Shown here one piece after another: positions 1 through 64,000 of a DNA stretch of 64,000 nucleotides. The stretch spans positions 5,245 through 69,244 of the forward strand of contig JABCTC010000011.1 in assembly GCA_018238545.1 (NCBI GenBank). The letters run 5' to 3'. Every line of letters begins with the position of its first letter. The stretch's first letter is position 1. A program made the position numbers and the translations under genes. The notes beneath the pieces were generated by a model. It searched no databases. It saw only the letters and a program-made list of their open reading frames with translations, and had not been told where the DNA came from. This DNA comes from Candidatus Heimdallarchaeota archaeon (GTDB taxonomy: Archaea > Asgardarchaeota > Heimdallarchaeia > Heimdallarchaeales > Heimdallarchaeaceae).

Positions 1-73
1 AGAGAAATGTATACACTGTGGATTATGTGAATCACGTTGTCCCCAGGATGCAATATATGGAGTGCTAAAATGA
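1..73 (+). CDS. C-terminal fragment of a 4Fe-4S ferredoxin-domain protein (gene begins upstream of the window)
   Basis: Frame 2 reads EKCIHCGLCESRCPQDAIYGVLK followed by TGA at 71-73. It carries the CxxCxxCxxxCP cluster motif. The stop overlaps the next start (ATGA at 70-73). Confidence 0.5.
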   Translation, partial: EKCIHCGLCESRCPQDAIYGVLK

Positions 74-1281
74 ACAATCACATATTGAAATGTATAACTT
101 GTAAGAAAGAATTTGATCCAAAACCCGGTCTCTATTATTGTGAAGATTGTGGTCAGATTATGGGTACCTTAGAAGTAATCTATGATTACGAGACTATCAA
201 AGAGAAATCAAATATCAAAGATATGAAATTCGATAAAAAAGCTTCCATGTATCAATTTAATTTTCTACTACCAACAGAATCAAAATTGAAGTTTGATGAA
301 TATGTAGGAGGCACTCCATTGTATAAATTTGACCTTCTTGGAATCAAGGATGTTCTTCTAAAATACGATGGCTCCAACCCCTCTAGTTCATACAAAGACA
401 GAGCAAGCTCTATAGCTATTAATAGAGCTCTTGAAGAAGGAAATGATACTGTCTTCTGTGCTTCAACTGGCAATGCGGCAGCATCTCTTGCGATGCTAAA
501 TGCTCAAACTAAAATGGAAACATACATCTTTGTTCCATCAACTATCCCTAATGGGAAGCGAGCTCAACTCGAGATATCGGGGGCAGAGGTTATGGCAGTG
601 GAAGGAACCTATGATGAAGTCTATGATTTGTCTCTGGAATTAGGTTTGAAGAAAGGGTGGTACTGCAGAAGTGCTGCAATTAATCCATATTTATTGGAAG
701 GAAAAAAAACTGGAGCATTTGAAATAATAATTCAAAACGATTTCAATGTACCAGATTATGTTCTTATTGGTGTAGGAGATGGAACAGTAATTAGCTCTCT
801 TTACAAAGGATTTTGGGAATTCAAAGAAATAGGTCTGACAGATAAGATTCCCCGTATTATTGGAGTTCAAGCTGAAGGTATACCAGCGATAAAGAAAGTA
901 TTTGATAAAGGTAAACCCTACATACCTCAAACTATCGAGGGTAATACTGTTGCTGATAGTATCTCTGTTGGTAAACCACGTGATGTCATTAAAGCGTGTA
1001 CCTATATTGAAGCATGCAATGGTTATTTCATCACTCTTACAGACGAAGAAATTTTAGATGCCATAATCGAATTAGGAAAAGAGACTGGGTTATTTGCTGA
1101 ACCAGCTGGAGTAGTTCCTTATGGTGGGCTGAAAAAGCTTATTTATGAAGGAAAAATAACCAAATCAGATACTGTTTGCCTTGTCATAACCGGTAATGGT
1201 CTCAAAGATGTTAATGCAGTTGAAGGTTTGATAAACACAGAATCTTTAACAGTTAAAGATTTAGAAAAAAGGTTTGAATGA
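70..1281 (+). CDS. Threonine-synthase-like PLP-dependent (fold type II) enzyme with N-terminal zinc ribbon
   Basis: The ORF track gives 37-1281. The ATG at 70 (MNNHILKCITCKKEF..YYCEDCG) fits the ATGA overlap with the upstream gene. It has a CxxC..CxxC ribbon, GGTPLY, the PLP-lysine motif SSSYKDRAS, and a Gly-rich loop GVGDGT. Confidence 0.7.
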   Translation: MNNHILKCITCKKEFDPKPGLYYCEDCGQIMGTLEVIYDYETIKEKSNIKDMKFDKKASMYQFNFLLPTESKLKFDEYVGGTPLYKFDLLGIKDVLLKYDGSNPSSSYKDRASSIAINRALEEGNDTVFCASTGNAAASLAMLNAQTKMETYIFVPSTIPNGKRAQLEISGAEVMAVEGTYDEVYDLSLELGLKKGWYCRSAAINPYLLEGKKTGAFEIIIQNDFNVPDYVLIGVGDGTVISSLYKGFWEFKEIGLTDKIPRIIGVQAEGIPAIKKVFDKGKPYIPQTIEGNTVADSISVGKPRDVIKACTYIEACNGYFITLTDEEILDAIIELGKETGLFAEPAGVVPYGGLKKLIYEGKITKSDTVCLVITGNGLKDVNAVEGLINTESLTVKDLEKRFE

Positions 1282-2642
1282 TGAAATTTATTCTTAACCA
1301 AGAAATAATAGAAATAGATGAACCATTAGGTAGCTCTACACTTGATTTCCTAAGAAATAAAGGTGTGAAAGGAGTTAAAGAAGCCTGTCATGAAGGAGAT
1401 TGTGGGGCATGTATGATTCTTGTAGGAAAACTAAAAGATGACGAGTTAGTTTATCGCGCAGTCACATCTTGTATACTTCCGCTTGGAGAAGTTGAAGGCA
1501 AACATGTAGTTACAATTGAGGGGTTAAATCAGAAAGAGTTGAACCCTATCCAGCAAGCTCTTGTCGATACAGGAGGGGTGCAATGTGGGTATTGCACACC
1601 AGGATTTGTTATAAGCCTTACTGGTCATTTTATGAATAGTGAGCTTGAAAATGATAATATTCTTACAGCTATTGAAGGTAATGTTTGCAGATGTACAGGA
1701 CATGCTTCAATTATACGTGCTGCAAATCTTCTATCAGACAAGTATTCATCAGTAAAAGAATCTAAACAACAGTGGACAAAAGCTCTTATTGATGTTAGAA
1801 TTCTTCCTTCATACTTCTCAAATATAGCAGATAGATTGAGAGAGTTGAAAAAAACACCTCAACAAACTAAAGGTAGATTTATCGCTGGAGGGACAGATCT
1901 CCTTGTACAGAATGAATCAATTGAAAATCCTGTATTTTTATCAGAGATGAATCTAGCCAATATTTGGTCGGATGCGAATTATATTTATGTTGGAGCAATG
2001 GCAAACACAGAAAAAATACGCTTATCTACAGATTTGAACAAGGTTCTAGACATAAAGAATCATCTTTTTACAGTATCTTCGCTACCCATCAGAAAACAAG
2101 CAACTATTGGTGGGAACATAGTAAATGCTTCACCTATCGGAGATCTAACGATATACTTTCTTGCACTTGATGCAGATATTAGTATCCTAAATGGTGAAAC
2201 AAGTAGAATAATCAAACTCAAAGATTTTTACAAGGGATACAAAATTTTAGACCTTGAAAAAGGAGAAATACTTGAATGGGTTAGAATCAGAAATGAGGAG
2301 AAACTTTTTTCGTTCGAAAAAGTAGCTAAAAGAGAACATCTTGATATTGCAAGTACCAACAGTGCTCTTTCATTAACTTTAGAAGGAAAAATAATCAAAG
2401 ATATTCATTTATCTGCGGGGGGTGTTGGACCAATTCCAATGCATTTAGATAAAGCCTCATCCTTTCTTGAGAATAAAAAAATAGATGCTTCAATAATAAA
2501 GGAAGCTGCACTAATAGCACTGACAGAGATCAGTCCAATTGATGATGTTAGAGGTTCAGCTAAATACAAGAGTTTACTATTACAACAATTAATCTATGCT
2601 CACTTTCTGAAGCTATTTCCTGAAATGGAGGAATTAATATGA
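1278..2642 (+). CDS. xdhA: Xanthine dehydrogenase-family Fe-S plus FAD subunit (two 2Fe-2S motifs fused to an FAD-binding domain)
   Basis: Motifs: CHEGDCGACMILVG, CGYCTPGFV, NVCRCTGH, then FIAGGTDLLV and the C-terminal DDVRGSAKYK. The ATGA start overlaps the upstream stop at 1278-1281. Confidence 0.8.
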   Translation: MMKFILNQEIIEIDEPLGSSTLDFLRNKGVKGVKEACHEGDCGACMILVGKLKDDELVYRAVTSCILPLGEVEGKHVVTIEGLNQKELNPIQQALVDTGGVQCGYCTPGFVISLTGHFMNSELENDNILTAIEGNVCRCTGHASIIRAANLLSDKYSSVKESKQQWTKALIDVRILPSYFSNIADRLRELKKTPQQTKGRFIAGGTDLLVQNESIENPVFLSEMNLANIWSDANYIYVGAMANTEKIRLSTDLNKVLDIKNHLFTVSSLPIRKQATIGGNIVNASPIGDLTIYFLALDADISILNGETSRIIKLKDFYKGYKILDLEKGEILEWVRIRNEEKLFSFEKVAKREHLDIASTNSALSLTLEGKIIKDIHLSAGGVGPIPMHLDKASSFLENKKIDASIIKEAALIALTEISPIDDVRGSAKYKSLLLQQLIYAHFLKLFPEMEELI

Positions 2643-4882
2643 AAAATGATCTTACACCTCCACATACACGAGGAGAATCAATATTCGTTGATGATATCCC
2701 TGAACCCGAGAACTTACTACACGCTGCTGTTTTTGCATCAAATATTGCTCATGGTAAAATAGCTAATTTGGATATATCAGAAGCTGAGAAATCTGAAGGA
2801 GTTTGCAGAATATTAATAGCGAAAGACATTCCCGGAGAAAATCAGATAGGGGGAGTAATACAAGATGAAGAACTCCTTGCTGATGAAGTGGCAGACTTTA
2901 TTGGACAACCTGTTGCAATAATCCTAGCTGAAACAAAAAAACAGGCAAGAGAAGCTCTTACTAAAATAAAGATAACTTATGAAGAATTACCTGCAATCTT
3001 TGATCCTCGAGAAGCGGCCAAGAAAGGCTCGTTAATTGCCCCTTCGCGAACATTTACCCTTGGCGATGTTGATTCTGTATGGGAAAAATGCGCCACAGTA
3101 GTAGAAGGTCGAGCTGATTCTGGAGGACAAGAGCACATATATTTTGAAACACAAAGTGCATTAGCTATCCCAGGTGAAAGTGGAAGAATAACAATTTATT
3201 CAAGCACTCAATCTCCTACACTTGTTCAAAGAATAACAGCACGTATCCTTGGTTATGATATGAACCTAATTGAAGTGGATGTGAAGAGACTAGGAGGAGC
3301 TTTTGGTGGTAAGGAGGATCAAGCTAATCCATGGGCTGCCTTCTGCGCTCTAGGTGCCTATCATACTGGTCGTCCAGTTAAACTAGTTCTAGGTAGAACT
3401 GAAGACATGCAAATGACTGGCAAGCGTCATCCTTACTCAACTGATTACAAAATAGGGCTCAATGAAGAAGGAAAAATTCTTGCATTTGAAGCTGATTATT
3501 ATCAGAATTCAGGCGCAAGTGCTGACCTCTCTACAGCTATTCTTGGACGAACTATGTTCCATGCAACTAATGTTTACTACGTACCTAATGTGCGAATAAC
3601 AGCTTATCCTTGTAAAACTAACCTCGCACCATTTACAGCTTTCAGGGGTTTTGGAGCGCCTCAGGGGATGTTTGTTATGGAATGCGCATTATCTCATGCT
3701 GCAGATATTACAGATATACCTATTTCAGTTTTACAAAAAAAGAATTTACTCGAAGAAGGGGATCAATTTCCTTACGGTATGCGCATTGAAAGGTCTCAGA
3801 TAAAGAGAAGTTTTGATGAAGTTGTTTTAAATTCTAAATATGAAGAACTGAAGAATAAACAGGAAATATTTAACGAGAAACATCGATTTACTAAAAAAGG
3901 AATAGCTATCATGCCCGTTTGCTTTGGAATATCATTCACAACCACAATGTTAAATCAAGCTGGGGCACTTGTTCACATCTATACTGATGGTAGCGTCAGC
4001 ATAAGCACAGGAGCAATTGAAATGGGACAAGGCGTGAATATGAAAATCAGGACAATTGCTGCTCATGCTTTATCGATCAATATTAATCGAATTCGTATTG
4101 AAAGCACAAATACAACTCGTGTTGCTAATACATCACCAACAGCTGCTAGTAGTGGTTCTGACCTTAATGGTAAAGCAGCAGAAATAGCTTGCACCAAAAT
4201 AATAGAGAGATTAAGAAATTTGGTTTCTGAAAAATTGGGTAGTGGATTGATAACCATTAAAGATGAGATTATCTACTCTGAAGGAAAGAAAGTAGATATT
4301 ACTTGGGAAGAACTCATATGGTTAGCTTATACGAAAAGAATAAATCTCTCTGCTCAAGCACTTTATGCTACACCAAGAATCTATTTCGATAAAAAGAAGG
4401 AGAAGGGAAGACCATTTGGTTACCATGTTTACGGAACAGCTGTTACAGAGGTAACAGTCGATTGTCTTAGAGGAACATATGTTGTAGATAAGGTGCATAT
4501 TGTTCATGATGCTGGCAGAAGTTTAAACTATCTAATTGATATTGGTCAAACAGAGGGAGGATTATTGCAAGGAATCGGTTGGATGACAATTGAAGAGTTA
4601 GTTTATGATAATGGAAAACTTCTTTCTAGTGCTCTTGCAACTTACAAGTTTCCAGACCTTCACTTTACACCAGAAATTGATGTGACTTTTCTTGAAGATG
4701 CTGATAATCCTGAAGCTGTGATGAAATCAAAGGCTATTGGAGAACCACCGTTTATGTATGGAATCGGGACTTACTTTGCACTAAAGAATGCTGCTAGGTC
4801 ATTTCGCAAAGATAAGGAGTGGGAATATTCTTCTCCTCTTACACCAGAAAAACTCTTACTCTATCTTCATGAATTGGAGTAA
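2639..4882 (+). CDS. xdhB: Xanthine dehydrogenase-family molybdopterin-binding large subunit
   Basis: Motifs: GGAFGGKED, TAFRGFGAPQGMF, and KAIGEPPF (catalytic Glu region). Length is 747 aa. ATGA overlap at 2639-2642. Confidence 0.85.
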   Translation: MKNDLTPPHTRGESIFVDDIPEPENLLHAAVFASNIAHGKIANLDISEAEKSEGVCRILIAKDIPGENQIGGVIQDEELLADEVADFIGQPVAIILAETKKQAREALTKIKITYEELPAIFDPREAAKKGSLIAPSRTFTLGDVDSVWEKCATVVEGRADSGGQEHIYFETQSALAIPGESGRITIYSSTQSPTLVQRITARILGYDMNLIEVDVKRLGGAFGGKEDQANPWAAFCALGAYHTGRPVKLVLGRTEDMQMTGKRHPYSTDYKIGLNEEGKILAFEADYYQNSGASADLSTAILGRTMFHATNVYYVPNVRITAYPCKTNLAPFTAFRGFGAPQGMFVMECALSHAADITDIPISVLQKKNLLEEGDQFPYGMRIERSQIKRSFDEVVLNSKYEELKNKQEIFNEKHRFTKKGIAIMPVCFGISFTTTMLNQAGALVHIYTDGSVSISTGAIEMGQGVNMKIRTIAAHALSININRIRIESTNTTRVANTSPTAASSGSDLNGKAAEIACTKIIERLRNLVSEKLGSGLITIKDEIIYSEGKKVDITWEELIWLAYTKRINLSAQALYATPRIYFDKKKEKGRPFGYHVYGTAVTEVTVDCLRGTYVVDKVHIVHDAGRSLNYLIDIGQTEGGLLQGIGWMTIEELVYDNGKLLSSALATYKFPDLHFTPEIDVTFLEDADNPEAVMKSKAIGEPPFMYGIGTYFALKNAARSFRKDKEWEYSSPLTPEKLLLYLHELE

Positions 4883-4903
4883 TAAATCAAAACTAAAGTA
4901 AAG

Positions 4904-5875
4904 ATGTTTGTTATGAATGAAAAACAATTTTGGGAAATGGTTCTAGATACTCTGGAAGAAGGAAATAGTGCAGTACTTGTTGTTATAATCGATAAGAAAG
5001 GATCTGGACCAAACTTACCAGGAGCAAAGATGTTTGCAACATCAAATGAAGTGAGTGGAACTGTAGGAGGAGGAATCTCTGAACTTAATTTACTAAATCA
5101 TGCTAGGAGATTATTGAAAGAAGGAAAGATTGCCACTGAAACTATCCTCCTAGAACACAGTGAAACTGCAGAAGAAAATCGTTCAGGTATGATCTGTTCT
5201 GGTTCGCAGACTTTCGCATTAGTTCCTCTATCAACTTTGGATAAGAGCACTATCAAAGCAATAATAGAAGCTTATGATGAAGTAAAAACAGGCATAATTG
5301 CCTTAAGCGAAAAAGGAATCAGTTTTGATAGAAACAAATCTTTAACGGAAGATAGAGTTTTTTCCACAGAAAACGAAATATGGCTGTATCAAGAAAATAT
5401 TGCACAGCAAGATAAACTCTTTATTATAGGAGGAGGGCACGTATCACTTGCTTTATCTCGGGTCATGAAAACACTGGATTTTCATATTACAGTTTATGAT
5501 GATAGAGAGAATCTACCAACCATGAACAACAACACATTTACTCACAAAAAGCAAATTCTAAGTTATGACGATATTGCTGGAAATATCCCAGAAGGAGATA
5601 ATATCTATGTTATTGTTATGACTTTTAGACATTTTTCAGATGAAAACGTACTTGAAAGGATTATTTCTAAGAAGTGCAGGTATATTGGAATGTTAGCAAG
5701 TATAAAAAAAGCAGAAACAATTTTCTCTAATCTTGATAAAAAGGGTGTTTCAAAAGATCTTCTTGATATAGTTCACTCTCCCATCGGTATAAAAATCCAA
5801 AGCAATACTCCTGAAGAAATTGCCATAAGCATAGCTGCAGAAATTATCCTCACCAAAAATTCTAAGTCCAAATAA
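4904..5875 (+). CDS. xdhC: XdhC/CoxI-family molybdenum cofactor insertion chaperone
   Basis: N-terminal XdhC-like region followed by a Rossmann-like segment LFIIGGGHVSLAL. It lies directly downstream of the xdhAB-like genes. Confidence 0.65.
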   Translation: MFVMNEKQFWEMVLDTLEEGNSAVLVVIIDKKGSGPNLPGAKMFATSNEVSGTVGGGISELNLLNHARRLLKEGKIATETILLEHSETAEENRSGMICSGSQTFALVPLSTLDKSTIKAIIEAYDEVKTGIIALSEKGISFDRNKSLTEDRVFSTENEIWLYQENIAQQDKLFIIGGGHVSLALSRVMKTLDFHITVYDDRENLPTMNNNTFTHKKQILSYDDIAGNIPEGDNIYVIVMTFRHFSDENVLERIISKKCRYIGMLASIKKAETIFSNLDKKGVSKDLLDIVHSPIGIKIQSNTPEEIAISIAAEIILTKNSKSK

Positions 5876-5901
5876 AAAAAGGCATAATTTTTACCTTAAT
5901 C

Positions 5902-6240
5902 CTATACTGAAATTATATCAAAATCATCTTTTACCCAGTTTTCCAATGGAGTGTGACCGAATAAATCGTCATGGACAGGTAATTTTTGTCTTTCAGCCGA
6001 ATCTAAGGCTCCAGTAGCTTTTGCGCACACTTTACAGACAGAGAAAATTAATTTATTCTCCTTCATCTTTTCAAATTTATCATTCCTATTTTCTTCATAA
6101 GTTGGAATTAATTTGCACCCTTCACTTTCAAAGACTACACCTACTTTGTAACCTTTTTCAAAAAAATCTAGCACATTCATCATTACATGAACAAATGTAC
6201 CTTTGTTTGCAGACCATATCACAAATAATAGCTTCTTCAT
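5902..6240 (-). CDS. DsrE/DsrF-like small sulfur-relay-family protein (tentative)
   Basis: 112 aa with an MKKLLFVIWS.. beta-alpha start and conserved Cys residues (EGCKL, CKVCAK). Assigned on overall resemblance only. Confidence 0.4.
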   Translation of the reverse strand: MKKLLFVIWSANKGTFVHVMMNVLDFFEKGYKVGVVFESEGCKLIPTYEENRNDKFEKMKENKLIFSVCKVCAKATGALDSAERQKLPVHDDLFGHTPLENWVKDDFDIISV

Positions 6241-6293
6241 TTGGATTCCTCTGTAACTGTAAAGGAAAATTGTTTAAAACACTTTTCCTTCAA

Positions 6294-9200
6294 TTATATG
6301 AATCGTTTTCTAAGAAGATATTTTTTGTTAACAAGAGTGAAAACTGTATTCAAAATATCATCTAATTCTACATTTTGGAATTCAGTTATTATTGAACTAA
6401 CAGATACTGATTCAGATTTTACTATATAGTTAGTAATTTTCACATTAATATCTTTTAGTTTCTTAATATCCTTCTTCTTTTTATCATTCAATTGCAGTGG
6501 GAAGAATAACCAAATATACAAAGTTTCAGCAATTTTGTCTTGAATTAGATTCTTCTTTTCAACATAAGGATCCATTTTGCCATCCCATACACCCTCTATT
6601 GAGAAGGAATATTCAAACCACATTATTAAATCAAACAATCTAGATGTAAGTTCACTGCTTATCTCCTCAGATGAAAACATGAAAACTGAATACTGTTCAG
6701 CACTAGCAGTATTAACTACAAAATTTCTGTATTCTAGTTTCTTAATCCCACCGGTACCCATTCCTCCAATTTGTTTACCCATTGAAGCTACTACTGAGAG
6801 AAAACCTGTAATCAGCGAAGTATCTACAGTCTTCTTGTACTCAATATCATATTCAAACACTGGAAGGCTTGTCTCATTGTGAATGAATAGAAGTTTCCTA
6901 AGAGACAAGATATTTTCAAACAATGCTACAAGATTCGATCCTTCAGAAACGTCAACTATATCCCCTTTACCTTTCCCTCTTTTATTTCCAACAACAGCAA
7001 CAATTGATATTATCGCGATCAGAACGATTGAAACACCTATGATTACACCTATCAAATAAGGAGGAAATTCAGAAGGAGGAGTAGTAGGGGGGGGAGTAGT
7101 AGGGGGGGGAGTAGTAGGGGGGGCAGTTACTTGATTAATCACAACATCAAATGTTGTTTCAAGTTTCTCGTTGCTATAACTAGATTTGAAATGTGATTTT
7201 GATATATCCAATACTAAATCAAATTCATTGAATCGAATTGCTTGAGAGGAGATAGTAACATAGTTAATCTCATCTTCATAATTAACATAATAATCTTCTT
7301 GAGCCACTATTGCTCCTTGGATTACTATTGACAATTCGCTTTCCGATACCTCCATTGGGTTTCGGTCAGCATCAGTTTCATTGATCAATCTGAAAGATAT
7401 GATCAAATCTTCAGTAGAGTTGCTTTCTATAGAAGTTTCTATAGGTTCTACAGAGAATATATTGAATATTTCAAGATTAAGAATCACATGATGATTTTCT
7501 AATAGGATGCTCGTTGTAGTAAGCTCAATTGTATAAGAACGAGCTGTAATATTATCATCAAAGGTAATACTGTGAAAATCATTATTGGAGGTTAAATTCC
7601 CATTATCTCCCCAACTTGTTTGATATTCGATTGTGGTGTTTTCTATTATTTCTCCATAACTAGTAAAGAAAGGTTCACTTAACTTGTAATAGCTACTATT
7701 AATAAAAAGTTCATCCCCATTCTGTCGAACTATGGTTTGGGTAACGTTACTTACCCAATTACTGTTATCAGGAATTTCCTCCCATTCAACATTGAAGTAA
7801 GTAGAAGCTTGGACATAAATTGGTTGAGAGTAGATACCTATTTCTGTACCGTTGTTCCAATAAACAAATGCTGTCCAGATTCCTTCAGGGTCGCTTCCAT
7901 AAACGGAAGGATCAAGGGTTATCTCAGATGAGTATAACCCTGGACCATCTGGTGTGAAATCTAGAAGAGTATATGGGGACAAATCAGTATAAGTCAAATT
8001 GATTGGAAGACTTGTTTTTAGAGCAATTATCTCTCCATCAGGGTTGAATAAAGTAAAGTTTAGTGTCCCTGAAATGGTATTTTCTATAAGTGTTATTGTT
8101 GAGTAAATGGTAGAACCCTCATAACCTGTAGCATTTATTCCATCTGTAGTCCAATGACCTAAGGAAAACAGATTTGTTGGTTCCTCTTCATTTGATAATT
8201 CCAGTGATTGAATGAAATTAGGACTAGAAGTTTCTAACCTAAAATACCCAGCTGACACATTAGAGTCTAAATAACATAGATAAGTATCACTGGAAAGTAT
8301 AGTTGGAAAGGTATCAGTATCATTATAATAACAAATTGGACTATCGTTCCAATCACTTATTGTTGCTACATGTATCATTCTCTCATAAATTGAGAATGTG
8401 GAAGGATCTACAGATGAAACATCCCAAGTTAAGTTCCAATATATTGAGTAATCTCCAGCTGTTGAGTTAAATGCCGCAAAGTAAGAATCAGCAGTTATTG
8501 AGTTTATGAAACTGTAAGAGTTGTTGAAGGTTATTTCTAAAGAAGTGTCACTTGTTAGATTATGTAGACCTATTGAAGTAATTTGAGAATCTATGTCTAG
8601 GACATCAATGTCATTATCCTTCAATGTAATTCTATTTAAGTCTTTGAATTCCATTGCTGAACCAGTTTGATTTGAAGGTAGTAATTCAACATTTAAAGTA
8701 AAATCAACAGATGGAAGATAATTCCAAGTTAATAGATTGTCCATGTAGTATGAATCACCGAGATATGGGGGCACTGAATTACTATGCCAAAAATAGAATT
8801 TAGGACCTATTGAAGTGATATCTGTAAAAGTTGCAATAACATAATATTTCCCTTGATCTAGAATTATATCTGTAAAATCATAATACAAGAATCCCGAGAT
8901 AATTTGATTAGTAGTATTATAGGGTCCATCAACACTTGATGAGTAAATTTGACTCATATTAGGCTGACCAGAAATTTCATCTGCTTTGACAATAATTAAG
9001 TCAAAATCGTTTATTCCTGTCTGGCTTCCATCTGTACTCAGATGAAGTTCTGCACCATAAAACATAGCATATTCCCAAGGAACATTGAAACTTTGTGCTA
9101 TAGCATGTTTAGTATCGTCTAGATGATCGTCACCATCTTCTTCGAGTTCAATCGGATAAAAATCTTGTTTAGCAAGAACTTGTGTCATATTGTAGTTTAA

Positions 9201-9569
9201 CAAAGAAGAATCGTAAGCTGAAGCGATATCAACATTCGTAAAATTATCTTCAAAATATCCAGTTAAAGAATTATAGGTTAAATTAAGAGAAAAATCGTCA
9301 TAAACAGTTAGTATATCTTCAACATTAACATTATTTCCTGAACCACTTAGATTTGTTACAGGAGTATATGGAAAAGAACTGTAATCTTCGAGTAAATTTG
9401 GCATTTGATCTACTGGATTTATTTGTTCTAGATTATCTTTACCAAGGAAATCATTAGTGTTTGTAGCTGTTAAGCCTTTTAGACTTGTAAGAGTAATGGA
9501 AAATATAAATAAATATGCTAAAATGATAATTGATGAAACTTTTGACCCTTTCGATAAACCCCTAAACAT
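6294..9569 (-). CDS. Large single-pass membrane protein: signal/anchor, ~800-aa sequon-rich ectodomain, PTTPP stalk, TM helix, 230-aa cytosolic module (paralog family member 1)
   Basis: N-terminal hydrophobic segment SSIIILAYLFIFSITL. More than 20 N-x-S/T sequons by eye. Stalk PPTTPPPTTPPPTTPP, then TM LIGVIIGVSIVLIAIISIVAVVG. The C-terminal module aligns with 9757-10449 and 13364-14047. Confidence 0.85.
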   Translation of the reverse strand: MFRGLSKGSKVSSIIILAYLFIFSITLTSLKGLTATNTNDFLGKDNLEQINPVDQMPNLLEDYSSFPYTPVTNLSGSGNNVNVEDILTVYDDFSLNLTYNSLTGYFEDNFTNVDIASAYDSSLLNYNMTQVLAKQDFYPIELEEDGDDHLDDTKHAIAQSFNVPWEYAMFYGAELHLSTDGSQTGINDFDLIIVKADEISGQPNMSQIYSSSVDGPYNTTNQIISGFLYYDFTDIILDQGKYYVIATFTDITSIGPKFYFWHSNSVPPYLGDSYYMDNLLTWNYLPSVDFTLNVELLPSNQTGSAMEFKDLNRITLKDNDIDVLDIDSQITSIGLHNLTSDTSLEITFNNSYSFINSITADSYFAAFNSTAGDYSIYWNLTWDVSSVDPSTFSIYERMIHVATISDWNDSPICYYNDTDTFPTILSSDTYLCYLDSNVSAGYFRLETSSPNFIQSLELSNEEEPTNLFSLGHWTTDGINATGYEGSTIYSTITLIENTISGTLNFTLFNPDGEIIALKTSLPINLTYTDLSPYTLLDFTPDGPGLYSSEITLDPSVYGSDPEGIWTAFVYWNNGTEIGIYSQPIYVQASTYFNVEWEEIPDNSNWVSNVTQTIVRQNGDELFINSSYYKLSEPFFTSYGEIIENTTIEYQTSWGDNGNLTSNNDFHSITFDDNITARSYTIELTTTSILLENHHVILNLEIFNIFSVEPIETSIESNSTEDLIISFRLINETDADRNPMEVSESELSIVIQGAIVAQEDYYVNYEDEINYVTISSQAIRFNEFDLVLDISKSHFKSSYSNEKLETTFDVVINQVTAPPTTPPPTTPPPTTPPSEFPPYLIGVIIGVSIVLIAIISIVAVVGNKRGKGKGDIVDVSEGSNLVALFENILSLRKLLFIHNETSLPVFEYDIEYKKTVDTSLITGFLSVVASMGKQIGGMGTGGIKKLEYRNFVVNTASAEQYSVFMFSSEEISSELTSRLFDLIMWFEYSFSIEGVWDGKMDPYVEKKNLIQDKIAETLYIWLFFPLQLNDKKKKDIKKLKDINVKITNYIVKSESVSVSSIITEFQNVELDDILNTVFTLVNKKYLLRKRFI
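7078..7122. repeat. Three perfect tandem copies of a 15-nt unit (ggagtagtagggggg) containing G7-G8 homopolymer runs; encodes the (PPTTP)x3 stalk on the minus strand
   Basis: Read directly at 7078-7092, 7093-7107 and 7108-7122. Confidence 0.9.
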
Positions 9570-9756
9570 GTTACTACTCCTATGGTTATTCTATGAATCG
9601 CTTATTTAAAGTTCTTACAAAGGCAACTTTCCTTATAAATAAGGTTCATTGTATCTAATTGAAGTACAACTGACTTAACTCTACTCCTTTAATTCTTTAA
9701 ATAGATATCTAAAAGGAGATGAAGTGGTGATTTTTTTCTCAAACTATTAAGCAGGA

Positions 9757-12700
9757 TCAATCAGCATTGTTTGTTATCAGTTTTTCTTCTTTCACCAAAA
9801 TCATTATCCTTTCAAGAATCGCTTCATTAGAGTATTCATCAAGTTGATCCATAATAAGAGCAGTAGTAGCTTTGCCTTTACCATTGATAAAGGAGACAAT
9901 CTCTTGGTCTATGGTTTTTAGTTTACTAAGATCTTCAAGTGTCTTTGATGGTGCTTGTAGTGGAAACATGAACCAAAGGAATAGTTCTTCTACCACTTTT
10001 TCGTTGATACTTGTCTTATATTCGTTGAATATATCCATCGAGCCTTCCCATTTTGCCCCCTCGTACCCGAAAATCACATCAAACCATTTAACAAGATTAT
10101 CTAACCCTTGTTCAAATTCTACTTCTAATTCTGTATCAGAGAAAGAATATATAGTATACGCTCCACTTGAAGCACTTGTTACAACAAAATTATAATATTC
10201 TATTTTCTTAATACCTGTTCTTGCACCACTCATTTCTGCCCCTATTGATGATATTGCTTGAAGTACTCCACTGATTATTGACGGATCTAACTCTGCTCTC
10301 TCATCCAAACTGTATTCATAAATTGGAGAACTAGTTTCATGATGAACTACAAGTATACGTTTTATCATAAATGCAGATTGAAAGATAGCTCGAGCCTTTG
10401 ATTTGTCCGCTTCATGTTCTTCTTTTCTCTTGCTCATTTGTGTTCTAGTAACAAAGAATGCTCCTACACCTAGTCCTGCAACTACAACTAGTGACAGTGC
10501 AATTATCAAACCTATTGGTAGTCCTCCAGTTGGTGTTTTAATACTAATTGTTGCAAGAATAAAACTCAGCACTGTGTCATATCCTTCTTTGGACGCTGTT
10601 ACTCTAACGTTCAGTGTTTTGGTTTCAGGTTCGTTAATTCGAATTATGAGTGTATATATACCATCATTCTCTGAGTTTTCAATTATTTCCACACCAGGTT
10701 TTGCTATATCTAAAGATACTTCTATTGTTGCACCTTTAATTTGTTCAGAATGTGTTTCATCTATCCATTCAAAAGTCAAAGTTATCTGACTGCTAGTATT
10801 TGTCTCTGAAACTGTAATGATTGGTTCGACAGAGGTATCTGCAACAGCTAATATGTCGTAATTGATTGTATTTGATGCTATCGGATCACCTAGCGATTCA
10901 ACAAAATAGATTTTCTGAACAGAGATTTCTACTTCATAATTTGCAGGTAAGTTATCTAATACATCATTATAGATAGTTAACAAGAAGTGATCATCGACCC
11001 CAACACTCATGTATTCAACCATTGGTGTTAATGAAGTTCCATTTATTGCTACATGTATGGAAAGGTTGTTAGTAATTGGAGCACTTCCATTTGTTACATC
11101 TACAACAGAAAATGTAAATTCTGCGTTATCAATGTAATAGTACACCGGATTTACAGATTGAGGTTCAAGGACACGGAACTCATGTAGTAGAATCAAAGAA
11201 AATTGATCTGAATGAGATTGTAAGAATGGTCCTTTTGCATATATATCTATGAGATAGGACCCTTCTGTTATATTTGGTGCTAGACTATAACTATAATTTC
11301 CTGAATCAAATGCAAGATTATCTGTATCTAACCAACTTGTTGTATAGTAAACATCTCCGTTAGGAATGTATGTTCCTAAACCTGTAAAGAATGGATCGCT
11401 GATATTGTAGTAACTAACTTTAATGTTAATCGCTTCACCATTTATTCTAGTAATCTCAGTAGAGGATAATTCTAACCAGTCTCCTCCTACTTCTTCTTCT
11501 ACGAAGAATGAAGCCAATGTTGGTTTGAAAACAGTAATTGTTTGAGTGAAAAGTCCTGCTTCCGTACCGTTTGTCCAATAATAAACCACTGTCCAATATC
11601 CTTCAGCATCTGATGCAGATATAGACGGATCAAATGTAACATTGGCTTTGAAAAGTGAACCTTCTGTATAAGCATCATTAGTATAGGAAGAATTGTCTAG
11701 ATAGATAAGATTAACCGGCAATGAGCTCTTCAGTGGAAGTATATTACCATTACTATCCAATACGGAATAATTTAGTGCCCCCCCGCTCGTTATGAAATTC
11801 TCTATGCTTGCAGTCGACAGTATTGTCGTTCCTTCAAAACCAAATGCGTGTGTCTCATTATTTGTCCAGTATCCTAACTCTTGAAGTGTATCACTTATGG
11901 ACGTCGTTGTGATGTAATTTGGACTTGTAATCGTGAACTCAAAGTTTCCGCTATCATATTGGTTTATGTTAAATAAGATGGATAAATTATACTCAAAAAC
12001 ATTTCCAACCCAACTTCCAGTTATTGGAATCCCCCCATTCAATAAAAATGAGAAAGCTGTTTTATTCCAATCATTTGGAACAGAAAATGCTTGAAATCTA
12101 GTGGTGTTTGTATATGTTCCCAAACTCACAACATCTGTAGTCCAAGAATGAGTCCATGTGTTACTATACTCATTATATGTAGAATTAAGAAGATCAATTA
12201 CCGAAGTAGAAGCGTAAGTTCTACTAAATTGATAACTACTGTTCGATTGAAGAATAACGGCCCTATTTGATGTTAATATATGAAGCCCAGTTCCACTAAT
12301 AATTTGATCGAGTGTTGTAACATTAGCTCCATTATCAGTTAGATCCACTGTTGTTGGATCTGTATATGTCAGGGGATTTCCACCACTATCTGATTCTTGT
12401 ATATGAGAGGCAAATGCAACAGTTCTCCCATTTGGATCAGGACCGACCCAGCTTGTCCCATCATGATAATACGTTATTCCTTGAGAAATTTGTTGGCTTC
12501 TCCAGAATAATCCTGAATCATCATCAACATCAATAGTTGAAAGGTTTGCAACAACGAAATAGGATCCAATACTTAATGTATAGTCTACAAAATCGATGTA
12601 CGCCATGATGTCTATACTACTCACGGGAAGAGGATTAGCTAGACTAAATGTGTTATCAATGGCAGTACTTAGAATTGCACTCATATTGGGTGTTCCGGAC

Positions 12701-13269
12701 ACACTTTTTTCTACAAGAAATATATCTATTTCATCTCCAACATAACCTAATCCGAAAATTTCTAATCCCAATTGGGCTCCATGGAATATAGCATAAGGAG
12801 TAAGTACATCAAACCCAATAGCATAACTTATTCTTGAAGATGTTAATTCATCAACAATTCTATTTCCTCCATCTTGAATGAAATCTACATCAATAGCACT
12901 TTCAAGTGTCAGATTATATTGTAATATGTCATCTGAATAACTTGTGGGAGAGGTAATAGTGTAAGAATTATTATAACCATTAGTTGAATTCAAATCAATG
13001 TTAAGAGAATCGTATACAGCTAAAGTGTCATCAATGACAAGAGAATCTCCTGAATCCGATAAACTATCAATGGGTGTATAATCATATTTAATTCGGTTGG
13101 TCAAATCCGAAGTATTTGGTGAGATGTTATCATCATCGATAATATTTGAAAAAGAATCTATGGAGAAATTGTTGAGATTGTTTTCTATTAGAATTGATGA
13201 CACAAGTGAAAATGTGAAAAGCGCAATAATTGTACATGATAAAATTTTTTTGTTGATATTATGACCCAT
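9757..13269 (-). CDS. Large single-pass membrane protein, paralog of 6294-9569: sequon-rich ectodomain, TM helix, 230-aa cytosolic module (family member 2)
   Basis: N-terminal anchor ILSCTIIALFTFSLVSSIL and TM LPIGLIIALSLVVVAGLGVGAFFV. Several ectodomain blocks are shared with 6294-9569, for example EGYWTVVYYWTNGTEAG versus EGIWTAFVYWNNGTEIG. It has the conserved cytosolic module. Confidence 0.85.
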   Translation of the reverse strand: MGHNINKKILSCTIIALFTFSLVSSILIENNLNNFSIDSFSNIIDDDNISPNTSDLTNRIKYDYTPIDSLSDSGDSLVIDDTLAVYDSLNIDLNSTNGYNNSYTITSPTSYSDDILQYNLTLESAIDVDFIQDGGNRIVDELTSSRISYAIGFDVLTPYAIFHGAQLGLEIFGLGYVGDEIDIFLVEKSVSGTPNMSAILSTAIDNTFSLANPLPVSSIDIMAYIDFVDYTLSIGSYFVVANLSTIDVDDDSGLFWRSQQISQGITYYHDGTSWVGPDPNGRTVAFASHIQESDSGGNPLTYTDPTTVDLTDNGANVTTLDQIISGTGLHILTSNRAVILQSNSSYQFSRTYASTSVIDLLNSTYNEYSNTWTHSWTTDVVSLGTYTNTTRFQAFSVPNDWNKTAFSFLLNGGIPITGSWVGNVFEYNLSILFNINQYDSGNFEFTITSPNYITTTSISDTLQELGYWTNNETHAFGFEGTTILSTASIENFITSGGALNYSVLDSNGNILPLKSSLPVNLIYLDNSSYTNDAYTEGSLFKANVTFDPSISASDAEGYWTVVYYWTNGTEAGLFTQTITVFKPTLASFFVEEEVGGDWLELSSTEITRINGEAINIKVSYYNISDPFFTGLGTYIPNGDVYYTTSWLDTDNLAFDSGNYSYSLAPNITEGSYLIDIYAKGPFLQSHSDQFSLILLHEFRVLEPQSVNPVYYYIDNAEFTFSVVDVTNGSAPITNNLSIHVAINGTSLTPMVEYMSVGVDDHFLLTIYNDVLDNLPANYEVEISVQKIYFVESLGDPIASNTINYDILAVADTSVEPIITVSETNTSSQITLTFEWIDETHSEQIKGATIEVSLDIAKPGVEIIENSENDGIYTLIIRINEPETKTLNVRVTASKEGYDTVLSFILATISIKTPTGGLPIGLIIALSLVVVAGLGVGAFFVTRTQMSKRKEEHEADKSKARAIFQSAFMIKRILVVHHETSSPIYEYSLDERAELDPSIISGVLQAISSIGAEMSGARTGIKKIEYYNFVVTSASSGAYTIYSFSDTELEVEFEQGLDNLVKWFDVIFGYEGAKWEGSMDIFNEYKTSINEKVVEELFLWFMFPLQAPSKTLEDLSKLKTIDQEIVSFINGKGKATTALIMDQLDEYSNEAILERIMILVKEEKLITNNAD

Positions 13270-13363
13270 TATAATCCCAGAAGATTTGTTTTTAGTTTAT
13301 ATGTTAATTTTACTTTAAATCTTTATTGTTTATATTTATTACGTAGGTGTAGATAGTTGATAC

Positions 13364-14047
13364 TTAATCATGAGAGGAAGTAACCAAATAACCTTTATCC
13401 ACTAAACCAAATATCTCATTTAGAATTTCTTCTTCATCAAATTGCTTGAAATAATCTAACAGACGTGCTGATGTACAACTCTTGTTTTTATCTACACACT
13501 CAAAGATAGTCCTGCCAAACACTGACAACTGTTTTGTATCTAATTGTTTGTTCTTGGATGTTTGAAGGGGATAAAGCAACCAGAGATACAGATTCTGTGA
13601 AATTTTGTTTTCGATTATAGCTTTGTTAATTTTAAAAATGTCTAGTGAACCATCCCAATTATCCTTTATTGATCGAAAGGCTGTGCTAAACCATGAAATT
13701 AACTTCTGCATTCCTTTTTCAATCTCTTTTTCTAAATCGGTTTCAGAAAATATATAAATTGTAAAACCATTGAAGTGAGACCCTGATACAACAAAGCCAT
13801 GAAATTCAAGTTTCTTAAAGCCCGTTGGTCTTCCTATCATCTCTTGACCTATAACTGATATAGCTTCAAGAATCCCAGTAATCATAGAAGAATCAAAAGG
13901 AATCGTGTTTTCAACATCTTTTTCGAATACTGGAAGACTTGTTTCATGGTGAACTATCAGAATTTTTTGAATCATGAAGACAGTTTGATAAATGTCTCGT
14001 AGTCTATTATAAGGTAAATTATCCGTACTAACCATTGTTTCGCTCAA
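13364..14047 (-). CDS. Stand-alone copy of the cytosolic module (predicted Roadblock/longin-like alpha/beta domain plus winged-helix-like C-terminus), family member 3
   Basis: 227 aa. Aligns block by block with the C-termini of the two upstream giants: ILIVHHETSLPVFEK, DSSMITGILEAISVIGQEM, GFKKLEFHGFVV, NWDGSLD, LYLWLLYPLQ, ILNEIFGLVDKGYLV. Confidence 0.8.
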   Translation of the reverse strand: MSETMVSTDNLPYNRLRDIYQTVFMIQKILIVHHETSLPVFEKDVENTIPFDSSMITGILEAISVIGQEMIGRPTGFKKLEFHGFVVSGSHFNGFTIYIFSETDLEKEIEKGMQKLISWFSTAFRSIKDNWDGSLDIFKINKAIIENKISQNLYLWLLYPLQTSKNKQLDTKQLSVFGRTIFECVDKNKSCTSARLLDYFKQFDEEEILNEIFGLVDKGYLVTSSHD

Positions 14048-14269
14048 TCTTGAACCCCCAAGATTTGCAATTAGATTTACGGACTTCCTTTTGTAAGTTC
14101 CTCCTTAAAAACTTTCTTGGTAAAAGTGGTAGAAGAAAAATTTTTGTAAGACTTTATTTTTATCTATGTATTAGTATCATACCTTATTAGTTAGTCTCCC
14201 TTCTTGAAAGAAGACCTTAAGACAATCTTTTAAGAATAAAGTTTTTAATTTTAGTTTCATTTTATAAGT

Positions 14270-14824
14270 ATGGTAAAACCATATCATCAATATGATTATA
14301 GAAGCTTTTCAATGTATTATGATGGTGACGCATTAAGAATAAGCAAAAAAGGATCATCTCCTATTGATAGAGAAGAATTCATCAGAGAAACAGATAATGA
14401 ATTGCTAATCTATTATGAAGAGGAATATGATGGTATACATAATGCGTTTCTATTCGATTTCCATTCTGGAGATTGTGTATTTTACAAAACAGAACAAAGT
14501 TTCTTAGATTACTTAGATGACGATAACAACTTTATTGGTTGGGGAAACTCAGTTACATTAAAACGAACAGAAAATGACGATAGATTCGAATCGATGCCAT
14601 GGAATACAACGAGTGTATGGACAGGATATATGTACTGGAAGATTGGGAAAGCTCTAGATGATGAGGAAACTAGACAATACATCGCTGAAAAAAAGAGTCG
14701 CAACCCATCACTGATACCTTTACCGGTAGAAAATCTTCTTGAGAAAGCAATTCGAGCATATCAAACGTATATGAATGAGGCGAAAGAGAAGAGGGAACAA
14801 AGCAAAAATAATAAAGACGTATAA
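14270..14824 (+). CDS. Hypothetical protein (acidic, no recognised motifs)
   Basis: 184-aa ORF in its own intergenic context, divergent from 13364-14047. Confidence 0.5.
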   Translation: MVKPYHQYDYRSFSMYYDGDALRISKKGSSPIDREEFIRETDNELLIYYEEEYDGIHNAFLFDFHSGDCVFYKTEQSFLDYLDDDNNFIGWGNSVTLKRTENDDRFESMPWNTTSVWTGYMYWKIGKALDDEETRQYIAEKKSRNPSLIPLPVENLLEKAIRAYQTYMNEAKEKREQSKNNKDV

Positions 14825-14840
14825 GTAAATTTCAGAAAGT

Positions 14841-15083
14841 ATGGTATTTGTTTACCTAGCATTGAAAACACCAACCATTTCATGGTTAGATTCACTGTTT
14901 TACTGGTCTTGGTCTATGTATATAGGTATAGCTACAAGTATGCTTTGTGTGTTTTTCATATTATTAGATAATAGAGAGTTGTGGCCCCTTTATCCATCAA
15001 TTGGAACATTCGTATTTGCTGTTCTAATTACTATTCAAAAATTTACTTTAAAGAACTTAAATAAGAAAATAGTGGAGGACTAA
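14841..15083 (+). CDS. Small membrane protein (2-3 predicted TM helices)
   Basis: 80-aa hydrophobic ORF starting 17 nt after the preceding gene. Confidence 0.4.
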   Translation: MVFVYLALKTPTISWLDSLFYWSWSMYIGIATSMLCVFFILLDNRELWPLYPSIGTFVFAVLITIQKFTLKNLNKKIVED

Positions 15084-15115
15084 CACATAGTCGCTATTAT
15101 ATCTATATTTGTAAA

Positions 15116-15271
15116 TTATGTTCTAGATTTATTTTGTACTAGAGGTTCAACTTCATCATTTAATATGTGTAACAAAAAATGTGGCACACAGTATATCTTA
15201 CCATCTTCAGCATGAATTAGATGTCTATTATTTACATACCCACAAAGATGACACTTTTCAATCAAGATCAT
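15116..15271 (-). CDS. Unlisted 51-aa ORF, possible small zinc-binding protein
   Basis: My hand translation of the minus strand gives MILIEKCHLCGYVNNRHLIHAEDGKIYCVPHFLLHILNDEVEPLVQNKSRT, with a CxxC plus C..H pattern. It is below the ORF-track length cutoff. Confidence 0.3.
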   Translation of the reverse strand: MILIEKCHLCGYVNNRHLIHAEDGKIYCVPHFLLHILNDEVEPLVQNKSRT

Positions 15272-15480
15272 ATTTCCATCGCTTCGTATTGTATCAAGTA
15301 ACCATCAACTATTTATAAATTTAATTTTAAGTGTTTTGTAATAAATATAGGTAATGTTAAATAAATATAAATTGAGTTAAATAAATATAGGTGTGGTGTG
15401 ATAACTATCATTACTAAACTATATAGTCAAAAAACCTGCTATGAAAAGTGAGCAAAAAATGAAGAAAAGATAGAAAAATA

Positions 15481-15870
15481 TTACATTTGAGTAAACTTAT
15501 CTGCAAAATCAGATCTTAGTTGAGATTCAATTTCTTCCAGATTATCTTCGATTTTTCTAACTTCAAGCTTTTTCTTATCCATTTTCTTCTGAATGTCTGT
15601 TATGTTTTTCTTATATTTAGCAATAGCCGCTTCCTTTTTCTTCAGTTTCATCTCTTGTTTCAGAGCTTTGTCTTCATTACCACTTTCTCTGAATTTTTGA
15701 ATCTTAAGAAGCTGTTCTTGAACTTCAGCTTTCCCTTCAGCTTGTTTCCGCTGTAAACTTGCTTTATCTCCTTCTAGCTCATTGAAATCTTCTTTTTCAT
15801 CAAACAGTTTTTCCTTGGTTTTGAATTTTTTTGCTAGTTTTTTGTAATATTTTATGTCTCGATCACTCAT
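15481..15870 (-). CDS. Lys/Glu-rich coiled-coil protein, function unknown
   Basis: 129 aa with heptad-like K/E-rich composition throughout. Confidence 0.5.
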   Translation of the reverse strand: MSDRDIKYYKKLAKKFKTKEKLFDEKEDFNELEGDKASLQRKQAEGKAEVQEQLLKIQKFRESGNEDKALKQEMKLKKKEAAIAKYKKNITDIQKKMDKKKLEVRKIEDNLEEIESQLRSDFADKFTQM

Positions 15871-15972
15871 GGGTATGCAAATAGTTTTTTGTTCTATAAA
15901 TGTATTCTGTACCCGGAAAAATTAGCCGCTCTTAAGCACAACATTCTTTAGTCTTTTTGAGAATCTTTCATA

Positions 15973-16539
15973 ATGTCCTTTTTTGATAACTGGTACAGAG
16001 GTGATGCCACCTTAAAAGCTGAACCAGATGAAGAATTAGTAAAATTATTCAATGAAAAAGGTGATGGGAAGGTTCTAGATATTGGTTGTGGACGGGGAAG
16101 AAATAGTCTTTATCTTGCAAGTCTTGGTTATGATGTTATTGCAGTTGATGTCTCAAAACATGCTATCATACAATTAGATCAAAATGCAAAATTACTTGGT
16201 TATGATATTGAGGGTATAGTTTGTGATATTGGAGATTATTCTTTCACAGAAAAATATGATATAATAGTTATAAGTAATGTTCTTCAATTCATTTTAAAGA
16301 GGGTTGAACAAATCAATATAATTTACAAAGTGATGGAATACATAACTACTAATGGAACTATTTTTATTAAGCATCCATTAACAATACTGGATTTAGAAAG
16401 TCAGTGCTTAAGAAATGGTATGTTGAATCGATTTTTTACTCATTCTGAATTTAACTGGGAAATATTGCTTGATGTTAACAAACTCGCTGGACGTAAGAAA
16501 GATTGTGAATTGAATATTTTCATAGCTAAGAAATCTTGA
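15973..16539 (+). CDS. Class I SAM-dependent methyltransferase (TehB-like small MTase)
   Basis: Motif I VLDIGCGRGRNSLYLA, an acidic post-I residue (VIAVDVS), and motif II-like IIVISNVLQF. Confidence 0.7.
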   Translation: MSFFDNWYRGDATLKAEPDEELVKLFNEKGDGKVLDIGCGRGRNSLYLASLGYDVIAVDVSKHAIIQLDQNAKLLGYDIEGIVCDIGDYSFTEKYDIIVISNVLQFILKRVEQINIIYKVMEYITTNGTIFIKHPLTILDLESQCLRNGMLNRFFTHSEFNWEILLDVNKLAGRKKDCELNIFIAKKS

Positions 16540-16573
16540 AATAAAAGATAACAAGAGATTAAGTGCAATCTAC

Positions 16574-16600
16574 AATGACAAGGGTATCCGTCATTTTTTT
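16574..16600 (+). terminator. Short hairpin followed by a T7 run downstream of the methyltransferase gene
   Basis: AATGAC (16574-16579) pairs with GTCATT (16590-16595), overlapping an oligo-T run at 16594-16600. Archaeal termination typically uses oligo-T. Confidence 0.35.
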
Positions 16601-16752
16601 CAAAACAGAAGAATAGAAGATTGTATTTGTATTAACCACATACTTTATTAGGCTTCAATCTAACCTTTCATACTGATTAAAAATAAGAATGTTAGATTTT
16701 GTTTAAGTCTTTGAAAGATTAACTCGTTTCTGATAGTCGATTTTTAATTAAG

Positions 16753-16770
16753 GAATCTCTCACGAGATTC
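16753..16770 (+). promoter_or_regulatory. Perfect 7-bp stem / 4-nt loop hairpin in the leader of the cold-shock gene
   Basis: GAATCTC-tcac-GAGATTC at 16753-16770, 30 nt upstream of the TTG start. A GGAGG Shine-Dalgarno-like element lies at 16788-16792. Confidence 0.4.
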
Positions 16771-16799
16771 GAAACAATAATTCAATTGGAGGAATTAAC

Positions 16800-16997
16800 T
16801 TGAAAGGAAATATCAAAAGAATGATTTCTGATAAAGGTTATGGATTCATCACTGTAGAAGGAGAAGAAAAAGATCTCTTTTTCCACCGTACTGGTACTAC
16901 AGGTGAATTTGATGATCTCAATGAAGGAGACGAAGTCGAATTCGATCTAGAAGAAACCGATAGAGGAACTCAAGCAAATAACGTAAACAAAGTCTAA
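16800..16997 (+). CDS. csp: Cold-shock domain protein (CspA family)
   Basis: KGYGFI (RNP1-like) and LFFHR (RNP2-like) motifs in a 65-aa OB-fold-sized protein. It uses a TTG start preceded by GGAGG. Confidence 0.8.
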   Translation: MKGNIKRMISDKGYGFITVEGEEKDLFFHRTGTTGEFDDLNEGDEVEFDLEETDRGTQANNVNKV

Positions 16998-17035
16998 GAT
17001 TGAAAGGAATGTAAATTTCAGACACTTAGAATTAC

Positions 17036-17063
17036 TTTCTTTTTTTATCTATTTTTTATTTTT
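17036..17063 (+). terminator. Series of oligo-T runs after the csp gene
   Basis: The sequence tttctttttttatctattttttattttt starts about 40 nt after the stop codon. Confidence 0.3.
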
Positions 17064-17138
17064 CAATAATTATGCTAGAAATTACTAAAATCAGACATTC
17101 ATATGCTTTTTCAGTAAATAAGAAAGTTAAAGCTAGTT

Positions 17139-18395
17139 TTAGCTTTGATTCAAGATTAACCTAACATTAAGATCAAGTTCTTCACCTTTCTTTGTTAGAC
17201 CTGTAATATATAATGTTTCATGGTTTCGTATTCCTTGTTCTTTCAATGTTGAATCCATTTCTACATCTACTGGGTCTTTTTTATCAATTATCCAAAATGA
17301 AGGTAAAAATTCAGGATCATAACTATATCCTCTGTTTTTTATGATAGTTAGTAAAACATCAACAGTTGCAGTTGCAGGTATTTTTACTTCTTCAATTATT
17401 GTAGCATTCCTACCACAGAGCATGCATTTCTTATTTGGTGGTTTTTCTATATAGAAGAATTTCCCTACTAATCCATTGTAAATAACATATTCAGGATTTA
17501 CAGTACCAAGTTCAATTCCTTTGAGATGGTGCATAAGTTTCAATGCTTCTTGTGATTGTAAAGAGGCTATTACAGCATTAATACTAATTATTGTTGGGTC
17601 GTGTTGGTCAACCATTTTCACAGCTTCATCCAAAGAAAATACCTTTTCAGAGGGGAAATGCTCTTTCACTAAGTTATTTGCATAGTTTATTACAAGATTC
17701 ATTTCTTCCAAAATGGTCGTATCAGGGGGTCTATTGTTCTTTGACTCAAAATATAGTTGTCCTTTCAACAAACAGTGAGATTTTTTTCTTGGTATTCCCA
17801 CTAGTGTACAAGCTGCTAAAGTTTCTCTTTCTCGTTCTTGCTGTGGATCACATTGAAGGCATGCATTTTCATCTGGCAAATAGGTGTAAACATGACCATA
17901 ATATGTTGCAGTTCCTCCATCAATCATTGGTTTCTTAAACTGAACCGCTCTTCGTATTAGCTCGTTTCTTGCTGTAACAGAATCTAAACCAGAAACATAC
18001 ATATCAGCTGTAGCATATACCTCTGGGTCAACATCTTCTAGATTGGAATGGTGCCAAATATATTTACTGTAAGGATTTATTTTCATTAGAGCTCTTGCTG
18101 CAACTTTAGCTTTAGGTTCTCCTTCATCTGCATCTGAGAAAAGTATTTGTCTATTAAGATTGGAATATTCAATAATATCTAAATCGATAAGGTGAATAGT
18201 TCCTACACCGGCCATAGCTAAGTTCTTTGCTATTTCTGTTCCCAATCCCCCAACTCCAACAATTAAAACCGTTGAATCTTTCAAAGCTTTCTGATTCCAT
18301 CCAGGTAATCTAAGTTGTCTATCAAAACGTATTCTCTCATCTTTTGAAAGGGTTTCATCGAAGAAATTAGATTTTTTTATGTTTTTTGCATTCAT
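17139..18395 (-). CDS. E1-like ubiquitin-activating enzyme (ThiF/MoeB/UBA adenylation domain with catalytic-Cys region and C-terminal Ub-fold-like domain)
   Basis: Motifs: GVGGLGTEIAKNLAMAGVG..IDLDIIEYSNLNRQILF, paired CxxC (CLQC, CMLCG), and the Cys segment LAACTLVGIP, which resembles the P-x-C-T motif of UBA enzymes. Confidence 0.85.
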   Translation of the reverse strand: MNAKNIKKSNFFDETLSKDERIRFDRQLRLPGWNQKALKDSTVLIVGVGGLGTEIAKNLAMAGVGTIHLIDLDIIEYSNLNRQILFSDADEGEPKAKVAARALMKINPYSKYIWHHSNLEDVDPEVYATADMYVSGLDSVTARNELIRRAVQFKKPMIDGGTATYYGHVYTYLPDENACLQCDPQQERERETLAACTLVGIPRKKSHCLLKGQLYFESKNNRPPDTTILEEMNLVINYANNLVKEHFPSEKVFSLDEAVKMVDQHDPTIISINAVIASLQSQEALKLMHHLKGIELGTVNPEYVIYNGLVGKFFYIEKPPNKKCMLCGRNATIIEEVKIPATATVDVLLTIIKNRGYSYDPEFLPSFWIIDKKDPVDVEMDSTLKEQGIRNHETLYITGLTKKGEELDLNVRLILNQS

Positions 18396-18526
18396 TTAAA
18401 GCACGCGTTCCATCTATCTATATTATTCAATGATAAATTCTGTGATATTTAAATTTAAATGTAGTTTTCAGTAGAAAAATAAAGAGACTCAATTAGAGTC
18501 TTCATTAAAAAATAAAAGATTAAGAA

Positions 18527-18886
18527 TTATCCTGCTGTTGAAACTGGGATCAGTAGAACTGTATCTCCATCTTCAACTCCATAATTTTCAAGAACATCGT
18601 CATTGTCACATGTTCTTCCAGCATGGGATAGATGGAATTCATCAGGTGGTAATCCAAAAATCTGGCTAACTGTATATTTTATATCACTAATTGGGGCATC
18701 AGTTGCTACAACAAGTTTTTCTTGTTTTGGACTTGGTCCAATGGTGCTTTGGAAATATACACTTATTTTCTTACCTGCTGGTGTTTTAGTCTTAGCAGGA
18801 GTTTTGGATTTTATCTCGGTTTCAATAACCTTTTCTTCTTCTTCTTCTTCTTCGTCAAAAGAAATTTCTTCAAATTCTTCGCTCAT
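18527..18886 (-). CDS. Ubiquitin-like beta-grasp protein with ~40-aa acidic/basic N-terminal extension; C-terminus ..STAG
   Basis: The C-terminal 55 aa align by eye with ubiquitin: ISDIKYTVSQIFGLPPDEFHLSHAGRTCDNDDVLENYGVEDGDTVLLIPVSTAG versus [54 protein letters not shown]. Confidence 0.8.
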   Translation of the reverse strand: MSEEFEEISFDEEEEEEEKVIETEIKSKTPAKTKTPAGKKISVYFQSTIGPSPKQEKLVVATDAPISDIKYTVSQIFGLPPDEFHLSHAGRTCDNDDVLENYGVEDGDTVLLIPVSTAG

Positions 18887-19141
18887 TTTTTTTCAATCCT
18901 GTTAGTTTACAAATACTATTATCGAATACAATTATTAAAAAATTACCTATATTATCCAAAATAACTGTTCTTATTTAAAAACTTAAATAAACCTAAAATC
19001 TTAATTAATAACAATAAAGTTACAAATTGGGGTTTAGATAGGTTTTCAAACAAATTAGTCAATATTTATTCAAAAGCTGAGGTTTGAAAACGTTCAAAAA
19101 TCAGTAAAAATATGAAAGGCTAGAACAGGTGTGACTTACAC

Positions 19142-19876
19142 ATGGGTAAAAGAAACAAAAAAAAAGGTATTTCGAATAAAGTTCCTAAGCAAAAATTCCC
19201 GTTCGATTCGAAAATCCCAAAACATAAATTGCCTAAAGATAAAATACCCAAAAGTCAAATAAGGGATGAAGATTTTTTCCCTCCAGAAAAAAGAAAAACT
19301 CGAAAAATAGAATCAAAGCCTGTAAGATCACAGCTCAGAGACAGTCGAGAATCAGGGAAAAATAAAGGGATTCCAAAAGAGAAGATTGTTTCTAAAATCC
19401 CAAAAAGTCAAAAATTTAAGCAAAACCGTAAAAATAGCAAAAACATACCAAAACAGAAGATACCTAAAACAAAAATCCCCAAACAGGACTCTTTTTCAAG
19501 AACAGAATCACCTAATTACATTCCACAAGAAGAAAAAGCTAAACCAAAGAAAAAGGAGTCTCTTCCACCTAGAAGAGAGAGGTTCAAAGAAATTGATTCT
19601 ATAGATTCTAAAGCACTAAAAAAAGAAGAGAAGAAAAAGAGAGAAGAAACACCTCCTTCTGATGATCGAGATAAATTTTCAGAAATTAAAGAATCAGATT
19701 CTCATTCACTACCAAAGGAAGAAAAAAGAGAAAAGAGAACAAGAGAAGCTCCTGCAACTTCCAATATTGAGGAAACAAAAAAGGATAAGATACCAAAACA
19801 AAAAATACCAAAACACAAAGTTCCAAGCCAAAAATATCCTAAACAAACTAAGAAACCAAAACAAAAAAGAAGCTAA
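19142..19876 (+). CDS. Highly basic, Lys/Pro-rich repeat protein ([IV]PKxK repeats), predicted disordered
   Basis: Repeats include VPKQKFP, KIPKHKLPKDKIPKSQ, NIPKQKIPKTKIPKQ and KIPKQKIPKHKVPSQKYPKQTKKPKQK. The A-rich DNA also gives spurious alternate-frame ORFs. Confidence 0.6.
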   Translation: MGKRNKKKGISNKVPKQKFPFDSKIPKHKLPKDKIPKSQIRDEDFFPPEKRKTRKIESKPVRSQLRDSRESGKNKGIPKEKIVSKIPKSQKFKQNRKNSKNIPKQKIPKTKIPKQDSFSRTESPNYIPQEEKAKPKKKESLPPRRERFKEIDSIDSKALKKEEKKKREETPPSDDRDKFSEIKESDSHSLPKEEKREKRTREAPATSNIEETKKDKIPKQKIPKHKVPSQKYPKQTKKPKQKRS

Positions 19877-19894
19877 ATAGAGATAAGATATTAC

Positions 19895-20473
19895 TCATAC
19901 AAATATAGCCATAATAGCTGAGTAGAGATAAATTATCCCAGAAATTAGTAGAAAGAAATTTTCAAAATATGTTACTGATGTAACAATATAAATGGTGGGG
20001 ATAATTAACATTAGTAAAAATCCAGCAAATTTAGGATTCGTCCCTTTTTCACTTGTACTTCTAAATCTAATGAATGGATATCTAATAAAGGTTCTAAAAA
20101 GCAAAAATGTACTATATAGATAATATGGTAATAAAAGAAAATCAACAGCATTGATTTCCCTGAAACTTTCATCAGGAAACCCACTAATTGTAACTATACC
20201 AAAATCATTTACACCAAAGAGTATTTGAGCTAGCAATATTAAAACTGGAACAATGGGCAAAATAAAAACGTAAATAAATTCGTTGAATGTGGCTTTATGT
20301 TTTAAATAGAACAAACTTCGAATTACATAGAATAAGGATATGAAGACATATATGGATAAGAAAATGAAAAATTTGCCTAAGTCAACATTTCCCTCAATGA
20401 AATAGTATATGGAGACACCTACTAAGGATAACGATGTTATAAATGATGCTGTTATATGTGTCCAAGTACCCAT
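19895..20473 (-). CDS. Multi-pass membrane protein, paralogous to the TM domain of the adjacent RING-like protein
   Basis: 192 aa with about 6 hydrophobic segments. It shares the block LKHKATFNEFIYVFILPIVPVLILL with KKHKAILASTQFLLLPFVILLMG of 20534-21640. Confidence 0.6.
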   Translation of the reverse strand: MGTWTHITASFITSLSLVGVSIYYFIEGNVDLGKFFIFLSIYVFISLFYVIRSLFYLKHKATFNEFIYVFILPIVPVLILLAQILFGVNDFGIVTISGFPDESFREINAVDFLLLPYYLYSTFLLFRTFIRYPFIRFRSTSEKGTNPKFAGFLLMLIIPTIYIVTSVTYFENFFLLISGIIYLYSAIMAIFV

Positions 20474-20533
20474 TTTTTGACCTCAATATTTTCTAGATTA
20501 GAAGTATTTAATCTCTAGCTTTCCGCACTCATT

Positions 20534-21640
20534 TCATAATTTGTTTACTACTCTTTCAATATAGATCTTTGTTGTGATTCTGTATTTAGGATTTCTTACA
20601 TATGAATTTGAAATTGGTTTATTACATCTTGCACAATATTTTGAATTTTGGTACCAGCTTCTGAATTCATCTTCATGTGCTGGATATTTGCAATGAGGAC
20701 AGAGGATTATTTTTCTTGTATCCTTCTTCTCAAAATCCATGAAACATATTATACATTTTACTTCTTCTTTACTAGCCTTACCATTTGGGAAATAATCACG
20801 AACTGTAGTTTTAGTTTTAGTGGTTTTTGTGGATTTCTTAGTTTTCTTTCTGGTTGTTACTTCAATACCAGGAGCAATTTTAGCACTTCTTCTAGCTCTA
20901 GAAACTGACTTTGTGGTTCTAGTTCTTGTTGGAGAGGATAGTTGTCTGCTTCTGGAAGTTTGAGAAGAAGACCTTCGAACTGTAGTTGATGAGGTTCTTG
21001 CCCTAGTAGAGCTTCTGCTAGGAGAACTACTAGACATTATTACTGTACGTCTTTCTGATTTTATCAGTCTAACAAATATGAAATATCTAAAAATGAAAAC
21101 TAAGTATATAATTGTGAAAATGAGACTAACTAGATCAATTTTCCCGTTTATAAAAAATCCTAGTAGAATCGTGAAAACAAAAACACTATGAATTAATAAA
21201 GGAATAATTCTTTTTTTCCTCACTTTTCGTCTAATTGCTATTGCTGGCCATTTTCCCGAATAATAATTATTGAAATGCATAGTTAATATAATAACTGGGA
21301 CAATTAAAGATAAAGAAATTAAATTGAAGAATATCTCTACTGCATTCCCACTAGAAGATATCAAAAACATCTCGTAAGTTGCTGCAAACGAAGTGATGTA
21401 ATTGCCCATCAGAAGTATAACAAAAGGGAGAAGTAGGAATTGAGTACTAGCAAGAATAGCTTTGTGTTTCTTATAGTGTCTCCTTTCTAGGAGGTACCTT
21501 AATGCTACAACGACATACAAAGTGATGAAAAAAATCGTCAGCATTATAGGTGTTTCACTCTGGATTATAACATAGAGTATTCCAACAACTAACCCAACAA
21601 TTCCGATTGCTAGATAAGTTTTGAAATTATTTAACTCCAA
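20534..21640 (-). CDS. Multi-pass membrane protein with Ser/Arg/Thr-rich linker and C-terminal RING-like zinc finger (candidate E3 ligase)
   Basis: C-terminal CIICFMDFEKKDTRKIILCPHCKYPAHEDEFRSWYQNSKYCARC has a cross-brace-like Cys/His pattern. It sits inside the Ub-type gene cluster. Confidence 0.7.
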   Translation of the reverse strand: MELNNFKTYLAIGIVGLVVGILYVIIQSETPIMLTIFFITLYVVVALRYLLERRHYKKHKAILASTQFLLLPFVILLMGNYITSFAATYEMFLISSSGNAVEIFFNLISLSLIVPVIILTMHFNNYYSGKWPAIAIRRKVRKKRIIPLLIHSVFVFTILLGFFINGKIDLVSLIFTIIYLVFIFRYFIFVRLIKSERRTVIMSSSSPSRSSTRARTSSTTVRRSSSQTSRSRQLSSPTRTRTTKSVSRARRSAKIAPGIEVTTRKKTKKSTKTTKTKTTVRDYFPNGKASKEEVKCIICFMDFEKKDTRKIILCPHCKYPAHEDEFRSWYQNSKYCARCNKPISNSYVRNPKYRITTKIYIERVVNKL

Positions 21641-21666
21641 TTAAAATACAACTCATATAATTTTTA

Positions 21667-22395
21667 TTAAGATTTATCCTCTTTATTTTTCATGAAAGTG
21701 TTTATAGACTCATAACACGCTTCACTACTCATTCCTTGAACTTCAACAGATAGCTGATAATACTTTTGTTTGTCTTGATGAATGCGAAATACACCAATCC
21801 CATAATCCTCTGGTGAGAGCATCAGGGGGTCGATAACAAGTGCTATAGATTTGTTCCAAAATGTTTGATATCTTAGATGTGTTCTGTAGTCATCACCACT
21901 CAAGAATGGAGTGTAACTTGGATGGGAATGAGCCCAACCGATTATGAAATGCTCGTTACCTTTCTTGTGGAAGATTTCTGTAAATATGTTTTGATCAACA
22001 ATTTCTACGCTTACAGCATCTCCTTGATCAACAGGCCAGTAATCCTCAACAATGATTTGCTCTAGCGGTGTTTCTTCATCGCTAATTTTTCCTGTAAGTA
22101 ATCCAATTACTTCTACCCATTTCTTCTTAGGGATAGAATCATTAGCATAAGATAAAGCATGTTTTGCAAGTTTTAGATAAGCTTTGGGCTTCAATACAAT
22201 CTCTGAAATAGGTTTGATTTGAAGTATATCTTCAGTTATGGTTTCTTCGCTAATTTCTTTAGCTTCCTTTTCCTTTTCCTCTACAATTTTATCAACTTTG
22301 TACAATTCTAGAGTTTTTTCAATTGCTTCAATTTTCTCAAGGAGTTTTTTATATTCAGCAGGATAATTGGTTCCATCATCTTCCATAATTTTCAC
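21667..22395 (-). CDS. JAMM/MPN+ metalloprotease (Rpn11/CSN5-like isopeptidase)
   Basis: Complete JAMM motif: E (WVEVIGLLTG) followed by HSHPSYTPFLSGDD, which matches H-x-H-x7-S-x2-D. Confidence 0.85.
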   Translation of the reverse strand: MKIMEDDGTNYPAEYKKLLEKIEAIEKTLELYKVDKIVEEKEKEAKEISEETITEDILQIKPISEIVLKPKAYLKLAKHALSYANDSIPKKKWVEVIGLLTGKISDEETPLEQIIVEDYWPVDQGDAVSVEIVDQNIFTEIFHKKGNEHFIIGWAHSHPSYTPFLSGDDYRTHLRYQTFWNKSIALVIDPLMLSPEDYGIGVFRIHQDKQKYYQLSVEVQGMSSEACYESINTFMKNKEDKS

Positions 22396-22418
22396 AACAA
22401 ATTAATTATATTTTAGAT

Positions 22419-22952
22419 TTACCAGTATGATTTTGCATACTTTTTACTTATTGTACTCGCTTTTTTGATGAATTTCTTTTTGTTATTTAAAAATTCCAAA
22501 GCCGCTTCTTTGTTAAATACATCTTTGGGATTTACATAAGCTCCTTCGACATTAAACATGGCAAGTATTGAGTGAATGACAGTAGTGATGCTTTTGGATG
22601 GAGACCAACCATCGTGTTTTCCTACTAAATCATTATCTACAAGAGCGAGACAAATATTTCTTTTCTTTGGATATTCTTTTGGATTAGGCCAGAAATTAGG
22701 ATGCCAAATAGGTGTGTGAAGTCTTACAAATGGAGGTTTGTAAGGATAATTTGGTCCAAAGAATATTTCTAATTTATATTTACCTCCAGCATAAGGAGTC
22801 CCCTTAGGAGCTTTGAATCCTATAGCTAGATGATCCATTGACTTCTTAGCTTTGGGGAATGATTTTACTTGCGCAACTATGCCTTCTTTATGTAATTTCC
22901 TCAAGGCTTCGTAATCTTTTATGACTCTTTGTTTTCTAATTTTTATCACCAT
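22419..22952 (-). CDS. E2 ubiquitin-conjugating enzyme (UBC fold)
   Basis: YPYKPPFVRLHTPIWHPNF contains the HPN motif, followed by the catalytic Cys in RNICLALV. Confidence 0.85.
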   Translation of the reverse strand: MVIKIRKQRVIKDYEALRKLHKEGIVAQVKSFPKAKKSMDHLAIGFKAPKGTPYAGGKYKLEIFFGPNYPYKPPFVRLHTPIWHPNFWPNPKEYPKKRNICLALVDNDLVGKHDGWSPSKSITTVIHSILAMFNVEGAYVNPKDVFNKEAALEFLNNKKKFIKKASTISKKYAKSYW

Positions 22953-23109
22953 ACAACTTGAAATATAATAAAGTAAATCACTATTTATTTACAATACATT
23001 TACACTATCTGCACTCTTAACGGAAATATAAAAGACTTTGCAAACTATCAATCAAAACCATGAAGAGCGGTTGGGAAACTGTTTTAATTAATGAATACTT
23101 TTACTATCT

Positions 23110-23802
23110 ATGAGCGTATTTCATATTGTAGGAAATGAATTGATTCCAATCACGGAGCCTTATCAGTTTCTTAATGGTGATGTCTATATTATTGAAACAA
23201 AAAACAATCTGTGGATATGGTTAGGTTCTAAATCTTTTGCTGATGAAAAATTTATTGGTTCTTGGGGAGCAAAGAAAATCGAAAGTCAAAATAAGGAGCT
23301 GAAAATTGAAACCATCAATCAAGGTTTCGAGCCTGCAGAGTTTAAGGAACAGATTGCCTTTGAAATTGTTGAAGGAGATACCTTAGGTTTTCTCAAATCA
23401 ATTGACACAAAATATGAGAAAGATTTCAGATTGCTTCAGATTAAGGAGGATGATGAAGGAGCAGTGATAGTTTCAGAACTACCTATTGAACACAAACACT
23501 TTCAATCCGATGATGCTTTTGTTCTAGATGCTTACAGCGTTCTTTATGTCTGGATTGGTAAAGATAGTCAGGTTAAAGAGAAATATGAAGCTGGAAGAAT
23601 CACTAGACTGTTAGAAGTAGAGAGAAAAAGATTTCCAATTATTTATGTAATCGAAGAAGAGAACGAACCTGATGGTTTTCGTGAGCTTCTCTACAAATTG
23701 GGATTAAGGGATGGAATTATGGAATTAAGAAGGACAGTGAAAAGAGTAGACGAGAAAAAAGGTTCTACATCCAAAAAATGGTGGCAGTTCTGGAAAAGAT
23801 GA
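23110..23802 (+). CDS. Two-domain gelsolin/villin-like actin-regulator homolog with basic Trp-rich tail
   Basis: Two gelsolin-repeat cores, GDVYIIETKNNLWIWLGSKS and DDAFVLDAYSVLYVWIGKDS. The tail ends KKWWQFWKR. Confidence 0.7.
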   Translation: MSVFHIVGNELIPITEPYQFLNGDVYIIETKNNLWIWLGSKSFADEKFIGSWGAKKIESQNKELKIETINQGFEPAEFKEQIAFEIVEGDTLGFLKSIDTKYEKDFRLLQIKEDDEGAVIVSELPIEHKHFQSDDAFVLDAYSVLYVWIGKDSQVKEKYEAGRITRLLEVERKRFPIIYVIEEENEPDGFRELLYKLGLRDGIMELRRTVKRVDEKKGSTSKKWWQFWKR

Positions 23803-23923
23803 TTCTTTTCCTCCTTCTCAAAACCAAATGCTTCCTAAATAAGAATAAAACGCAATTTCGTAAAGCTATTTAAACCGAAATATTTTCTCTGTTTTTATAT
23901 GGAAAAGTCATTTTACTTATGAA

Positions 23924-24124
23924 ATGATGAGCGAACTTTTTACTGAACAACATGAAATTGCAGAGTGTAGTGTAGATGGAGAAAAATGGTTTGACATCTC
24001 AGAAACAGCAGCTCTGTTCTCCATAAATGATCATTATCTTTTGAAAGAATTGGATGCGGTTTTAAATCATTATAATAAAGGACACATTGTTCCTGTCGAA
24101 TACATTCTATATCGAAAAAAATAG
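23924..24124 (+). CDS. Hypothetical small protein
   Basis: 66-aa ORF in an otherwise empty gap; no motifs recognised. Confidence 0.3.
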   Translation: MMSELFTEQHEIAECSVDGEKWFDISETAALFSINDHYLLKELDAVLNHYNKGHIVPVEYILYRKK

Positions 24125-24136
24125 CTAGAATTCTTT

Positions 24137-24661
24137 TCAGAAAATCTTTGAGACGTCCTCCCACACATAGCCTACTTCTTCGTATACAATGCCCCATTTC
24201 TCAACTCTTTGAGTTTCTTTTGGCATCCCACCTAATTTTTCATAAAAAAGGCTGTTGGTGTTTCCTTTCAGAATCCAGACTATCATTGATTTAAAACGCT
24301 TATCAACAAAGAAATCTACTATTTGTTCAGTTAATCTACTTCCCAATTTCTTTCTCTGATATTCCTTCAAGATATAGATTATGCTCAAATTGCAATCATA
24401 ACGAAAGATTCTATCGTCATTTTTTCTTCCTGCTGCGATGCCTACAATTTCCTTGTCATCATTTTCTGCAACAAGAGCTAAGCTTGTATAGGTTTTTGAG
24501 ATACTATCAAGGTTTCTAGCCCACCTTGTGGTTTCTTCTTCAACTGAAAGATTATCCAGAACTTCATCTGGAAATAATCCCTCATAGGTCGTCTTCCACG
24601 AATTCACTTTTACTTTGGCTATTCCAGCTGCATCAGCTGTTGTCGCTTCTCTAATCAACAT
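24137..24661 (-). CDS. GNAT-family N-acetyltransferase
   Basis: Acetyl-CoA binding segment ILKEYQRKKLGSRL (R/Q-x-x-G-x-G/A type), typical GNAT size of 174 aa. Confidence 0.75.
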   Translation of the reverse strand: MLIREATTADAAGIAKVKVNSWKTTYEGLFPDEVLDNLSVEEETTRWARNLDSISKTYTSLALVAENDDKEIVGIAAGRKNDDRIFRYDCNLSIIYILKEYQRKKLGSRLTEQIVDFFVDKRFKSMIVWILKGNTNSLFYEKLGGMPKETQRVEKWGIVYEEVGYVWEDVSKIF

Positions 24662-24705
24662 TGTTTACTTTAAGTATTATAATAATAAAAAGATGATGCA
24701 TGATT

Positions 24706-25185
24706 TTATTCATCATTAAATTGATATCCACTTTTCTTCCAGGTTTTGTACATAGTAGGGTTTTTCTTCAGAAATTCATCCCTTTCTTTCTTTGGCACTC
24801 GATTTAAAATACATGAGAAGTTCACGCAATCCTTGCAAACATACAGTTGAATAAAAATATACCATAGTGTTATACCGAATATTGTTATGCCTAGAAAAAT
24901 CCACAATTGCCCTATTGTCAGAAATACCATTGGAATCAAGAAGATAAGATTTGCACCCACAAGAAACTGTGCATTCTCGAATTTACTCATAGGACCTGGT
25001 TTAAATTTAGATGTTTTCAAAAATCCATAATTGATTGAGCAATGCAATGTTTTGCTCTTACCTTCAGCATAATACGGACAATGAGAACACAGTATTTGAG
25101 GTTCCCATACAAGGAAGAAAAACATGATATAACCCACCCAAGAGAGTATAGATATGAGATTCAAAGGAAATCCTAAAAGTATCAA
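24706..25185 (-). CDS. Cys-rich integral membrane protein, unknown function (possible longer gene interrupted by an in-frame TAG, see findings)
   Basis: Hydrophobic segments plus CSHCPYY and CKDCVNFSC motifs. The ORF-track start is a TTG. Confidence 0.5.
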   Translation of the reverse strand: MILLGFPLNLISILSWVGYIMFFFLVWEPQILCSHCPYYAEGKSKTLHCSINYGFLKTSKFKPGPMSKFENAQFLVGANLIFLIPMVFLTIGQLWIFLGITIFGITLWYIFIQLYVCKDCVNFSCILNRVPKKERDEFLKKNPTMYKTWKKSGYQFNDE

Positions 25186-25436
25186 ACCTACAAATGCAGG
25201 TATAAATGCAATTGAAAAAGGTATACCAAATATTATCTAATATTTAATATTCATATGGCAATGTAATCTACCTTTCAATCCACAATCAGAACAATTTTCT
25301 TTACTCTCCCAAATGCAAATGTCGTGAGGATTTTTGATTGTCACGATAATGAAATACTGTCTGAATTTTTAAGTATTTGTTAAAATTATTTAGAAACATA
25401 TTTATTAGCTGATAGGGGTATATTACATGTTTACAG

Positions 25437-26471
25437 ATGAATAGATATTATCTAAAACGCCTTCTCTCAGCAGTTTTTATAATTGCTATCATCGTAGGGG
25501 GAGTTTTTATTTCGTATGATATTGTTGGAAATACTTTTAGGTTTTATTATTTCCTTTTCTATGTTGTAGGATGCATTATAATTATCCCCACTCTTTTGAG
25601 AATTTATTGGTACATTAAGTTAAAGAGAGAAACTCGTAAACCTTCTAAATTAACTGAAGTCTATATCGATCATGCTAAGGAACTAGTTACAGATAAGGAA
25701 AAGATACTTACAAAAATCGTATCCACTATTAGAGAACTTGGTGGAGAGATTATAGAAAAATATCTTGATCAAGTTCCTAGAGTAATTTTTTATTTCCCAA
25801 ATGAACATAAATACAATTTTTTTCATAGAACAACAGTAAAGGTTCTTTCAGTTAATGAACTAGTTATAGATACGATGATGAAAGCAGATTATCCTTTGGC
25901 TTTCAGTATTAAGCGGAAAAGAGGAATGAAGAGTGATACTGGTGATGATGTTGATTTACCTAGTTCCAGTGAATTCTACATCTTTCATTCAAATCATCAC
26001 TCATTCTATGAGACTCTACTTGAAAAAGAAGAAATTAACAAAATGCTAATCGACATGAAAGAAGATTTGAAGCAATTTACACTGAATCGTAAATTTGCAG
26101 AAGCACGTATCAGAAACAGTGAAAAGGTATCAACATACCTTGAACTTCTTGCTAAGTTGTATGAAGAGCTTCTACTAAAGGACTTCGATGATTTGGAAGT
26201 TGAAGAGATTCTTTGTTATCAGTGTGATAGTGTTTTTGAAGCTAATGAGGAGACTTGTAATCAATGTGATGCTCATAGACCAACATGTAAAGTCTGTTTA
26301 CTTGACTTAAAACCTTCGGAAAAGAATATTGTTGTTAAAACACCTTGTTGTGAAACATACGCACATAAAAAACATCTCATAACATGGTTGGAGCTGAACA
26401 GTAAGTGTCCTAATTGTAAAACTGACTTATTCTTATGGTTAAGAGGTTTAAAGCAAAATAATCAAGGATAG
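25437..26471 (+). CDS. Membrane-anchored protein (2 N-terminal TM helices) with zinc ribbon and C-terminal RING-like finger (second candidate E3)
   Basis: Zinc ribbon CYQCDSVFEANEETCNQCD, then CKVCLLDLKPSEKNIVVKTPCCETYAHKKHLITWLELNSKCPNCK. The [HC]-C-x4-H core is shared with 20534-21640. Confidence 0.65.
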   Translation: MNRYYLKRLLSAVFIIAIIVGGVFISYDIVGNTFRFYYFLFYVVGCIIIIPTLLRIYWYIKLKRETRKPSKLTEVYIDHAKELVTDKEKILTKIVSTIRELGGEIIEKYLDQVPRVIFYFPNEHKYNFFHRTTVKVLSVNELVIDTMMKADYPLAFSIKRKRGMKSDTGDDVDLPSSSEFYIFHSNHHSFYETLLEKEEINKMLIDMKEDLKQFTLNRKFAEARIRNSEKVSTYLELLAKLYEELLLKDFDDLEVEEILCYQCDSVFEANEETCNQCDAHRPTCKVCLLDLKPSEKNIVVKTPCCETYAHKKHLITWLELNSKCPNCKTDLFLWLRGLKQNNQG

Positions 26472-26524
26472 CAGAATTTTCGATTACTTTCTACATCCAT
26501 AAAAGAAAAAGAGGAAATAAGATT

Positions 26525-27541
26525 TTAATTAGCAGCTTTCTTACTGGTAGATTTCTTCTTATCACCATACTTGATTTTTTCGTAATTAGCTTCTAATATA
26601 CGAGTGAACTCTTCTGCTAAGTGGAGTAAAACCTTAGGGTCAAGAACTGTTAGACTTATCAAGTATCTTCTATTCAGCCTATCTCGTTCATATATCATCC
26701 AATCTACTTCATCATCGATATAGTCCTTGAAATCTTCACCAGTTTCCATAATTGCTGCTACAGCATGAGAGTGACGATCATCTGAGTGAGTAGCCCACTT
26801 CACAGGATATACGTAATGAGTTTCTTTGACTTTTTTTCCATACAGAAACAAATGAGATATCCCATCTTTCTCTGTTTCAAAGCGCTCTACTTTAATATTA
26901 AGAACTTCCTCTTCACGTAGTTTGTCTGTAGGTATAACTGCTGTTGTTTTGTTAGGTTGAAGGATCGTTACAAAACTTGTAGAGATACCTGTTACAACAC
27001 CTTCAATATTCATATCATTAATAATCAGATAATCACCAACATTGTGGTGTTTACTTAGTACAAGATGTAATCCCGAGAATATTTGCCCTAAGGACCTTGA
27101 TGCAGCTAAGCCAAAAGCAGCACCCACTGTTGCCGCAACTCCTATGACTGCACCTACGAAATTTTCAAATTTGGTCATATAAGCGATACCGAAAAATAGA
27201 ATTACTACAAATCTGATTAAAACGCGTATTGTATTCTCTATATCATCAGTTATTCTTTCTTTGAAAGTTCTAAGAATTATTTCAACAATCCAGACGATAA
27301 GGAAAGCGATTAAAGTATAAATGAAGAATGAATCAACAAATTGAATCAACATTTCTTGGTAATTCAATGATTCTTCAACTCCAGCATCGTAAAAATTGTC
27401 ATCATACCATTTTTGTATAAAATTAGTTTCTGTAAAACGACTAATGAAGTAAAATGTGACTATTACAATGAAAATAACTATTAGCAATATATATAAAATG
27501 TGTTTTTTCTTAAATTTTGATTTAGTTTTATTTGTATTCAT
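26525..27541 (-). CDS. MscS-family mechanosensitive channel
   Basis: TM helices followed by GQIFSGLHLVLSKHHNVGDYLII..IEGVVTGISTSFVTIL, the MscS beta-domain signature. Confidence 0.7.
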   Translation of the reverse strand: MNTNKTKSKFKKKHILYILLIVIFIVIVTFYFISRFTETNFIQKWYDDNFYDAGVEESLNYQEMLIQFVDSFFIYTLIAFLIVWIVEIILRTFKERITDDIENTIRVLIRFVVILFFGIAYMTKFENFVGAVIGVAATVGAAFGLAASRSLGQIFSGLHLVLSKHHNVGDYLIINDMNIEGVVTGISTSFVTILQPNKTTAVIPTDKLREEEVLNIKVERFETEKDGISHLFLYGKKVKETHYVYPVKWATHSDDRHSHAVAAIMETGEDFKDYIDDEVDWMIYERDRLNRRYLISLTVLDPKVLLHLAEEFTRILEANYEKIKYGDKKKSTSKKAAN

Positions 27542-27619
27542 AATACCACAATATGCTTTTTGAGTTATATAAGAGAGGTTAAAAATAAAACTATCGCTTG
27601 GGAGTTGGTAAGAAGAGTG

Positions 27620-28519
27620 TTAATTTCTCTTCTCAAACCATGGGATAAATGAGGATACTCTTGATTTATAGTCATTATATCCCGGATATTTCTTCTTCAG
27701 TCTGTTCTCCATCAACGGGATACTTATTGCCAAGAATAATATTGTCATGCATATAGGTCCTATTACCACCCATAGAGTAGATACACCATTTGCTATTGCA
27801 AAGAAAAACATACCCCACCAGAAACTAACTTCTCCAAAGTAGTTGGGGTGTCTTGTAACTGACCAAACTCCTTTTGTCATAAATTCATCTTTTTGCTTTG
27901 TCTTGACGAAGTTTCTGAGTTGTTCATCAGCTACTGTTTCTAATATTGTTGCGCCCAAAGCTACTATTATCCCAATTATATCAAAAACTGTAAAAGTTGC
28001 GCTTGTTGAAATTATGCTATAATAAATAGGAATACAACCCAAGAATACTATCAATGTAGGCATCATTTGTAATCCTGTGAAATTTATGAACCAGAACAAA
28101 CTAGGTTTCTCTTCTCTAAATTTAGCATATCGCCAATCTTCATGATTTAAACCTTTCCAACCTCTAACCCAGTTAAAAGTTAACCTTCCACCCCAAATGA
28201 TTACAAGTGCTAATATCACTATCTGTCTGATTGTTATTGTTGGGAAATTATCAGCTGTTATTAACCAATACAATATGATGGGTATTGGAATAAAACTCCA
28301 GTAGGGATCGTAAAGGCTAGTATTCTTAAAGAAGACACTAATGCTGAATATTATCATGGTTGCTATTACATCAACAATAAAAGCTGTCAGAATTGGATGG
28401 AGCAGAGGATGTAATACAATTCCGATACCTATAGCAGCTCCAATTGCTAAAGTATAGGATATAAAGCATAATAATAGAGATATTAACTTGTTATCCTTGT
28501 AAGTTTTATTTTCACTCAA
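27620..28519 (-). CDS. DUF1295 / steroid-5-alpha-reductase-like membrane protein
   Basis: Multi-pass membrane protein with the C-terminal signature GVWSVTRHPNYFGEVSFWWG. Confidence 0.6.
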   Translation of the reverse strand: MSENKTYKDNKLISLLLCFISYTLAIGAAIGIGIVLHPLLHPILTAFIVDVIATMIIFSISVFFKNTSLYDPYWSFIPIPIILYWLITADNFPTITIRQIVILALVIIWGGRLTFNWVRGWKGLNHEDWRYAKFREEKPSLFWFINFTGLQMMPTLIVFLGCIPIYYSIISTSATFTVFDIIGIIVALGATILETVADEQLRNFVKTKQKDEFMTKGVWSVTRHPNYFGEVSFWWGMFFFAIANGVSTLWVVIGPICMTILFLAISIPLMENRLKKKYPGYNDYKSRVSSFIPWFEKRN

Positions 28520-28806
28520 AGTAAATTCACCATTTATTTAGGACTTTGGAATTTCAAGGTTTTACATAAACCTTACCTCATACAATTCAAAATAGTTGAC
28601 TAGAAATGCACGTTAAAAAGAAAGAACCATCTATAGATTAATGCACGTATACAGCTGATATGGTAGAGAAACTACAAGATATCTATAAAGGGATTGAAGA
28701 AAAGTAGAACTTTGTTTATCTAATCAACATTTTACAGCAATTCTTAATACCTATTGGAGCATGATATTAACTGAAGCTGTTTAGAACAAGATTTCCAGGT
28801 GTCAGA

Positions 28807-28953
28807 ATGAAATGCCAGAAATGTGGTAAGTTTTTAGTCAAAATAGGAGAAAATAAACAATACTGTAAAGTTTGTAATCTACTCTACTATTTTCTAGTAC
28901 CTGGCATGTTCCCTAGGATTTTCAAAATGAGTGAAAATTCTGTGAAAAGTTAA
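28807..28953 (+). CDS. Unlisted 48-aa zinc-ribbon ORF
   Basis: My hand translation gives MKCQKCGKFLVKIGENKQYCKVCNLLYYF.., a CxxC-x13-CxxC pattern. It is below the ORF-track cutoff. Confidence 0.35.
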   Translation: MKCQKCGKFLVKIGENKQYCKVCNLLYYFLVPGMFPRIFKMSENSVKS

Positions 28954-29043
28954 ATTTAGCAAATAATAGCTTCAATTTTTTAGTGTTTATTCACTAAATG
29001 TAAGACGCTGTTTTTACTTTGGTTTAAATACAAATCTTACCAT

Positions 29044-29436
29044 ATGATAGCAGGAGAGAATTTATTGCCGGGAAAAATAACTCATGTAGTAATAGGTGAA
29101 ATTATTGGTTTATCGTTGGTAGGATTAGCATATTACTTCTTTACTTCAGAGATTAATTACTTCACATTAGCACTGATTTTGGCTTCCTCACTTGTATGTA
29201 TATTTCTAGGAGCGATATTGCCAGATCTAATCGAGCGCCCAACTAATCCAGATCACAGAAAATTCTTTCATTCTTGGTTCATCTTTGCAGTAACTTTTAT
29301 CGTATCTTTTGTTATGGCATTTGTTGTTATTCCGCTCTATGACCACCTTTTTTATGTATATCCCATTTTTGGTTTTTGTCTAGGATACTTCAGTCACTTA
29401 TTATTGGATTCTACAACAAAGAGAAGTTTGACATGA
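29044..29436 (+). CDS. YdjM/DUF457-like membrane-bound metal-dependent hydrolase
   Basis: ILPDLIERPTNPDHRKFFHSW and the C-terminal FSHLLLDSTT. Confidence 0.55.
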   Translation: MIAGENLLPGKITHVVIGEIIGLSLVGLAYYFFTSEINYFTLALILASSLVCIFLGAILPDLIERPTNPDHRKFFHSWFIFAVTFIVSFVMAFVVIPLYDHLFYVYPIFGFCLGYFSHLLLDSTTKRSLT

Positions 29437-29511
29437 TCAACACAAATCTGAAAATCGATTTTTTTGTGTGGTTTTAATAGTATATGGTTCACAAATTATC
29501 AGTGATAATTC

Positions 29512-29799
29512 TTGGTTAAGATAATTCTACTTTTCGAATCAACTTGTTCTAAATGTGGAGCCAAAGCTAGATACTATTGTTCTAATTGTGGTAAACCACT
29601 CTGTGGGCGATGCTTAAGTAGAGAGAAGAAAGAATTAGTTTCAAATATTATTATTCCAGCTGGTTTATGTAGTATGTGCGTAGAAGTAAGAATTGATAAT
29701 TATAAGAGAGGTGAGATGAATCCTCTTTCTGAAGCTGTCACTATTTACGTCACTGATCCTATTTTTAAAGAAAAAATCGTTAATAACTCAGATTTATGA
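29512..29799 (+). CDS. Small Cys-rich zinc-finger protein (C-x2-C-x7-C-x2-C-x4-C-x2-C)
   Basis: CSKCGAKARYYCSNCGKPLCGRC plus a distal CSMC. It uses a TTG start with no in-frame ATG before the finger. Confidence 0.45.
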   Translation: MVKIILLFESTCSKCGAKARYYCSNCGKPLCGRCLSREKKELVSNIIIPAGLCSMCVEVRIDNYKRGEMNPLSEAVTIYVTDPIFKEKIVNNSDL

Positions 29800-29843
29800 G
29801 TAAAGCATTTATTTGGGGAGATTAAGGTAGATTTGGTTTTCAT

Positions 29844-31220
29844 ATGACTGAATCTTCACTGAATAAAGAAATACAGAAGAAAATACTTACTGATCCACTG
29901 ATGTGGAAGTTTCGGTTATATGGATTCTTTAAGAATCTGAGGTTTTTTGAACCGTATCTTATTGTGATGCTCCTCATATATTTAGGTGATTCTGATTTTC
30001 CATTACTAACTATCGGAACTCTTTTCCTAGTTCAAGAGGTATTTACTTATCTTTTTGAGATCCCTTCAGGAATTCTTGCAGACAAGTTTGGAAGAAAGAA
30101 TGAACTGTTATTATGTTTTCTTTTCTATGTCTCATCATTTGTGTTATACTTCATTGGTTTCAGTTTATCGTTTGATTTCTTCTTTGTCTTGTTTATTGCA
30201 GCAGCTCTATACGGTTTGGGAGAATCGTTTCGCTCCGGAACTCATAAAGCCATGATCTTGACTTGGATGGACAAAAATAACTTTAGTGAACATAAAACGT
30301 TTGTTTATGGAAGAACTCGCTCATGGTCATTAATAGGTTCGACAGTTAATGGTATAACATCAATTTTCCTAGTTCTCTTTTTACCAAATGCACAATGGGT
30401 GTTTTTAGTGGCCATTATTCCATATATTTGTGATTTTGTCCTTATTGCAACCTATCCAAAATACATGAATGAGCATAAACCAAGAAAGACAACTTTTTGG
30501 AAAGAGATGGGGAAAGGGTTTAAGGACATATTTGTAGCATTTAAAGATAGAAGATTAAGGAAAGGAGCATTTTCATCAGCTTCTTACGATGCAATATATA
30601 AGAGTCTTAAAGATTACATACAACCTATCATCAAAATCTATATTATAGTCATCTTAGCTAACTTCGGTCTAGCTAATAACTCTTCCATTTTAACACCAGA
30701 TAACTTAATAATAATCATTTTAGGAAGCATGTATTCACTTTTTTATCTACTTTCGTCTTTTTCTTCAAGATATGCATACATTGTTAGAAACTGGTTCAAG
30801 AGCGTAAAGAATTCTATGGACATCTTATTCTATTTATTTGCAGGTGTTCTTATTTTAAATGCGATTTTCATATCCGTTCGTTTACCTATTGTTGTGGTTT
30901 TTCTTTATCTTCTAATATACATCTTTCAAAACGTAAGAAGACCGTTTTGTGTTGATTATCTAGGAGGTATAATGAAAAAAGAGGAAAGAGCCACTGTTCT
31001 TAGTGCAGAATCCCAGATTAAATCGATATTAGTTTTTGTATTTGCACCGTTGTTTGGTTTTATTGCAGATTTTGCAGGTCCATTAGTTGGATTAGATTCT
31101 TATTACTCCATTCCTATTTTATTTGTTCTAATTGCTATTGTAATGGTTGTAGTAAACCTTTTTCTACTAAGTGGAGATACTAAAATAATAGAGGAACAAA
31201 AAGTAGGAAATAGCAAGTGA
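29844..31220 (+). CDS. MFS-type transporter
   Basis: About 12 hydrophobic segments. The loop 2-3 motif is GILADKFGRKN. Confidence 0.65.
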   Translation: MTESSLNKEIQKKILTDPLMWKFRLYGFFKNLRFFEPYLIVMLLIYLGDSDFPLLTIGTLFLVQEVFTYLFEIPSGILADKFGRKNELLLCFLFYVSSFVLYFIGFSLSFDFFFVLFIAAALYGLGESFRSGTHKAMILTWMDKNNFSEHKTFVYGRTRSWSLIGSTVNGITSIFLVLFLPNAQWVFLVAIIPYICDFVLIATYPKYMNEHKPRKTTFWKEMGKGFKDIFVAFKDRRLRKGAFSSASYDAIYKSLKDYIQPIIKIYIIVILANFGLANNSSILTPDNLIIIILGSMYSLFYLLSSFSSRYAYIVRNWFKSVKNSMDILFYLFAGVLILNAIFISVRLPIVVVFLYLLIYIFQNVRRPFCVDYLGGIMKKEERATVLSAESQIKSILVFVFAPLFGFIADFAGPLVGLDSYYSIPILFVLIAIVMVVVNLFLLSGDTKIIEEQKVGNSK

Positions 31221-31336
31221 ACAATTTTCTAAAATGTATGTCCTTATGACTCTAATCCAAATTTTGAAAGAAGTATATATTTAATAATAACTCTACACAA
31301 GCTAAAGGTGAAGTCAAAACTGACCCAACATTTCAC

Positions 31337-31864
31337 ATGGTGAATAACTTGAATGAAACATTAATTGTTTATGGAACTAGATATGGCGCAACTCCAGAAG
31401 TATGTGCCGAAATCCAAAAAATATTAGAAAAAGAGTATAAAATAGTAGTAGAGATATGGAATCTTAAGGATTACAGAGCCTGTCCAGATTTGGAAGAGTT
31501 TGATAATATTATCTTAGCAAGCGGTATCGAACATGGGAAATGGACAGAAAATACAAGAAAATTCCTTACAAAAGATTTGAGAGACAAAAATGTTGCTGTT
31601 TTTATTTCTTCTAGTTTTGCGGGAGAAAAAGAGCTTTATGATTATGCTTACAAAAATTTCTTAGAAGATGTTCTTGCAGAATATCCTGAAGTGAATATTG
31701 TGACCAAGGCAGCTTTTGGTGGTAGAGTTCCAAAGAAAGAATTACCAAATATCGCAAAAAATGCAATCGTTGCCCGATTGCCAGAATTTCAAGAAGACAA
31801 TAGAAATTGGGATAAAATCACAGAATGGGCTCATGAAGTAGGAAAAATATTTGCTAATAAATAG
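31337..31864 (+). CDS. Flavodoxin-domain protein
   Basis: N-terminal LIVYGTRYGATPEV (FMN phosphate loop type), about 175 aa. Confidence 0.6.
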   Translation: MVNNLNETLIVYGTRYGATPEVCAEIQKILEKEYKIVVEIWNLKDYRACPDLEEFDNIILASGIEHGKWTENTRKFLTKDLRDKNVAVFISSSFAGEKELYDYAYKNFLEDVLAEYPEVNIVTKAAFGGRVPKKELPNIAKNAIVARLPEFQEDNRNWDKITEWAHEVGKIFANK

Positions 31865-31961
31865 ATTTTCTCGTAAAATCTTGATTTATTTAATAGATCT
31901 GTAACATGACCACTTTTCAAATAATCCCATAAAATATAACATACTTTTTGTACATTTTTTT

Positions 31962-32150
31962 GGGTGTTTAAATAGGGTAGTGTAGTTTGTACGTTGAAGG
32001 ATTGTAGCTATGCACCACTTTCTTGGTGATCCTTGGGGTTACATCCAACAAACAAACATCCAAAAGCGAACCGTAAGCAACTTTGTAAGATGTGGGCGGT
32101 GTAGGAGGGGATGTGACAGCCCCATGATGTGTCTTAGGCACTTCTAAAGA
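31962..32150 (+). other. GC-enriched island in a 350-nt intergenic gap: either a structured RNA or a 45-aa Cys/Arg-rich ORF (32010-32147)
   Basis: By my hand count, 29 of 48 nt at 32094-32141 are G/C, against AT-rich flanks. An ORF reads MHHFLGDPWGYIQQTNIQKRTVSNFVRCGRCRRGCDSPMMCLRHF, with GAAGG 10 nt upstream of the ATG. Confidence 0.35.
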
Positions 32151-32215
32151 GTTTGTACAAAATTCATGTCATATCTATCCTAGTTTTTAAAAAGTGATTG
32201 TGAAATATAATAATA

Positions 32216-33610
32216 ATGAAATTTCTACAAAAAACTGCAAACAAGGTAATTTTTTATGGTATAATCGGAGTAGTCCTTATTTCCTCAACAGCACTATTAG
32301 TTTATTTTGGAATTGATCAAACACCTCCAACTGTTGAATTTAGTTCGCCTCTTAGTCTAGATATTGTTTCGGGAACATACAATATTGAATATACAATGGC
32401 AGATACAGGTGGATACACAGCGAAAATTAAAACAATCGAGTTATATATCGATGAATCTCTTGTTTCAAATAATGTAAGCTATGCTTGGGACACAACTGAA
32501 TATGATGATGGATATCATACATTATATGTAAAAGTCGCAGACGGAGCAGGGAATATTGCAGAAGATACGATTGTAATTACAGTTGATAATTTTCTTGATT
32601 CAGCACCCACAGATTTGTTCAAAATTCTCAATTATAACGTCTATGAAAGTGGTGTAAATCCAGAATGGAAGGATGTTGTCAAAGCTGAAAATCCAGATAT
32701 TGCTGTATTCGTAGAAACAGGGGATTGGGACAATAGTGAAAATAAACAGTTAGATGCCTATGTAAATGAATTCAACGGCTACTTCTATGATGAAGCCCCA
32801 TATATTGGATATACAACACAAGGAATAAAATGGAACACCCAAGGGGAGGCTATTCTAAGCCGCTATCCTGTTCTAGAGGTTTATCAAGCCGAAATTCTCC
32901 ATGCCGATGATGATTCAACTGTAGATTTAACACACGCTCTACTCCATGTTGTTGTTGACATAGAAGGAAATGAAGTGCACATTATTGCAATTCATTTAAA
33001 AGCTGGTCAAACACTAGGGGAAAGAAATACACGGGATAGAGAACAAGAAGCTATTATTAATTATATGGATGAAAACGTTGGAGATGCGCCCCTAATCTAC
33101 ATTGGAGATTTAAATTGCAATTCACCAGAGGACATTGGTGCACTTGAAGGTGATAAACATGATGAATTTGGTATAGGACCAGTAACTATGATCCTTTATC
33201 CTGATGACCCAATTTATGGCAATTATTCTTCAGAATATCACAACTTCACTGATGTTTTCAGAACTTTAAATCCATCAGATCCCGGATTCTCCTTACACAT
33301 ACCATCTTTAACAACTAGGATTGATTATATTTTTGTAAACCAACATTTTACAAATGCTTTCATTAATTCTGGAATAAAAAGTAACACAGAATTTGATGAT
33401 ATAGGTTCTGATCATTATACTGTAGATGCATTAATATCGATAGAAAACATAACAATGCTATCAATTTCACCCAAGTATTTCGCAGTAACTGAAAATACAG
33501 AGGAGTGTTTCAACAGTTTTTCACCTTTGAGTAAATTATCAATGACTGAAAAATTTGCACAACAGCTTGTGAGTGTTTTTACTCCAAACTTATTAAAAAA
33601 GAAATTATGA
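32216..33610 (+). CDS. Membrane-anchored extracellular protein: Ig-like domain plus endonuclease/exonuclease/phosphatase (EEP) domain
   Basis: N-terminal TM VIFYGIIGVVLISSTALLVYF. Ig-like segment ..YHTLYVKVADGAGNIAEDTIVITVDN. EEP blocks: DIAVFVETG, IIAIHLKAG, IGDLNCN, RIDYIFVN, GSDHYTV. Confidence 0.7.
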   Translation: MKFLQKTANKVIFYGIIGVVLISSTALLVYFGIDQTPPTVEFSSPLSLDIVSGTYNIEYTMADTGGYTAKIKTIELYIDESLVSNNVSYAWDTTEYDDGYHTLYVKVADGAGNIAEDTIVITVDNFLDSAPTDLFKILNYNVYESGVNPEWKDVVKAENPDIAVFVETGDWDNSENKQLDAYVNEFNGYFYDEAPYIGYTTQGIKWNTQGEAILSRYPVLEVYQAEILHADDDSTVDLTHALLHVVVDIEGNEVHIIAIHLKAGQTLGERNTRDREQEAIINYMDENVGDAPLIYIGDLNCNSPEDIGALEGDKHDEFGIGPVTMILYPDDPIYGNYSSEYHNFTDVFRTLNPSDPGFSLHIPSLTTRIDYIFVNQHFTNAFINSGIKSNTEFDDIGSDHYTVDALISIENITMLSISPKYFAVTENTEECFNSFSPLSKLSMTEKFAQQLVSVFTPNLLKKKL

Positions 33611-33709
33611 GAGCCCTTTTTCTTTCCTTTTTCTTTGTACAGCACTTGTAAGGGCTAAATTTGCATAACATCTATATACTTGTTTGCGCTTCTATTGTTG
33701 GGGATATAT

Positions 33710-34360
33710 ATGTCGTCTGATGATTCACCATCTGACATATCGAATACAATTGTATATTGTGCAGTGTTAATTAGTGATACGATGGTAAGAATGGCAGACC
33801 TTGTTACGCTAACCTTGCTTTATCACCCGGGGATGGAAGAAAGAGTCGAAATGATGGAATCACTGTATGAAAATATAGTAAATTTCATTGATGATATCAC
33901 AACAACAATTTATGCGCCCATGGATCGATATGAATTATCTATCAATCAGTATGACCCTATTTTTTCTAATCTAAAAAATGTTTCAAAGATGATGGTTGAC
34001 CTTATTTCACAGCTTTCTCAACAGCATATAGAGATGCAACTTCAAATTCTGGAGTATCTTTACAACTTAAACAAATCTATTCTGGGAGCAATAACTGAAT
34101 TTAGTTACCTTGTTCATGCAAATAATAATGACATTCAAGCTTATGACCGAAAGAGAATTACAGATATCGAAATAGTAGGGCATAAAATCTATCGTATGTT
34201 ATTAAAGGAAATAAGTGAAAATTCTAATGATTGGAAACAAGGGTTTATACAGAACGTAGTAACTGAGAAAATGAGTTCAATTATCTATTACACTTGTGAG
34301 GCAAGTAAGAAGATTTATGCTGCTAAGCTTGCAAATATTGGTATTTCAAAAATTAAGTAA
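33710..34360 (+). CDS. Hypothetical helical protein
   Basis: The ORF track gives 33680 (TTG); the first ATG is at 33710. No motifs recognised. Confidence 0.45.
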   Translation: MSSDDSPSDISNTIVYCAVLISDTMVRMADLVTLTLLYHPGMEERVEMMESLYENIVNFIDDITTTIYAPMDRYELSINQYDPIFSNLKNVSKMMVDLISQLSQQHIEMQLQILEYLYNLNKSILGAITEFSYLVHANNNDIQAYDRKRITDIEIVGHKIYRMLLKEISENSNDWKQGFIQNVVTEKMSSIIYYTCEASKKIYAAKLANIGISKIK

Positions 34361-34405
34361 AAATAAAGTCTTTTTAATATCAATGGTTTTGTAAAACTGA
34401 GCTAA

Positions 34406-35173
34406 ATGAAGATTTCTCAATATAATATCTCTCCAAACCTAAAGATAATCGATTCTTTACCTATTTTGTTCATTCAAGACGAGAGAATATTAGTAATTGC
34501 AGATCTTCATTTAGGTATTGAAGCCATTATGTCTAGAGATGGTACATATTTACCTCATAACCAAACCCAAGATATAATCGAACTAATTTCACATTATCTT
34601 AAGGAAATAAAACCAGATGAACTAATTCTAAATGGAGACGTCAAACATAGTTTTCATGAACCAACAGAGATAGAAAATAGAGATGTTCAGAGGTTTCTTA
34701 GAGCAATTTCCCCTCTTGTAAGTAAGATATCAATAACTCAAGGAAATCATGATGTTTTTCTAAGTTGGGCCACAAAAGGCATGGATAATGTTTGTATTTA
34801 CAAAAACCATTATACAAAAGGTAAATATTTTTTCACTCATGGTGATAAGGAATTACCTAAGGTACTTCCGGAGAAAACAAAGTATATTATTATTGGTCAT
34901 GAGCACCCAATTCTTGAAGCTAGAATCAATAAATTGCAGAAAATTAGAGCTCCAGCTTTTGTAGTTGTCCCCATGAAGAAGAAGGATATAAAATTAATAG
35001 TTTTGCCAGCTTTCTCTGCATATTCTTCTGGAACGCCAATCAATCCAGATTCGAAAAATAATCTTTTATCACCCATTCTACGAAACGATGTTAATCTTTC
35101 TGAATGTCAATTATATGCTCTGGATAAAAACAAAGAAGTCTTTCATTTTCCTTCCTTTAAGGAATGGACATAA
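34406..35173 (+). CDS. Calcineurin-like metallophosphoesterase
   Basis: Motifs in canonical order: VIADLHLG, LNGDVKH, GNHD, GHEHP. Confidence 0.75.
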   Translation: MKISQYNISPNLKIIDSLPILFIQDERILVIADLHLGIEAIMSRDGTYLPHNQTQDIIELISHYLKEIKPDELILNGDVKHSFHEPTEIENRDVQRFLRAISPLVSKISITQGNHDVFLSWATKGMDNVCIYKNHYTKGKYFFTHGDKELPKVLPEKTKYIIIGHEHPILEARINKLQKIRAPAFVVVPMKKKDIKLIVLPAFSAYSSGTPINPDSKNNLLSPILRNDVNLSECQLYALDKNKEVFHFPSFKEWT

Positions 35174-35250
35174 GATATTTCTCCCCAAAGTTAATAAATC
35201 TTATAGAAGTATTTTATTCAATTAGATATAATCAACTGAGTGGATTTTAA

Positions 35251-35529
35251 ATGTCTAAAAAGGAAAGCCTAAGGCCTACAATCTGTATGTTCCCTTGTCC
35301 AGTTTGTGCAATAGATACAGATGTAGATCTTTTTGAAAAATCTACTCGTTCAACATTTTACTGCAGGGTTTGTGCAAGAGTATATATTTGTAAGCTTCCT
35401 CTTGGTTCAATTCAAGTCGGGGAGAATATTCGATATATTTGTCCTATTGATCATACTGAATTAGAAGAATCTCCTTTTAGAGCAAAAGAAATTGAATTGC
35501 TTATCGAAAAGGCTAAAGAAGGTAAATAG
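35251..35529 (+). CDS. Small zinc-ribbon protein
   Basis: CPVC..x22..CRVC; 92 aa. It ends 18 nt before the deoxyhypusine synthase ATG. Confidence 0.45.
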   Translation: MSKKESLRPTICMFPCPVCAIDTDVDLFEKSTRSTFYCRVCARVYICKLPLGSIQVGENIRYICPIDHTELEESPFRAKEIELLIEKAKEGK

Positions 35530-35547
35530 AACATCACTCTGAGATTG

Positions 35548-36519
35548 ATGAAATCAAAGAAAAACAAATATCCTAGAGTTACTCCAATCGATATAAAAGA
35601 CAAAGATTCTATTACTGATCTTATTGCAGAATTTCACTCTTCTGGAGTTTTTGGTCCAGGTAGAATTGCTAAGGCTGTTGACATCTATACAGAGATGATA
35701 AAACAAAAAGCCACAGTTTTCCTCGGCATAGCTGGAGCTTTAGTACCAGGGGGCATGAGAAAGATTTTGACAGATATGATCACAGAAGGTATGGTAGATG
35801 TTATTGTATCTACAGGAGCAAATGTCACCCATGATTTGATTGAAGCCTTTGGAGGAAAACATATTCGACACGTTCCTTATGAATCAGATCAAGAGTTACG
35901 AGACAAATCTATCGATAGGATATATGATGCATTCGTTGCTGATGAATCATTTATGAAATTGGAAGATAATCTGCAACCTATATTCAAAGAAATATGGGAG
36001 AATAATAAGGATGAAACAAATACTTTGGTAATCTCAACATGTAAACTAATGGAACTAATAGGAGAAAAACTAGATGACGAGGGGTCATTCGTTAAAGCTG
36101 CGTATGATAACAAAGTACCAATTTACGTTCCAGCATTAGCTGATAGTGTCGTAGGACTTCAATTATGGTTATTTTCCCAATTAAATAGAACACTTATAGA
36201 TGATATGGATGACTTAGGTTCAATTCAAAGACTTGCATGGGATTCAGAAAAAGCAGGAGCATTTTTCCTTGGAGGTGGGGTTCCAAAAAACTACATTTTT
36301 CAATCTCGTTTAATGTCTCCAAAGTCATTTGATTATGCAATACAAATTACGATGGACCGTGTAGAAACAGGGGGTTTATCAGGCGCATCACTAGAAGAAG
36401 CAGTCTCTTGGGGAAAAGTAAAATCAGATAGCAGAATGATCAATGTTGTATCAGATATCACAATTGCCTTGCCCTTGATTTTTCAAGCAACATTGACCAA
36501 TCTGAAAAAAGCTGACTAG
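35548..36519 (+). CDS. dys: Deoxyhypusine synthase
   Basis: STGANVTHD, GGGVPKNY, and the catalytic-Lys region EEAVSWGKV. The ATG at 35548 lies one codon inside the track ORF. Confidence 0.8.
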   Translation: MKSKKNKYPRVTPIDIKDKDSITDLIAEFHSSGVFGPGRIAKAVDIYTEMIKQKATVFLGIAGALVPGGMRKILTDMITEGMVDVIVSTGANVTHDLIEAFGGKHIRHVPYESDQELRDKSIDRIYDAFVADESFMKLEDNLQPIFKEIWENNKDETNTLVISTCKLMELIGEKLDDEGSFVKAAYDNKVPIYVPALADSVVGLQLWLFSQLNRTLIDDMDDLGSIQRLAWDSEKAGAFFLGGGVPKNYIFQSRLMSPKSFDYAIQITMDRVETGGLSGASLEEAVSWGKVKSDSRMINVVSDITIALPLIFQATLTNLKKAD

Positions 36520-36564
36520 TACAAAAGTAAGATTATTAATTGAACAATACAAATTTAAGAATAG

Positions 36565-37368
36565 ATGACCAAAAACAATATCTCAACTTTCGTCTCAACT
36601 GAACGTTTATCAGATTTTTTAGTTGACGAAAATTACAAGATACTTGATCTTCGTACTCAAGAGAAATTTGGTCAAGGACACATAGTTGGTTCTATTCATG
36701 TTGACTCAGAATTATTCATAAAAAGGGATGATGAAGGAATCAACATAGTTCCTGAAAAAGGAGTAATTCTTACTGTTTTAAGGGAGAAGGGGGTTAATAA
36801 AGATGATACGCTTATCCTTGTTGATGATGTTTTTAATCTGAATTGTTCTATTGCAGTTTGGGTTTTTCATTACTATGGTTTTTTTAATGTACAACTGTTA
36901 GATGGAGCTTTATCAAAATGGGAAAAGGAAAACAGACAATTAACAACAGAAGTAGCTTTTTATCCCCCTGGTAATATTGATTTCACTGTTGAAAATTCTT
37001 CAATTATTATCACAAAAGATGAAATACTCATGAATATTTATTCGGAGGATTATATATTTGTTGATAATCGATCAGAATATGCCATAAAATATGATCAACA
37101 GGGAGGAACCATTCCTGGTGCTAAACAATTCTTTTATCTTGACATCTTTGAAGAATATCCTGATTATTTCATACTAAGAGATCTTAAAATCATACACAAA
37201 GAGTTACACGAGAAAGAAATAAATGAAGATAAAACTATTATTCTTTTCTGTGAATCAGCACCTCAATCTGCCTTGTTTTATCTGGTTATGAAAGAATTGG
37301 GTTATCCAAATGTTAAACTATATCTAGCTGGATATGAAGAATGGCGAATTATATGCTCGTTTCTCTAA
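36565..37368 (+). CDS. Two-domain rhodanese-like sulfurtransferase
   Basis: Tandem rhodanese-sized halves with the active-site loop CESAPQSA in the second half. Confidence 0.65.
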   Translation: MTKNNISTFVSTERLSDFLVDENYKILDLRTQEKFGQGHIVGSIHVDSELFIKRDDEGINIVPEKGVILTVLREKGVNKDDTLILVDDVFNLNCSIAVWVFHYYGFFNVQLLDGALSKWEKENRQLTTEVAFYPPGNIDFTVENSSIIITKDEILMNIYSEDYIFVDNRSEYAIKYDQQGGTIPGAKQFFYLDIFEEYPDYFILRDLKIIHKELHEKEINEDKTIILFCESAPQSALFYLVMKELGYPNVKLYLAGYEEWRIICSFL

Positions 37369-37380
37369 AACTAACGTTTC

Positions 37381-39213
37381 TTACCTGTTTTGACCAAAGT
37401 ATTTTGCAAGAAAATCTTGACGTAATCCATATATTTGGGTAATTTCTGAATCAATTTCCGCTTCAATTTCTAAGATTTGAGGTTCTATGCCGTCTTTCGA
37501 TTTGTCGAGTAATGAAAGAATTTGTCTTACATACTTAGATACTATAGCTCTTTCACTTATTGGTGGTATGGGAATACCCTTCAATGGAAAGCTGAAAAAT
37601 TCTAGCATTTTCCCTTTTGTTTTACCTGCTTCCCTAAACCAGAAATTAGTAAAACTACTATTGAGAATTCCTAGGATAGCTAAGGTATCTTTCTCATCTT
37701 TAGGAACTATAGCATAGATATCAGTTGCTCCAAAATGCCTCTCCGTATCTAAAGAGAACCTTGGTAATAAGCTTCTGTAGGGACACAGTATTTTTGTTTG
37801 TGATTTGACAAAGGTAGATAGGTTTCGATATACGCTATAATCAAACCATCGTATCTTGTTCTTTTCCATTAGACGTTTTCTATCTGGTCCCATCGTTAAC
37901 AATGATTTGTTTCTAGTAAGATATTTCTGAGTGTTTGGATAATCTGACAATTCAATTATTCTAGATGGCAATATGGCCCTCAATTCTTTCTTTTTTGAGA
38001 TTAACCATCTTTGAACATGTCTATTTGTTACGAAAGGAACTAGAACCTCTTCTTCAATATTATTAATTTTCAGTTCATGTTGATTTAATACAAAAACTTC
38101 TTTTACTCCTGGTGAAAGTCCTTGTGCAATCTTAGCAATATTGCCAAGTTTATCGAAATTGCTATTATTACTAATTTCTTTAATTATAGATAGATATCGG
38201 GATAGAACCCATTTTGTAGCACTGAGTTCGGATGGATTAATAGAAAGATGTTTTGGCAATAACCTACTCGATTTCTTGAGTTCAAAGAAATTTTTAGGAA
38301 GATTCTTTACAAAGTTAAAGTTCTGATTTGGTGGCCTATTCTGTATTGTAAGAATACTTGTCGAGACATTAAGCCATCGACCTTCATCTTTGAAGATTCT
38401 AATACCTTCTAGGTTAATGATTTCCAATATTTGATAACGCAAAATCTCAGATCTTAACAAATCTGCATATTGATTTTCTATCCAATAATTTGGTGTAATC
38501 AAAGAGACAATACCATCGTTTTTTAACAAACTGAGGGATTTCATAATGAAAAAATAATATATGTCTGAAGATGCACGAAATAGATGTTTCCATCGCTTAG
38601 AGGTCTTCAAATAATCAAATAGAAGTTGTGTATCCTCTGTTCTAGTCTCAATTTTTTTTAGATTGAAATATGGCGGGTTACCAACAATTACATCAAAAGA
38701 GTCTATATCACTAAAACTCTCCTCCCAAGAAAACGGTTTCATCTTTGAGATTTGAGTGCTCGAAAACATTTCCTTAGCATCAATATCGACAATACTATTA
38801 CCACATTTCAAATTACCAAATGATTCACCTTGAAAAATGGGATAAGTTTTGGAAATCCGGGTTTTGCATATTTCTAAAGTGTTAGAATTGAGTTCAACAC
38901 CATAAATATTACTTGTTACAAAACGATAAAAAAAGTCCATTTTCAATTTTCCGTCATATTTAGAATAAGATCTTAAAACATTCCAGAGCCATTTCAACAA
39001 CCCTAAAATAAAATTACCAGTTCCAATTGAAGGATCACAGAAACGTAATTTAGAAAGTGTTTCGGTAAATTGTTTATAGTTGCCCAGCTCTATCCTTTTA
39101 GATGAGATTAACTGATTAAATACCTGCTCTATCATAAAATCTACCACTGGAGAAGGTGTGTAGAATTCACCAGTTTTCTTTCTGTGATTCTGATTAAGAT
39201 TCATAGGTTTCAA
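37381..39213 (-). CDS. N6-adenine DNA methyltransferase (gamma class, Eco57I/TaqI-like) with C-terminal target-recognition region; no nuclease domain evident
   Basis: GEFYTPSPVV, CDPSIGTGNF (motif I), VIVGNPPYF (motif IV NPPY). Confidence 0.8.
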   Translation of the reverse strand: MKPMNLNQNHRKKTGEFYTPSPVVDFMIEQVFNQLISSKRIELGNYKQFTETLSKLRFCDPSIGTGNFILGLLKWLWNVLRSYSKYDGKLKMDFFYRFVTSNIYGVELNSNTLEICKTRISKTYPIFQGESFGNLKCGNSIVDIDAKEMFSSTQISKMKPFSWEESFSDIDSFDVIVGNPPYFNLKKIETRTEDTQLLFDYLKTSKRWKHLFRASSDIYYFFIMKSLSLLKNDGIVSLITPNYWIENQYADLLRSEILRYQILEIINLEGIRIFKDEGRWLNVSTSILTIQNRPPNQNFNFVKNLPKNFFELKKSSRLLPKHLSINPSELSATKWVLSRYLSIIKEISNNSNFDKLGNIAKIAQGLSPGVKEVFVLNQHELKINNIEEEVLVPFVTNRHVQRWLISKKKELRAILPSRIIELSDYPNTQKYLTRNKSLLTMGPDRKRLMEKNKIRWFDYSVYRNLSTFVKSQTKILCPYRSLLPRFSLDTERHFGATDIYAIVPKDEKDTLAILGILNSSFTNFWFREAGKTKGKMLEFFSFPLKGIPIPPISERAIVSKYVRQILSLLDKSKDGIEPQILEIEAEIDSEITQIYGLRQDFLAKYFGQNR

Positions 39214-39495
39214 ACAGTTCCTTATCGGGAGTTAACATATTCAATAAAAAAAGGTTTGTTCTCCCTCCCAAAATCCGGTGTATGAAGCTGTGCCACGAAG
39301 TGGAGAGCCATGTCCAAGAGAAGGGAAGATTGATTGCTTTAAAAACCGGTGAATCTAATTGCATTAAGATTGCATATTTTGTCACTTTCTTTACTTGGGG
39401 TTTTTATAGTTTCGTAGAAAAATATCCCCTATTATATCGTTTACATGGAAAATTAATTATCTAAAGTTACTGAACTAAAAAAGAATGGATTAGGT

Positions 39496-41583
39496 TCAGC
39501 AGCTTGCTAAATTAACTAATCTTTCCCATCTTTCGTCTACTGTTTCTTGAATCTCAATTAATTTCTTCTTCCATTCAGGTTTGAACAGATGTCTAAATCT
39601 TCCTTGAAGCTTAAGATAATCCTCAACTGGGACTTTTCTATCAGGATTCTTAGCAATTCTTGCAGATTCTCCTGTTAAAATCCATTCTCCTAGGTAAGTT
39701 CCGTATAGTGGGAAGAAACAAGATTTTACAGCAATTTTAGTGGTTTCTATAGAGATTTCAGGTGCATATCGTTGGCCAAGATTACAAGGTGAATCAACTA
39801 ACAAGAAAGCTGAACCATCGTGTTTCAAGCCAGCTTGAACTTTAGCCATTAAATCTCTGATATAAGCTGGACTTGCAGTAAAAGCAGGAATTTCATGAGC
39901 AGCCATAATTTCAGCCAAAGGTTTAGCCCATTTAATCTTACCAGGGATGACCTTTCCAGGAGGACTTGTTGTAGTAGCAGCACTTTGAGGAGTACCTCCA
40001 GAGCGTTGGATTCCTGTGTTGTGAACTACTATACCATCTGCAATAAAATTATGTTCGTCCTCAACCCTAAGATCAATTGTAGGCTCTTCTCGAATGAAAT
40101 TTATAGAAACTATTTTTTCAGTTTTAAAATTAGGATTGTCAGCGAGGAAATCTCTTTGTTTTATCTGTGAGAGGTACTTTCCTACATTTGGTTCCTTTTT
40201 CCTACTGAAACAGATATATCCATAATTACTATCCTCAAGTAACTTTCTGTACACCACAAACGTACCCTTTTTCTTTTGTTGTTTGTGTATTTTTCCTACA
40301 CGATAATTCATTGTTTGAAGAAGCAATCTCATTGTTTTTAATAGTTCAATGCTTGCAGAAACGTATCTATTGCTTTTGCCGATTGTATAGCCATCTGATT
40401 GTAATAATCCTTTAATCAGGCCTTCTTTTTCTTCCAATGGAAGAGTAAAAATCCACGAAGGAATTTTTTTATTTTTAGCACCCTTTCCAATATCTAACGA
40501 ATCTATAAATTTCGCTAGATTCACTGAATAGATATAGACATCATTTGGATTAACTTCGCTAGGTGTTATTCCAAAAAGTTTCTGAGTAAGTTCTATCAAT
40601 CTTTTTCTTTCTTTTGTATCTTTAGGAATTGAAAAACCAATTTCTGTTTTATGAACTCTAACCCATCCATCACCAATAAATAACCCAAGAAACTCCATGA
40701 GTTCAGGATTGCTTTCTTTTGGTAAAGCAACTTCATTTAGTTTGTTTACTTTGTAATCACCTAATTTGGACATTTTGATTGTTTCAAAAGTATAACTATT
40801 TCCTTCCGCTAAACTTTTTAACACAACTATTTCATCCCCCACATTTAGCTCCCCTAATGTTTTCCAAATTAACTTGTTTTCAATGTTTTTTCTACTTCTT
40901 TGAACTATTAAAAATGGATGGTTAATTGTGGTACGAATTGTGTGATGAAGTGTGTTTAATTCATATATTTTTTTGATTCCATTATCAAATATCCCACTAC
41001 ATTCTTTTAGCACAAGTTCCCCAGATTTTTGGTTAAACGCATAAACTTGGTCACCTATCTTGATATCCGTTACCCGTTTAAGTCCCTCTTCTGTCATAAT
41101 ATGAGTATCTAAACTTAAGCAATTCATGTAAGCTCCATTGTTGTAACAAACGTAGAGGAAGTCATGACCTCGTTCTATAGCTCCAGATAGACTCTGTAAG
41201 CCTATATCATATGTGCCCCCATCACCTCCAAAAATAATCATATTCACATTTCTATCAGGTTTGTTTTGCTTCCTTCTCATAGCTTTCATTGCTTCAATTG
41301 CCCCAGAAGCTGTAGCAGGTGCATTTTCGAAAGCATTATGCAACCAAGGAGCATTCCATGCTGTATAAGGATATATGGTTGTTGCTACTTCTAGACAACC
41401 TGTGGCATTAACAATCATTATTGGGTCACCTAGAGCTTTTGCAGCTAATGTGACTTGTCTTGCCATTATTCCAGCACCACAACCCGAGCATAATCGATGA
41501 CCACTTGTTAATACTTCACCTAGCTTTGACCATTCTTGTAAGTCTTTCACAGATATACTTGGTAATTCTAACATTTTCTTCAC
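39496..41583 (-). CDS. porB: 2-oxoacid (pyruvate-type):ferredoxin oxidoreductase beta (TPP-binding) subunit, interrupted by an intein
   Basis: CSGCGAGI, and the TPP motif [20 protein letters not shown], which continues after the intein as [10 protein letters not shown]. Confidence 0.85.
40018..41121 (-). mobile_element. 368-aa intein with LAGLIDADG homing-endonuclease domain inside porB
   Basis: It starts at Cys155 ([13 protein letters not shown]), ends ..GIVVHN, and is followed by +1 Thr. LAGLIDADG blocks are [10 protein letters not shown] and LLQSDGYT. The exteins rejoin as YMN|TG. Confidence 0.85.
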
Positions 41584-41584
41584 C

Positions 41585-42766
41585 TTAACTCCTATATCCT
41601 ATCCACTCTTGGGTTAATGTTTTCCCTTCTTCGTGGTAAACTTTTGCTTTTTCATAAGCTTCGATAATTTGAGGTAAAGTTAATACTCTTCCACCCAAAC
41701 CATTGATGAATCCATGCAAAGTTGGAACATCTTTTTTACCATATAATGCAGTTGCTATGTCTCCTTGCACAATAGTTCCTGGAGACCCATAAGTTGCAGA
41801 TCTATCGAGAATTGTTGCAGATTTTATTCCCTTCAAAGCATCATAAATATCGTCGATTGGGAATGGTCTATGTAATCTGATTTTTAGTGCTCCAACTTTT
41901 TCTCCTTTCTCTCTTAACTTGTTTACTACTGCTTTAGCATTTCCAGCTGTAGCACCATAAGAGATGAAAGCATGTTCAGCATCTTCGAGCTGGTATTTCT
42001 CGACAATTTCCATTTTTCTTCCAGTTAATTCTGTAAATTCTGCCATTACCTCTTTTGTTACTTTATAGGCATTCTGCATTGCTTCTTCTTGTTGTCTTTT
42101 TATTTCCATGTAGTAATCTTGTAAAACTAAAGATCCAAAAGTCATAACTTCATCAGGACTAAATTTATACTTAACATCTCTTTCAGCTGGGAGAAACTCC
42201 TCAACATCTGTTTTACTCATTGTTTCTACTCTTTCTAGAGCATGTGTAACAATGAAACCTTCAATTCCAAACATTGTAGGTAATTGAACATCTGGGTGTT
42301 CACCTATTTTGAAAGACATTATTGTTTCATCATATGCTTCTTGTGCTGATTCTCCAAAAAGTGAAACCCATGAAGCATCTCTACATACTAGTTGATCAGT
42401 ACATTCTCCATGAATGTTTATTGGCGCACTGAAAGCTCTGTTTGCAACTGCAAGAACAATTGGGCACCTCATTCCTGAAGCAACATATAGAATTTCATAC
42501 ATCAATGCAAGCCCTGCTGAAGCTGTTGCTGTAAAAACTCTTGCTCCTGTCATTGATGCACCTACACAGGCTGACATCGCGGAATGTTCAGACTCTACAG
42601 GAATAAAACTTGTATCTACTTCACCATTATTGACAAAATCACTGTATCTTTCAACGATTATTGTTTGAGGAGTAATTGGATAAGCTGCTAGTACATCAGG
42701 ATTAACTAATTTTACTGCGTATGCAACTGCTTCATCACCAGTCATACCTCTAACTTGTTTTAACAT
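41585..42766 (-). CDS. porA: 2-oxoacid:ferredoxin oxidoreductase alpha subunit
   Basis: N-terminal [18 protein letters not shown], 393 aa, packed between the delta and beta subunit genes. Confidence 0.85.
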
Positions 42767-42772
42767 CCATCA

Positions 42773-43093
42773 TCACCTTGTTAATCTCTTTAATTCTATT
42801 GCATCTGCGGGGCAATGTTTTGCACATATTCCACAGCCTTTGCAATAATTTACATCAACCATCGCTTTCATATCCTCATCCATTTCTATTGCTGCATCAG
42901 GACAGTAATAAAAGCAATTCATACAGCTAATACATTTCGATTTGTCAATTATAGCTTTGAAAGCTGACCAATCACCTGTCTTATATTCATATGCAGTATG
43001 GAAAGGGACCGTTCCACCAATTGGCAGATTTTTGGTTCCCCATTTTTCACTTACCCATTTCTTCAGTTCTTTGGGAGCTTCTTTCTCAACCAT
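42773..43093 (-). CDS. porD: 2-oxoacid:ferredoxin oxidoreductase delta subunit (2 x 4Fe-4S)
   Basis: CISCMNCFYYCP and CKGCGICAKHCP. Confidence 0.85.
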   Translation of the reverse strand: MVEKEAPKELKKWVSEKWGTKNLPIGGTVPFHTAYEYKTGDWSAFKAIIDKSKCISCMNCFYYCPDAAIEMDEDMKAMVDVNYCKGCGICAKHCPADAIELKRLTR

Positions 43094-43654
43094 CTACTCC
43101 ACCTCTTCGTATGCTCGCTTGATTGCTACAACATTTTTTTCTCCCAATACTCCAGGGAATCTTCTAGTTGTCACATCGAGTAAACTTTCTAATTTGACTA
43201 ATTTTGTTACCTTAATTAATGCCCCTAGCATTACGAGATTTGGTACATTGCGACCAATTTCTTCCATAGCTATTTTTGAACCTGCAACTTTGTATATGTT
43301 AGCATGACATCCTTCAAAAAACCTCATTAATGATTCTTTCAGCCCTTCATAATTTACAACAATTGTACCTCCCTCTTTTATTCCATCAGCTACTGGAACA
43401 TCATCTAACAAAGTGGGGTCAATAACCACAACAATATGTGGGTTATATACTTCAGTTTTTTCCGTAAAAGGCTCTGAACATATACGAGCATATGAGGTTA
43501 CAGGCGCCCCTGCTCTCTCTGGTCCAAAGTTCGGAAAAGCATGAACATATTGATTTTCTAAGATTGCTGCTTCAGCTAAAAGACGTGAAGCTGTCACAGC
43601 ACCTTGCCCTCCTCTACCATTCAGTCGGACATCAGTGATTTCTACCAATTTCAT
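43094..43654 (-). CDS. porG: 2-oxoacid:ferredoxin oxidoreductase gamma subunit
   Basis: GRGGQGAVTASRLLAEAA. I prefer the ATG at 43654 (MKLVEI), which is preceded by GAAGGTG; the track ORF extends to 43687. Confidence 0.8.
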   Translation of the reverse strand: MKLVEITDVRLNGRGGQGAVTASRLLAEAAILENQYVHAFPNFGPERAGAPVTSYARICSEPFTEKTEVYNPHIVVVIDPTLLDDVPVADGIKEGGTIVVNYEGLKESLMRFFEGCHANIYKVAGSKIAMEEIGRNVPNLVMLGALIKVTKLVKLESLLDVTTRRFPGVLGEKNVVAIKRAYEEVE

Positions 43655-43769
43655 TACACCTTCAATAAATGAACTTCTTATAAGCACGACAAATACGTAT
43701 AAATTAAACCTTATGCTATGTATCTAAGAGCAATACATCTAGAAGCTTAACATAAAAATCAAAAAGAGG

Positions 43770-44324
43770 TTAGGATAATTCAGCTTTAATAGATTTTTCA
43801 ATCATCATTCTTGTAATTTCGTAATAGATATCATTGATATTCTGACCATTTTTTGCAGAAACTTCATAATAAGGGAGAGTCTTCAACTTAAATTCTTTCC
43901 TTTTCTTCTCTGCATATTCTAAGATATCTTTCTTTTCGACTTCTCTTTGTTCTTGAACATCAGTTTTATTTCCTATCAAGATAGCTGGTAAAATATCTTC
44001 ACACACATCATATACTTCTTTGAACCACTTATCCAGTTGCTCAAAGGATGTTCTATCTGTTATGTCACAAACAACAAGCACACCATAGGACCCCTTGTAA
44101 TATAAAGGTCGTACATACGAAAAACGGTCATGTGATCCTGTATCCCAAGTTTGTAGCTTCACTTTGTTTCCATCAACTTCTATGTCCTTAACAGAAAATT
44201 CTACTCCAATTGTTGGTAGATATCTTTCCCTAAACATACCTGTAGCGAATCTCAAAGTGATAGATGTTTTTCCCACTCCGGGATTTCCAACTATAATCGT
44301 TTTGAACAGGTAGTCAAAAAGCAC
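43770..44324 (-). CDS. Rab-like small GTPase with atypical switch II
   Basis: FDYLFKTIIVGNPGVGKT (G1), YLPTIGVEF (G2), WDTGSHDRF (G3 variant), GNKTD (G4), VSAKNG (G5). No C-terminal Cys. Confidence 0.85.
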   Translation of the reverse strand: MLFDYLFKTIIVGNPGVGKTSITLRFATGMFRERYLPTIGVEFSVKDIEVDGNKVKLQTWDTGSHDRFSYVRPLYYKGSYGVLVVCDITDRTSFEQLDKWFKEVYDVCEDILPAILIGNKTDVQEQREVEKKDILEYAEKKRKEFKLKTLPYYEVSAKNGQNINDIYYEITRMMIEKSIKAELS

Positions 44325-44485
44325 AGTTATTCACTGATTATTTCTATCTCGTTCCTACTTAAATCTATCTAAAGTTGTAGCTAGATAAATATTACTAGAG
44401 TAGTTTTAAGAACGTTCTAAACGTCTCTTATAGATACTTAGTTTATTTCAGATAGGTTTAAATTTTAAAAACCGCACATTATTTT

Positions 44486-45049
44486 GTGAGATTCATAATC
44501 ATATTTGGTCCTCCTGCGGTAGGAAAAATGGCAGTGGGGAAAGAGCTGTCTAAACGAACCGGTTTCAAACTTTTACACAATCATATGACCATCGAATTAC
44601 TAATTCAACTCTTTGACCATGGAACACCAAAGTTTCTCAAACTAAACTCTGAATTTCGAATGAGAATTTTTGAAGAAGCTGCAACTAGTGATTTATCTGG
44701 GTTTATTTTTACATATGTCTGGGACTTAAGTCTACAAGAAGAGAAAGATTATGTCGAACTTATCAGTAATTTATTTCTTAAAAATAAGTGGGAAGTTTAT
44801 TATGTTGAGTTAAAGGCATCTTTAGAAGAGAGATTAAAGCGGAACAAAACCAAGGTTAGGCTTATAGAAAAACCTTCTAAACGTGACACAAAACTATCAG
44901 AAGAACGATTAATTGCTATGGATGCTAAGCATAAAATGAACACAGATGGAGAATTCTATTATCAAAATAATTATTTGAAGATAGTCAACACAGATCTAAC
45001 TGTAGCAGAAACAGTAGAAAAAATTGTAAATGCATTTGGTTTCAGTTAA
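44486..45049 (+). CDS. P-loop NTPase / small-molecule-kinase-like protein
   Basis: GTG start. Walker A is IIIFGPPAVGKMAVGKEL; 187 aa. Confidence 0.55.
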   Translation: MRFIIIFGPPAVGKMAVGKELSKRTGFKLLHNHMTIELLIQLFDHGTPKFLKLNSEFRMRIFEEAATSDLSGFIFTYVWDLSLQEEKDYVELISNLFLKNKWEVYYVELKASLEERLKRNKTKVRLIEKPSKRDTKLSEERLIAMDAKHKMNTDGEFYYQNNYLKIVNTDLTVAETVEKIVNAFGFS

Positions 45050-45825
45050 AATGCATCATCTTCATAATAGGGAAGAATCTTTCCGCTAATGAACTCAAAT
45101 AAAACAGGCTCTCCGGTTAGTTCAGGTTTTCCTTTTACGTTAATTACTTTAACTTCAGTAATTGGGCGATCCGCTTTGGTTTTGGATTGTGATACTCTAA
45201 TTGTGACATCACAATTATGTTCTATCGCTCTAACTAATATCGGGTCATGTGCATCTTGATGTAATGTAAAGACCGTCACTGAACCATCTTTTTTATTTGC
45301 AGCCAATCTGTTCTGTAAGAAAGAGAATAATATTTTCTTGCTTTCATCAGCTGCATAAATAATTGACGACAAAGATATGACAATCCCTCTTTTTAGGATT
45401 TGTTGATTTTGCACATGCAAAAATGATCTTCTTATTGTCTCGTTTATTTCTCTTGGTTTAGCAAGATCTTGGATAGAATATTGGTGGGTTGTTTTCAAAT
45501 CTGTATATCCAAATGGATTGCTGAAAGCATCAATGAACTTCAAACGCCCAGTAGCTTCTAGCATTTCAGGATTAATACCAAGCCCATTCAGCATTTCATT
45601 ATAAAATTCGTAAGGATGCTCTGTTGAGAAAATATATCCATACTCCCCAGTCTTCAACCCTTCAGCTAGAAATTGTAAAACAAAGGGATCAGCTTCAGCA
45701 CCAATTTCATCTTCAATCAAAACATTGGAACCAGCTGCGACTCCTCCACCTAGAATTTCATCGAGTGTTGGGACTCCAAAAGAAAATAGCCTTTTCTCAG
45801 ATGTTGCTGGACTATTATTAAACAT
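45046..45825 (-). CDS. KaiC/RecA-superfamily domain protein with degenerate Walker A (probable pseudo-ATPase)
   Basis: GVPTLDEILGGGVAAGSNVLIEDEIGAEADPFVLQFL. The usual G-x-x-G-x-G-K-T position reads EDEIGAEAD. Confidence 0.55.
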   Translation of the reverse strand: MFNNSPATSEKRLFSFGVPTLDEILGGGVAAGSNVLIEDEIGAEADPFVLQFLAEGLKTGEYGYIFSTEHPYEFYNEMLNGLGINPEMLEATGRLKFIDAFSNPFGYTDLKTTHQYSIQDLAKPREINETIRRSFLHVQNQQILKRGIVISLSSIIYAADESKKILFSFLQNRLAANKKDGSVTVFTLHQDAHDPILVRAIEHNCDVTIRVSQSKTKADRPITEVKVINVKGKPELTGEPVLFEFISGKILPYYEDDAF

Positions 45826-45895
45826 AAATTATCATCTCATTTATTCTATACGATTCTGTGTATTAACAGATATTTAAGATTTCGTGCAGTGCACG

Positions 45896-46222
45896 TCACT
45901 TTGACTTTCTATTCAGTTTCTTTCTGAATTTTTGGTCAACATTAGCATTTGTTCTATAAACATAACTGGGAAATTGCCCTTTTGGGTTCTTAGACCGGGG
46001 GCTTTGTTCAGTTTTAATGGGGCGGAGACATTCACCTGAATCACCTAGTTTCCTCTCTCTGCAATCTGCATAGCTACACATGTAACCTAAACATTCAGAA
46101 TCATCTAAACGACAAATAAAACTCTTATTTCCTCGATCTTGTTTAATTCTTAGCATTCTCTTGCTACATGAAAAAGATTTGCAAGTAAGTTTGCACATTC
46201 TATCTTCAGATTTAATAGTCAT
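45896..46222 (-). CDS. Cys-rich small protein with basic tail, unknown function
   Basis: 108 aa with about 12 Cys residues (CKLTCKSFSCSK..CRLDDSECLGYMCSYADC..). Confidence 0.45.
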   Translation of the reverse strand: MTIKSEDRMCKLTCKSFSCSKRMLRIKQDRGNKSFICRLDDSECLGYMCSYADCRERKLGDSGECLRPIKTEQSPRSKNPKGQFPSYVYRTNANVDQKFRKKLNRKSK

Positions 46223-46306
46223 TTTGTAATCTTACCGATTTTAACTAAAAGTATTAAACCAAATTTTCTTATAAGTTTTTCTTATAATCATAATAATTAA
46301 CCGACT

Positions 46307-46834
46307 CTACCAAGGTACATCCTTTATTTTGAGTGAGTACGCAAGAACATTTGTTCCTATATGCAATAATGGAGCGAAAACCAGTAATGATAGCCAAAAT
46401 TCCCATGGGAGTGTTCCAAATACTGGCCAACTCCAGAGCAATCCAAATAAGATATATCCTACTTGATCAAAAATGGGAAAACTTCCCCCTGATGAAATAT
46501 TAATTCTTCGTTTCACAAAAGATCCAAACATATCCCCAAAATTGCACCCAAAACCCATGAGAGCACCTATCCAGAAGGGATAATTGATACCGTATTGTAC
46601 CATAAATAAATCAGAAGCTAAGAACCATACTATTACCCCAATTAGAAAACCGGATAAGATTCCATAGAATAATCCCCATAAGGTTTTATTATCACCTAGC
46701 ATTCTTTTACCATCTTTTAGAACTTTATATCCATCTACGGGATATCCACCACCCAAAATGGCTGGAACGGCATTGGAAACTAGAATCGGTAGAGCAAAAA
46801 GAAATGATACACCAACATCTGTTATAAAGACCAT
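46307..46834 (-). CDS. carS: CDP-archaeol synthase
   Basis: NAVPAILGGGYPVDG..DGKRMLGDNKTLWG and GSFVKRR; 175-aa membrane protein. Confidence 0.75.
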   Translation of the reverse strand: MVFITDVGVSFLFALPILVSNAVPAILGGGYPVDGYKVLKDGKRMLGDNKTLWGLFYGILSGFLIGVIVWFLASDLFMVQYGINYPFWIGALMGFGCNFGDMFGSFVKRRINISSGGSFPIFDQVGYILFGLLWSWPVFGTLPWEFWLSLLVFAPLLHIGTNVLAYSLKIKDVPW

Positions 46835-46963
46835 TTATTGAACCTTCTGAATAAGAAATTGAACAAATTTACATGTATATAAAACATTTGACACTAGGAA
46901 ACCATCACAATTCTTGATGAAGTGACAAAAAGATTAATTTTAGAATCTGTTTACTATAGGCTA

Positions 46964-48016
46964 ATGATAGATTTAGCTGTTATTTATTCCGAGTTATTTA
47001 AAAAACACAAAATGGATCGAGTACACCCTGAATCACCCGCAAGATTAGATGAGATTATTAAAGGAGTGAAAGAGCTTCAGTACGAGATCAAGAAGGATAT
47101 TGAATTTTATAAACCACAATATATTTCAGAAAAAGAACTTGTATCAGTTCACGTTGTGGATTTGATAAGAAAGGTTCAAGCGATATCAGAAGCAGGAGGG
47201 GGAATGATAACTATCGACACAACGCTTAATCCACACACATATGATATTGCTAGATTAGCAGCTGGAGCAACAAAACAAGCTGCAGAGATAGTTGATAAAG
47301 GAGAAGCAAAAAGAAGTTTTGCGATCGTTCGTCCTCCAGGTCACCATGCAGAATCAAACTCAGCGGGGGGGTTCTGCTATTTCAACAATATTGCTATAGC
47401 AGCTGATTGGTTAGTAAACGACAAAGGTTACAAAAGAGTAGCAATTATCGATATTGATCATCACTTTGGGAACGGAACGTCTCACATTTTTTACCATCGC
47501 AAAGATGTTTTCTATTTTTCGATTCATGCTCATCCAATGTATTCGTACCCAGGTTCGGGATATCCAACAGAAATAGGTGTCTCTGAAGGAAAAGGATATA
47601 ATGTTAATGTAGCATTGCTACCCGGAGTTACATCTAGCGATTGGTTGAAGTCACTAGAATTTGGTCTAAATATTCTAAAACAGTACAAACCTGAAATCAT
47701 TTTGGTTTCAGTAGGCTTTGATTCTTTAGGGGGAGATCCTGTTGGAATAATGAACATCGCTCCGAACGCTTTTTGGGGAGCTGGACACTTGCTCAACCAA
47801 TTTGCTGAAGAATATTGCAATGGAAAAATCATTTGTACTTTGGAAGGAGGATACAAATTAGATCAACTAAAAGACGTTAGCAAGAAATTCATTTTAGGAT
47901 TAATGGGAGAGAAACTAATAGTTTTAAACAAGATAATGAGCAGAGAGATGACTGAACAAACGAGAAGTATGATAGTTCAAACTAAGAAAGCATTAAAGGA
48001 ATATTGGAATTTCTAA
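46964..48016 (+). CDS. Histone deacetylase / acetylpolyamine amidohydrolase family (zinc-dependent)
   Basis: RPPGHHA, DIDHHFGNGT, LEGGY. I prefer the ATG at 46964; the track ORF starts at the GTG at 46922. Confidence 0.8.
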   Translation: MIDLAVIYSELFKKHKMDRVHPESPARLDEIIKGVKELQYEIKKDIEFYKPQYISEKELVSVHVVDLIRKVQAISEAGGGMITIDTTLNPHTYDIARLAAGATKQAAEIVDKGEAKRSFAIVRPPGHHAESNSAGGFCYFNNIAIAADWLVNDKGYKRVAIIDIDHHFGNGTSHIFYHRKDVFYFSIHAHPMYSYPGSGYPTEIGVSEGKGYNVNVALLPGVTSSDWLKSLEFGLNILKQYKPEIILVSVGFDSLGGDPVGIMNIAPNAFWGAGHLLNQFAEEYCNGKIICTLEGGYKLDQLKDVSKKFILGLMGEKLIVLNKIMSREMTEQTRSMIVQTKKALKEYWNF

Positions 48017-48135
48017 ACATACTGCTAATTTGTTGAAGAGGAAAGAAAATCTTTGTTAACCCACAGGAAGTTTTTATAACTGTTATCTTTAAAAGATGGG
48101 AATAGTTTTTAAATATCTATTTTATTTCCAATTCC

Positions 48136-49530
48136 ATGTCTGAAGTTATTGAAGAAGAGGTTGAAATAGAAACTAAAACATCTAAATACAACGTCTTCAA
48201 ATGGTCAATGTACGATTTAGCAAATACAGTATATTCGATGATAATTGTTAGTTTGATAATCAATCGTTATGTATTGGTGATAGGACAAGTAGAACATGGA
48301 ATGACTTATGGTGAAGCCAGTTTCGTTTATGGAGTCGTAGCAGCTGTTATGCAAGTAATCACTGCAATTGGTATGCCCATTATGGGAGCTTTAAGTGACA
48401 CTACTGGTAAAAGAAAACCATTTGTTCTTGTTTTAACCGGAGTAATTCTATTATTCTCTAGTCTTCTTGGTTTATTCCACAATATTACAGTAGTATTGAT
48501 TCTCTATGTAATTGCTAATATTGCTTATCAATGGAGTCTCGCATTTTATGATGCAATGCTACCTTTTATAGCTAATCCAAAAGATGTCGGTAAAGTTGGA
48601 GGATTTGGAGTTGCCTTTGGTTACTTAGGTACAATAATCTCTTTGTTAGTAATGTTTCCATTAATTTTGATTTACGGTGATGTTGTAAGTAAAGATGCTA
48701 ATATAGCTAATCTATCATATGGTTATACAGGTTATTGGTGGATATTTGTTGTCCCAATGGCTCTTTTCCTTGTATTTGGGATTCCTTTGATTTTCGTTAA
48801 AGAAAAGCAGAAAAAAGTAAAATTATCGGAACAGAAAGATGTTCTTAAAAATACCTTTAAACAGCTTGGGACGACTTTTAGAGATATAAGAAAACATCGT
48901 CAAATGTTAATCTTTGTGATAGGGTATTTCTTTATTGCAGATGTTGCAAATGTTATTGTAGCTTATATGACTCCCATAGTAACTGATGCGCTTCAAATCG
49001 AAGGTGCGGATATTTCAACAGATCTTTTTGCGATAATTTTCATAATTATTGCAACTGTTGCAGCTGTAGCTTTTACATATTTCATTGGTAAATTTGCAGA
49101 AAAATATGGTGCTAAAAACGCTTTCTTCCTAGTTGGAGGATTATGGGGTCTTGCTTTGATTATAGGAATCGTAGCAATATTCGTATGGGCACCCATAACA
49201 ATTGGATTTAATTTTCCATTTATCATGATACTTCTAATGGGATGTTCTGCTGGTGTAGCTTTAGGAGGTACCTGGACAGCTCAAAGGGTTATGGTTGTGG
49301 AATTAGCTCCCAAAGAGAAATTTGGCGAATATTTTGGATTCTCAAAACTAAGTGGGAAGGTTTCTTCAGCATTAGGACCAATTATTTTTGGAGCAATACT
49401 ACTAGCTTATGATCCAACAATCGGTTTCAAATCATATGGAATAGCCATGGCTGTTGTTGGTGGAATAATGTTATTTGGTTTAATAATCATAGCTTTTATT
49501 CGACCTGATAAATCTGCAAAGAATTACTAA
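48136..49530 (+). CDS. MFS transporter, UMF1/Atg22-like subfamily (tentative subfamily)
   Basis: N-terminal WSMYDLANTVYSMII block and about 12 TM segments. Confidence 0.6.
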   Translation: MSEVIEEEVEIETKTSKYNVFKWSMYDLANTVYSMIIVSLIINRYVLVIGQVEHGMTYGEASFVYGVVAAVMQVITAIGMPIMGALSDTTGKRKPFVLVLTGVILLFSSLLGLFHNITVVLILYVIANIAYQWSLAFYDAMLPFIANPKDVGKVGGFGVAFGYLGTIISLLVMFPLILIYGDVVSKDANIANLSYGYTGYWWIFVVPMALFLVFGIPLIFVKEKQKKVKLSEQKDVLKNTFKQLGTTFRDIRKHRQMLIFVIGYFFIADVANVIVAYMTPIVTDALQIEGADISTDLFAIIFIIIATVAAVAFTYFIGKFAEKYGAKNAFFLVGGLWGLALIIGIVAIFVWAPITIGFNFPFIMILLMGCSAGVALGGTWTAQRVMVVELAPKEKFGEYFGFSKLSGKVSSALGPIIFGAILLAYDPTIGFKSYGIAMAVVGGIMLFGLIIIAFIRPDKSAKNY

Positions 49531-49544
49531 TCTTTTCCTTTCTT

Positions 49545-50774
49545 TTAATAAATTAGAAGGAAAGGATTATTTTTCCTCTTCCTTTTTTTTCCATTTCTGT
49601 TATTTCTAACTAATCCTGCAAAGCCTATTATTATCACAATTGATAGGATAAGCATTGAAATTAGTGAGACAGATAGTGACGTATTGAACAGAATAAATAC
49701 TAGACTTACTATGAAATACAACAGATTTCCTATAGATGAATAGATTGAGACAATAGTAGCTCTAAGATCCGAAGTAGCTTTCCTTTGTATCATAGTTGAT
49801 ATTATGGGTGCTCTTCCTCCTCTTGCTAATTGTACTGCAAACATGGTAGTTAGAATTATCAAAGAATCAAAGTACCATAGAACGAATATGCTAACTATTT
49901 CTAGGATCATGAATCCTAGTAACAGGAAATCTTCGTGGTGTTCCTTTATCCTTGCAAATAACCAGCTACCTATTGCAGCCACTAAATTCATCCCAGCAAA
50001 GATTAACCCAATATGCAGCGAATTTAACCCATTGCTAAATAGTTTTGGCTGATATGCCCAGAAAGCCACTCTTTGAGCTACTGAGAAAGCAATGAAAGCT
50101 AATAGTACACCTATAAGGAATTTCGATTTGAACAACGTTTTTAGTGCTGACTTCGTTGCCTTTTGTATACTCTGTGATTTCGCCCTTTCTTTCTCTTCCA
50201 TTAGTAAGCTTATCACAACTTTAATTCCGGAGATTATACCAATTATGAACAAAGGCCATCTAAGTGAGTATAGAGCAATAACACCAGAAATTGGTAAAGA
50301 AACCATTGCAACTATAAAAGCAAGAGTTGAAGATTTTCCGATGATTTTCTTAAACCTATCTTCTTTTCCATAGTATGCAAGAGTGTCATACAACAATCCT
50401 GTATCAGATCCGGATATAGCAGCTAAGCCCATTCCAAATACTGCTTCACTTATTGCGAAAGCTGCAAAACTTCTACCTAATCCATAACATACACTTGCTA
50501 TTGCTATTAACAGGTAACCTCCAGCAAGTACGTATCTACGTTTGAATGAATCGGATAAAGCTCCGCTTGGTATTTCAAAGATAACTACCGATAAAGCAAA
50601 TATCCCTTGAAGGAACAGCATTTGACTGAAATCAAGACCAGCTTCGCCCCATATTTTAACAGCTACAGGAATAACCATAGCTATGAAATCTAGTCGTAAC
50701 AGAATGAATAGTAAACTATTCTTTCGAACTTCATCCACTTGTGAACTATTTTTTTGTGTAACTTGCGATTTCAT
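49545..50774 (-). CDS. MFS-type transporter
   Basis: GALSDSFKRRYV loop motif; multi-pass. Confidence 0.6.
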   Translation of the reverse strand: MKSQVTQKNSSQVDEVRKNSLLFILLRLDFIAMVIPVAVKIWGEAGLDFSQMLFLQGIFALSVVIFEIPSGALSDSFKRRYVLAGGYLLIAIASVCYGLGRSFAAFAISEAVFGMGLAAISGSDTGLLYDTLAYYGKEDRFKKIIGKSSTLAFIVAMVSLPISGVIALYSLRWPLFIIGIISGIKVVISLLMEEKERAKSQSIQKATKSALKTLFKSKFLIGVLLAFIAFSVAQRVAFWAYQPKLFSNGLNSLHIGLIFAGMNLVAAIGSWLFARIKEHHEDFLLLGFMILEIVSIFVLWYFDSLIILTTMFAVQLARGGRAPIISTMIQRKATSDLRATIVSIYSSIGNLLYFIVSLVFILFNTSLSVSLISMLILSIVIIIGFAGLVRNNRNGKKRKRKNNPFLLIY

Positions 50775-51165
50775 ATTATATTTTCTCCTTTTTGATAAGA
50801 GAAATTGCCAATAATTGGTGAAAATTCGATATTTTCCAATAGGAGTGATAGAATAAAACCTCAGAATAGAATCTCAGAAATGACCCCAAAAAGAATGATA
50901 ACTGAATTATAAGTGAGTTATGGGATTGGTCATTCTGATGTTCATCTAATCGGACCAAAAGCGACAGTATCCACTAAAAGTATATACCAATTTGTTGTAT
51001 TTTGTCGCTCATTCTTGAACATCATAACTCTAAAATCTATTTTTCTAATTTGTCTTAAAAAGGTGTCGATAAACAATATACTCTTCAGAATAGGTCAGTA
51101 CTCGCTTTTTAATTTTGAATGTTCTATGATAAAAGTTATAATTTTGCATTACTCTTTTATAACTG

Positions 51166-52053
51166 ATGTCTAACTCCGACAACTCATATATTGATGTTTT
51201 TGAGAATGTGCAGAAGCTAATTGTGGGTAGGAAAAAAGAACTACGACTAATGATAAATGCTGTTAGCAAAGGGCTGCCAATAATTATTGAAGGTCCTGTG
51301 GGGACAGGTAAGACTGAGATGGCTAAGGTTCTTGCTCAATCTCTTGAAAGACCTTTTGTTAGGGTAGATGGTGACGATAATCTTACCTCAATTAAGTTGA
51401 AAGGTTGGTACGACCCCCCATTAGTTCTAGAGAAGGGTTTTTCCCGCGAAACGTTCATTCCTGGACCTCTAACTCATTCTATGGAAAATGGAGGAATATT
51501 CTTTTATAATGAAGTTAATAGAGCTCCCTCCGAAACGATAAATGCAGTTCTAACCGCACTAGACGAGAAATTAATTACCATTCCTCAAATTGGAGAAATT
51601 GTCGCTAAAGAAGGATTCATCTCAATTTTCACATATAATCCTGAAGACACGGTGGCTACGAACCCACTGCCTAAAGCATTTTATGATCGATGTATTTGGA
51701 TTCATGTCTCTCATCAAACATTTGAAGAAATGAAAGAAATCGTATTTCTAAGAACAGGTTCCTCCGATAACTTGATGATTTCCATTTCTTGTGAAATTGT
51801 TCAAGCCACAATTAATCATCCAGAATTGGAAACAAGTTCTACTGTTAGAGGAGCTATTCATTTAGTTGAACTATATGAAGATCTAGAGACAATTGATGAA
51901 CAAACACTAATTGAAAGAGCAATAGCTGTGCACTCTCGAAAAATCAGATGTAAAACAACAAGTAGTAAAACAGAAAGTGAAATTATCGAGGAAATTGTTT
52001 CGAAAATTCTGTCTAGATATGAAGATGACCGCATACTCCGAAAAAAAGAGTAA
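51166..52053 (+). CDS. MoxR/CbbQ-like AAA+ ATPase
   Basis: Walker A IIEGPVGTGKTEMAKVLA and Walker B region IFFYNEVNRAPSE; about 295 aa. Confidence 0.8.
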   Translation: MSNSDNSYIDVFENVQKLIVGRKKELRLMINAVSKGLPIIIEGPVGTGKTEMAKVLAQSLERPFVRVDGDDNLTSIKLKGWYDPPLVLEKGFSRETFIPGPLTHSMENGGIFFYNEVNRAPSETINAVLTALDEKLITIPQIGEIVAKEGFISIFTYNPEDTVATNPLPKAFYDRCIWIHVSHQTFEEMKEIVFLRTGSSDNLMISISCEIVQATINHPELETSSTVRGAIHLVELYEDLETIDEQTLIERAIAVHSRKIRCKTTSSKTESEIIEEIVSKILSRYEDDRILRKKE

Positions 52054-52094
52054 TTGGTGACCCTACACTCAGTATTGTAGGGGATGAGCCATTC

Positions 52095-53081
52095 TTGACC
52101 TTTCCTTCCAAAAATGCTGGTCGTATGATAATTAACGAAATACAGATGGAATTAGGTAAAAGACAAGAAGATATGGCTAAAATTTTTGAGTTAGCTGAAC
52201 AAGCTGCTGAAAATAGAAATTTGGATGCTCTTAGATTAATTGCCACTAATTATCCAACGTTAGCTGCAAAAATCATGAACAACATGGAAATTAGTGACAT
52301 AATTTTGGATCAACTTAGAGGGGAAGATTTAATCCAATTATATTCAAGAACTAAGAAACATCTAAAATATCAGCTTCGAAAAAGGATGTTAGATAGGCTT
52401 ATACCTTTTATAACAGAACAAGCAAAAGCTATTTACCGGAGAGGAGTATCTGCATCAGTTTCAAAATACATTAATTATGAACCAGGACTTGATTGGGAAC
52501 TTGAAATGACTATAGAAAAAATGATGAGTACTGGCAAATTATCACCTGATTATGATAGCATTGTCTCAAAAGAGCCTATTAAGAAGAAGAGGAGCATTGT
52601 TGTTTGTATCGATAAAAGTTTGAGTGTTTTGCGACTTATTCATCAAATCGTTCTGATGGCATCAGTTTTATCTTTATCAGTCAAGAAAGAAAATTTTTCT
52701 ATTATTGCATTTGATTCTGAATCAGCTATTCTGAAACACATGAACAAATACACCGACCCTGATGAACTTGTAGAACTTATTTTGAATATCGAAAGCGGTG
52801 GAAAAACCAATCTCGAAGATGCGCTTAAACTTGCCTTAGACCAACTCAAACAAAGTTCCTCTAGAGAAAAAATTGTCTATATGATAAGTGATCTTGAGAG
52901 AACGATTGGAGGTAACCCTCTTCCTATTATTCAAAATATAGAAGATTTAAGAGTAATTTATGCTCGAACTTATCGCCGGGTTTCTTTTGTAGATGAAGTT
53001 ATCTCGCTCTCTAATGTTTCCTTAATAGAATTAAACTTTGACAGTGACTTAGTGGAAATAACTACAAAGTTGATTTCTTAA
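52095..53081 (+). CDS. von Willebrand factor A (VWA) domain protein, partner of the MoxR-like ATPase
   Basis: MIDAS-like VVCIDKSLSV and GGKTNLEDAL. The start is uncertain (TTG at 52095 or ATG at 52125). Confidence 0.7.
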   Translation: MTFPSKNAGRMIINEIQMELGKRQEDMAKIFELAEQAAENRNLDALRLIATNYPTLAAKIMNNMEISDIILDQLRGEDLIQLYSRTKKHLKYQLRKRMLDRLIPFITEQAKAIYRRGVSASVSKYINYEPGLDWELEMTIEKMMSTGKLSPDYDSIVSKEPIKKKRSIVVCIDKSLSVLRLIHQIVLMASVLSLSVKKENFSIIAFDSESAILKHMNKYTDPDELVELILNIESGGKTNLEDALKLALDQLKQSSSREKIVYMISDLERTIGGNPLPIIQNIEDLRVIYARTYRRVSFVDEVISLSNVSLIELNFDSDLVEITTKLIS

Positions 53082-54427
53082 TCATCTTTTTGTATCACTT
53101 TTTTCTTCTTAGGTAAATCTATTAGTTGATCTACAGTGATTAATGTTACACCAATCAATCCCATTACAAGCCCTTCAATTTGTGCTTCATTTCGCAAGAA
53201 AGTATAATTTATTGCAATTGTTGCTTCATAGTAGAATGTTTCAGAAATGTTCCATTGACTAACAAAAGCAATAACATAATTATTTTCAACGGCTGTTGTT
53301 TCATTAAGTAATATACTGATCCCTGCAGAATTTTCCTCGTGAATTAATTGTTTAACGAAGTAACTCTCCTCTACTATGGGGTTTGTCAAAGAGTTGTAAC
53401 TAACAATCATGTTTGCATAAGTTATATTCTGATCATAATACTGTAAAGTCAAATTATCAAAAGCATTGAAGAAATCAAAGAAAGTGTTGTTATTTGTTAA
53501 CACTACAGTAGTGTTATATGGAGTAAGACCGTACTCACTTTGAAAAATCAGTTCTGTTGAAGATTGTGGTCTATTAGTAAAAACAAGTCCCAAAGTTGGA
53601 TCAAAATAATTCTGCGTATTAACATAATTAGAAGAAACTTGATAATTAACTACTCTTTCCTGTCCAATTACTGGTCCAAGTAACAAACCTGCGCCAATAA
53701 AAAATAACCCAATTAAAGTCATTTGTTTAGAAATTCTTTTCCAAGTAATCTTCAATATCCTTCCAGTTTTATTTGGTTCATTCTTCTTTTTCCTTTTCTT
53801 CCTCTTAAAGACTGGTAGCACTATTACAACTAACCAAGTAATCATAATAATCAGATGAAGTCCAAATTGCTCAATAGGCAAATCCCAGTAATTGCCCACA
53901 ATCTGACTTCTCTCAGCTTGTGTTAAATCCACAAAAAACATGCCTGTCCCTTCTTGAAAAGAGTAGATTCTCCAATCTGGAATAATTCCAAGGAAGGATA
54001 AGGGAAAGAATAACCATGGCTGGTTTTCGAATCTAAGATATACTGATAATTCATAGAAATTTGTATCTATAGGCCAGAATAGAAGTATTGGATCCCAACC
54101 TAAATCTAGACCTATATGTAATAACCACATGATTGAAGCAAGTTTGAAAAATCTGATAATTCTTTTACCTCTTTCATCAAAAGAATTAGTTCGTTTATTG
54201 ATTAAACCTATAACAATAAAGCTCAATAAAACAAATGCCGGTGGGATTATACTGTGTGTATACGACCGATGCGTCCCAATTAGCAGGTCTATATCAGGGA
54301 AAATAGCAAAAACGTTTATCAGGAGAAATTCCCATCTATGTTCCTTATAATATTCTCGGTTTTCCTTAGACAACAATAACCAAACAATAAGACCTTGCAA
54401 TGCTAGGTGTGTAAAAGTATAAGTCAT
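53078..54427 (-). CDS. Membrane protein: N-terminal DUF457/YdjM-like hydrolase region plus sequon-rich extracellular C-terminal domain and terminal TM
   Basis: FAIFPDIDLLIGTHRSYTHSI. The later region carries N-x-S/T sites (NTTV, NNTF, NLTL, NITY, NETT, NISE, NYTF). Confidence 0.5.
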   Translation of the reverse strand: MTYTFTHLALQGLIVWLLLSKENREYYKEHRWEFLLINVFAIFPDIDLLIGTHRSYTHSIIPPAFVLLSFIVIGLINKRTNSFDERGKRIIRFFKLASIMWLLHIGLDLGWDPILLFWPIDTNFYELSVYLRFENQPWLFFPLSFLGIIPDWRIYSFQEGTGMFFVDLTQAERSQIVGNYWDLPIEQFGLHLIIMITWLVVIVLPVFKRKKRKKKNEPNKTGRILKITWKRISKQMTLIGLFFIGAGLLLGPVIGQERVVNYQVSSNYVNTQNYFDPTLGLVFTNRPQSSTELIFQSEYGLTPYNTTVVLTNNNTFFDFFNAFDNLTLQYYDQNITYANMIVSYNSLTNPIVEESYFVKQLIHEENSAGISILLNETTAVENNYVIAFVSQWNISETFYYEATIAINYTFLRNEAQIEGLVMGLIGVTLITVDQLIDLPKKKKVIQKDD

Positions 54428-54657
54428 TCTATCACTCGTTTTTTCTTAAAATTTATAGCACTCTATTCATTAAGTAGTTTCTTATTTTCACATTTTGCAC
54501 AAAATTTCACTTAAAAAACATAATGGATCGCTAGTTAAAATGATTATTAGTTTATATACTAAAAGTTCTTTATATTAATGGGAGTAAAATTTAGGCTTGT
54601 TGAAGTAAGACTTATTATACTGAAAGAAATGAGTCTGTAAGTAGTAAGGTTGACAAA

Positions 54658-57600
54658 ATGCATGTTGATATGACCTCCACTCCAGTTGAAAGATTCCGCG
54701 AATTCTATCAAGGTTACCAGGATGAGAATGGGAAGCATATTTACATTGAACAAGTTCAGAAAATGTCTCTTGAGGGGCTTTCTTCAGTAATTCTCAATTA
54801 TGATGATCTGTTAAGATACGACCCAGAACTTGCAAGGCTTCTCAGAGAGAATCCTGAGGAAACTATCAAAGCAGCTGATGATGCTTTAGTTGAAGTTCTT
54901 CGTGTTGAAGATCCTATTTATGCTTCAAGTGGAGAAGTGTTTCATGCACGATTTATCAGCATTCCAGATATAGTGGATCTAAGAAGATTAAGATCTGTTC
55001 ATCTTGGTCAATTCATCTCTGTTGAAGGGATAATTATCAGACAAAGTGTTGTCAAACCACTTTTAGTTCAAGGTGTATTTCAATGTGCGATATGTGGAGA
55101 GGTGCATTATATCAACCAAGAGGATGGGATGTATGCCGAGCCCTCTAGGTGTGTTAATCCCAATTGTGGGAAGAAAGGACCCTTCAAATTATTAACTGAA
55201 GAATCAACCTACACCGATTTACAAACTGTAACTGTTCAAGAGAAACCAGAAGAATTACCTCCTGGACAAATCCCAAGATCACTGCCTTCAAGATTAGTAG
55301 GAGATTTAGTAGACTCTGTTAGAGCAGGTGACAGAGCTATAGCTTCAGGTATCCTAAAAATGCGTCCATCTCGTACAGCTCAAGGTAAAAGTAAAACAGC
55401 GACATTTGATCCATGGTTAGATGTAAACTTCATATCGTCTAAAGATAAAGAATATGAAGACATAGAAATCGACCCTGAAACAGAGGAAGAAATTATTAAA
55501 CTTTCCAAGGATCTTAATATTCATAGAAGGATAGTGCGATCAATAGCACCTTCAATTTATGGGATGGAAACAATAAAGGAAGCACTAGCTTCAGTGTTGT
55601 TTGGAGGAGTATCAAGAGTTGCACCAGATGGGATGAAACAAAGAGGAGATTCAAATGTACTGTTAGTAGGTGATCCTGGAGTCGCAAAGTGTTGTCATGG
55701 TGAGACTGAAATCCTTGAAGTTAACGGTGTGACCACAACTATTGAGAAAATTGTGAATAAACAGCTGGCTATTAATTCTACAAAGATTGACGATGGCTAT
55801 TATGCCGAAGGAACCTTACCAATTTTTACATTAAATATGAATGGTAAACTAGAAAAATCAGTTGCAAACATTTTCTGGAAGAGAGAAGCACCAAAAATCA
55901 TGTTTAAAATTAAAACAAATTTAGGGAACGAAATTACAGTAACTCCTACACACCCATTTTTTGTAACAGAAAATTGTGAAATAGAGAGCAAGAAAGCGAA
56001 ATTATTAAAAGTTGGGGATTTTATTGCATCACCTCTAGGTGTACAAAATGAATCAGAGTCATCGATAGACATCGATATTAAAAAAGGTCTAACAACTGCA
56101 CAAAAGGTAAATATTCCAAAGAAGATTACGCCTGAGCTAGCTAGATTGTTAGGATACCTCTGTGGTGATGGATGTGTATATGAAGCTAATACTTCTTATG
56201 TAACATCTTTCACCAATGCTGATAAAAAGCTGATAGATGACTACATATACTGTTTTGAACAATCATTTAAGAACATTAATTTTTATCAAGAAAATAAAAT
56301 AAACAGTCCTCAAACCAGAGAGATTCGTGCTTATTCCATTGAATTAGGTAGGTTTTTCCAGAAACTAGCACCTTCACTTCTGGAAGGGTCGGACAATAAA
56401 CGAGTTCCGAATGCAATAATGAAGGCACCTAATGAATTATCAAAGGAATTCTTAAAAGGATACTTTGATGCAGATGGAACTGTAAATAAAAAACGAGCGA
56501 CGATTTCTGCAACATCTTCCAGTGGGAAATTACTGTCAGATATTCAATTGCTACTTAGAAGACATAATATTGTCTCACAGATAGGTTATACTCATTCTAA
56601 AAGTCAAACTTCTAAGAAAAAGAAATATCATAGATTGAAAATTACTTCTATTGTCAATTTTAAGAATTTCAAGCATGAAATCGGGTTTAGTTCCATTAAA
56701 AATGAAAGATTAGATAAAAACTTTTATTCTAACACAAATATTAACGTGGTACCTGGACTAAGCCAATTCCTATTAGAACTACGAGAAGAATATGGATTAT
56801 CTCAATATGAGATGGGAATTACAAGAAGTACATACCAACACTATGAAAAAGGAGATAGAAATCCCTCAAGGGGTAAATTAAGAGAAATTATTCTAGAAAT
56901 TAGTAGAATCAAACAAAGTATAAAAATAGAACAACTGCAAAAGTTGATCGATGCGGATATTTTTTGGACAAGAATCGTATCAATCAAAGAAATTATTCCA
57001 GATTTTGAATGGGTTTATGATTTACAGGTTCCGGAAACACACAACTTTGTTGCTAATGGTATATTTGTTCACAATAGCCAAATGTTGCAATATATAGCGC
57101 GATTAGCTCCTAGAGGATTACTAACCTCTGGAAAGGCAAGCTCGGCCGCAGGACTTACCGCAGCTGTCGTTCGTGATCCCGATTCAGGCGAGTTTACTTT
57201 AGAAGCTGGTGCGTTAGTATTAGCAGATAGGGGTGTTTGTCTTATTGATGAATTCGATAAGATGAACCCAGTCGACCGTTCTGCGATACATGAGGCGATG
57301 GAGCAACATACGATCAGTATTGCGAAAGCAGGGATAGTTGCTACGCTTAATGCTCGAACCTCTATCATTGCCGCTGCTAATCCTCGTTTTGGTAGGTATG
57401 AAGACTCTCGTCCTCCCAATGAAAATATCAATCTTCCCCCTACTATTCTATCTCGTTTCGATTTGATTTTTGTTATCAAAGATATACCTGACGAAGATAA
57501 AGACAAAAAAATGGCTAGACACATATTAGAATTGAGAAGAGGGCATATTACTGAAGCTGTAGAACCTGTTATTCCAATGGAGTTACTTCGAAAATATATC

Positions 57601-58110
57601 AGTTATGCAAAACAACAAGTTGAGCCAGCTTTAACTGATGAAGCTATGGAAAGAATTGAAGCCTATTATTTAGATTTAAGGAAAACTTCAGATGAGAATA
57701 CAGCTATAGCTATTACACCCAGATATCTTGAAGCAATTATTCGTTTATCTGAATCTCAAGCAAGAATGGCTTTGAAAGATGAAGTTACAATTGATCATGT
57801 TGAAGCTGCTATAAATCTTCTAAGATCTTCTCTAGAACAGGTAGGAAAAGATCCAGTTACAGGTAAAGTTGATATTGACTTCTTACTTTCAGGAACAACT
57901 AAGGCTACTAGATCAAAAATGCAAACTGTTATTGATTTAATTAAAGAGGAATCTCGAAAAGGAACCGTTGACATAGTGCCAGTTAGGAAAATCAAAGAGC
58001 TTGCCAAAGAGAATAATATCGAAGAAGATTTTGTAGATAAAGTTATAGAACAACTTCGAAGTAATGGTGAGATATATTCACCAAGAGATGGTTACGTTAA
58101 GTTAGCATAA
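54658..58110 (+). CDS. mcm: MCM replicative helicase, interrupted by an intein in the Walker A loop
   Basis: Zn motif CAICG..CVNPNCG. Walker A GDPGVAK | intein | SQMLQY. Walker B CLIDEFDKM. Arginine-finger region SRFDLIF. Confidence 0.9.
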   Translation: MHVDMTSTPVERFREFYQGYQDENGKHIYIEQVQKMSLEGLSSVILNYDDLLRYDPELARLLRENPEETIKAADDALVEVLRVEDPIYASSGEVFHARFISIPDIVDLRRLRSVHLGQFISVEGIIIRQSVVKPLLVQGVFQCAICGEVHYINQEDGMYAEPSRCVNPNCGKKGPFKLLTEESTYTDLQTVTVQEKPEELPPGQIPRSLPSRLVGDLVDSVRAGDRAIASGILKMRPSRTAQGKSKTATFDPWLDVNFISSKDKEYEDIEIDPETEEEIIKLSKDLNIHRRIVRSIAPSIYGMETIKEALASVLFGGVSRVAPDGMKQRGDSNVLLVGDPGVAKCCHGETEILEVNGVTTTIEKIVNKQLAINSTKIDDGYYAEGTLPIFTLNMNGKLEKSVANIFWKREAPKIMFKIKTNLGNEITVTPTHPFFVTENCEIESKKAKLLKVGDFIASPLGVQNESESSIDIDIKKGLTTAQKVNIPKKITPELARLLGYLCGDGCVYEANTSYVTSFTNADKKLIDDYIYCFEQSFKNINFYQENKINSPQTREIRAYSIELGRFFQKLAPSLLEGSDNKRVPNAIMKAPNELSKEFLKGYFDADGTVNKKRATISATSSSGKLLSDIQLLLRRHNIVSQIGYTHSKSQTSKKKKYHRLKITSIVNFKNFKHEIGFSSIKNERLDKNFYSNTNINVVPGLSQFLLELREEYGLSQYEMGITRSTYQHYEKGDRNPSRGKLREIILEISRIKQSIKIEQLQKLIDADIFWTRIVSIKEIIPDFEWVYDLQVPETHNFVANGIFVHNSQMLQYIARLAPRGLLTSGKASSAAGLTAAVVRDPDSGEFTLEAGALVLADRGVCLIDEFDKMNPVDRSAIHEAMEQHTISIAKAGIVATLNARTSIIAAANPRFGRYEDSRPPNENINLPPTILSRFDLIFVIKDIPDEDKDKKMARHILELRRGHITEAVEPVIPMELLRKYISYAKQQVEPALTDEAMERIEAYYLDLRKTSDENTAIAITPRYLEAIIRLSESQARMALKDEVTIDHVEAAINLLRSSLEQVGKDPVTGKVDIDFLLSGTTKATRSKMQTVIDLIKEESRKGTVDIVPVRKIKELAKENNIEEDFVDKVIEQLRSNGEIYSPRDGYVKLA
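55690..57075 (+). mobile_element. 462-aa intein with LAGLIDADG endonuclease and an embedded HTH-like segment, in the MCM P-loop
   Basis: It starts at Cys345 (CCHGETEIL) and ends ..GIFVHN, followed by +1 Ser. LAGLIDADG blocks are LGYLCGDGCV and YFDADGTV. The HTH-like segment is LSQYEMGITRSTYQHYEKGDRNPS. Confidence 0.85.
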
Positions 58111-58124
58111 TTTTGTGATGTTTG

Positions 58125-60371
58125 ATGAATATTGCAGATCTTCCCATCCCGCAAATTGTGAAAGATAAATTAGCGAAGGAAGGAATAATTTCTCTCTACC
58201 CACCTCAAGTAGAGGCCATAAACAAGAAACTACTTGATGGGAATAATCTTGTTGTTGCTATACCTACAGCTTCTGGTAAAACACTTTTAGCAATTTTAGC
58301 AAGTTTGAAAGTAATCGCTGATAAAGGGTTAAAAACGCTATATCTTTCACCTCTGAGAGCTCTTGCTTATGAGAAATTTATTGAATTCAAAAACTATCTA
58401 GACTTGTTAGGTAAAAGAACTATTCTACTAACTGGTGACTATGATGGAGAGGATAGTAATGCAAAATATGCTGATGTGATCATTGCAACAAATGAGAAGA
58501 TTGATTCCGCAATTCGACATCAAGCTAAGTGGATTAGTAAGATTGGTTTGGTTGTAGCTGATGAGGTTCATCTCATTAATGACTCATCTAGAGGTCCTAC
58601 ATTAGAAGTTGTTTTAGCGCAACTCAGAAAATTAACAAAAGCACAGATTTTAGCTCTTAGTGCGACAATAAGAAATGCTGATGAAATCGCTAGATGGTTA
58701 GAAGCGGAACTCGTTTCTAGCGATTGGCGACCGGTTAAATTGAATGAAGGGGTTCTCAATGGCAATCAAATAATCTATGAAAATCACACAGCTTCTATAC
58801 CATTAATCTATAAAAACAGTTTCAATAATCTAATCACACATATATTAAAAAAGAAAAAACAAGCCTTGGTTTTTGTTACAACAAGAAATATGGCAGAATC
58901 AACAGCAAGGAATCTAATTAACAACGTGAAAAAAACACTTACAAGAGAGGAACAAGAACAATTGCTTTTAGCAGCAAAAAAAATAACTACCTCAGGAGAA
59001 CAAACTAAACAAGCCAAAAACCTTGCTCAATTAGTTCAAAATGGGGTCTCATTCCATCATGCTGGATTAAGTCCAACCCAAAGAAGAATAATAGAGGAGA
59101 ATTTCAAAAAAGGTTTCATCAAAATCCTTAGTGCCACTCCAACTCTTGCTGCGGGAATCAATTTGCCAGCTCGATATGTTATAATAAAAAGCATCTATCG
59201 ATATGATGTTACATTGGGTAGTTATCCCATTCCTGTTTTAGAATTTAAACAACAATCTGGAAGAGCTGGAAGGCCTCAATATGATAAAGAAGGAGATGCT
59301 ATAGTTATTGCAAAGAATGATTACGATGCTCAAAACCTTCTAGAGATGTATATTACAGCTGATACTGAAGATATAGATTCTAAAATAGCTGCAGAACCAG
59401 CACTACGGCGTATAGTTTTAGGTCAGATTGCGACTGATAACACTCAATCTTTAGACGAATTACACGAGTTCTTCGGCCAGACTTTTTATGGCTATCAACA
59501 AGATCCAACAAGTTTAAGCACAATTCTCCGAAAAGTCATCAAATTTTTAAGAGAAGAAAGTCTTATTACAAAAGATCCAGATTACTTAATTGCTACAAAT
59601 TTTGGTAAACGCGTTAGTCAACTATATATTGACCCTCTTAGTGGAATAATTATCAGGCAAGGGTTGATAAGAGCAAAACCAATGGCTAAAGGTTTACTCA
59701 CAGACATCAGTTTTCTTCATTTAGTCTGTTCAACACCAGATGTTAGATTTACAACTGTCAAAAAAGATGACCAATTCAGATTAATTAATTATGTAAGTGA
59801 TCACGAAGATGAATTTCTATTAGACCTTCCCACAACATCTTTTGAATTAGAATTATTTATGAGTCAATTAAAAACTGCATTAATTCTTAAAGATTGGATT
59901 GCTGAAACACCAGAGGATACGATGTTAGATAGGTATAAAATTGGTAGTGGTGACATATATTCAGTCGTAGCAAATTCAGAATGGTTGTTATATGCAACTG
60001 CTGAAATAGCTAAATTGTTGGGTCATAAGGAGATAGCAGAACGTACAAATATCCTGCACAACAGGATTGTAAACGGAATAAAAGGAGAGTTAGTTGACCT
60101 CGTAATGATTCCAGGTATAGGTAGAGTAAGAGCAAGAATGCTTTTTGATAAGGGTTACAAAACAAGGGAAATATTGAAGCAGACTAAACCCTCAGACATA
60201 ATGAAACTCTCAGGGTTTGGAAAAGAACTAGTCAAATCTATTTATTCTCATCTGTTGGGAGAAAAGTTTGTCGAAAGAGAGATTGGTCCAACAAGTGAAG
60301 AAGAGAAAACTGATTCAGACATTTTGAATTCAATCCCACAGAAAAGTTTAGATGATTTTTTCTCCAAATGA
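58125..60371 (+). CDS. hel308: Hel308/Hjm (Ski2-like) DNA helicase
   Basis: AIPTASGKT (motif I), VVADEVHL (motif II), LSAT (motif III), QQSGRAGR (motif VI), and a C-terminal HhH-like GIGRVRARML. Confidence 0.85.
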   Translation: MNIADLPIPQIVKDKLAKEGIISLYPPQVEAINKKLLDGNNLVVAIPTASGKTLLAILASLKVIADKGLKTLYLSPLRALAYEKFIEFKNYLDLLGKRTILLTGDYDGEDSNAKYADVIIATNEKIDSAIRHQAKWISKIGLVVADEVHLINDSSRGPTLEVVLAQLRKLTKAQILALSATIRNADEIARWLEAELVSSDWRPVKLNEGVLNGNQIIYENHTASIPLIYKNSFNNLITHILKKKKQALVFVTTRNMAESTARNLINNVKKTLTREEQEQLLLAAKKITTSGEQTKQAKNLAQLVQNGVSFHHAGLSPTQRRIIEENFKKGFIKILSATPTLAAGINLPARYVIIKSIYRYDVTLGSYPIPVLEFKQQSGRAGRPQYDKEGDAIVIAKNDYDAQNLLEMYITADTEDIDSKIAAEPALRRIVLGQIATDNTQSLDELHEFFGQTFYGYQQDPTSLSTILRKVIKFLREESLITKDPDYLIATNFGKRVSQLYIDPLSGIIIRQGLIRAKPMAKGLLTDISFLHLVCSTPDVRFTTVKKDDQFRLINYVSDHEDEFLLDLPTTSFELELFMSQLKTALILKDWIAETPEDTMLDRYKIGSGDIYSVVANSEWLLYATAEIAKLLGHKEIAERTNILHNRIVNGIKGELVDLVMIPGIGRVRARMLFDKGYKTREILKQTKPSDIMKLSGFGKELVKSIYSHLLGEKFVEREIGPTSEEEKTDSDILNSIPQKSLDDFFSK

Positions 60372-60969
60372 GCAATACTTTAAAAATATTAGAAATACTG
60401 TCGAGTTGGTAATAGTGAGTTCAGAAGAATTAGTTTTGAAAGAGCTTGAAAGAATTCAATTTGATTTCGAAAATAAAGACATTTCTGTCAAATGTTTGAA
60501 GAATCTTGAAGAATTCGACATGGGAGACAGGAAAATTAAGTTGCTAAAAGGAGTTAGAATAAAGGTTCCCTTCTGGCTTGCAATTTTTCTGGAAAAAGAT
60601 GGTTATATTGAGTTTGAAGAAAAGAATGAAATGAATTTTCCTATTTTATATAAATTGTCAAAGAAAGAAGGAGATAACATTGCCCTTCAAGAGCTAAGTT
60701 CCTATTTTTATATTGCTATGAGGAAGACCTACGAGGAGTTTAAAGATAAGAAGAAATCCATCCCTTATCGTCAAATTGAAGCAATTGATATGAAATTAAG
60801 AGAACTTATGACTATGAGGCTTTCCAAAATAATAAAAATTGCTGAAAAAGGGAGAAATATTACCACTAAAACACGTAATTTCACACCAGAAGAGCGATGG
60901 TTGTTCGAATTTGTTTCTGAAGCAATTGAAAAATGGAAGGCTATAGTTAAAGTTTCAGATATAGAATAA
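60352..60969 (+). CDS. GINS-like replisome subunit (tentative)
   Basis: The VPFWLAIFLEKDGYIEF block resembles the conserved P-x-W-L-A motif of GINS subunits. It is followed by a helical domain and lies next to mcm/hel308. The start is uncertain (20-nt overlap with hel308). Confidence 0.5.
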   Translation: MIFSPNEQYFKNIRNTVELVIVSSEELVLKELERIQFDFENKDISVKCLKNLEEFDMGDRKIKLLKGVRIKVPFWLAIFLEKDGYIEFEEKNEMNFPILYKLSKKEGDNIALQELSSYFYIAMRKTYEEFKDKKKSIPYRQIEAIDMKLRELMTMRLSKIIKIAEKGRNITTKTRNFTPEERWLFEFVSEAIEKWKAIVKVSDIE

Positions 60970-61019
60970 GATTGATATTTAGTAACAAAATTTATATCAT
61001 AGTTTTCCTTTTGCTTTAT

Positions 61020-62633
61020 GTGCCGAAGTATATCTTTGTTTGTGGAGCTTTAATTTCTGGATTAGGGAAAGGAGTTGTAACATCTTCAATAGGGAAGAAT
61101 CTCCAAGTACGTGGGAAAACAGTTAATGTTATCAAAATTGATCCTTATCTTAACATTGATGCAGGAACTATGAATCCTTATGAACACGGGGAAACGTATG
61201 TAACAGCTGATGGGTCGGAGATAGATGTTGATTTCGGTCATTATGAACGCATACTAAATTTAGAAATGAGCGGAGATCAAAACATAACAACTGGTCAAGT
61301 TTATCAATCTGTAATAGAAAAGGAAAGAAAGGGAGATTTTCTAGGGAAAACTGTTCAAGTAATTCCCCATATAACAGATGAAATCAAACGTAGAATAAAA
61401 TATATCGCAGAAAGAGTACCAAATCTAGACGCTCTAATCATCGAGGTAGGTGGAACAATTGGTGATATTGAAAGCCAACATTTCCTAGAAGCAATTAGAC
61501 AACTTCGAAGAGAAATGCCTCAAGAAGACACTCTTTTAGTGCTAGTAACGTATATTTTAGAACCTCCCAATTTAAAAGAGCAAAAAACTAAACCCATCCA
61601 ACATGCTGTAAGAGATTTGCAAGCCATGGGGTTAAAACCAGATATTATGGTCGCCCGTGGTGCTAATAATCTGACACAAAAATCAAAAGAAAAAATTATC
61701 ATGTTTTGTGATGTGCCTGCTAATGCAGTATTCTCATTACCTGATTTAGACAATGTATTATCCGCCCCATTATGTTTGGATAAACAGGGATTTGGTTCAA
61801 CTCTGAATCTTAAAATGAGGTTTGAGGACATTTCTGCGGATTGGTCAGAGGAAGAGAGACTACTTGAAAAATTCTCTAAGAAAGACAAAAATATACACAT
61901 CGCCATTATTGGAAAGTATACTGAATTAGCTGATTCTTATATTAGTGTAAAGGAGGCTATTCGCCATTCTGCAGCTCATAGTGATGTTCATGCTAGCATT
62001 GAATTTATCTCAACAGAAGATTATGAAGAGAATTCAGAAAGGATTCATGAGTTAAACAAATTTGATGGCATCCTAGTTCCAGGAGGCTTTGGGTCAAGAG
62101 GAGCTGAAGGCAAAATTTCTGTTATAACCTATTGTAGAGAAAACAAAATACCTTTTTTGGGTATTTGTTATGGATTTCAGCTTGCAGTTATAGAATTCGC
62201 ACGAAATAGCTGTAACCTTGATAACGCTAACACTACAGAAGTTGACATCGAAACACCTCATCCTGTAATCGATATCTTACCTGAGCAGAAAGGAATTAGT
62301 GATTTGGGCGGAACTATGAGACTTGGAAAACACAAAATTCTCATTGACAAAGATACACTCTTCGAGAAACTTTATGAGTCAAATATCATAGCAGAAAGAC
62401 ATAGACATAGATATGAGGTTAATCCCGAATATATTGAACAACTTAAGGATAAGGGTTTAATTTTCTCTGGCCGTTCTGAAGATGGTAAAAGGATGGAAAC
62501 TCTTGAATTAGACAATCATCCATGTTTTATTGCTACACAATATCATCCCGAATTTCAATCACGACCACATAAACCAGCTCCACCATTCATGCAATTTGTT
62601 ATGTCAGCAACTAAGAGATCTGTACAAAAATAG
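61020..62633 (+). CDS. pyrG: CTP synthase
   Basis: A GTG at 61020 gives (M)PKYIFVCGALISGLGKG. Other motifs: GTMNPYEHGE, glutaminase GICYGFQ, HRHRYEVN. The track ORF starts at 60972. Confidence 0.9.
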   Translation: MPKYIFVCGALISGLGKGVVTSSIGKNLQVRGKTVNVIKIDPYLNIDAGTMNPYEHGETYVTADGSEIDVDFGHYERILNLEMSGDQNITTGQVYQSVIEKERKGDFLGKTVQVIPHITDEIKRRIKYIAERVPNLDALIIEVGGTIGDIESQHFLEAIRQLRREMPQEDTLLVLVTYILEPPNLKEQKTKPIQHAVRDLQAMGLKPDIMVARGANNLTQKSKEKIIMFCDVPANAVFSLPDLDNVLSAPLCLDKQGFGSTLNLKMRFEDISADWSEEERLLEKFSKKDKNIHIAIIGKYTELADSYISVKEAIRHSAAHSDVHASIEFISTEDYEENSERIHELNKFDGILVPGGFGSRGAEGKISVITYCRENKIPFLGICYGFQLAVIEFARNSCNLDNANTTEVDIETPHPVIDILPEQKGISDLGGTMRLGKHKILIDKDTLFEKLYESNIIAERHRHRYEVNPEYIEQLKDKGLIFSGRSEDGKRMETLELDNHPCFIATQYHPEFQSRPHKPAPPFMQFVMSATKRSVQK

Positions 62634-62679
62634 TGAAAAACACATTTACTTAATATAGGATAATGTTTACATAACTATT

Positions 62680-63846
62680 GTGACCAGCAATATGGGAGTT
62701 CAAGATAAAATTGACAAGGTTATTGATGATATCTCCAAAAAGATTCAAAAATATAATGAACATAGAAAACTCTTTCAGAATCTGTTCAAACAAGCAAAAA
62801 AAACTTTGAATCCTTCTAAGTTTCCAGTGAACTTTGGCATCGTCACAACAGATAGTACATTTACTAAAAAAGTAGCTTCTACAAATATAGATGGTTTGAA
62901 AATAGCCGGTGTAGATGGTGGAGTAATTCATAGATCTCTCAATTTCTTTGATATTGCACTTATCAGAGCGGTTGGAGTTCTTTTTTACCATCGTAAAGAT
63001 GATAATCCAATGGTTCGTTATTTTCCTGAAGAGCAACCCTTTCCGGATATTCTTACTAGTATTGAACCTTTATCCCAGAATGAGCTTGAAACATTGATTT
63101 CTATCTGGCGTATGCAGAAGGAGATTCGTTGTGGTTTATCTCTTTTAGAGGAAGATCAACCTGATATAATAATGTTAGATGGATCTGTCCTTCCTGTTCT
63201 AGATGGTAGGGAAGTCAAACAAAGCGAGTTTCTTTTGCAACAATATCTAAACCTAAAAGCACTTTATCGGAAACTTTATTCAAAATGTCAAAGAAATCGA
63301 ATAGCGTTATGTGGAATTGTTAAGGATTCTCGTTCCGCTATTCTTACAAACAAATTAGCAGCTATTCTACCTCATTTAAGCAAATTAAAGGGTTTTGAAC
63401 AATTAATTGAAATTGATTATCGCCCCATTATCAGACAACTTCGGGATACAGATTTACTGTTCCAAGTTCTAGATACAAATGAGCGAACATTTGAATTTCT
63501 ACTCACTAAATTCAATGATGAAACAGATAAAGGTTTACCAGATTTTGAAATTCATTGCTTTTATCAAAAAACAGCTGAATTTGATACACCTTTAAGAATT
63601 GAATTCCCAGTATTAAATATTGCAGAAGGTAATATAGTAGAGAAAATCTCATCTTTAGTTAATGCAGTATCAAAATACAATCCTGAATATGGACTGCCAA
63701 ATGTTATTATAGAAGCAGATGCAAGAGCACGAATACAGGAGACAGATGCTGATATCCTTGTAGATGAAATAGCAGCAAAGATTGGTTACTCAAGTTTCTC
63801 GTTACAAAAACGAAGAAGTAGGGGACCATTTAAAACAGGTGTCTAA
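62680..63846 (+). CDS. nurA: NurA-like 5'-3' nuclease
   Basis: IAGVDGG catalytic-Asp block, about 390 aa, immediately followed (stop then ATG) by a HerA-like N-terminus. Confidence 0.6.
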   Translation: MTSNMGVQDKIDKVIDDISKKIQKYNEHRKLFQNLFKQAKKTLNPSKFPVNFGIVTTDSTFTKKVASTNIDGLKIAGVDGGVIHRSLNFFDIALIRAVGVLFYHRKDDNPMVRYFPEEQPFPDILTSIEPLSQNELETLISIWRMQKEIRCGLSLLEEDQPDIIMLDGSVLPVLDGREVKQSEFLLQQYLNLKALYRKLYSKCQRNRIALCGIVKDSRSAILTNKLAAILPHLSKLKGFEQLIEIDYRPIIRQLRDTDLLFQVLDTNERTFEFLLTKFNDETDKGLPDFEIHCFYQKTAEFDTPLRIEFPVLNIAEGNIVEKISSLVNAVSKYNPEYGLPNVIIEADARARIQETDADILVDEIAAKIGYSSFSLQKRRSRGPFKTGV

Positions 63847-64000
63847 ATGTCAAAAAAGAGTATAGGTACAATTATAGTAGATGAAGATCATTCGCCTAAT
63901 CCAACACAATTCAGTTTTGTTTTAACCAAACCTGAAGATGAATTTAAAATGCAAAAGGGGATGTTTATTGTTGTTCCTTCTGAAGAAGGAGAGGTTATTT
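63847..64000 (+). CDS. herA: HerA-like helicase, N-terminal fragment (runs off the window)
   Basis: MSKKSIGTIIVDEDHSPNPTQFSFVL..GMFIVVPSEEGEVI resembles the HerA HAS-barrel start. It is positioned after nurA. Confidence 0.5.
   Translation, partial: MSKKSIGTIIVDEDHSPNPTQFSFVLTKPEDEFKMQKGMFIVVPSEEGEVI

Follow-up and report, generated by a model that had tools for sequence, protein, structure and literature searches.

A cytoplasmic module of ~225 amino acids (aa) is common to three neighbouring genes of Candidatus Heimdallarchaeota archaeon and was shown, by sequence comparison, to recur as the predicted cytoplasmic tail of many different surface proteins of Asgard archaea. The modelled fold identifies the first half of the module as a Roadblock/LC7-superfamily domain and the last quarter as a winged helix (wH). 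Among the 'eukaryotic signature' families of Asgard archaea, Roadblock and longin domains as well as small GTPases are some of the most expanded; the GTPases are rarely encoded beside their regulators, and partly for this reason few of the cellular connections of these families have been traced. In the cultured Asgard archaeon MK-D1, GTPases generally reside outside of operons with Roadblock (RB) genes (PMC10933270). Across Asgard archaea, the Roadblock/LC7 superfamily comprises 130 gene clusters with many lineage-specific fusions (Liu et al., 10.1101/2020.10.19.343400).

The window analysed covers 64,000 nt of one strand (GCA_018238545.1, JABCTC010000011.1:5245-69244). The following features were assigned:

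5902..6240 (-), protein of 112 aa, possible fourth member of the cluster, with a weak DsrE-like signal and a conserved position behind the giants
6294..9569 (-), giant B, 1091 aa, predicted type I membrane glycoprotein with TP-rich stalk, transmembrane (TM) helix and Roadblock-wH tail (ORF, paralogy to giant A, topology, alignment)
6297..6986 (-), predicted cytoplasmic Roadblock-wH tail of giant B, residues 862-1091 (alignment to solo; hmmsearch score 262)
6987..7058 (-), TM helix of giant B, residues 838-861 (hydropathy peak 3.27, then NKRGKGKG)
9757..13269 (-), giant A, 1170 aa, predicted type I membrane glycoprotein with signal/anchor, ~890-aa ectodomain, TM helix and Roadblock-wH tail (ORF, topology, alignment)
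9760..10449 (-), predicted cytoplasmic Roadblock-wH tail of giant A, residues 941-1170, with Roadblock part at ~10072-10404 and winged helix at ~9760-9930 (alignment to solo; hmmsearch score 297)
10450..10521 (-), TM helix of giant A, residues 917-940 (hydropathy peak 2.65, then TRTQMSKRK)
10522..13182 (-), ectodomain of giant A, 26 N-glycosylation sequons, without known domain
13364..14047 (-), solo, stand-alone soluble Roadblock and winged-helix protein (ORF, homologues, AF2 model)
13367..13537 (-), winged-helix domain of solo, residues 171-227 (AF2 model, weak wHTH profile matches)
13538..13678 (-), helical linker of solo, residues 124-170 (conserved W131, G133, F138, I145 and P160)
13679..14011 (-), Roadblock/LC7-type domain of solo, residues 13-123 (AF2 secondary structure, Foldseek matches, a2 motif)

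The initial annotation had described three minus-strand paralogs with a shared module, arranged as two giants (ectodomain, one TM helix, cytosolic module) with a free copy of the module next door, and ORFs, topology and alignment agree with it. In BLASTP comparisons, solo matched the C-terminus of giant A with 38 % identity over 214 aa (gap-free, E 3e-52) and giant B with 35 % identity across 209 aa (E 3e-36). The three-way alignment of solo and the giant tails contains 48 invariant columns and every one of the conserved blocks quoted beforehand. Within the family as a whole, conservation is strongest in the motif D-x-x-L-I-S-G-F-L-x-A-I-S-S-x-G-x-E on helix a2, peaking at G58 (92 %), A62 (97 %), G67 (82 %) and E69 (84 %). 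In known RB proteins, the corresponding helix forms the dimer and platform surface.

Both giants carry a hydrophobic signal/anchor at the N-terminus and, further on, a single strong TM helix, behind which exactly 230 residues remain, as had been reported; the module sets in ~10 residues past the helix. N-x-S/T sequons number 25-26 per giant ectodomain versus 1 and 0 in the tails; together with the basic residues directly after the TM helix in both giants and the TP-rich stalk of giant B, this distribution indicates an ectodomain-out/tail-in topology, by which the giants are shown to be predicted type I surface glycoproteins with a cytoplasmic module. They are paralogous over their whole length (ectodomains 32 % identical across 731 residues, E 3e-81), and the ectodomain of giant A matched no entry in Pfam, NCBIfam or PDB. 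In solo, hydropathy analysis revealed no TM helix or hydrophobic segment. Solo counts 227 aa from its TTG start; the likelier gene is 13364-14035, encoding 223 aa from an ATG at 14035 (four codons downstream of TTG), since close homologues have 223 aa and start at this same ATG.

The module had been considered unassignable to a named family, which holds for curated sequence families and fails at the level of fold. Sequence searches were null, Pfam, NCBIfam and PDB yielding no significant match for the module. For the three window proteins, Pfam gave no match at E<=1 (PF03259 Robl_LC7 being absent), and for 39 diverse family members at E<=5 it gave a single weak match to MAPKK1_Int (LAMTOR3; E 0.0058). 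No Pfam longin, NPR2, folliculin or DUF742 model matched the module, and hhalign comparisons with manually entered DYNLRB1, LAMTOR2 and LAMTOR3 sequences were not significant. Structure prediction and structural search, in contrast, pointed to a Roadblock fold. The AF2 monomer model of solo (pLDDT 89.9, pTM 0.86) consists of a Roadblock/LC7 domain of the order alpha-beta-beta-alpha-beta-beta-beta-alpha (a1 13-25, b1 26-33, b2 38-44, a2 53-71, b3-b5 78-101 with strands 78-82, 85-92 and 95-101, a3 107-123), a helical linker and a C-terminal winged helix (helices 176-188, 193-199 and 205-217, strand 221-223; pLDDT ~95). With a cut-off of E<1e-3, Foldseek retrieved 85 PDB matches, at the head of which stand LAMTOR2/3, MglB, Rag C-terminal domains, Asgard Roadblock2/3 and dynein LC7. 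Among the best 50, Roadblock proteins, including Streptomyces LC7, make up about three quarters and longins the remainder; within these 50, solved structures align to the Roadblock part only (<=142 of 227 columns). TM-scores to Roadblock targets were moderate (0.5-0.67), with many high RMSDs.

The RB type is defined by the presence of both an N-terminal and a C-terminal helix, whereas longins lack the former and carry a second C-terminal helix (PMC10933270). The solo model displays both flanking helices, a five-stranded sheet and a long central helix, and its N-terminal helix 13-25, located ahead of b1, is confidently predicted (block pLDDT 91-96). A longin identity, which requires the order bb-a-bbb-a-a without N-terminal helix, was rejected on account of this helix. 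Longins such as AP sigma/mu, zeta-COP, Fuzzy/Inturned, Mon1/Ccz1 and VAMP7 belong to the same superfamily and supply about a quarter of the top matches with the good model, and they were the only matches with an earlier, poor one. They thus still are structural neighbours of the module, and NPRL2-like longins are reported to be abundant in Asgard archaea. The module shares the a-bb-a-bbb-a fold of MglB, LAMTOR2/LAMTOR3, Rag/Gtr CTDs, DYNLRB and the MK-D1 Roadblock2/3 proteins (PDB 9jq8, 9jue), its best structural matches, but differs from known Roadblock/LC7 proteins by the lack of a significant sequence-model match, by its fusion with the helical linker and the winged helix, and by its place in most family members, where it forms the C-terminal end of a large extracellular protein and is tethered to a TM helix ~10 residues upstream.

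The winged helix could suggest membrane-tethered transcription factors, the giants binding DNA at the membrane or after proteolytic release, with solo as the soluble regulator form. Indeed, the C-terminal ~55 residues gave profile matches to Lrp/AsnC-type and Csa3 wHTH domains, albeit weak and not significant (E 0.1-0.7), and some thorarchaeotal family members are annotated as Lrp/AsnC regulators, one of them with Pfam PF22451. DNA binding is, however, disfavoured by the acidity of the putative recognition helix (net charge -5 in solo; close family, mean -2.8) and of the winged helix as a whole (mean -4.4); across the diverse alignment A3, the recognition helix is near neutral (mean -1.1, range -5 to +5). 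Moreover, the pTM of 0.86 suggests that the winged helix is rigidly packed onto the Roadblock-linker unit, and no protease gene is present in the cluster. This reading is hence regarded as highly improbable, and the Roadblock-wH assignment would correct the 'Lrp/AsnC regulator' annotations.

A survey of related genomes had been set beforehand as one test that could refute the initial annotation. The three-gene layout was found to be conserved; the module, on the other hand, turned out to be the common tail of many unrelated Asgard surface proteins. Gene order across Heimdallarchaeota metagenome-assembled genomes (MAGs) is one or two solos, giant, giant and the 112-aa protein; syntenic loci hold 1-2 solos and 2-3 giants, down to a solo identity of 43 %. 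Orthologues of giant A in Heimdall MAGs comprise 1170-1197 aa. When both parts are compared in one set of relatives, its ectodomain is 48-59 % identical versus 85-91 % for the tail (48 % versus 91 % at locus L001), indicating a tail under far stronger constraint and an ectodomain that evolves much faster. The family comprises 374 representative clusters, and all named members looked up are from Asgard archaea. A TM helix directly precedes the module in 92 of 148 representative proteins and in 70 of the 74 full modules with N-terminal extension. The ectodomains ahead of it are highly variable. Soluble proteins, too, contain the Roadblock part, fused to HerA-type ATPase, LRR, HTH and PCI domains.

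Such a distribution may also be expected of a purely structural sub-membrane scaffold, in which tails and solos oligomerize only to cluster, space or anchor the giants as a surface coat or adhesin layer, with neither switch nor signalling partner. The ectodomains are giant, sequon-rich and lineage-specific like archaeal envelope proteins, several paralogs are retained together, hundreds of different ectodomains carry the same tail, and neither a GTPase gene nor any other signalling gene is found in the cluster. Yet clustering needs less than a two-domain module of 225 aa with a highly conserved, presumably exposed helix, the soluble fusions point to a general interaction or regulatory role, and the Roadblock domains studied so far bind a further partner (PMC10933270; general knowledge). 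A scaffold is therefore considered unlikely; even if the tails were purely structural, they would constitute a cytoplasmic domain that is widespread among Asgard surface proteins and as yet unnamed.

With respect to candidate partners, no GTPase gene lies in or adjoins the cluster at any locus examined, and no LAMTOR1-like or Rag-like gene was detected among cluster genes or conserved neighbours. The genome does encode eukaryote-like small GTPases, e.g. a Ras-family gene (43770-44324) 30 kb from the cluster. A ubiquitin E1/E2/Ub/JAB gene set is located at a distance of 3-9 kb and is partly syntenic in loci L005, L006 and L009. This proximity would fit a sorting or trafficking handle, i.e. a module read by machinery for targeting, turnover or vesicle/protrusion sorting (ubiquitin/ESCRT-type or adaptor-like), with solo as competitor or adaptor. 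The presence of the module in the tails of very diverse surface proteins across Asgard phyla, the Foldseek matches to longin subunits of AP and COPI adaptor complexes, and the protein contacts made by winged helices in ESCRT-II (general knowledge) are compatible with this role. Nevertheless, synteny with the ubiquitin genes is loose, other genes on both strands intervening, the topology of the module is of Roadblock and not of adaptor longin type, and neither an adaptor nor an ESCRT gene occurs in the cluster, rendering a sorting handle distinctly unlikely.

In eukaryotes and bacteria, small GTPases dock on the Roadblock fold; the domains act as dimers that receive either such a GTPase or a helix from a partner protein. 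With moderate confidence, based on the model and on analogy, we therefore favour a membrane-fixed Roadblock platform, formed by dimers of tails and solo, that would couple the state of the ectodomains to a cytoplasmic switch. In each giant, the cytoplasmic end, held ~10 residues from the membrane, is by its fold a Roadblock/LC7-type domain with a winged helix apparently packed rigidly against it. The modules may pair via helix a2, the best-conserved element of the family, and the edge strand b3, as in MglB, LAMTOR2/3, Rag C-terminal domains and dynein LC7, either tail with tail and/or tail with solo; the joint retention of several paralogs is what a hetero-oligomer would predict. Paired modules could then provide a membrane-fixed docking site for a cytoplasmic partner, most plausibly one of the many small GTPases of the organism or an alpha-helix of another protein, with the acidic winged helix acting as protein-protein adaptor. 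Through such docking, an intracellular switch would respond to the state or clustering of the fast-evolving ectodomains. The receptor-plus-adaptor, outside-in coupling idea of the initial annotation gains plausibility from the Roadblock identity of the module; coupling to the cytoskeleton, which it had also offered, found no direct support.

The platform conceptually resembles Ragulator-Rag (LAMTOR1-5 and RagA/C) of the lysosome, where membrane-fixed stacked Roadblock dimers dock GTPases, as proposed here. Ragulator is anchored by lipidated LAMTOR1 without ectodomain, whereas the giants have a TM helix and an ectodomain, and the GTPases of Ragulator carry Roadblock domains of their own. Membership in Ragulator-Rag was rejected, as neither a LAMTOR1-type lipidated wrapping subunit nor Rag-type GTPases were found in the cluster or its conserved neighbourhood. 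A further parallel is the actinobacterial conservon (CvnA-D; MfpB-E), a four-gene operon in which a histidine-kinase-like membrane sensor, an MglB-type Roadblock GAP and a DUF742 HTH-type GEF act on a Ras-like small GTPase (PMC13343842, PMC11343762). Both systems combine an extracellular or membrane part, a Roadblock and an HTH-type domain, which are separate proteins in the conservon and fused in one chain here, and the Streptomyces Roadblock/LC7 structure 3kye is a good Foldseek match (3.0 A over 108 columns). Since a histidine-kinase domain, a DUF742 match and a GTPase in the operon are absent and the lineage is archaeal, this parallel is an analogy and not membership.

More tentatively, Asgard archaea may possess a large unnamed class of receptor-like type I membrane proteins, whose diverse ectodomains, among them integrin-alpha-like FG-GAP plus Ig-like ones, are hard-wired via a juxtamembrane Roadblock-winged-helix module to small-GTPase switches, the heimdallarchaeal four-gene cluster being a hetero-oligomeric example with its own soluble subunit. 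If true, eukaryotic receptor-to-small-GTPase signalling at a membrane would have a prokaryotic precursor here, in effect a transmembrane-anchored Ragulator. A Roadblock platform anchored beneath the membrane, with large variable ectodomains on the outer side, would have a defined location and a plausible input, and the family suggests how surface events could have become linked to GTPase switches before eukaryotes. Tails and solo represent concrete baits for cytoplasmic partners in cultured Asgard strains.

The 112-aa protein matched Pfam DsrE with an E value of 0.0093, below the cut-off. It is encoded directly downstream of the giants on the same strand in loci L004, L008, L014, L015, L016, L020 and L025, with an identity of 70-92 %, and keeps this place even where the outer flanks differ.

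The initial annotation had three ORFs of the minus strand ending in a common module, which is borne out by the ORFs themselves and by pairwise alignment of their products:

6294-9569 (-), giant B, 1091 aa, TM helix at residues 838-861
9757-13269 (-), giant A, 1170 aa, TM helix at residues 917-940
13364-14047 (-), stand-alone soluble paralog (solo), 227 aa from a TTG start

The solo aligns with the C-terminus of giant A without gaps over 214 aa (38% identity, E 3e-52) and with that of giant B over 209 aa (35% identity, E 3e-36), E-values that rule out chance or compositional similarity of the three modules. When all three are aligned, 48 columns are invariant and each of the conserved blocks quoted previously is recovered. 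Since close homologues of the solo comprise 223 aa from an ATG four codons in (P0001, 95% identical, and likewise most orthologues), its true start is probably the ATG at 14035, giving 223 aa. Both giants possess a hydrophobic N-terminal signal/anchor and a single strong TM helix, which is followed in each by exactly 230 residues. Their ectodomains contain 26 (giant A) and 25 (giant B) N-x-S/T sequons, about 1.7x the compositional expectation, as compared to 0 and 1 in the respective tails; basic residues directly follow the TM helix in both, and a TP-rich stalk precedes that of giant B. Sequon bias, basic residues and stalk therefore indicate the topology outside-TM-inside, in agreement with the layout suggested earlier. 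The two ectodomains are paralogous throughout (32% identity, 731 aa, E 3e-81).

Pfam and NCBIfam scans of the solo and both giants, as well as Pfam on 39 diverse modules at E<=5, yielded no meaningful family, and in PDB sequence searches with two module profiles (A2 and the more diverse A3) the matches, to wHTH, Smaug and eS1, all stayed below threshold. The earlier statement that the module belongs to no named family thus holds for sequence searches, but not at fold level. An AF2 model from an alignment of close homologues only reached pLDDT 65.5 and retrieved weak Foldseek matches, all of them longins. With distant members from an exhaustive profile search added (alignment A3), a second model attained pLDDT 89.9 and pTM 0.86, and Roadblock proteins became the top Foldseek matches. 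Its predicted elements are:

residues 13-25, helix
residues 26-33 and 38-44, strands
residues 53-71, long central helix (a2)
residues 78-82, 85-92 and 95-101, strands
residues 107-123, helix
residues 136-158, helical linker
residues 176-188, 193-199 and 205-217 (helices) and 221-223 (strand), winged helix

A Foldseek search of the PDB with this model gave 85 matches with E<1e-3. Roadblock/LC7 proteins make up about three quarters of the top 50 (LAMTOR2/3, MglB, Rag C-terminal domains, a Streptomyces LC7 protein, dynein LC7 and the crystal structures of Roadblock2/3 from the Asgard archaeon MK-D1), and the remainder are longins (AP sigma/mu, zeta-COP, Fuzzy, VAMP7); the solved structures among the top matches align at most the Roadblock part (<=142 of 227 columns). 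Roadblock proteins have N- and C-terminal helices, the former of which longins lack (Tran et al., PMC10933270). By this criterion the first half of the modelled module is of the Roadblock type, and a longin identity was rejected because the N-terminal helix is present. A profilin identity was likewise rejected, the central helix being long and no profilin occurring in the top 50 matches. At fold level, the module as modelled belongs to the Roadblock/LC7 superfamily. By sequence, no match to Pfam Robl_LC7 was obtained, and hhalign against DYNLRB1, LAMTOR2 and LAMTOR3 (approximate query sequences) placed DYNLRB1 in register over 82 columns with none of the three significant, so that this alignment counts as no more than a lead. 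Family-wide conservation is highest on a2 (G58 92%, A62 97%, G67 82%, E69 84%).

The last ~55 residues of the module have sub-threshold profile matches to winged helices of the Lrp/AsnC and Csa3 types (E 0.1-0.7), and the annotation 'Lrp/AsnC regulator' is attached to some Thorarchaeota family members. With a net charge of -5 in the solo and -2.8 on average in the close family, the putative recognition helix is acidic, for which reason the winged helix probably mediates protein-protein contacts and not DNA binding. The same acidity speaks against the giants being transcription factors that are tethered to the membrane and work via their winged helix, as does the failure to find a protease in the cluster, and we regard this alternative as highly improbable.

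The exhaustive profile search detected the module at E<=1e-3 in 374 representative clusters, the best 148 of which were surveyed for architecture. A TM helix, typically ending ~10 residues before the module, lies directly upstream in 92 of the 148; 26 are solo or fragmentary, and 30 have no TM helix, most of these matching the Roadblock part only. Of the full modules, 74 have an N-terminal extension, and 70 of these are TM-anchored; the regions ahead of the module span 82 to 2596 aa (median 594). All named members looked up belong to Asgard archaea, the lineages being Heimdall, Hodarchaeales, Odin, Hel, Promethearchaeota (Loki), Thor and 'Asgardarchaeia'. For most family ectodomains Pfam gave no assignment, Big_1/MG Ig-like domains are present in some, and a PDB sequence search with the giant A ectodomain returned no match. 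P0087, a 1136-aa protein from an Odinarchaeia MAG, carries FG-GAP-like repeats that contain DxDxDG-type motifs, and also an MG4 Ig-like domain, ahead of a TM helix and the Roadblock-winged-helix tail, an ectodomain layout similar to that of integrin alpha. The Roadblock part also occurs without a TM helix in proteins of Hod/Hel archaea MAGs (P0096, P0086, P0090, P0133, P0100); partners in soluble Roadblock fusions are a HerA/FtsK-type ATPase, leucine-rich repeats, N-terminal HTH domains and a PCI-type winged helix. The module is thus an unnamed cytoplasmic tail shared widely among Asgard surface proteins that are otherwise unrelated. According to the initial annotation, its reading would fall if the module proved to be such a common domain and the three-gene layout were absent from relatives; the former was found, so that this part tells against it, whereas the layout is kept.

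A collection of species-representative genomes contained 23 loci encoding relatives (20 titled Heimdallarchaeota MAGs, two 'uncultured archaeon', one 'Promethearchaeati archaeon'), in which gene order was determined from profile searches of the ORFs and all-against-all clustering. The order kept on one strand is one or two solos, a ~1180-aa giant, a ~1080-aa giant and a protein of 112-113 aa, sometimes with a third giant of ~1200 aa in the cluster. This layout persists across Heimdallarchaeota MAGs, down to relatives with a solo only 43% identical. The small protein is encoded here after the giants:

5902-6240 (-), 112-aa protein

Its identity across loci is 70-92%, also where the flanks further out differ; it has a sub-threshold DsrE/DsrF-like match (E 0.0093) and could belong to the cluster as a fourth component. 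A neighbour-joining tree resolves the modules into orthologous groups (solo-1, solo-2 and the tails of giants A, B and C), with solo-1 nearest the giant A tails and solo-2 absent from the lineage of the window. Identity of the giant A ectodomain (10522-13182(-)) versus its tail (9760-10449(-)) is 48% vs 91% in locus L001, 59% vs 85% in L003 and 58% vs 86% in L025, hence 48-59% outside and 85-91% inside, whereas the giant B ectodomain is 75-86% identical in the same relatives and more even with its tail (86% vs 91% in L001). This pattern fits an exposed, fast-changing outside and a constrained inside, and suggests rapid diversification or replacement of the giant A ectodomain.

Roadblock domains function as dimers, of identical or different subunits, whose interface is a2 with the edge strand next to it. 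The tails are tethered ~10 residues from the membrane and sets of paralogs are co-encoded; the solo and the two giant tails would pair in the Roadblock manner, and the paired modules would form a membrane-fixed platform recruiting a cytoplasmic partner, with the winged helix as an extra interaction surface. Roadblock dimers serve as platforms for small GTPases (MglB-MglA, Ragulator-Rag) and also host a partner helix (dynein IC, LAMTOR1) (PMC10933270, PMC3747258). We consider pairing into a partner-recruiting platform the best explanation and give it about an even chance; the failure of sequence-level tests of Roadblock membership (Pfam, hhalign) counts against it. A purely structural sub-membrane scaffold clustering a surface coat appears unlikely. 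No gene for a partner GTPase was found in or beside the cluster of the window, at 25 related loci or at one Thorarchaeota locus. This is only weak evidence against the platform, because in MK-D1 GTPase genes generally lie outside the operons of Roadblock genes (PMC10933270), and a Ras-family GTPase is encoded 30 kb from the cluster:

43770-44324 (-), Ras/Rab-like small GTPase (Pfam Ras, E 2.5e-48)

Its product is a candidate partner, unlinked to the cluster.

The proposed platform would resemble Ragulator in having Roadblock dimers fixed to the membrane, and the actinobacterial conservon, composed of a membrane sensor, an MglB-type Roadblock GAP, an HTH-type DUF742 GEF and a Ras-like GTPase (PMC13343842, PMC11343762), in that three of the four conservon roles would sit in one chain; tested for membership, the module falls into neither class. 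Expansion of Roadblock/LC7 proteins in Asgard archaea is documented with 130 gene clusters (Liu et al., 10.1101/2020.10.19.343400) and discussed in PMC12962969. The literature searched, which did not extend to the supplementary cluster tables of Liu et al. (one of whose 130 clusters may cover the module), contained no TM-anchored Roadblock-winged-helix tail of surface proteins, and no description of the Heimdall solo-giant-giant cluster was found. The fold is familiar; new are its constant placement after large and variable ectodomains, its spread throughout the Asgard archaea and the conservation of a hetero-paralog cluster, which together make directly testable what Asgard Roadblock platforms connect to.

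The occurrence of the tail on many surface proteins, its longin-adaptor structural neighbours and a partly syntenic ubiquitin set 3-9 kb away would also suit a handle for sorting or turnover that ubiquitin/ESCRT- or adaptor-like machinery recognises, to which we assign a low probability. The ubiquitin set is eukaryote-like and is followed by a gelsolin-repeat gene:

17139-18395 (-), E1/ThiF
18527-18886 (-), ubiquitin-like protein
21667-22395 (-), JAB/MPN
22419-22952 (-), E2 UQ_con
23110-23802 (+), gelsolin-repeat protein

In L005, L006 and L009, several genes of this region (17139-23802) keep their synteny with the Roadblock cluster. On the other flank of the cluster, a xanthine-dehydrogenase-type molybdoenzyme set (1278-5875(+); FAD/2Fe-2S subunit, MoCo subunit, XdhC) is syntenic in L011, L020 and L025. 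Elsewhere in the window, inteins with intein-splicing and LAGLIDADG domains reside in two genes, at 39496-41583(-) and 54658-58110(+), the hosts being the TPP-binding subunit of a pyruvate/2-oxoacid:ferredoxin oxidoreductase operon and MCM, and an Eco57I/TaqI-type restriction-modification methylase is encoded at 37381-39213(-).

Follow-up and report, generated by a model that had tools for sequence, protein, structure and literature searches.

A predicted longin-type and winged-helix-like module shared by a soluble protein and the putative cytoplasmic tails of two giant surface proteins in a Heimdallarchaeota archaeon

A 64,000-nucleotide stretch of a Candidatus Heimdallarchaeota archaeon contig (the window) holds three paralogous copies of one module, namely a stand-alone ("solo") protein and the C-terminal ~215 aa of two adjacent giant proteins, each a type-I membrane protein. 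The reading that we favor, at a probability of roughly 0.55, is that this module is a cytoplasmic longin-winged-helix (WH) platform for the dimerisation of surface glycoproteins and the recruitment of partners to them. The module would then be a divergent, Asgard-specific, two-part cytoplasmic domain, longin-type first and followed by an acidic, protein-binding WH, and at this locus it would provide both the intracellular tail of two heavily N-glycosylatable type-I paralogs and a free soluble paralog. Eukaryotes use the longin/Roadblock fold for small-GTPase and vesicle-coat platforms, and such platforms are central to the regulation of their membrane traffic (TRAPP, Mon1-Ccz1, Ragulator, AP/COPI, GATOR1, FLCN). 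Asgard paralogs of the fold are many, and to our knowledge a partner or a cellular setting has been assigned to almost none of them.

The solo gene lies immediately upstream of the giants and in the same orientation (Table 1). Its open reading frame was listed at 13364..14047 on the minus strand, or 227 aa when counted from a TTG; the orthologs (about 33 in Heimdallarchaeota) are 223 aa long and open with MVSTDN, so that the ATG at 14035 is the likely true start. The protein is soluble, without a transmembrane (TM) segment. Within the window, tblastn matched it to the C-termini of the 1170-aa (giant A, 38% identity, E=2e-51) and 1091-aa (giant B, 35% identity, E=7e-35) open reading frames, with no further significant copy, which bears out the original prediction of a module common to the stand-alone protein and giant ectodomain proteins. 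Separate AT-rich regions (94 and 187 bp) precede the individual genes, so that solo and giants need not be co-transcribed.

Table 1. Coordinates in the window of the three module-bearing genes and their parts.
Feature	Coordinates	Strand	Description
Giant B, 1091 aa, type-I membrane protein	6294..9569	(-)	Paralog of giant A, full length
Giant B cytoplasmic longin-WH module (predicted), residues ~874-1091	6297..6950	(-)	34-35% identity to solo
Giant B TM helix, residues 842-860	6990..7046	(-)	Followed by GNKRGKGKG
Giant A, 1170 aa, type-I membrane protein	9757..13269	(-)	Open reading frame and topology
Giant A cytoplasmic longin-WH module (predicted), residues ~949-1170	9760..10425	(-)	37-38% identity to solo
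Giant A TM helix, residues 922-940	10450..10506	(-)	Followed by basic stretch TRTQMSKRK
Solo module gene	13364..14035	(-)	223 aa, stop codon within coordinates; TTG at 14047 would add 4 aa
Solo acidic winged-helix-like end, residues 166-223	13367..13540	(-)	Three helices and C-terminal strand; separate model
Solo residues 120-165	13541..13678	(-)	W-D-G motif, alpha3, short helix, strand, linker to WH
Solo longin-type core beta1-beta2-alpha1-beta3-beta4-beta5-alpha2, residues 22-119	13679..13972	(-)	AlphaFold2 and fold matches
Solo helix alpha0, residues 8-21, PYNRLRDIYQTVFM	13973..14014	(-)	AlphaFold2; juxtamembrane helix in fused copies

An AlphaFold2 model of the solo protein, built on a 30-sequence alignment, had a mean pLDDT of 77.4 and a pTM of 0.74, with a confidence spread of 77 to 53 across the five models. 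The secondary-structure order read from the letters (alpha-beta-beta-alpha-beta-beta-beta-alpha) was reproduced almost residue for residue in 8 of 8 elements (H8-21, E22-29, E34-40, H49-65, E75-78, E81-88, E91-97 and H103-119), beyond which the model places further helices and then a small H-H-H-strand unit. A beta-beta-alpha-beta-beta-beta-alpha-alpha core is thereby present, from E22-29 through H103-119 plus H133-148; the last of these is alpha3, which residues 120-165 hold together with a short helix (151-154) and a strand (157-159) within LWLLYPLQ. The full order including the N-terminal helix is seen in the window proteins. Helix alpha0 is not kept in the most distant relatives, being missing from P0193 and P0178, which begin at beta1, and many family matches span only profile positions ~23-145. 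The region conserved in distant relatives, from beta1 through the two C-terminal helices, equals this longin core span. It contains the conserved beta1-beta2 loop HETSLPVF and, in alpha1, the family-defining motif SSMITGILEAISVIGQE, with family-wide conservation strongest on helix alpha1 and a W-x-G motif. The model is weakest at residues 41-80, i.e., helix alpha1 and the loop behind it (pLDDT 49-64), and such low confidence in a monomer model would be as expected for an interface helix. The conservation of alpha1, its low monomer pLDDT and the clustering of the paralogs are indirect hints toward dimerisation.

When the solo model was searched against the PDB (Foldseek, E<=1e-3), 30 of 30 matches were longin or Roadblock domains, in agreement with the Roadblock/longin-type alpha-beta domain first proposed, which takes up the N-terminal ~120-150 aa. 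These PDB fold matches include sigma/zeta/mu-N adaptins, Mon1-Ccz1, Fuzzy-Inturned, MglB, LAMTOR and Rag C-terminal domains, and TRAPP Trs23/Bet5 (3cue) is also among the longin fold matches. The comparison with MglB, LAMTOR and longin structures thus found the similarity that had been anticipated, and the model has neither a PAS/GAF nor an all-helical fold. This similarity is moderate (best E=4e-5, TM 0.5-0.67 target-normalised), and the case for homology to longin/Roadblock domains rests on predicted fold because the sequence link to known families is nil. Within the class, longins fit better than MglB, with rmsd of 3.7-5.6 A for sigma/zeta/mu-N adaptins, Fuzzy and Mon1-Ccz1, and about 10 A for MglB.

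At the sequence level, the module had no significant match in Pfam, NCBIfam, PADLOC or the PDB (phmmer; hmmsearch with close and broad profiles), and no curated longin family (Longin, Clat_adaptor_s, Sybindin, Sedlin_N, Fuz_longin_1, NPR2, Folliculin and others) was found on it in Pfam, NCBIfam and PDB sequence/profile searches. Robl_LC7 (PF03259) is absent from the three window modules at E<=1 and from 10 diverse relatives at E<=0.5. The sole Robl_LC7 match among the sequences tested comes from P0193, and this candidate sequence bridge to Roadblock was rejected since the match (residues 155-221) is a separate second domain. Membership of a defence system was also rejected (PADLOC, no significant match), as was, on motifs, a catalytic GAP longin of the FLCN/NPRL2/SMCR8 type, the module having neither GP (as defined in PMC12290439) nor a conserved arginine finger. 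The window copies carry T-S-L-P or T-S-S-P in the beta1-beta2 loop, and the broad family [TS]-G-L-P (G in 31/45, P in 22/45), in which one residue separates G from P. In the broad alignment no column reaches R>=40% save a buried beta5 position, and 0 columns reach 70% K+R. Judged by these residues, catalytic GAP activity of the FLCN/NPRL2 type is unlikely.

The last 78 aa were modeled alone at a pLDDT of 87.2, in the order H-strand-H-H-H-strand (AlphaFold2). This model has a three-helix bundle (H27-38, H44-50, H56-68) and a beta-strand wing (E72-74, partner strand E11-14), the C-terminal strand pairing with the LWLLYP strand. Its fold neighbours are almost all WH (2yu3, RiPP recognition elements, Lrp/AsnC, MarR, RPA32C, ST1889, RPC39), at TM 0.5-0.64 (query-normalised) with none individually significant (best E 0.41), and weak profile matches point toward the WH units of Lrp (wHTH), the MCM4 C-terminal region and Sul7s. 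The predicted winged-helix-like end is therefore supported as a fold class, given pLDDT 87 and WH neighbours, but not statistically (best E-value 0.4). The presence of Lrp/AsnC and MarR regulators among these neighbours would suit a membrane-tethered transcription factor, with the C-terminal WH binding DNA and the solo protein as a soluble regulator. We consider this highly improbable, as protein-binding WHs are among the neighbours too (RPC39, RPA32C, RiPP recognition elements and a KICSTOR-GATOR1 chain) and the WH is acidic: its net charge has a median of -5 in the close family, and two of the window's three copies have a pI of 4.6-4.8. The basic recognition helix of the DNA-binding subclass was not found, the third helix having a median net charge of -3. 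This acidity makes DNA binding unlikely, and it is why we take the WH to be a probable protein binder.

The ectodomains of giants A and B are ~29% identical, and no known domain was found in them by Pfam, NCBIfam or PDB sequence search. Giant A has an N-terminal signal/anchor (residues 9-27), an ectodomain of ~890 aa and 26 N-X-S/T sequons over the whole protein, and giant B has a TPPP-repeat stalk ahead of its TM helix and likewise 26 sequons. The positive-inside flank of the single TM helix predicts a cytoplasmic module in both. Among close orthologs of giant A, the tail is far more conserved (83-89% identity) than the fast-evolving ectodomain (47-56%).

Beyond the window, a profile search yielded 371 sequence-cluster representatives, and as far as named members show the family is Asgard-wide, all of these being Asgard. 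It is thus an abundant family, Asgard-restricted among named members and invisible to Pfam and NCBIfam. Attachment to giant ectodomains is no peculiarity of this locus, since the TM-anchored form dominates the family: of the 72 full modules that have sequence ahead of them, 68 lie directly behind a TM helix. Soluble proteins carry the module too, alongside LRR, wHTH-array and adaptin-appendage-like domains, the last of these weak in some members (Pfam Alpha_adaptinC2 E=0.024, GAE_BBS1 E=0.022). In 20+ Heimdall loci the solo gene and the giants recur as a co-directional cluster, with 2-5 module genes at each; these neighbourhood statistics come from the close alignment and Heimdall loci alone, and so describe mainly the Heimdall subfamily. 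No GTPase, Roadblock or cytoskeletal gene consistently adjoins the module genes in the loci examined. A gelsolin-domain gene was seen once, adjoining two family genes (locus L004).

Tails and solo protein might instead oligomerise as a scaffold, anchoring the giants in an S-layer-less envelope or to the cytoskeleton without switch-like signalling. Giants A and B as a conserved pair with sequon-rich ectodomains, an acidic and thus protein-binding WH, and the gelsolin neighbour would all agree with such a role, as would the cultured Lokiarchaea, which have no ordered S-layer and numerous complex surface proteins (PMC9834061). We nevertheless hold it to be unlikely, because the gelsolin gene is a single occurrence and because the soluble LRR, wHTH-array and adaptin-appendage-like proteins suggest a domain with a general role in interaction or regulation and not an anchor specific to the envelope.

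The small-GTPase gene noted at 43770-44324 is real and of the Ras family (Pfam Ras, E=2.5e-48), and it sits 30 kb from the solo gene. Across 27 loci (352 kb) with about 60 module genes, 0 of 6 small-GTPase genes adjoin a module gene, and this density (6 per 352 kb) is not enriched beside module genes. The proposed route from cell surface to GTPase signalling thus gains no support from these data, with the window GTPase remote and none adjoining a module. This missing adjacency is still compatible with GTPase binding, because Asgard GTPase genes are reported to be generally not in operons with longin/Roadblock genes (PMC10933270). In each of three more distant loci, the last module gene is followed, 5.4-7.5 kb further downstream, by a Rab-like gene of 188 aa.

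These data bear on an alternative in which tails and solo protein form a dedicated small-GTPase regulator (GEF/GAP or docking platform), comparable to MglB, Ragulator, TRAPP or Mon1-Ccz1, that relays ectodomain events to a Ras-superfamily switch. We rate it as possible, though clearly short of even odds. In its favor, every close fold neighbour belongs to a GTPase-linked platform or an Arf-dependent coat, and Ras-family GTPases are encoded in the genome. The distant relative P0193 has a true Robl_LC7 domain joined to the module, in the manner of tri-longin GEFs. Both the downstream Rab-like genes and an absence of operon linkage that is reportedly typical of Asgard GTPase regulators (PMC10933270) would also be consistent with it. 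Its weight is reduced by the distance of the window GTPase, by the lack of any GTPase beside the module genes and by the absence of both the GP dipeptide and a conserved arginine finger.

Under the favored reading of a dimerisation and recruitment platform, we infer that modules would pair through the conserved face of alpha1, between two tails, between a tail and the soluble paralog, or in both ways. The analogy is with other longin/Roadblock domains, which serve as platforms in the form of homodimers or heterodimers (Levine et al., 2013, PMC3747258; Tran et al., 2024, PMC10933270). Such pairing would build a membrane-proximal hetero-oligomeric platform beneath the surface proteins, and this platform and its WH units could bring in a client from the cytosol and so link the fast-evolving ectodomains to an intracellular partner that is conserved. 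By analogy only, a small GTPase would be the leading candidate client. It is tempting to speculate further that a heterodimer of tail and soluble longin paralog docks or switches a Ras-superfamily GTPase at the membrane in a receptor-like manner, which we offer as a tentative and rather doubtful extension. We know of no description of such a system with longin-WH tails in any domain of life.

Broadly speaking, the family gives the longin fold a defined context, at the predicted inner membrane face, under large surface glycoproteins and with a soluble paralog adjacent. If the tails and the solo protein do form pairs that attract a GTPase or coat-like partner, a direct outside-to-inside link would have been made from "eukaryotic" trafficking parts in a prokaryote; if the receptor-like extension also holds, the membrane-anchored longin/Roadblock platforms of eukaryotes (Ragulator, SNARE longins, cargo-adaptor coupling) would have a forerunner among prokaryotes. 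Even if the module merely clusters envelope proteins, its definition would be useful for annotating Asgard surface proteomes.

Among known systems, the adaptor/coat longins (AP sigma, AP mu N-terminal, zeta-COP; Clat_adaptor_s) are the best fold matches (3tjz_C, E=4.4e-5; 6owo_S; 9c58_M, TM 0.67 target-normalised, rmsd 3.7 A). Both they and the module are beta-beta-alpha-beta-beta-beta-alpha-alpha with extra C-terminal helices; sequence similarity is not detectable, and the module, unlike them, occurs as a tail anchored in the membrane or as a protein on its own, with a WH behind it and without large adaptin subunits. The module could accordingly be imagined as an adaptor-like sorting signal that, as the sigma/mu-N longins of AP/COPI, marks the giants as cargo for membrane remodelling. 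The top fold ranks of zeta-COP and AP sigma/mu-N (E=4e-5 to 5e-4) and the weak adaptin-appendage-like domains of some members point this way. It is nonetheless improbable, since a Clat_adaptor_s sequence match is absent, large-adaptin or coat genes were not found near the module loci, and only narrow margins separate the longin subclasses in the ranking, which may mirror the extra C-terminal helices alone.

The tri-longin RabGEFs (Mon1-Ccz1, Fuzzy-Inturned/CPLANE) match through their first longin (9lol_B; 9rs8_A, rmsd 4.0 A; 7q3d_C), and 9rs9_A aligns to the solo model over 220 columns. Their beta1-beta2 loop seems to follow a comparable "small-G-x-P-hydrophobic-aromatic" pattern, with alpha1 rich in G/S, and the relative P0193, joining the module to a Robl_LC7/Fuz_longin_3-like domain, recalls their architecture. 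However, the window proteins have one longin domain against three, the module has a WH end and TM anchoring where the RabGEFs have neither, and no Pfam Fuz_longin_1 or Mon1 match is found on it.

For the Roadblock/LC7 domains (MglB, LAMTOR2-5, DYNLRB, Rag C-terminal; PF03259), the window proteins show a Roadblock-like alpha-beta-beta-alpha-beta-beta-beta-alpha order, and MglB, LAMTOR and Rag C-terminal domains match the solo model at E=4e-4 to 2e-3 (for this class, 1j3w, E=3.7e-4; 3t12, E=1e-3; 7t3a_O, E=1.1e-3, TM 0.54; 5yk3_C). They superpose worse, however (MglB rmsd ~10 A, TM 0.43-0.45), and the module differs in having no PF03259 match, an N-terminal helix outside the conserved core and no MglA-like GTPase neighbour.

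Finally, in the GAP longins with C-terminal winged-helix-type domains (NPRL2/NPRL3 of GATOR1, FLCN, SMCR8), as in the module, a longin is followed by a small helical/WH unit. The C-terminal domain resembles a KICSTOR-GATOR1 chain of 368-370 residues (TM 0.58 query-normalised, rmsd 3.3 A), a match that is not significant (E=0.6) and to a chain whose identity is inferred from length alone. Pfam NPR2 or Folliculin matches are absent, and the beta1-beta2 loop has GP in GAP longins but T-S-L-P in the module and G-L-P in its wider family. Asgard genomes encode many longin paralogs fused to signalling domains, with "NPRL2-like longin" asCOGs (bioRxiv 10.1101/2020.10.19.343400).

The alpha-beta module of the solo protein, originally predicted from residue patterns to be of Roadblock/longin type and described as shared, was recovered in exactly three significant matches, including itself, by a six-frame search of the 64 kb with the solo protein. 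The other two lie in the last ~214 aa of giant A (38% identity, E = 2e-51) and the last ~210 aa of giant B (35% identity, E = 7e-35), so the three genes form a paralogous trio. When modelled with AlphaFold2 on a 30-sequence alignment, the solo module gave a usable, not excellent, model (mean pLDDT 77.4, pTM 0.74, five models spanning 77 down to 53), with pLDDT of 83–92 for the sheet and helices alpha2 and alpha3 and only 49–64 at residues 41–80 (helix alpha1 and the loop after it). Its first eight elements (H8-21, E22-29, E34-40, H49-65, E75-78, E81-88, E91-97, H103-119) match the eight segments proposed beforehand almost residue for residue, and are followed by H133-148, H151-154 and E157-159, then H172-183, H189-195 and H201-213. 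A Foldseek search of the PDB gave 30 matches at E ≤ 1e-3, all 30 of them longin or Roadblock domains: zeta-COP (3tjz_C, E = 4.4e-5), AP-1/2/3/4 sigma subunits and mu N-terminal domains (9c58_M: target-normalised TM 0.67, rmsd 3.7 Å), Mon1-Ccz1, Fuzzy-Inturned/CPLANE, TRAPP (3cue) and MglB (1j3w, E = 3.7e-4), with LAMTOR subunits and Rag C-terminal domains just beyond (E = 1.1e-3 to 2.2e-3). As no PAS, GAF or profilin entry occurred among the top 50, the competing folds of the PAS/GAF kind did not emerge. We regard the fold assignment as solid.

Within this class, the window proteins carry an N-terminal helix (alpha0), in the Roadblock manner, and two helices after beta5, in the longin manner; superposition gave an rmsd of 3.7–5.6 Å for longins vs. 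~10 Å for MglB (Foldseek). Comparison across the family favours longin: many of the 371 family representatives found by exhaustive profile search (E ≤ 1e-3) match profile positions ~23–145 alone (beta1 through alpha3), and the relatives P0193 and P0178 start directly at beta1, which makes the conserved core beta-beta-alpha-beta-beta-beta-alpha-alpha, the longin order. In the transmembrane (TM)-fused forms helix alpha0 is the juxtamembrane connector, which the solo paralog has kept.

The C-terminal end, modelled alone as the last 78 residues (22 sequences), reached pLDDT 87.2 (H2-9, E11-14, H27-38, H44-50, H56-68, E72-74). No Foldseek match had E < 1e-3, as is common with so small a query, and the list was dominated by winged-helix units at query-normalised TM 0.5–0.64, among them the RPC39 winged helix (2yu3), RiPP recognition elements (8vpo, 5v1v), Lrp/AsnC and MarR regulators, RPA32C, ST1889 and a KICSTOR-GATOR1 chain of 368–370 residues; the broad profile added sub-threshold winged-helix matches at E = 0.3–1 (Lrp wHTH 2ia0, Sul7s, MCM4 C-terminal region). 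With moderate confidence, we therefore assign the end to the predicted winged-helix-like fold class. Its charge is acidic, with a median net value of -5 for the unit and -3 for the third helix, and a pI of 4.6–4.8 in two window copies out of three; it looks like a protein-binding rather than a DNA-binding winged helix.

Features of the module cluster, its surroundings and related loci
Feature	Location	Strand	Description
Solo ORF	13364..14047	-	227 aa from TTG (ORF listing)
Giant A ORF	9757..13269	-	1170 aa; directly downstream of solo, co-oriented
Giant A TM helix	residues 922-940		then basic TRTQMSKRK
Giant B ORF	6294..9569	-	1091 aa; downstream of solo, co-oriented
Giant B TM helix	residues 842-860		then basic GNKRGKGKG
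Giant B proline-threonine repeat	residues ~815-840 (window 6990-7130)	-	just outside TM helix
Molybdoenzyme set, xanthine-dehydrogenase type	1278-5875	+	2Fe-2S/FAD subunit, MoCo subunit, XdhC; adjoins giant B
184-aa ORF	14270-14824	+	just before 80-aa ORF
80-aa ORF	14841-15083	+	one TM segment; divergent from solo gene
Cold-shock-domain gene	16800-16997	+	few kb from cluster
ThiF/E1-like gene	17139-18395	-	few kb from cluster
Ras-family gene	43770-44324		Pfam Ras E = 2.5e-48
MCM helicase gene	54658-58110	+	Pfam MCM, Intein_splicing, LAGLIDADG_3, HTH_3
ThiS-like gene	L003 1132-1359		near cluster
Gelsolin-domain gene	L004 13051-13896	-	weak Pfam match
Rab-like GTPase gene	L019 19069-19635		188 aa
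Rab-like GTPase gene	L022 7024-7590		188 aa
Rab-like GTPase gene	L025 11989-12555		188 aa

The window is low in GC (~33%), and the closest relatives of its proteins come from Candidatus Heimdallarchaeota MAGs. Because the 33 solo homologs are mostly 223–230 aa long and the closest ones begin MVSTDN..., the likely start of the solo gene is the ATG at 14035, giving 223 aa; the protein has no hydrophobic segment. Both giants carry an N-terminal hydrophobic signal/anchor, a long ectodomain lacking known domains, a single strong TM helix and a basic stretch before the module, which the positive-inside rule places in the cytoplasm. Each giant has 26 N-X-S/T sequons over the whole protein. The ectodomains have no sequence match in Pfam, NCBIfam or the PDB, are paralogous to each other (~29% identity), and each giant has a separate ortholog series in other Heimdall MAGs. 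Among close orthologs of giant A, the tail is 83–89% identical vs. 47–56% for the ectodomain, the pattern expected when a constrained inner part is linked to a variable outer one. The giant B repeat, APPTTPPPTTPPPTTPPSEFPP, looks like an extended stalk, possibly O-glycosylated.

No Pfam match was obtained on the three window copies (E ≤ 1) or on the module in 16 diverse relatives (E ≤ 0.5 or E ≤ 1), nor any on the module from NCBIfam, PADLOC or PDB searches (phmmer, and hmmsearch with close and broad profiles). Named members are all Asgard (Heimdall-, Hod-, Loki-, Hel- and Jordarchaeal MAGs and unclassified Promethearchaeota), and every entry is a "hypothetical protein" except one labelled after its LRR region. 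Across 182 domain matches (top representatives of the solo homolog and exhaustive profile searches), 111 contain the full longin and winged-helix module and 59 the longin core alone. As 68 of the 72 full modules with >40 residues upstream sit within 60 residues of a TM helix, the dominant architecture is a TM-anchored cytoplasmic tail, on proteins of up to 2900 aa. Soluble members join the core to LRRs (P0085), Ig-like domains (P0104), a weak adaptin-appendage-like beta-sandwich (P0129), or arrays of wHTH or PCI/DDRGK/E3-UFM1-ligase-like winged helices (P0090, P0093, P0129), the PCI/DDRGK/E3-UFM1-ligase type occurring in P0093. In five Loki/Hel proteins, soluble or TM (P0090, P0101, P0104, P0129, P0142), the core lies C-terminal to a conserved YDYVGG.IRFKV..N... 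region, often preceded by wHTH arrays, and in P0129 this region is the site of weak matches to an adaptin-appendage-like beta-sandwich (Alpha_adaptinC2 E = 0.024, GAE_BBS1 E = 0.022). These relatives may coincide in part with the "unique architecture" ESPs of Liu et al.

Clustering of the module genes is conserved: in the window and 26 related loci (352 kb), they always stand in co-directional clusters of 2–5, typically 1–2 solo genes and 2–3 giants. Longin/Roadblock domains are known as dimeric platforms (Levine, 2013, PMC3747258; Tran, 2024, PMC10933270), and by analogy the modules would pair with one another via the alpha1 face, the soluble paralog might serve as a dedicated partner subunit, and the membrane-proximal platform with its winged-helix units could recruit a cytosolic client. 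By that analogy the obvious, if unproven, candidate is a small GTPase, but nothing in the present data indicates one. The Rab-like gene noted in the original prediction is a genuine Ras-family member, yet lies 30 kb from the cluster, and the suggested link from surface to GTPase signalling gained no backing. An iterated search seeded with its product found six small GTPases in these 27 loci, none adjacent to a module gene, the closest ~3 kb away; a Gtr1/RagA gene in L005 is 4.7 kb off, on the opposite strand and in another gene group. As Asgard GTPase genes are generally found outside operons with longin/Roadblock genes (Tran et al., 2024, PMC10933270), this is weak evidence against a GTPase client. 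Alternatives are an envelope or cytoskeleton scaffold and an adaptor-like sorting tag; a membrane-tethered DNA-binding factor is much less likely.

Other neighbours were also recorded. In three more distant Heimdall loci (L019, L022, L025) the Rab-like gene lies downstream of the last module gene at a distance of 5.4–7.5 kb, which could be inherited synteny or loose linkage. The window ThiF gene recurs at 77–81% identity in L010, L012 and L014, and the ThiF, ThiS and cold-shock neighbours probably reflect shared ancestry of the region, not function. The molybdoenzyme flank is also present in L001 and L016. Counterparts of the 80-aa ORF (51–62% identical, inside ORFs of ~100–275 codons) sit beside the cluster in L001, L002, L009 and L003, loci where the 184-aa ORF has none. 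The gelsolin-domain gene, a single occurrence, is ~0.8 kb from a tandem pair of family members (767 and 753 aa). The MCM gene is split by a large intein, which contains an HTH and a LAGLIDADG homing-endonuclease domain.

The module family, which may already carry an asCOG number, was not found in the searched literature, nor were type-I surface glycoproteins with a longin and winged-helix unit as their cytoplasmic tail, or the conserved solo-plus-giants cluster; this tail architecture is interesting and testable. The longin fold itself is expected in the lineage, as Asgard genomes are rich in Roadblock/longin-superfamily proteins (~130 asCOGs are reported, among them fusions of "NPRL2-like longin" domains with signalling domains; bioRxiv 10.1101/2020.10.19.343400). 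Residues most conserved family-wide are those of helix alpha1 (D-P-x-L-I-S-G-F-L-x-A-I-S-S-F-G-x-E; G54 in 44/45, A58 in 42/45) and the W-x-G motif after alpha2 (G129 in 42/45). Across the broad family the beta1-beta2 loop reads [TS]-G-L-P-[VI]-Y; the window copies have T-S-L-P. A GP motif in this loop and an arginine finger define the catalytic GAP longins (FLCN, NPRL2, SMCR8), as well as Asgard longins recently linked to them (PMC12290439); membership in that group is not supported, since one residue separates G from P in the module family, the window copies have no loop G, and no arginine is conserved. The metagenomic P0193 (254 aa) offers another comparison: its residues 1–125 form a longin core of this family and residues 147–243 a separate true Robl_LC7 domain (E = 1.4e-5), weakly similar to Fuz_longin_3 and Intu_longin_3, a tandem resembling the arrangement of Mon1/Fuzzy-type GEFs, the multi-longin RabGEFs.

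Follow-up and report, generated by a model that had tools for sequence, protein, structure and literature searches.

A ubiquitin-like conjugation operon with a predicted membrane RING protein in a Heimdall-group Asgard archaeon

Do seven neighbouring genes in a 64,000-nucleotide stretch of Heimdallarchaeota DNA (hereafter the window) encode a genuine ubiquitin-like protein-tagging system, and is the membrane protein among them its ligase? A preliminary description had proposed a eukaryote-like modifier cluster here. ORF mapping recovered all seven genes at the coordinates and strands it gave (span 17139–22952, Table 1), and each of its domain calls was upheld by HMM, PDB-profile, or fold searches. 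Judged by its sequence, the cluster is a genuine ubiquitin-like (Ubl) protein-tagging system of a Heimdall-group Asgard archaeon, and the E-values of its matches, together with synteny kept in more than 70 independent loci, rule out a chance grouping. We consider it quite likely that the cluster is a complete Ubl conjugation system, probably acting at the membrane, and that it is the Heimdall version of a Ubl-E1-E2-JAMM-RINGTM operon of most sampled Asgard lineages. The 255-bp intergenic region is the presumed promoter region for both the Ubl-E1 unit and the Lys-rich gene; a search for RNA datasets containing the window sequence found none, with matches in DNA metagenomes only.

Table 1. Features of the gene cluster and their positions in the window
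Feature	Position	Strand	Description or basis
E2	22419..22952	-	UBC-fold Ubl-conjugating enzyme, 177 aa
JAMM/MPN+ metalloprotease	21667..22395	-	242 aa
RING-TM protein, whole	20534..21640	-	368 aa
RING-TM membrane domain, residues 1-190	21071..21640	-	hydropathy, AF2
RING-TM linker, residues 191-285	20786..21070	-	Ser/Thr/Arg/Lys-rich, AF2 pLDDT
RING-TM C-terminal predicted RING-fold domain, residues 286-368 and stop codon	20534..20785	-	AF2, Foldseek, profiles
TM paralog, RING-less	19895..20473	-	192 aa, hhalign
Lys-rich protein	19142..19876	+	244 aa, composition, codon-position substitutions
Divergent intergenic region, Lys-rich gene/Ubl, 255 bp	18887..19141	.	gene coordinates only
Ubl modifier	18527..18886	-	119 aa, Pfam ubiquitin
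E1	17139..18395	-	418 aa, Pfam ThiF

We compared 84 related loci around the RING-TM gene, which co-occurs with genes for JAMM (82/84), E2 (77/84), E1 (71/84), and Ubl (70/84); operon genes lie on the same strand, separated by gaps of tens of bases. These relatives all come from Asgard MAGs, one probably mis-binned contig excepted, in agreement with the Asgard assignment made earlier. The commonest order, Ubl-E1-E2-JAMM-RINGTM, occurs in Loki-, Hermod-, Hod-, Thor-, Odin-, Sigyn-, and some Heimdall-labelled MAGs, and the gene order of the window is a derived, clade-specific rearrangement with two inserted genes. Since RING-TM stands beside JAMM, E2, E1, and Ubl across the 84 loci, a candidate membrane E3 is the rule for this operon family rather than a local oddity. 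The preliminary description, which had singled out the membrane-embedded candidate E3 as notable here, was borne out as to a predicted membrane E3 but not as to its being special to the window, since the operon has this gene as its regular fifth member across the Asgard lineages sampled.

Hydropathy predicts six transmembrane (TM) helices in RING-TM (residues 8–26, 32–50, 61–79, 103–121, 145–163, and 170–188). They obey the positive-inside rule, with the basic loops and both termini predicted to be cytoplasmic, and we infer a membrane protein whose RING faces the cytoplasm, where the soluble E1 and E2 would be. The membrane domain (AF2 pLDDT 76–94) is conserved in 29 homologues; it had no significant relative in a PDB structure search and no sequence relative of known function in a Pfam search. 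The linker is predicted to be disordered (pLDDT <50 at residues 198–278), and it varies in length among homologues, with poorly conserved, indel-rich alignment columns. The C-terminal pattern C296-x2-C299-x14-C314-x2-C317-x4-H322-x2-E325-F-x2-W329-x6-C336-x2-C339, invariant in 29 sequences, provides seven canonical zinc ligands, with Glu325 at the sixth position. In a Foldseek search of the PDB with the RING-only AF2 model (pLDDT 91.5), all of the best 12 matches were RING/U-box E3 domains or RING-like zinc fingers, and nearly all 50 matches listed were of the same kind (probability 0.97–1.0); for this small domain, the E-values were modest (2e-3 and weaker) while the kinds were nearly unanimous. 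Named matches in a viral structure library were also mostly RING or U-box proteins. An atypical RING fold with Glu at ligand 6 is predicted from these models, in line with the RING-like finger on a multi-pass membrane protein that had been read from the sequence.

It is possible, if unlikely, that the Ubl cascade is genuine but that RING-TM is not its E3 and instead, through a degenerate zinc finger, receives or anchors Ubl, E2, or JAMM at the membrane, or is itself the main substrate, with conjugation being E3-independent as in archaeal SAMPylation. Pfam RING models score only about 15 bits on RING-TM, below all RING cutoffs, and the replacement of Cys/His by Glu325 removes one canonical zinc ligand, making zinc stoichiometry and E3 competence uncertain. 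The RING profile finds its best PDB match in the C-terminal zinc finger of IFT144 (8bda_I, a marginal E of 1.8e-4), with RNF24 (5e-3) and further RING-H2 E3s behind, and the long Ser/Thr/Arg/Lys-rich cytoplasmic linker would give a substrate many Lys acceptors. Yet the fold search yields almost only RING/U-box E3 domains, and Ile297 (directly after the first ligand Cys) and Trp329, which we take to be E2-contacting positions as in RING-E2 complexes such as c-Cbl-UbcH7, are invariant in RING-TM homologues. In a second TM-RING protein of the window, the residue aligned to Glu325 is His, which fits a ligand site, and the RING-TM gene comes right after E2 and JAMM in 77–82 of the 84 loci, the slot of the RING E3 in published archaeal operons. 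We favor RING-TM as the candidate E3.

The two extra interleaved genes that had been described are present and confined to about 22 Heimdall-clade loci. The TM paralog (4–6 TM helices) resembles RING-TM weakly by BLASTP (E 4e-4 over 45 aa), and the suggested paralogy held when the two families were compared as profiles (hhalign probability 91.4%, E 9e-7, 156 collinear columns); a Y-x-K-H-K-A loop motif is common to it and the RING-TM membrane domain. Found in 22 loci of the window's Heimdall clade only, it is the next gene downstream of RING-TM in all but one, with codon-position differences of 18/8/46 and no match in Pfam, NCBIfam, or PADLOC. The data support its origin as a RING-less duplicate of the E3 membrane domain. 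The Lys-rich protein (25% K, 11% P, and ten (I/V/L)PKxK-type repeats) is probably disordered and had no family match in the same three collections. Its gene, transcribed from the other strand, converges on the TM paralog and diverges from Ubl, and the ORF is kept at the same position in 17–21 Heimdall-clade loci. Substitutions by codon position (22/19/60) suggest fast evolution under relaxed constraint, and their third-position excess indicates that this ORF, rightly called Lys-rich before, is a real coding sequence.

The E2 scored 92.2 bits against Pfam UQ_con (cutoff 27) and matched UBE2T, Ubc9, and Ubc13 in the PDB (1e-14 to 1e-20), strongly supporting a UBC fold. The HPN and catalytic Cys noticed earlier correspond to HPN 84–86 and putative catalytic Cys101 (HPN-x14-C101, with a 7-residue insertion between them), kept as HPN...C in 73/73 orthologues; a GWSPS loop is also present. 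The JAMM protease likewise has its complete H-x-H-x7-S-x2-D motif, as H156-S-H-x7-S-x2-D with the Glu in EVIGLL (77/77 orthologues), and scored 49.6 bits against Pfam JAB (cutoff 22.5). An N-terminal extension of ~60 aa with many charged residues lies ahead of the catalytic motifs, and the best PDB matches of the protease are the Caldiarchaeum Rpn11-like 6fjv (1e-11) and Rpn11/PSMD14.

The beta-grasp protein, previously aligned with ubiquitin, indeed belongs to the ubiquitin family rather than to MoaD/ThiS: it scored 30.1 bits against Pfam ubiquitin (cutoff 25.4), and its profile matched ubiquitin and the Caldiarchaeum Ubl in the PDB. The ubiquitin-family beta-grasp is preceded by an N-terminal extension that is acidic and contains an invariant S-K-T-P motif, and codon-position differences of 3/1/23 indicate very strong purifying selection. 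The window Ubl ends in ...LLIPVSTAG with a stop codon directly after. All 70 operon copies carry LLIP[AV]STAG, with 49/70 (~70%) stopping at that Gly and the remainder having 1–3 extra residues; these short tails imply proteolytic maturation at that Gly. Maturation of pro-ubiquitin by Caldiarchaeum Rpn11 has been shown experimentally (PMC5654768, PMC6043591). With Ala-Gly in place of Gly-Gly at the Ubl terminus, E1 and JAMM specificity is not simply transferable from ubiquitin.

A parts list of Ubl, E1, E2, and JAB also recalls the bacterial Bil operons, and PADLOC weakly matched the E1 adenylation core to CBASS 'E1-E2' (54 bits) and the JAMM to 'JAB' (17 bits), as might be expected of an antiviral defence system like Bil or CBASS Cap2/Cap3 that tags viral or host proteins on infection. 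We regard this as very improbable. PADLOC was otherwise blank for the cluster (E2, Ubl, RING-TM, TM paralog, and Lys-rich protein), and the E2, with its HPN, belongs to the eukaryotic UBC type rather than the CEHH type of Bil (PMC11354881). Loki-type loci have constant flanks (folE2, amidohydrolase, RibD, radical-SAM, and pterin-binding genes, in 33–46 of the 84 loci) and operon sequence divergence tracks lineage, a stable setting typical of vertically inherited core genes rather than defence islands; a defence role is not supported by these data.

The E1 fits its earlier description as a ThiF/UBA-type enzyme with a nucleotide loop, two CxxC pairs, and a P-x-C-T-like Cys. It scored 186.2 bits against Pfam ThiF (curated cutoff 28.1), and its G47-V-G-G-L-G loop, C196-T-L, and CxxC at 179 and 324 are kept in 67/67 orthologues; in an alignment with yeast Uba1, C196 falls on the catalytic Cys motif (AACTLVGIPRKKSH versus PLCTLRSFPNKIDH). 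The family profile matched UBA3 at 2.6e-51 (positions 34–354), UBA1 and SAE2 at about 1e-45, and MoeB at 2.6e-41 over positions 14–183 only. By these matches the protein is a canonical E1 that has a catalytic-Cys domain and is nearest to the NEDD8-E1 UBA3; C196 would lie within the catalytic-Cys insertion of the ThiF-type adenylation domain, and the CxxC pairs would be structural. Its C-terminal region of ~70 aa corresponds to the ubiquitin-fold (UBL) domain listed for the AB_125 orthologue OLS32357 (PMC5654768, Supplementary Table 2B). A sulfur-carrier system of MoeB/ThiF plus MoaD/ThiS type (molybdopterin, thiamine, or tRNA thiolation) is hardly conceivable and effectively refuted by E1 scores, Pfam and NCBIfam domain matches, synteny, and the E1 family profile: the E1's best NCBIfam matches are MoeB/ThiF models and GenBank names OLS32357 'Molybdopterin-synthase adenylyltransferase', but those matches span only the adenylation core (residues 14–199, 129 versus a cutoff of 266 bits), the family profile favors UBA3, UBA1, and SAE2 through the catalytic-Cys domain, the beta-grasp protein had no MoaD/ThiS match in Pfam, NCBIfam, or PDB profiles, genes for a UBC E2, JAMM, and RING lie in the same operon, and the cluster has no rhodanese or sulfurtransferase partner. 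The preliminary description had named as damaging an E1 of MoeB/ThiF type, a beta-grasp protein of MoaD/ThiS type, and an unsupported E2 fold; none of these was found.

In the conjugation system that we propose, the Ubl would be made in a form whose reactive Gly is free from the start (...STAG-stop), while orthologues with a 1–3-residue tail would be trimmed by the JAMM protease. The E1 would adenylate Gly119 and hold the Ubl as a thioester on Cys196, then hand it on to Cys101 of the UBC E2. The six-helix membrane protein would carry its cytoplasmic RING-fold domain on a disordered tether of ~90 residues, and this domain may bind E2~Ubl and promote transfer to lysines on substrates in or near the membrane, with the JAMM protease also undoing the modification. 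To judge from position and composition, in the window's clade the TM paralog probably pairs with the E3 in the membrane, and the Lys-rich disordered protein may serve as a dedicated substrate or cofactor.

The predicted RING has relatives of several kinds. The IFT144/WDR19 (IFT-A) finger shares a C-P-x-C-K-[FY]-P-A motif with it and is also its third-best fold match (8bbg_A, probability 1.0, 76 columns), and GATOR2/SEAC RINGs are among the fold matches listed. We know of no reported E3 or ligase role for the IFT144 C-terminal finger. IFT144 and GATOR2/SEA fingers terminate beta-propeller/alpha-solenoid proteins, in contrast to the membrane protein of the window. Eukaryotic membrane RING E3s (Hrd1/synoviolin, RNF-type TM RING-H2, MARCH/RING-CH, and Pex2/10/12) likewise combine a multi-pass membrane domain with a cytoplasmic RING; MARCH proteins have an N-terminal RING and two TM helices. 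The window RING model or profile matched HRD1 (6a3z, 6vjy), the peroxisomal RING complex (7t92), and RING-H2 fingers, and, on our reading of the alignment pattern, its Cys4-His spacing is similar to that of RING-CH/PHD-type fingers. Ligand 6 of the window RING is Glu, its membrane domain has no detectable sequence or fold similarity to theirs, and the likeness seen lies in RING and architecture rather than in the whole protein.

Among archaeal systems, E1/E2/RING cascades have been reconstituted from Caldiarchaeum (PMC5654768) and a Helarchaeon (bioRxiv 10.1101/2023.07.25.550441), both with a small soluble RING and a Gly-Gly pro-ubiquitin (same sources). The Caldiarchaeum subterraneum operon, reconstituted in vitro, encodes Ub, E1, E2, and a small RING finger protein, with an adjacent Rpn11 (PMC5654768, PMC6043591), and has five functional roles in common with the window operon. 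CsRpn11 (6fjv) is the closest solved relative of the window JAMM, PDB matches of the Ubl include 6fj7 and 2mqj from the Cs Ubl, the E1 resembles NEDD8 E1 and has a catalytic-Cys domain as reported for Cs E1, and the RING-H2 templates of the Caldiarchaeum srfp (RNF24 2ep4 and RNF165 5d0k; PMC5654768) also match the window RING. In place of the small soluble Caldiarchaeum RING, the window has a 368-aa, six-TM E3 candidate on a disordered tether, whose RING carries Glu at ligand 6 and one more invariant Cys, Cys314; the window Ubl lacks a propeptide, stops at Ala-Gly, and has a conserved acidic, SKTP-containing N-terminal extension, the operon JAMM is internal, between E2 and E3, and two further genes are present. 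The preliminary description had called the gene set a match to reported Caldiarchaeum and Asgard operons; the system is of a known kind but not a plain match to Caldiarchaeum or Helarchaeia, given the 6-TM E3 candidate and Ala-Gly Ubl.

Asgard ubiquitin genes have been described as 'Clusters I-III' (PMC5654768) and as ESCRT-linked Ub, UEV-Vps23, and RING E3 (PMC9192718; bioRxiv 10.1101/2023.07.25.550441), and the accessible text of these papers mentions only a 'small RING finger protein' and Gly-Gly (pro-)ubiquitin (PMC5654768, PMC9192718, bioRxiv 10.1101/2023.07.25.550441). According to that text, the helarchaeial system tested is ESCRT-linked, with a soluble RING bearing an N-loop, unlike the window operon. 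In the literature searched, we found no description of two conserved features of this operon, the membrane-built candidate ligase and the Ala-Gly tag end, nor any in its accessible text of the AB_125 TM-RING protein OLS32361 ('hypothetical protein'). The AB_125 ubiquitin aligned in the 2017 paper has locus tag 14240 and the operon Ubl 09790, which makes them distinct loci. The published Asgard clusters come from the same phylum and are the same kind of system, and the AB_125 copy of the window operon includes E1 OLS32357; since this orthologue was catalogued in 2017, the operon is best regarded as a variant of a known system rather than a new kind.

The seven open reading frames named in the preliminary description are present in the window with exactly the boundaries it reported, all of them on the minus strand except the Lys-rich ORF, which is on the plus strand (see table). 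Among the minus-strand genes, E2 and JAMM are 23 nt apart, JAMM and the E3 candidate (RING-TM) 26 nt, and RING-TM and its RING-less membrane paralog (TM paralog) 60 nt; between the convergent Lys-rich and TM paralog genes there are 18 nt, a 255-nt divergent spacer lies between the Lys-rich and Ubl genes, and the Ubl–E1 gap is 131 nt. These short gaps, together with the spacer and the strand layout, suggest that the minus-strand genes are transcribed in no fewer than two units (E2-JAMM-RINGTM-TMpar and Ubl-E1), with one plus-strand gene between them. A sequencing-run search located the window sequence in DNA metagenomes only.

Positions in the window of the cluster and neighbouring genes, of Ubl-ended proteins in related loci of other genomes, and of RING ligand residues in RING-TM
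Feature	Position	Strand	Remarks
E1	17139-18395	-	
Ubl	18527-18886	-	
Lys-rich ORF	19142-19876	+	244 aa
TM paralog	19895-20473	-	192 aa
RING-TM	20534-21640	-	368 aa
RING domain of RING-TM	20537-20785		
JAMM	21667-22395	-	
E2	22419-22952	-	
Neighbouring ORF	6294-9569	-	1091 aa
Neighbouring ORF	9757-13269	-	1170 aa
Cold-shock-domain protein	16800-16997	+	65 aa; convergent with E1
Gelsolin-repeat protein	23110-23802	+	divergent from E2
Second membrane RING protein	25437-26471	+	
Second Ubl and larger proteins with a C-terminal Ubl, Loki-type loci	L004:2631-2996, L004:3043-3837, L031:12781-13671, L083:9691-11448		second Ubl ends AS[TI]AG
RING ligands 1 and 2	C296, C299		RNF24 frame
RING ligands 3 and 4	C314, C317		RNF24 frame; C317 aligned with ligand 3
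RING ligand 5	H322		RNF24 frame
RING ligand 6	Glu325 (invariant) instead		RNF24 frame
RING ligands 7 and 8	C336, C339		RNF24 frame

In HMM searches, the ThiF, ubiquitin, JAB and UQ_con calls all passed their curated Pfam cutoffs. On these identities, and on catalytic motifs that are kept in all orthologues examined, the proteins do not resolve into the MoeB/ThiS-type assignments that would have contradicted the preliminary description, and the E2 fold is present. The cluster is a genuine, complete Ubl-conjugation cluster of known kind, as the preliminary description had proposed, and a member of a conserved Asgard operon family; its E3 candidate is not the small soluble RING of the Caldiarchaeum-type set (Ub, E1, E2, srfp, Rpn11).

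Scanning one genome from each GTDB species by pattern returned 138 RING-TM relatives, from which 80 loci were retained; with four loci from contig look-ups the total was 84. Beside RING-TM, these loci encode JAMM (82/84), E2 (77/84), E1 (71/84) and Ubl (70/84), and those without some component are mostly on short contigs that end in or beside the operon. The commonest order, on one strand, is Ubl-E1-E2-JAMM-RINGTM, and it recurs in MAGs with the labels Promethearchaeota (Loki), Hermod-, Hod-, Thor-, Odin- and Sigynarchaeota and in some labelled Heimdallarchaeota. About 22 Heimdall-clade loci, AB_125 included, have the order E2-JAMM-RINGTM-TMpar-(Lys-rich, opposite strand)-Ubl-E1-(CSD, opposite strand). 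Since the former order is prevalent and the window's order is shared by these Heimdall-clade loci, the arrangement in the window is a derived rearrangement with two clade-specific insertions. A complete Ubl-E1-E2-JAMM-RINGTM operon also occurs on DATKTP010000227.1 (locus L059), from a MAG labelled as the bacterium Candidatus Deferrimicrobium; this is probably a mis-binned Asgard contig, not a case of horizontal transfer.

The flanks of the Loki-type operon are conserved and include genes of pterin/riboflavin metabolism (folE2, amidohydrolase, RibD, radical SAM and pterin-binding), which we considered as parts of the system and rejected as lineage synteny. The position of the cold-shock gene next to E1 is kept across the Heimdall clade (loci L001, L007, L009-L011, L013, L015, L017, L020 and L023), probably also as lineage synteny. 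On the other side of the cluster, a protein with two gelsolin repeats (Pfam Gelsolin, 71 bits) has conserved synteny in L006, L007 and L023, the loci of the closest relatives; gelsolin is a eukaryotic signature protein, and this gene is consistent with an Asgard origin. Further along, a second membrane RING protein, also found in L006, has two transmembrane helices at its N-terminus, then a long cytoplasmic stretch, and ends in a RING-H2-like finger that scores slightly under the zf-RING_2 cutoff (25 bits). The two large neighbouring ORFs, which lie next to each other, had no Pfam match at E 1e-3 or better.

RING-TM has 69 homologues, every one unnamed or "hypothetical", and those with organism labels come from Heimdall-type or other Asgard MAGs; none of the 69 carries a precomputed Pfam domain. 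When 1.84 billion representative proteins were searched exhaustively by HMM, only about 90 clusters matched at E 1e-30 or better, and most of these are full-length, with 350-450 aa. This is a small family, confined to Asgards as far as labels show. The protein contains six hydrophobic helices whose loop charges obey the positive-inside rule, from which the N-terminus and the C-terminal domain are predicted to be cytoplasmic, together with two basic loops. AlphaFold models the membrane domain with pLDDT 76-94 and residues 198-278 as a disordered, Ser/Thr/Arg/Lys-rich linker, which varies in length. The membrane domain matched no Pfam family and had no significant structural neighbour in the PDB, and a search of the PDB with the full-length AF2 model returned nothing significant for either domain.

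The C-terminal domain, searched alone, gave a different result. Its AF2 model (pLDDT 91.5, pTM 0.80) had nearly exclusively RING/U-box E3 domains among its top Foldseek matches in the PDB (probability 0.97-1.0, E 2e-3 to 0.1, target-normalised TM up to 0.77), including TRIM-type RING, Ring1B/Bmi1, Rad18, LubX, RNF24, EL5, RNF165 and RNF38 as well as HRD1, the Pex RING complex, TRAF6 and GATOR2, and most of the named matches in a viral structure library were likewise RING/U-box proteins. We conclude from these models that the domain has a RING fold. Pfam profiles fell short of this call: zf-RING_2, Prok-RING_1 and zf-RING_16 scored 15-19 bits against the window's RING-TM (cutoffs 27-29), and even the best family member reached only E 1e-5 with Pfam RING profiles, still under cutoff.

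Across 29 sequences C296, C299, C314, C317, H322, E325, W329, C336 and C339 are invariant, while the His of "CPHC", conspicuous by eye, is unconserved. Ligands were assigned in the RING-H2 frame by alignment to RNF24 (see table), giving seven invariant Cys/His and an invariant Glu325 at ligand 6 where a canonical cross-brace has eight Cys/His. In the usual His-4 position there is Tyr or His319, for which the invariant C314, two residues upstream, is the probable substitute. The Glu325 counterpart in the window's second membrane RING protein is His (hhalign E 7e-5), which supports the assignment of a ligand position. Ile297 (after C1) and Trp329 (after ligand 6), both invariant in the 29 sequences, stand at the positions that touch the E2 in established RING-E2 structures. 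The RING domain is thus probably E2-binding with an atypical metal site, and ligase activity is inferred. Because the metal site is atypical, RING-TM could instead be an anchor or a substrate, against which stand the RING fold and the putative E2-contact residues. In sequence-profile searches, the top match of the RING domain was the C-terminal zinc finger of IFT144/WDR19 (8bda_I, E 1.8e-4), which was also the third-best fold match (8bbg_A) and has the motif C-P-x-C-K-[FY]-P-A in common with it; GATOR2 and SEAC RING-like fingers were among the fold matches too.

Two further genes accompany the candidate ligase in the Heimdall clade. BLASTP between the TM paralog and RING-TM was too weak to decide their relationship and was replaced by profile-profile comparison, in which the TM paralog family matched the RING-TM membrane domain over 156 collinear columns (91% probability, E 9e-7). 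The two share a Y-x-K-H-K-A loop, and the TM paralog has neither linker nor RING; the simplest reading is that it would pair with the E3 in the membrane as a RING-less partner. The Lys-rich ORF (25% Lys, 11% Pro) contains ten (I/V/L)PKxK-type repeats and is kept in position and sequence in 17-21 loci. This conservation, combined with an excess of third-position substitutions under relaxed constraint, indicates a real, fast-evolving protein, which is probably disordered. Given its lysine content and position, we speculate that it may be a substrate or cofactor of the system.

The modifier is a beta-grasp protein (Pfam PF00240, 30.1 bits, cutoff 25.4) that matched ubiquitin and the Caldiarchaeum Ubl among solved structures, also when searched as a family profile. 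All 70 operon Ubls lack a C-terminal Gly-Gly; they end in S-T-A-G and share the C-terminal sequence LLIP[AV]STAG, with the terminal Gly kept in 70/70. The window's Ubl and 48 others (49/70) stop at this Gly, and the rest carry 1-3 further residues (K, C, I, M, WI, RGY, RLI, YV, ITM and others). An always-kept Gly followed by variable tails would be expected if conjugation takes place at this Gly and the tails are cut off by a protease, plausibly the operon's JAMM. Caldiarchaeum Rpn11 has been demonstrated to have such tail-removing activity (PMC5654768, PMC6043591). The Ubl also has a conserved N-terminal extension, an acidic/aromatic stretch followed by an invariant S-K-T-P, and the codon-position differences of its gene (3/1/23) show very strong purifying selection. 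The invariant Ala-Gly end and the N-terminal tail mark a distinct modifier family, whose E1 and protease specificity could be compared directly with those of ubiquitin and NEDD8. Loki-type loci contain a second Ubl with a similar ending (see table) and bigger proteins (264 aa, about 296 aa and 585 aa) with a C-terminal Ubl of the operon type, so whole proteins might be conjugated through their Ubl ends; the protein of about 296 aa contains the Cys-bearing sequence NCPKCR, which may bind zinc, and a region that is rich in repeats and probably helical.

The E1 adenylation domain (Pfam ThiF, 186.2 bits) has a Gly-rich loop, GxGGxG, kept in 67/67 orthologues. The segment AACTLVGIPRKKSH aligns with the catalytic-Cys motif PLCTLRSFPNKIDH of yeast Uba1, Cys196 being the aligned Cys, and CT[LIVM] at this Cys is likewise kept in 67/67. 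The closest solved structures are eukaryotic Uba1, UBA3 and SAE2. A family profile built from 15 orthologues matched UBA3 at E 2.6e-51 over positions 34-354 (UBA3 residues 35-364) and UBA1/UBA7/SAE2 at about 1e-45; its match to MoeB (2.6e-41) covered positions 14-183 only, the adenylation core. At the sequence level, its adenylation domain and inserted catalytic-Cys domain are those of a canonical eukaryote-type E1. The profile match ends at position 354 of 410; for OLS32357, the AB_125 orthologue, Phyre2 predicted a C-terminal UBL with 95% confidence to SAE2 3kyd, according to the 2017 supplement (PMC5654768).

The E2 has a UBC fold of generic type (Pfam UQ_con, 92.2 bits, cutoff 27), with HPN at 84-86, the putative catalytic Cys C101 downstream and, relative to UBE2T, a 7-residue insertion between them; the HPN and Cys motif is kept in 73/73 orthologues. 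The JAMM protein (Pfam JAB, 49.6 bits, cutoff 22.5) keeps the metal-site motif H[ST]H-x7-S-x2-D in 77/77 orthologues, and the Glu of its EVIGLL aligns with EVMGL of Rpn11. Among solved structures it is nearest to the Rpn11-like protease of Caldiarchaeum, with proteasomal Rpn11 second.

These identities bear on what kind of system the cluster encodes. An antiviral system resembling Bil or CBASS Cap2-Cap3 is unlikely: PADLOC models matched JAB at 17 bits and the E1 core at 54 bits, but we rejected this reading because such matches are generic and neither E2 nor Ubl had any, and both the eukaryote-type E2 and the stable synteny of locus and flanks across lineages count against it. We also considered a UFM1-type system, since UFM1 ends in a single Gly and works at the ER, and since a recent paper reported Ufm1 homologues from Asgards (PMC12962969). 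It was rejected because the Ubl matches the ubiquitin family and the E1 profile fits UBA3/UBA1 (about 1e-45 to 1e-51) better than UBA5 (about 5e-22). The E2 also carries HPN, a motif that UFC1 is not known to have. A sulfur-carrier (MoeB/ThiF-MoaD/ThiS) system is excluded, as E2, JAMM and RING are all present, the best E1 score against the NCBIfam MoeB equivalog is 129 bits (cutoff 266) with all such MoeB/ThiF matches sub-cutoff, and the Ubl matched no MoaD/ThiS family in Pfam or NCBIfam. Apart from those MoeB/ThiF matches, NCBIfam contributed nothing.

Membrane ubiquitin signalling (ERAD, receptor down-regulation, ESCRT sorting) is usually regarded as something that eukaryotes elaborated. In the archaeal systems for which reconstitution has been reported, the RING proteins are small and soluble (PMC5654768; bioRxiv 10.1101/2023.07.25.550441). 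If the six-TM RING protein is active as an E3, membrane-tethered ubiquitin-type ligation would already exist in archaeal relatives of eukaryotes, as a compact unit of five genes amenable to expression and in vitro assay. We tentatively raise the possibility, which we hold to be rather doubtful, that Asgards have a second dedicated Ubl pathway, apart from the Gly-Gly ubiquitin/small-RING/ESCRT-linked system, with an integral-membrane RING E3 and an Ala-Gly modifier bearing a conserved N-terminal tail. Were this so, a prokaryotic membrane-embedded RING ligase pathway would be older than eukaryotes. Its function could lie in the quality control or sorting of membrane proteins, or even in the modification of non-protein membrane targets, and eukaryotic membrane RING ligases or IFT-A/GATOR2-type RING-like fingers would be its candidate relatives. 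The ligase of the window's clade would have acquired a dedicated Lys-rich substrate and a membrane partner without a RING.

Part of the operon has been catalogued before. In the 2017 supplement, OLS32357 is listed as an E1 with a C-terminal UBL domain (PMC5654768), and the operon was therefore already recorded, at least in part; its AB_125 neighbours OLS32358 (Ubl), OLS32361 (RING-TM) and OLS32362 (JAMM) are absent from the text of that supplement. In GenBank (HeimAB125_09780-09830, locus L020), OLS32357 is named "Molybdopterin-synthase adenylyltransferase", and OLS32358, OLS32360 (the TM paralog), OLS32361 and OLS32362 are each a "hypothetical protein", annotation that leaves the family invisible to keyword and Pfam-based surveys. 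The AB_125 ubiquitin in the alignment of PMC5654768 has locus tag 14240 and the operon Ubl has 09790; AB_125 therefore has at least two modifier loci. A membrane-integral RING or Ala-Gly modifier in Asgard operons was undescribed in the literature searched, whose figures and supplements may hold earlier notice, and the six-TM RING E3, the Ala-Gly modifier with its N-terminal tail and the atypical RING metal site seem not to have been described before.

Among membrane RING ligases, MARCH/RING-CH proteins have an N-terminal C4HC3 RING-CH followed by two TM helices, whereas RING-TM has a C-terminal RING after six, with Glu as ligand 6; the RINGv model (PF12906) is not among the Pfam families listed for it. 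Among archaeal systems, reconstitution has been achieved for Caldiarchaeum E1/E2/RING cascades that include a JAMM protease (PMC5654768, PMC6043591), and an ESCRT-linked cascade has been described from a Helarchaeon (bioRxiv 10.1101/2023.07.25.550441; also PMC9192718). Those systems pair a small soluble RING with a Gly-Gly pro-ubiquitin, whereas the operon described here pairs a 368-aa six-TM RING protein with an Ala-Gly Ubl.
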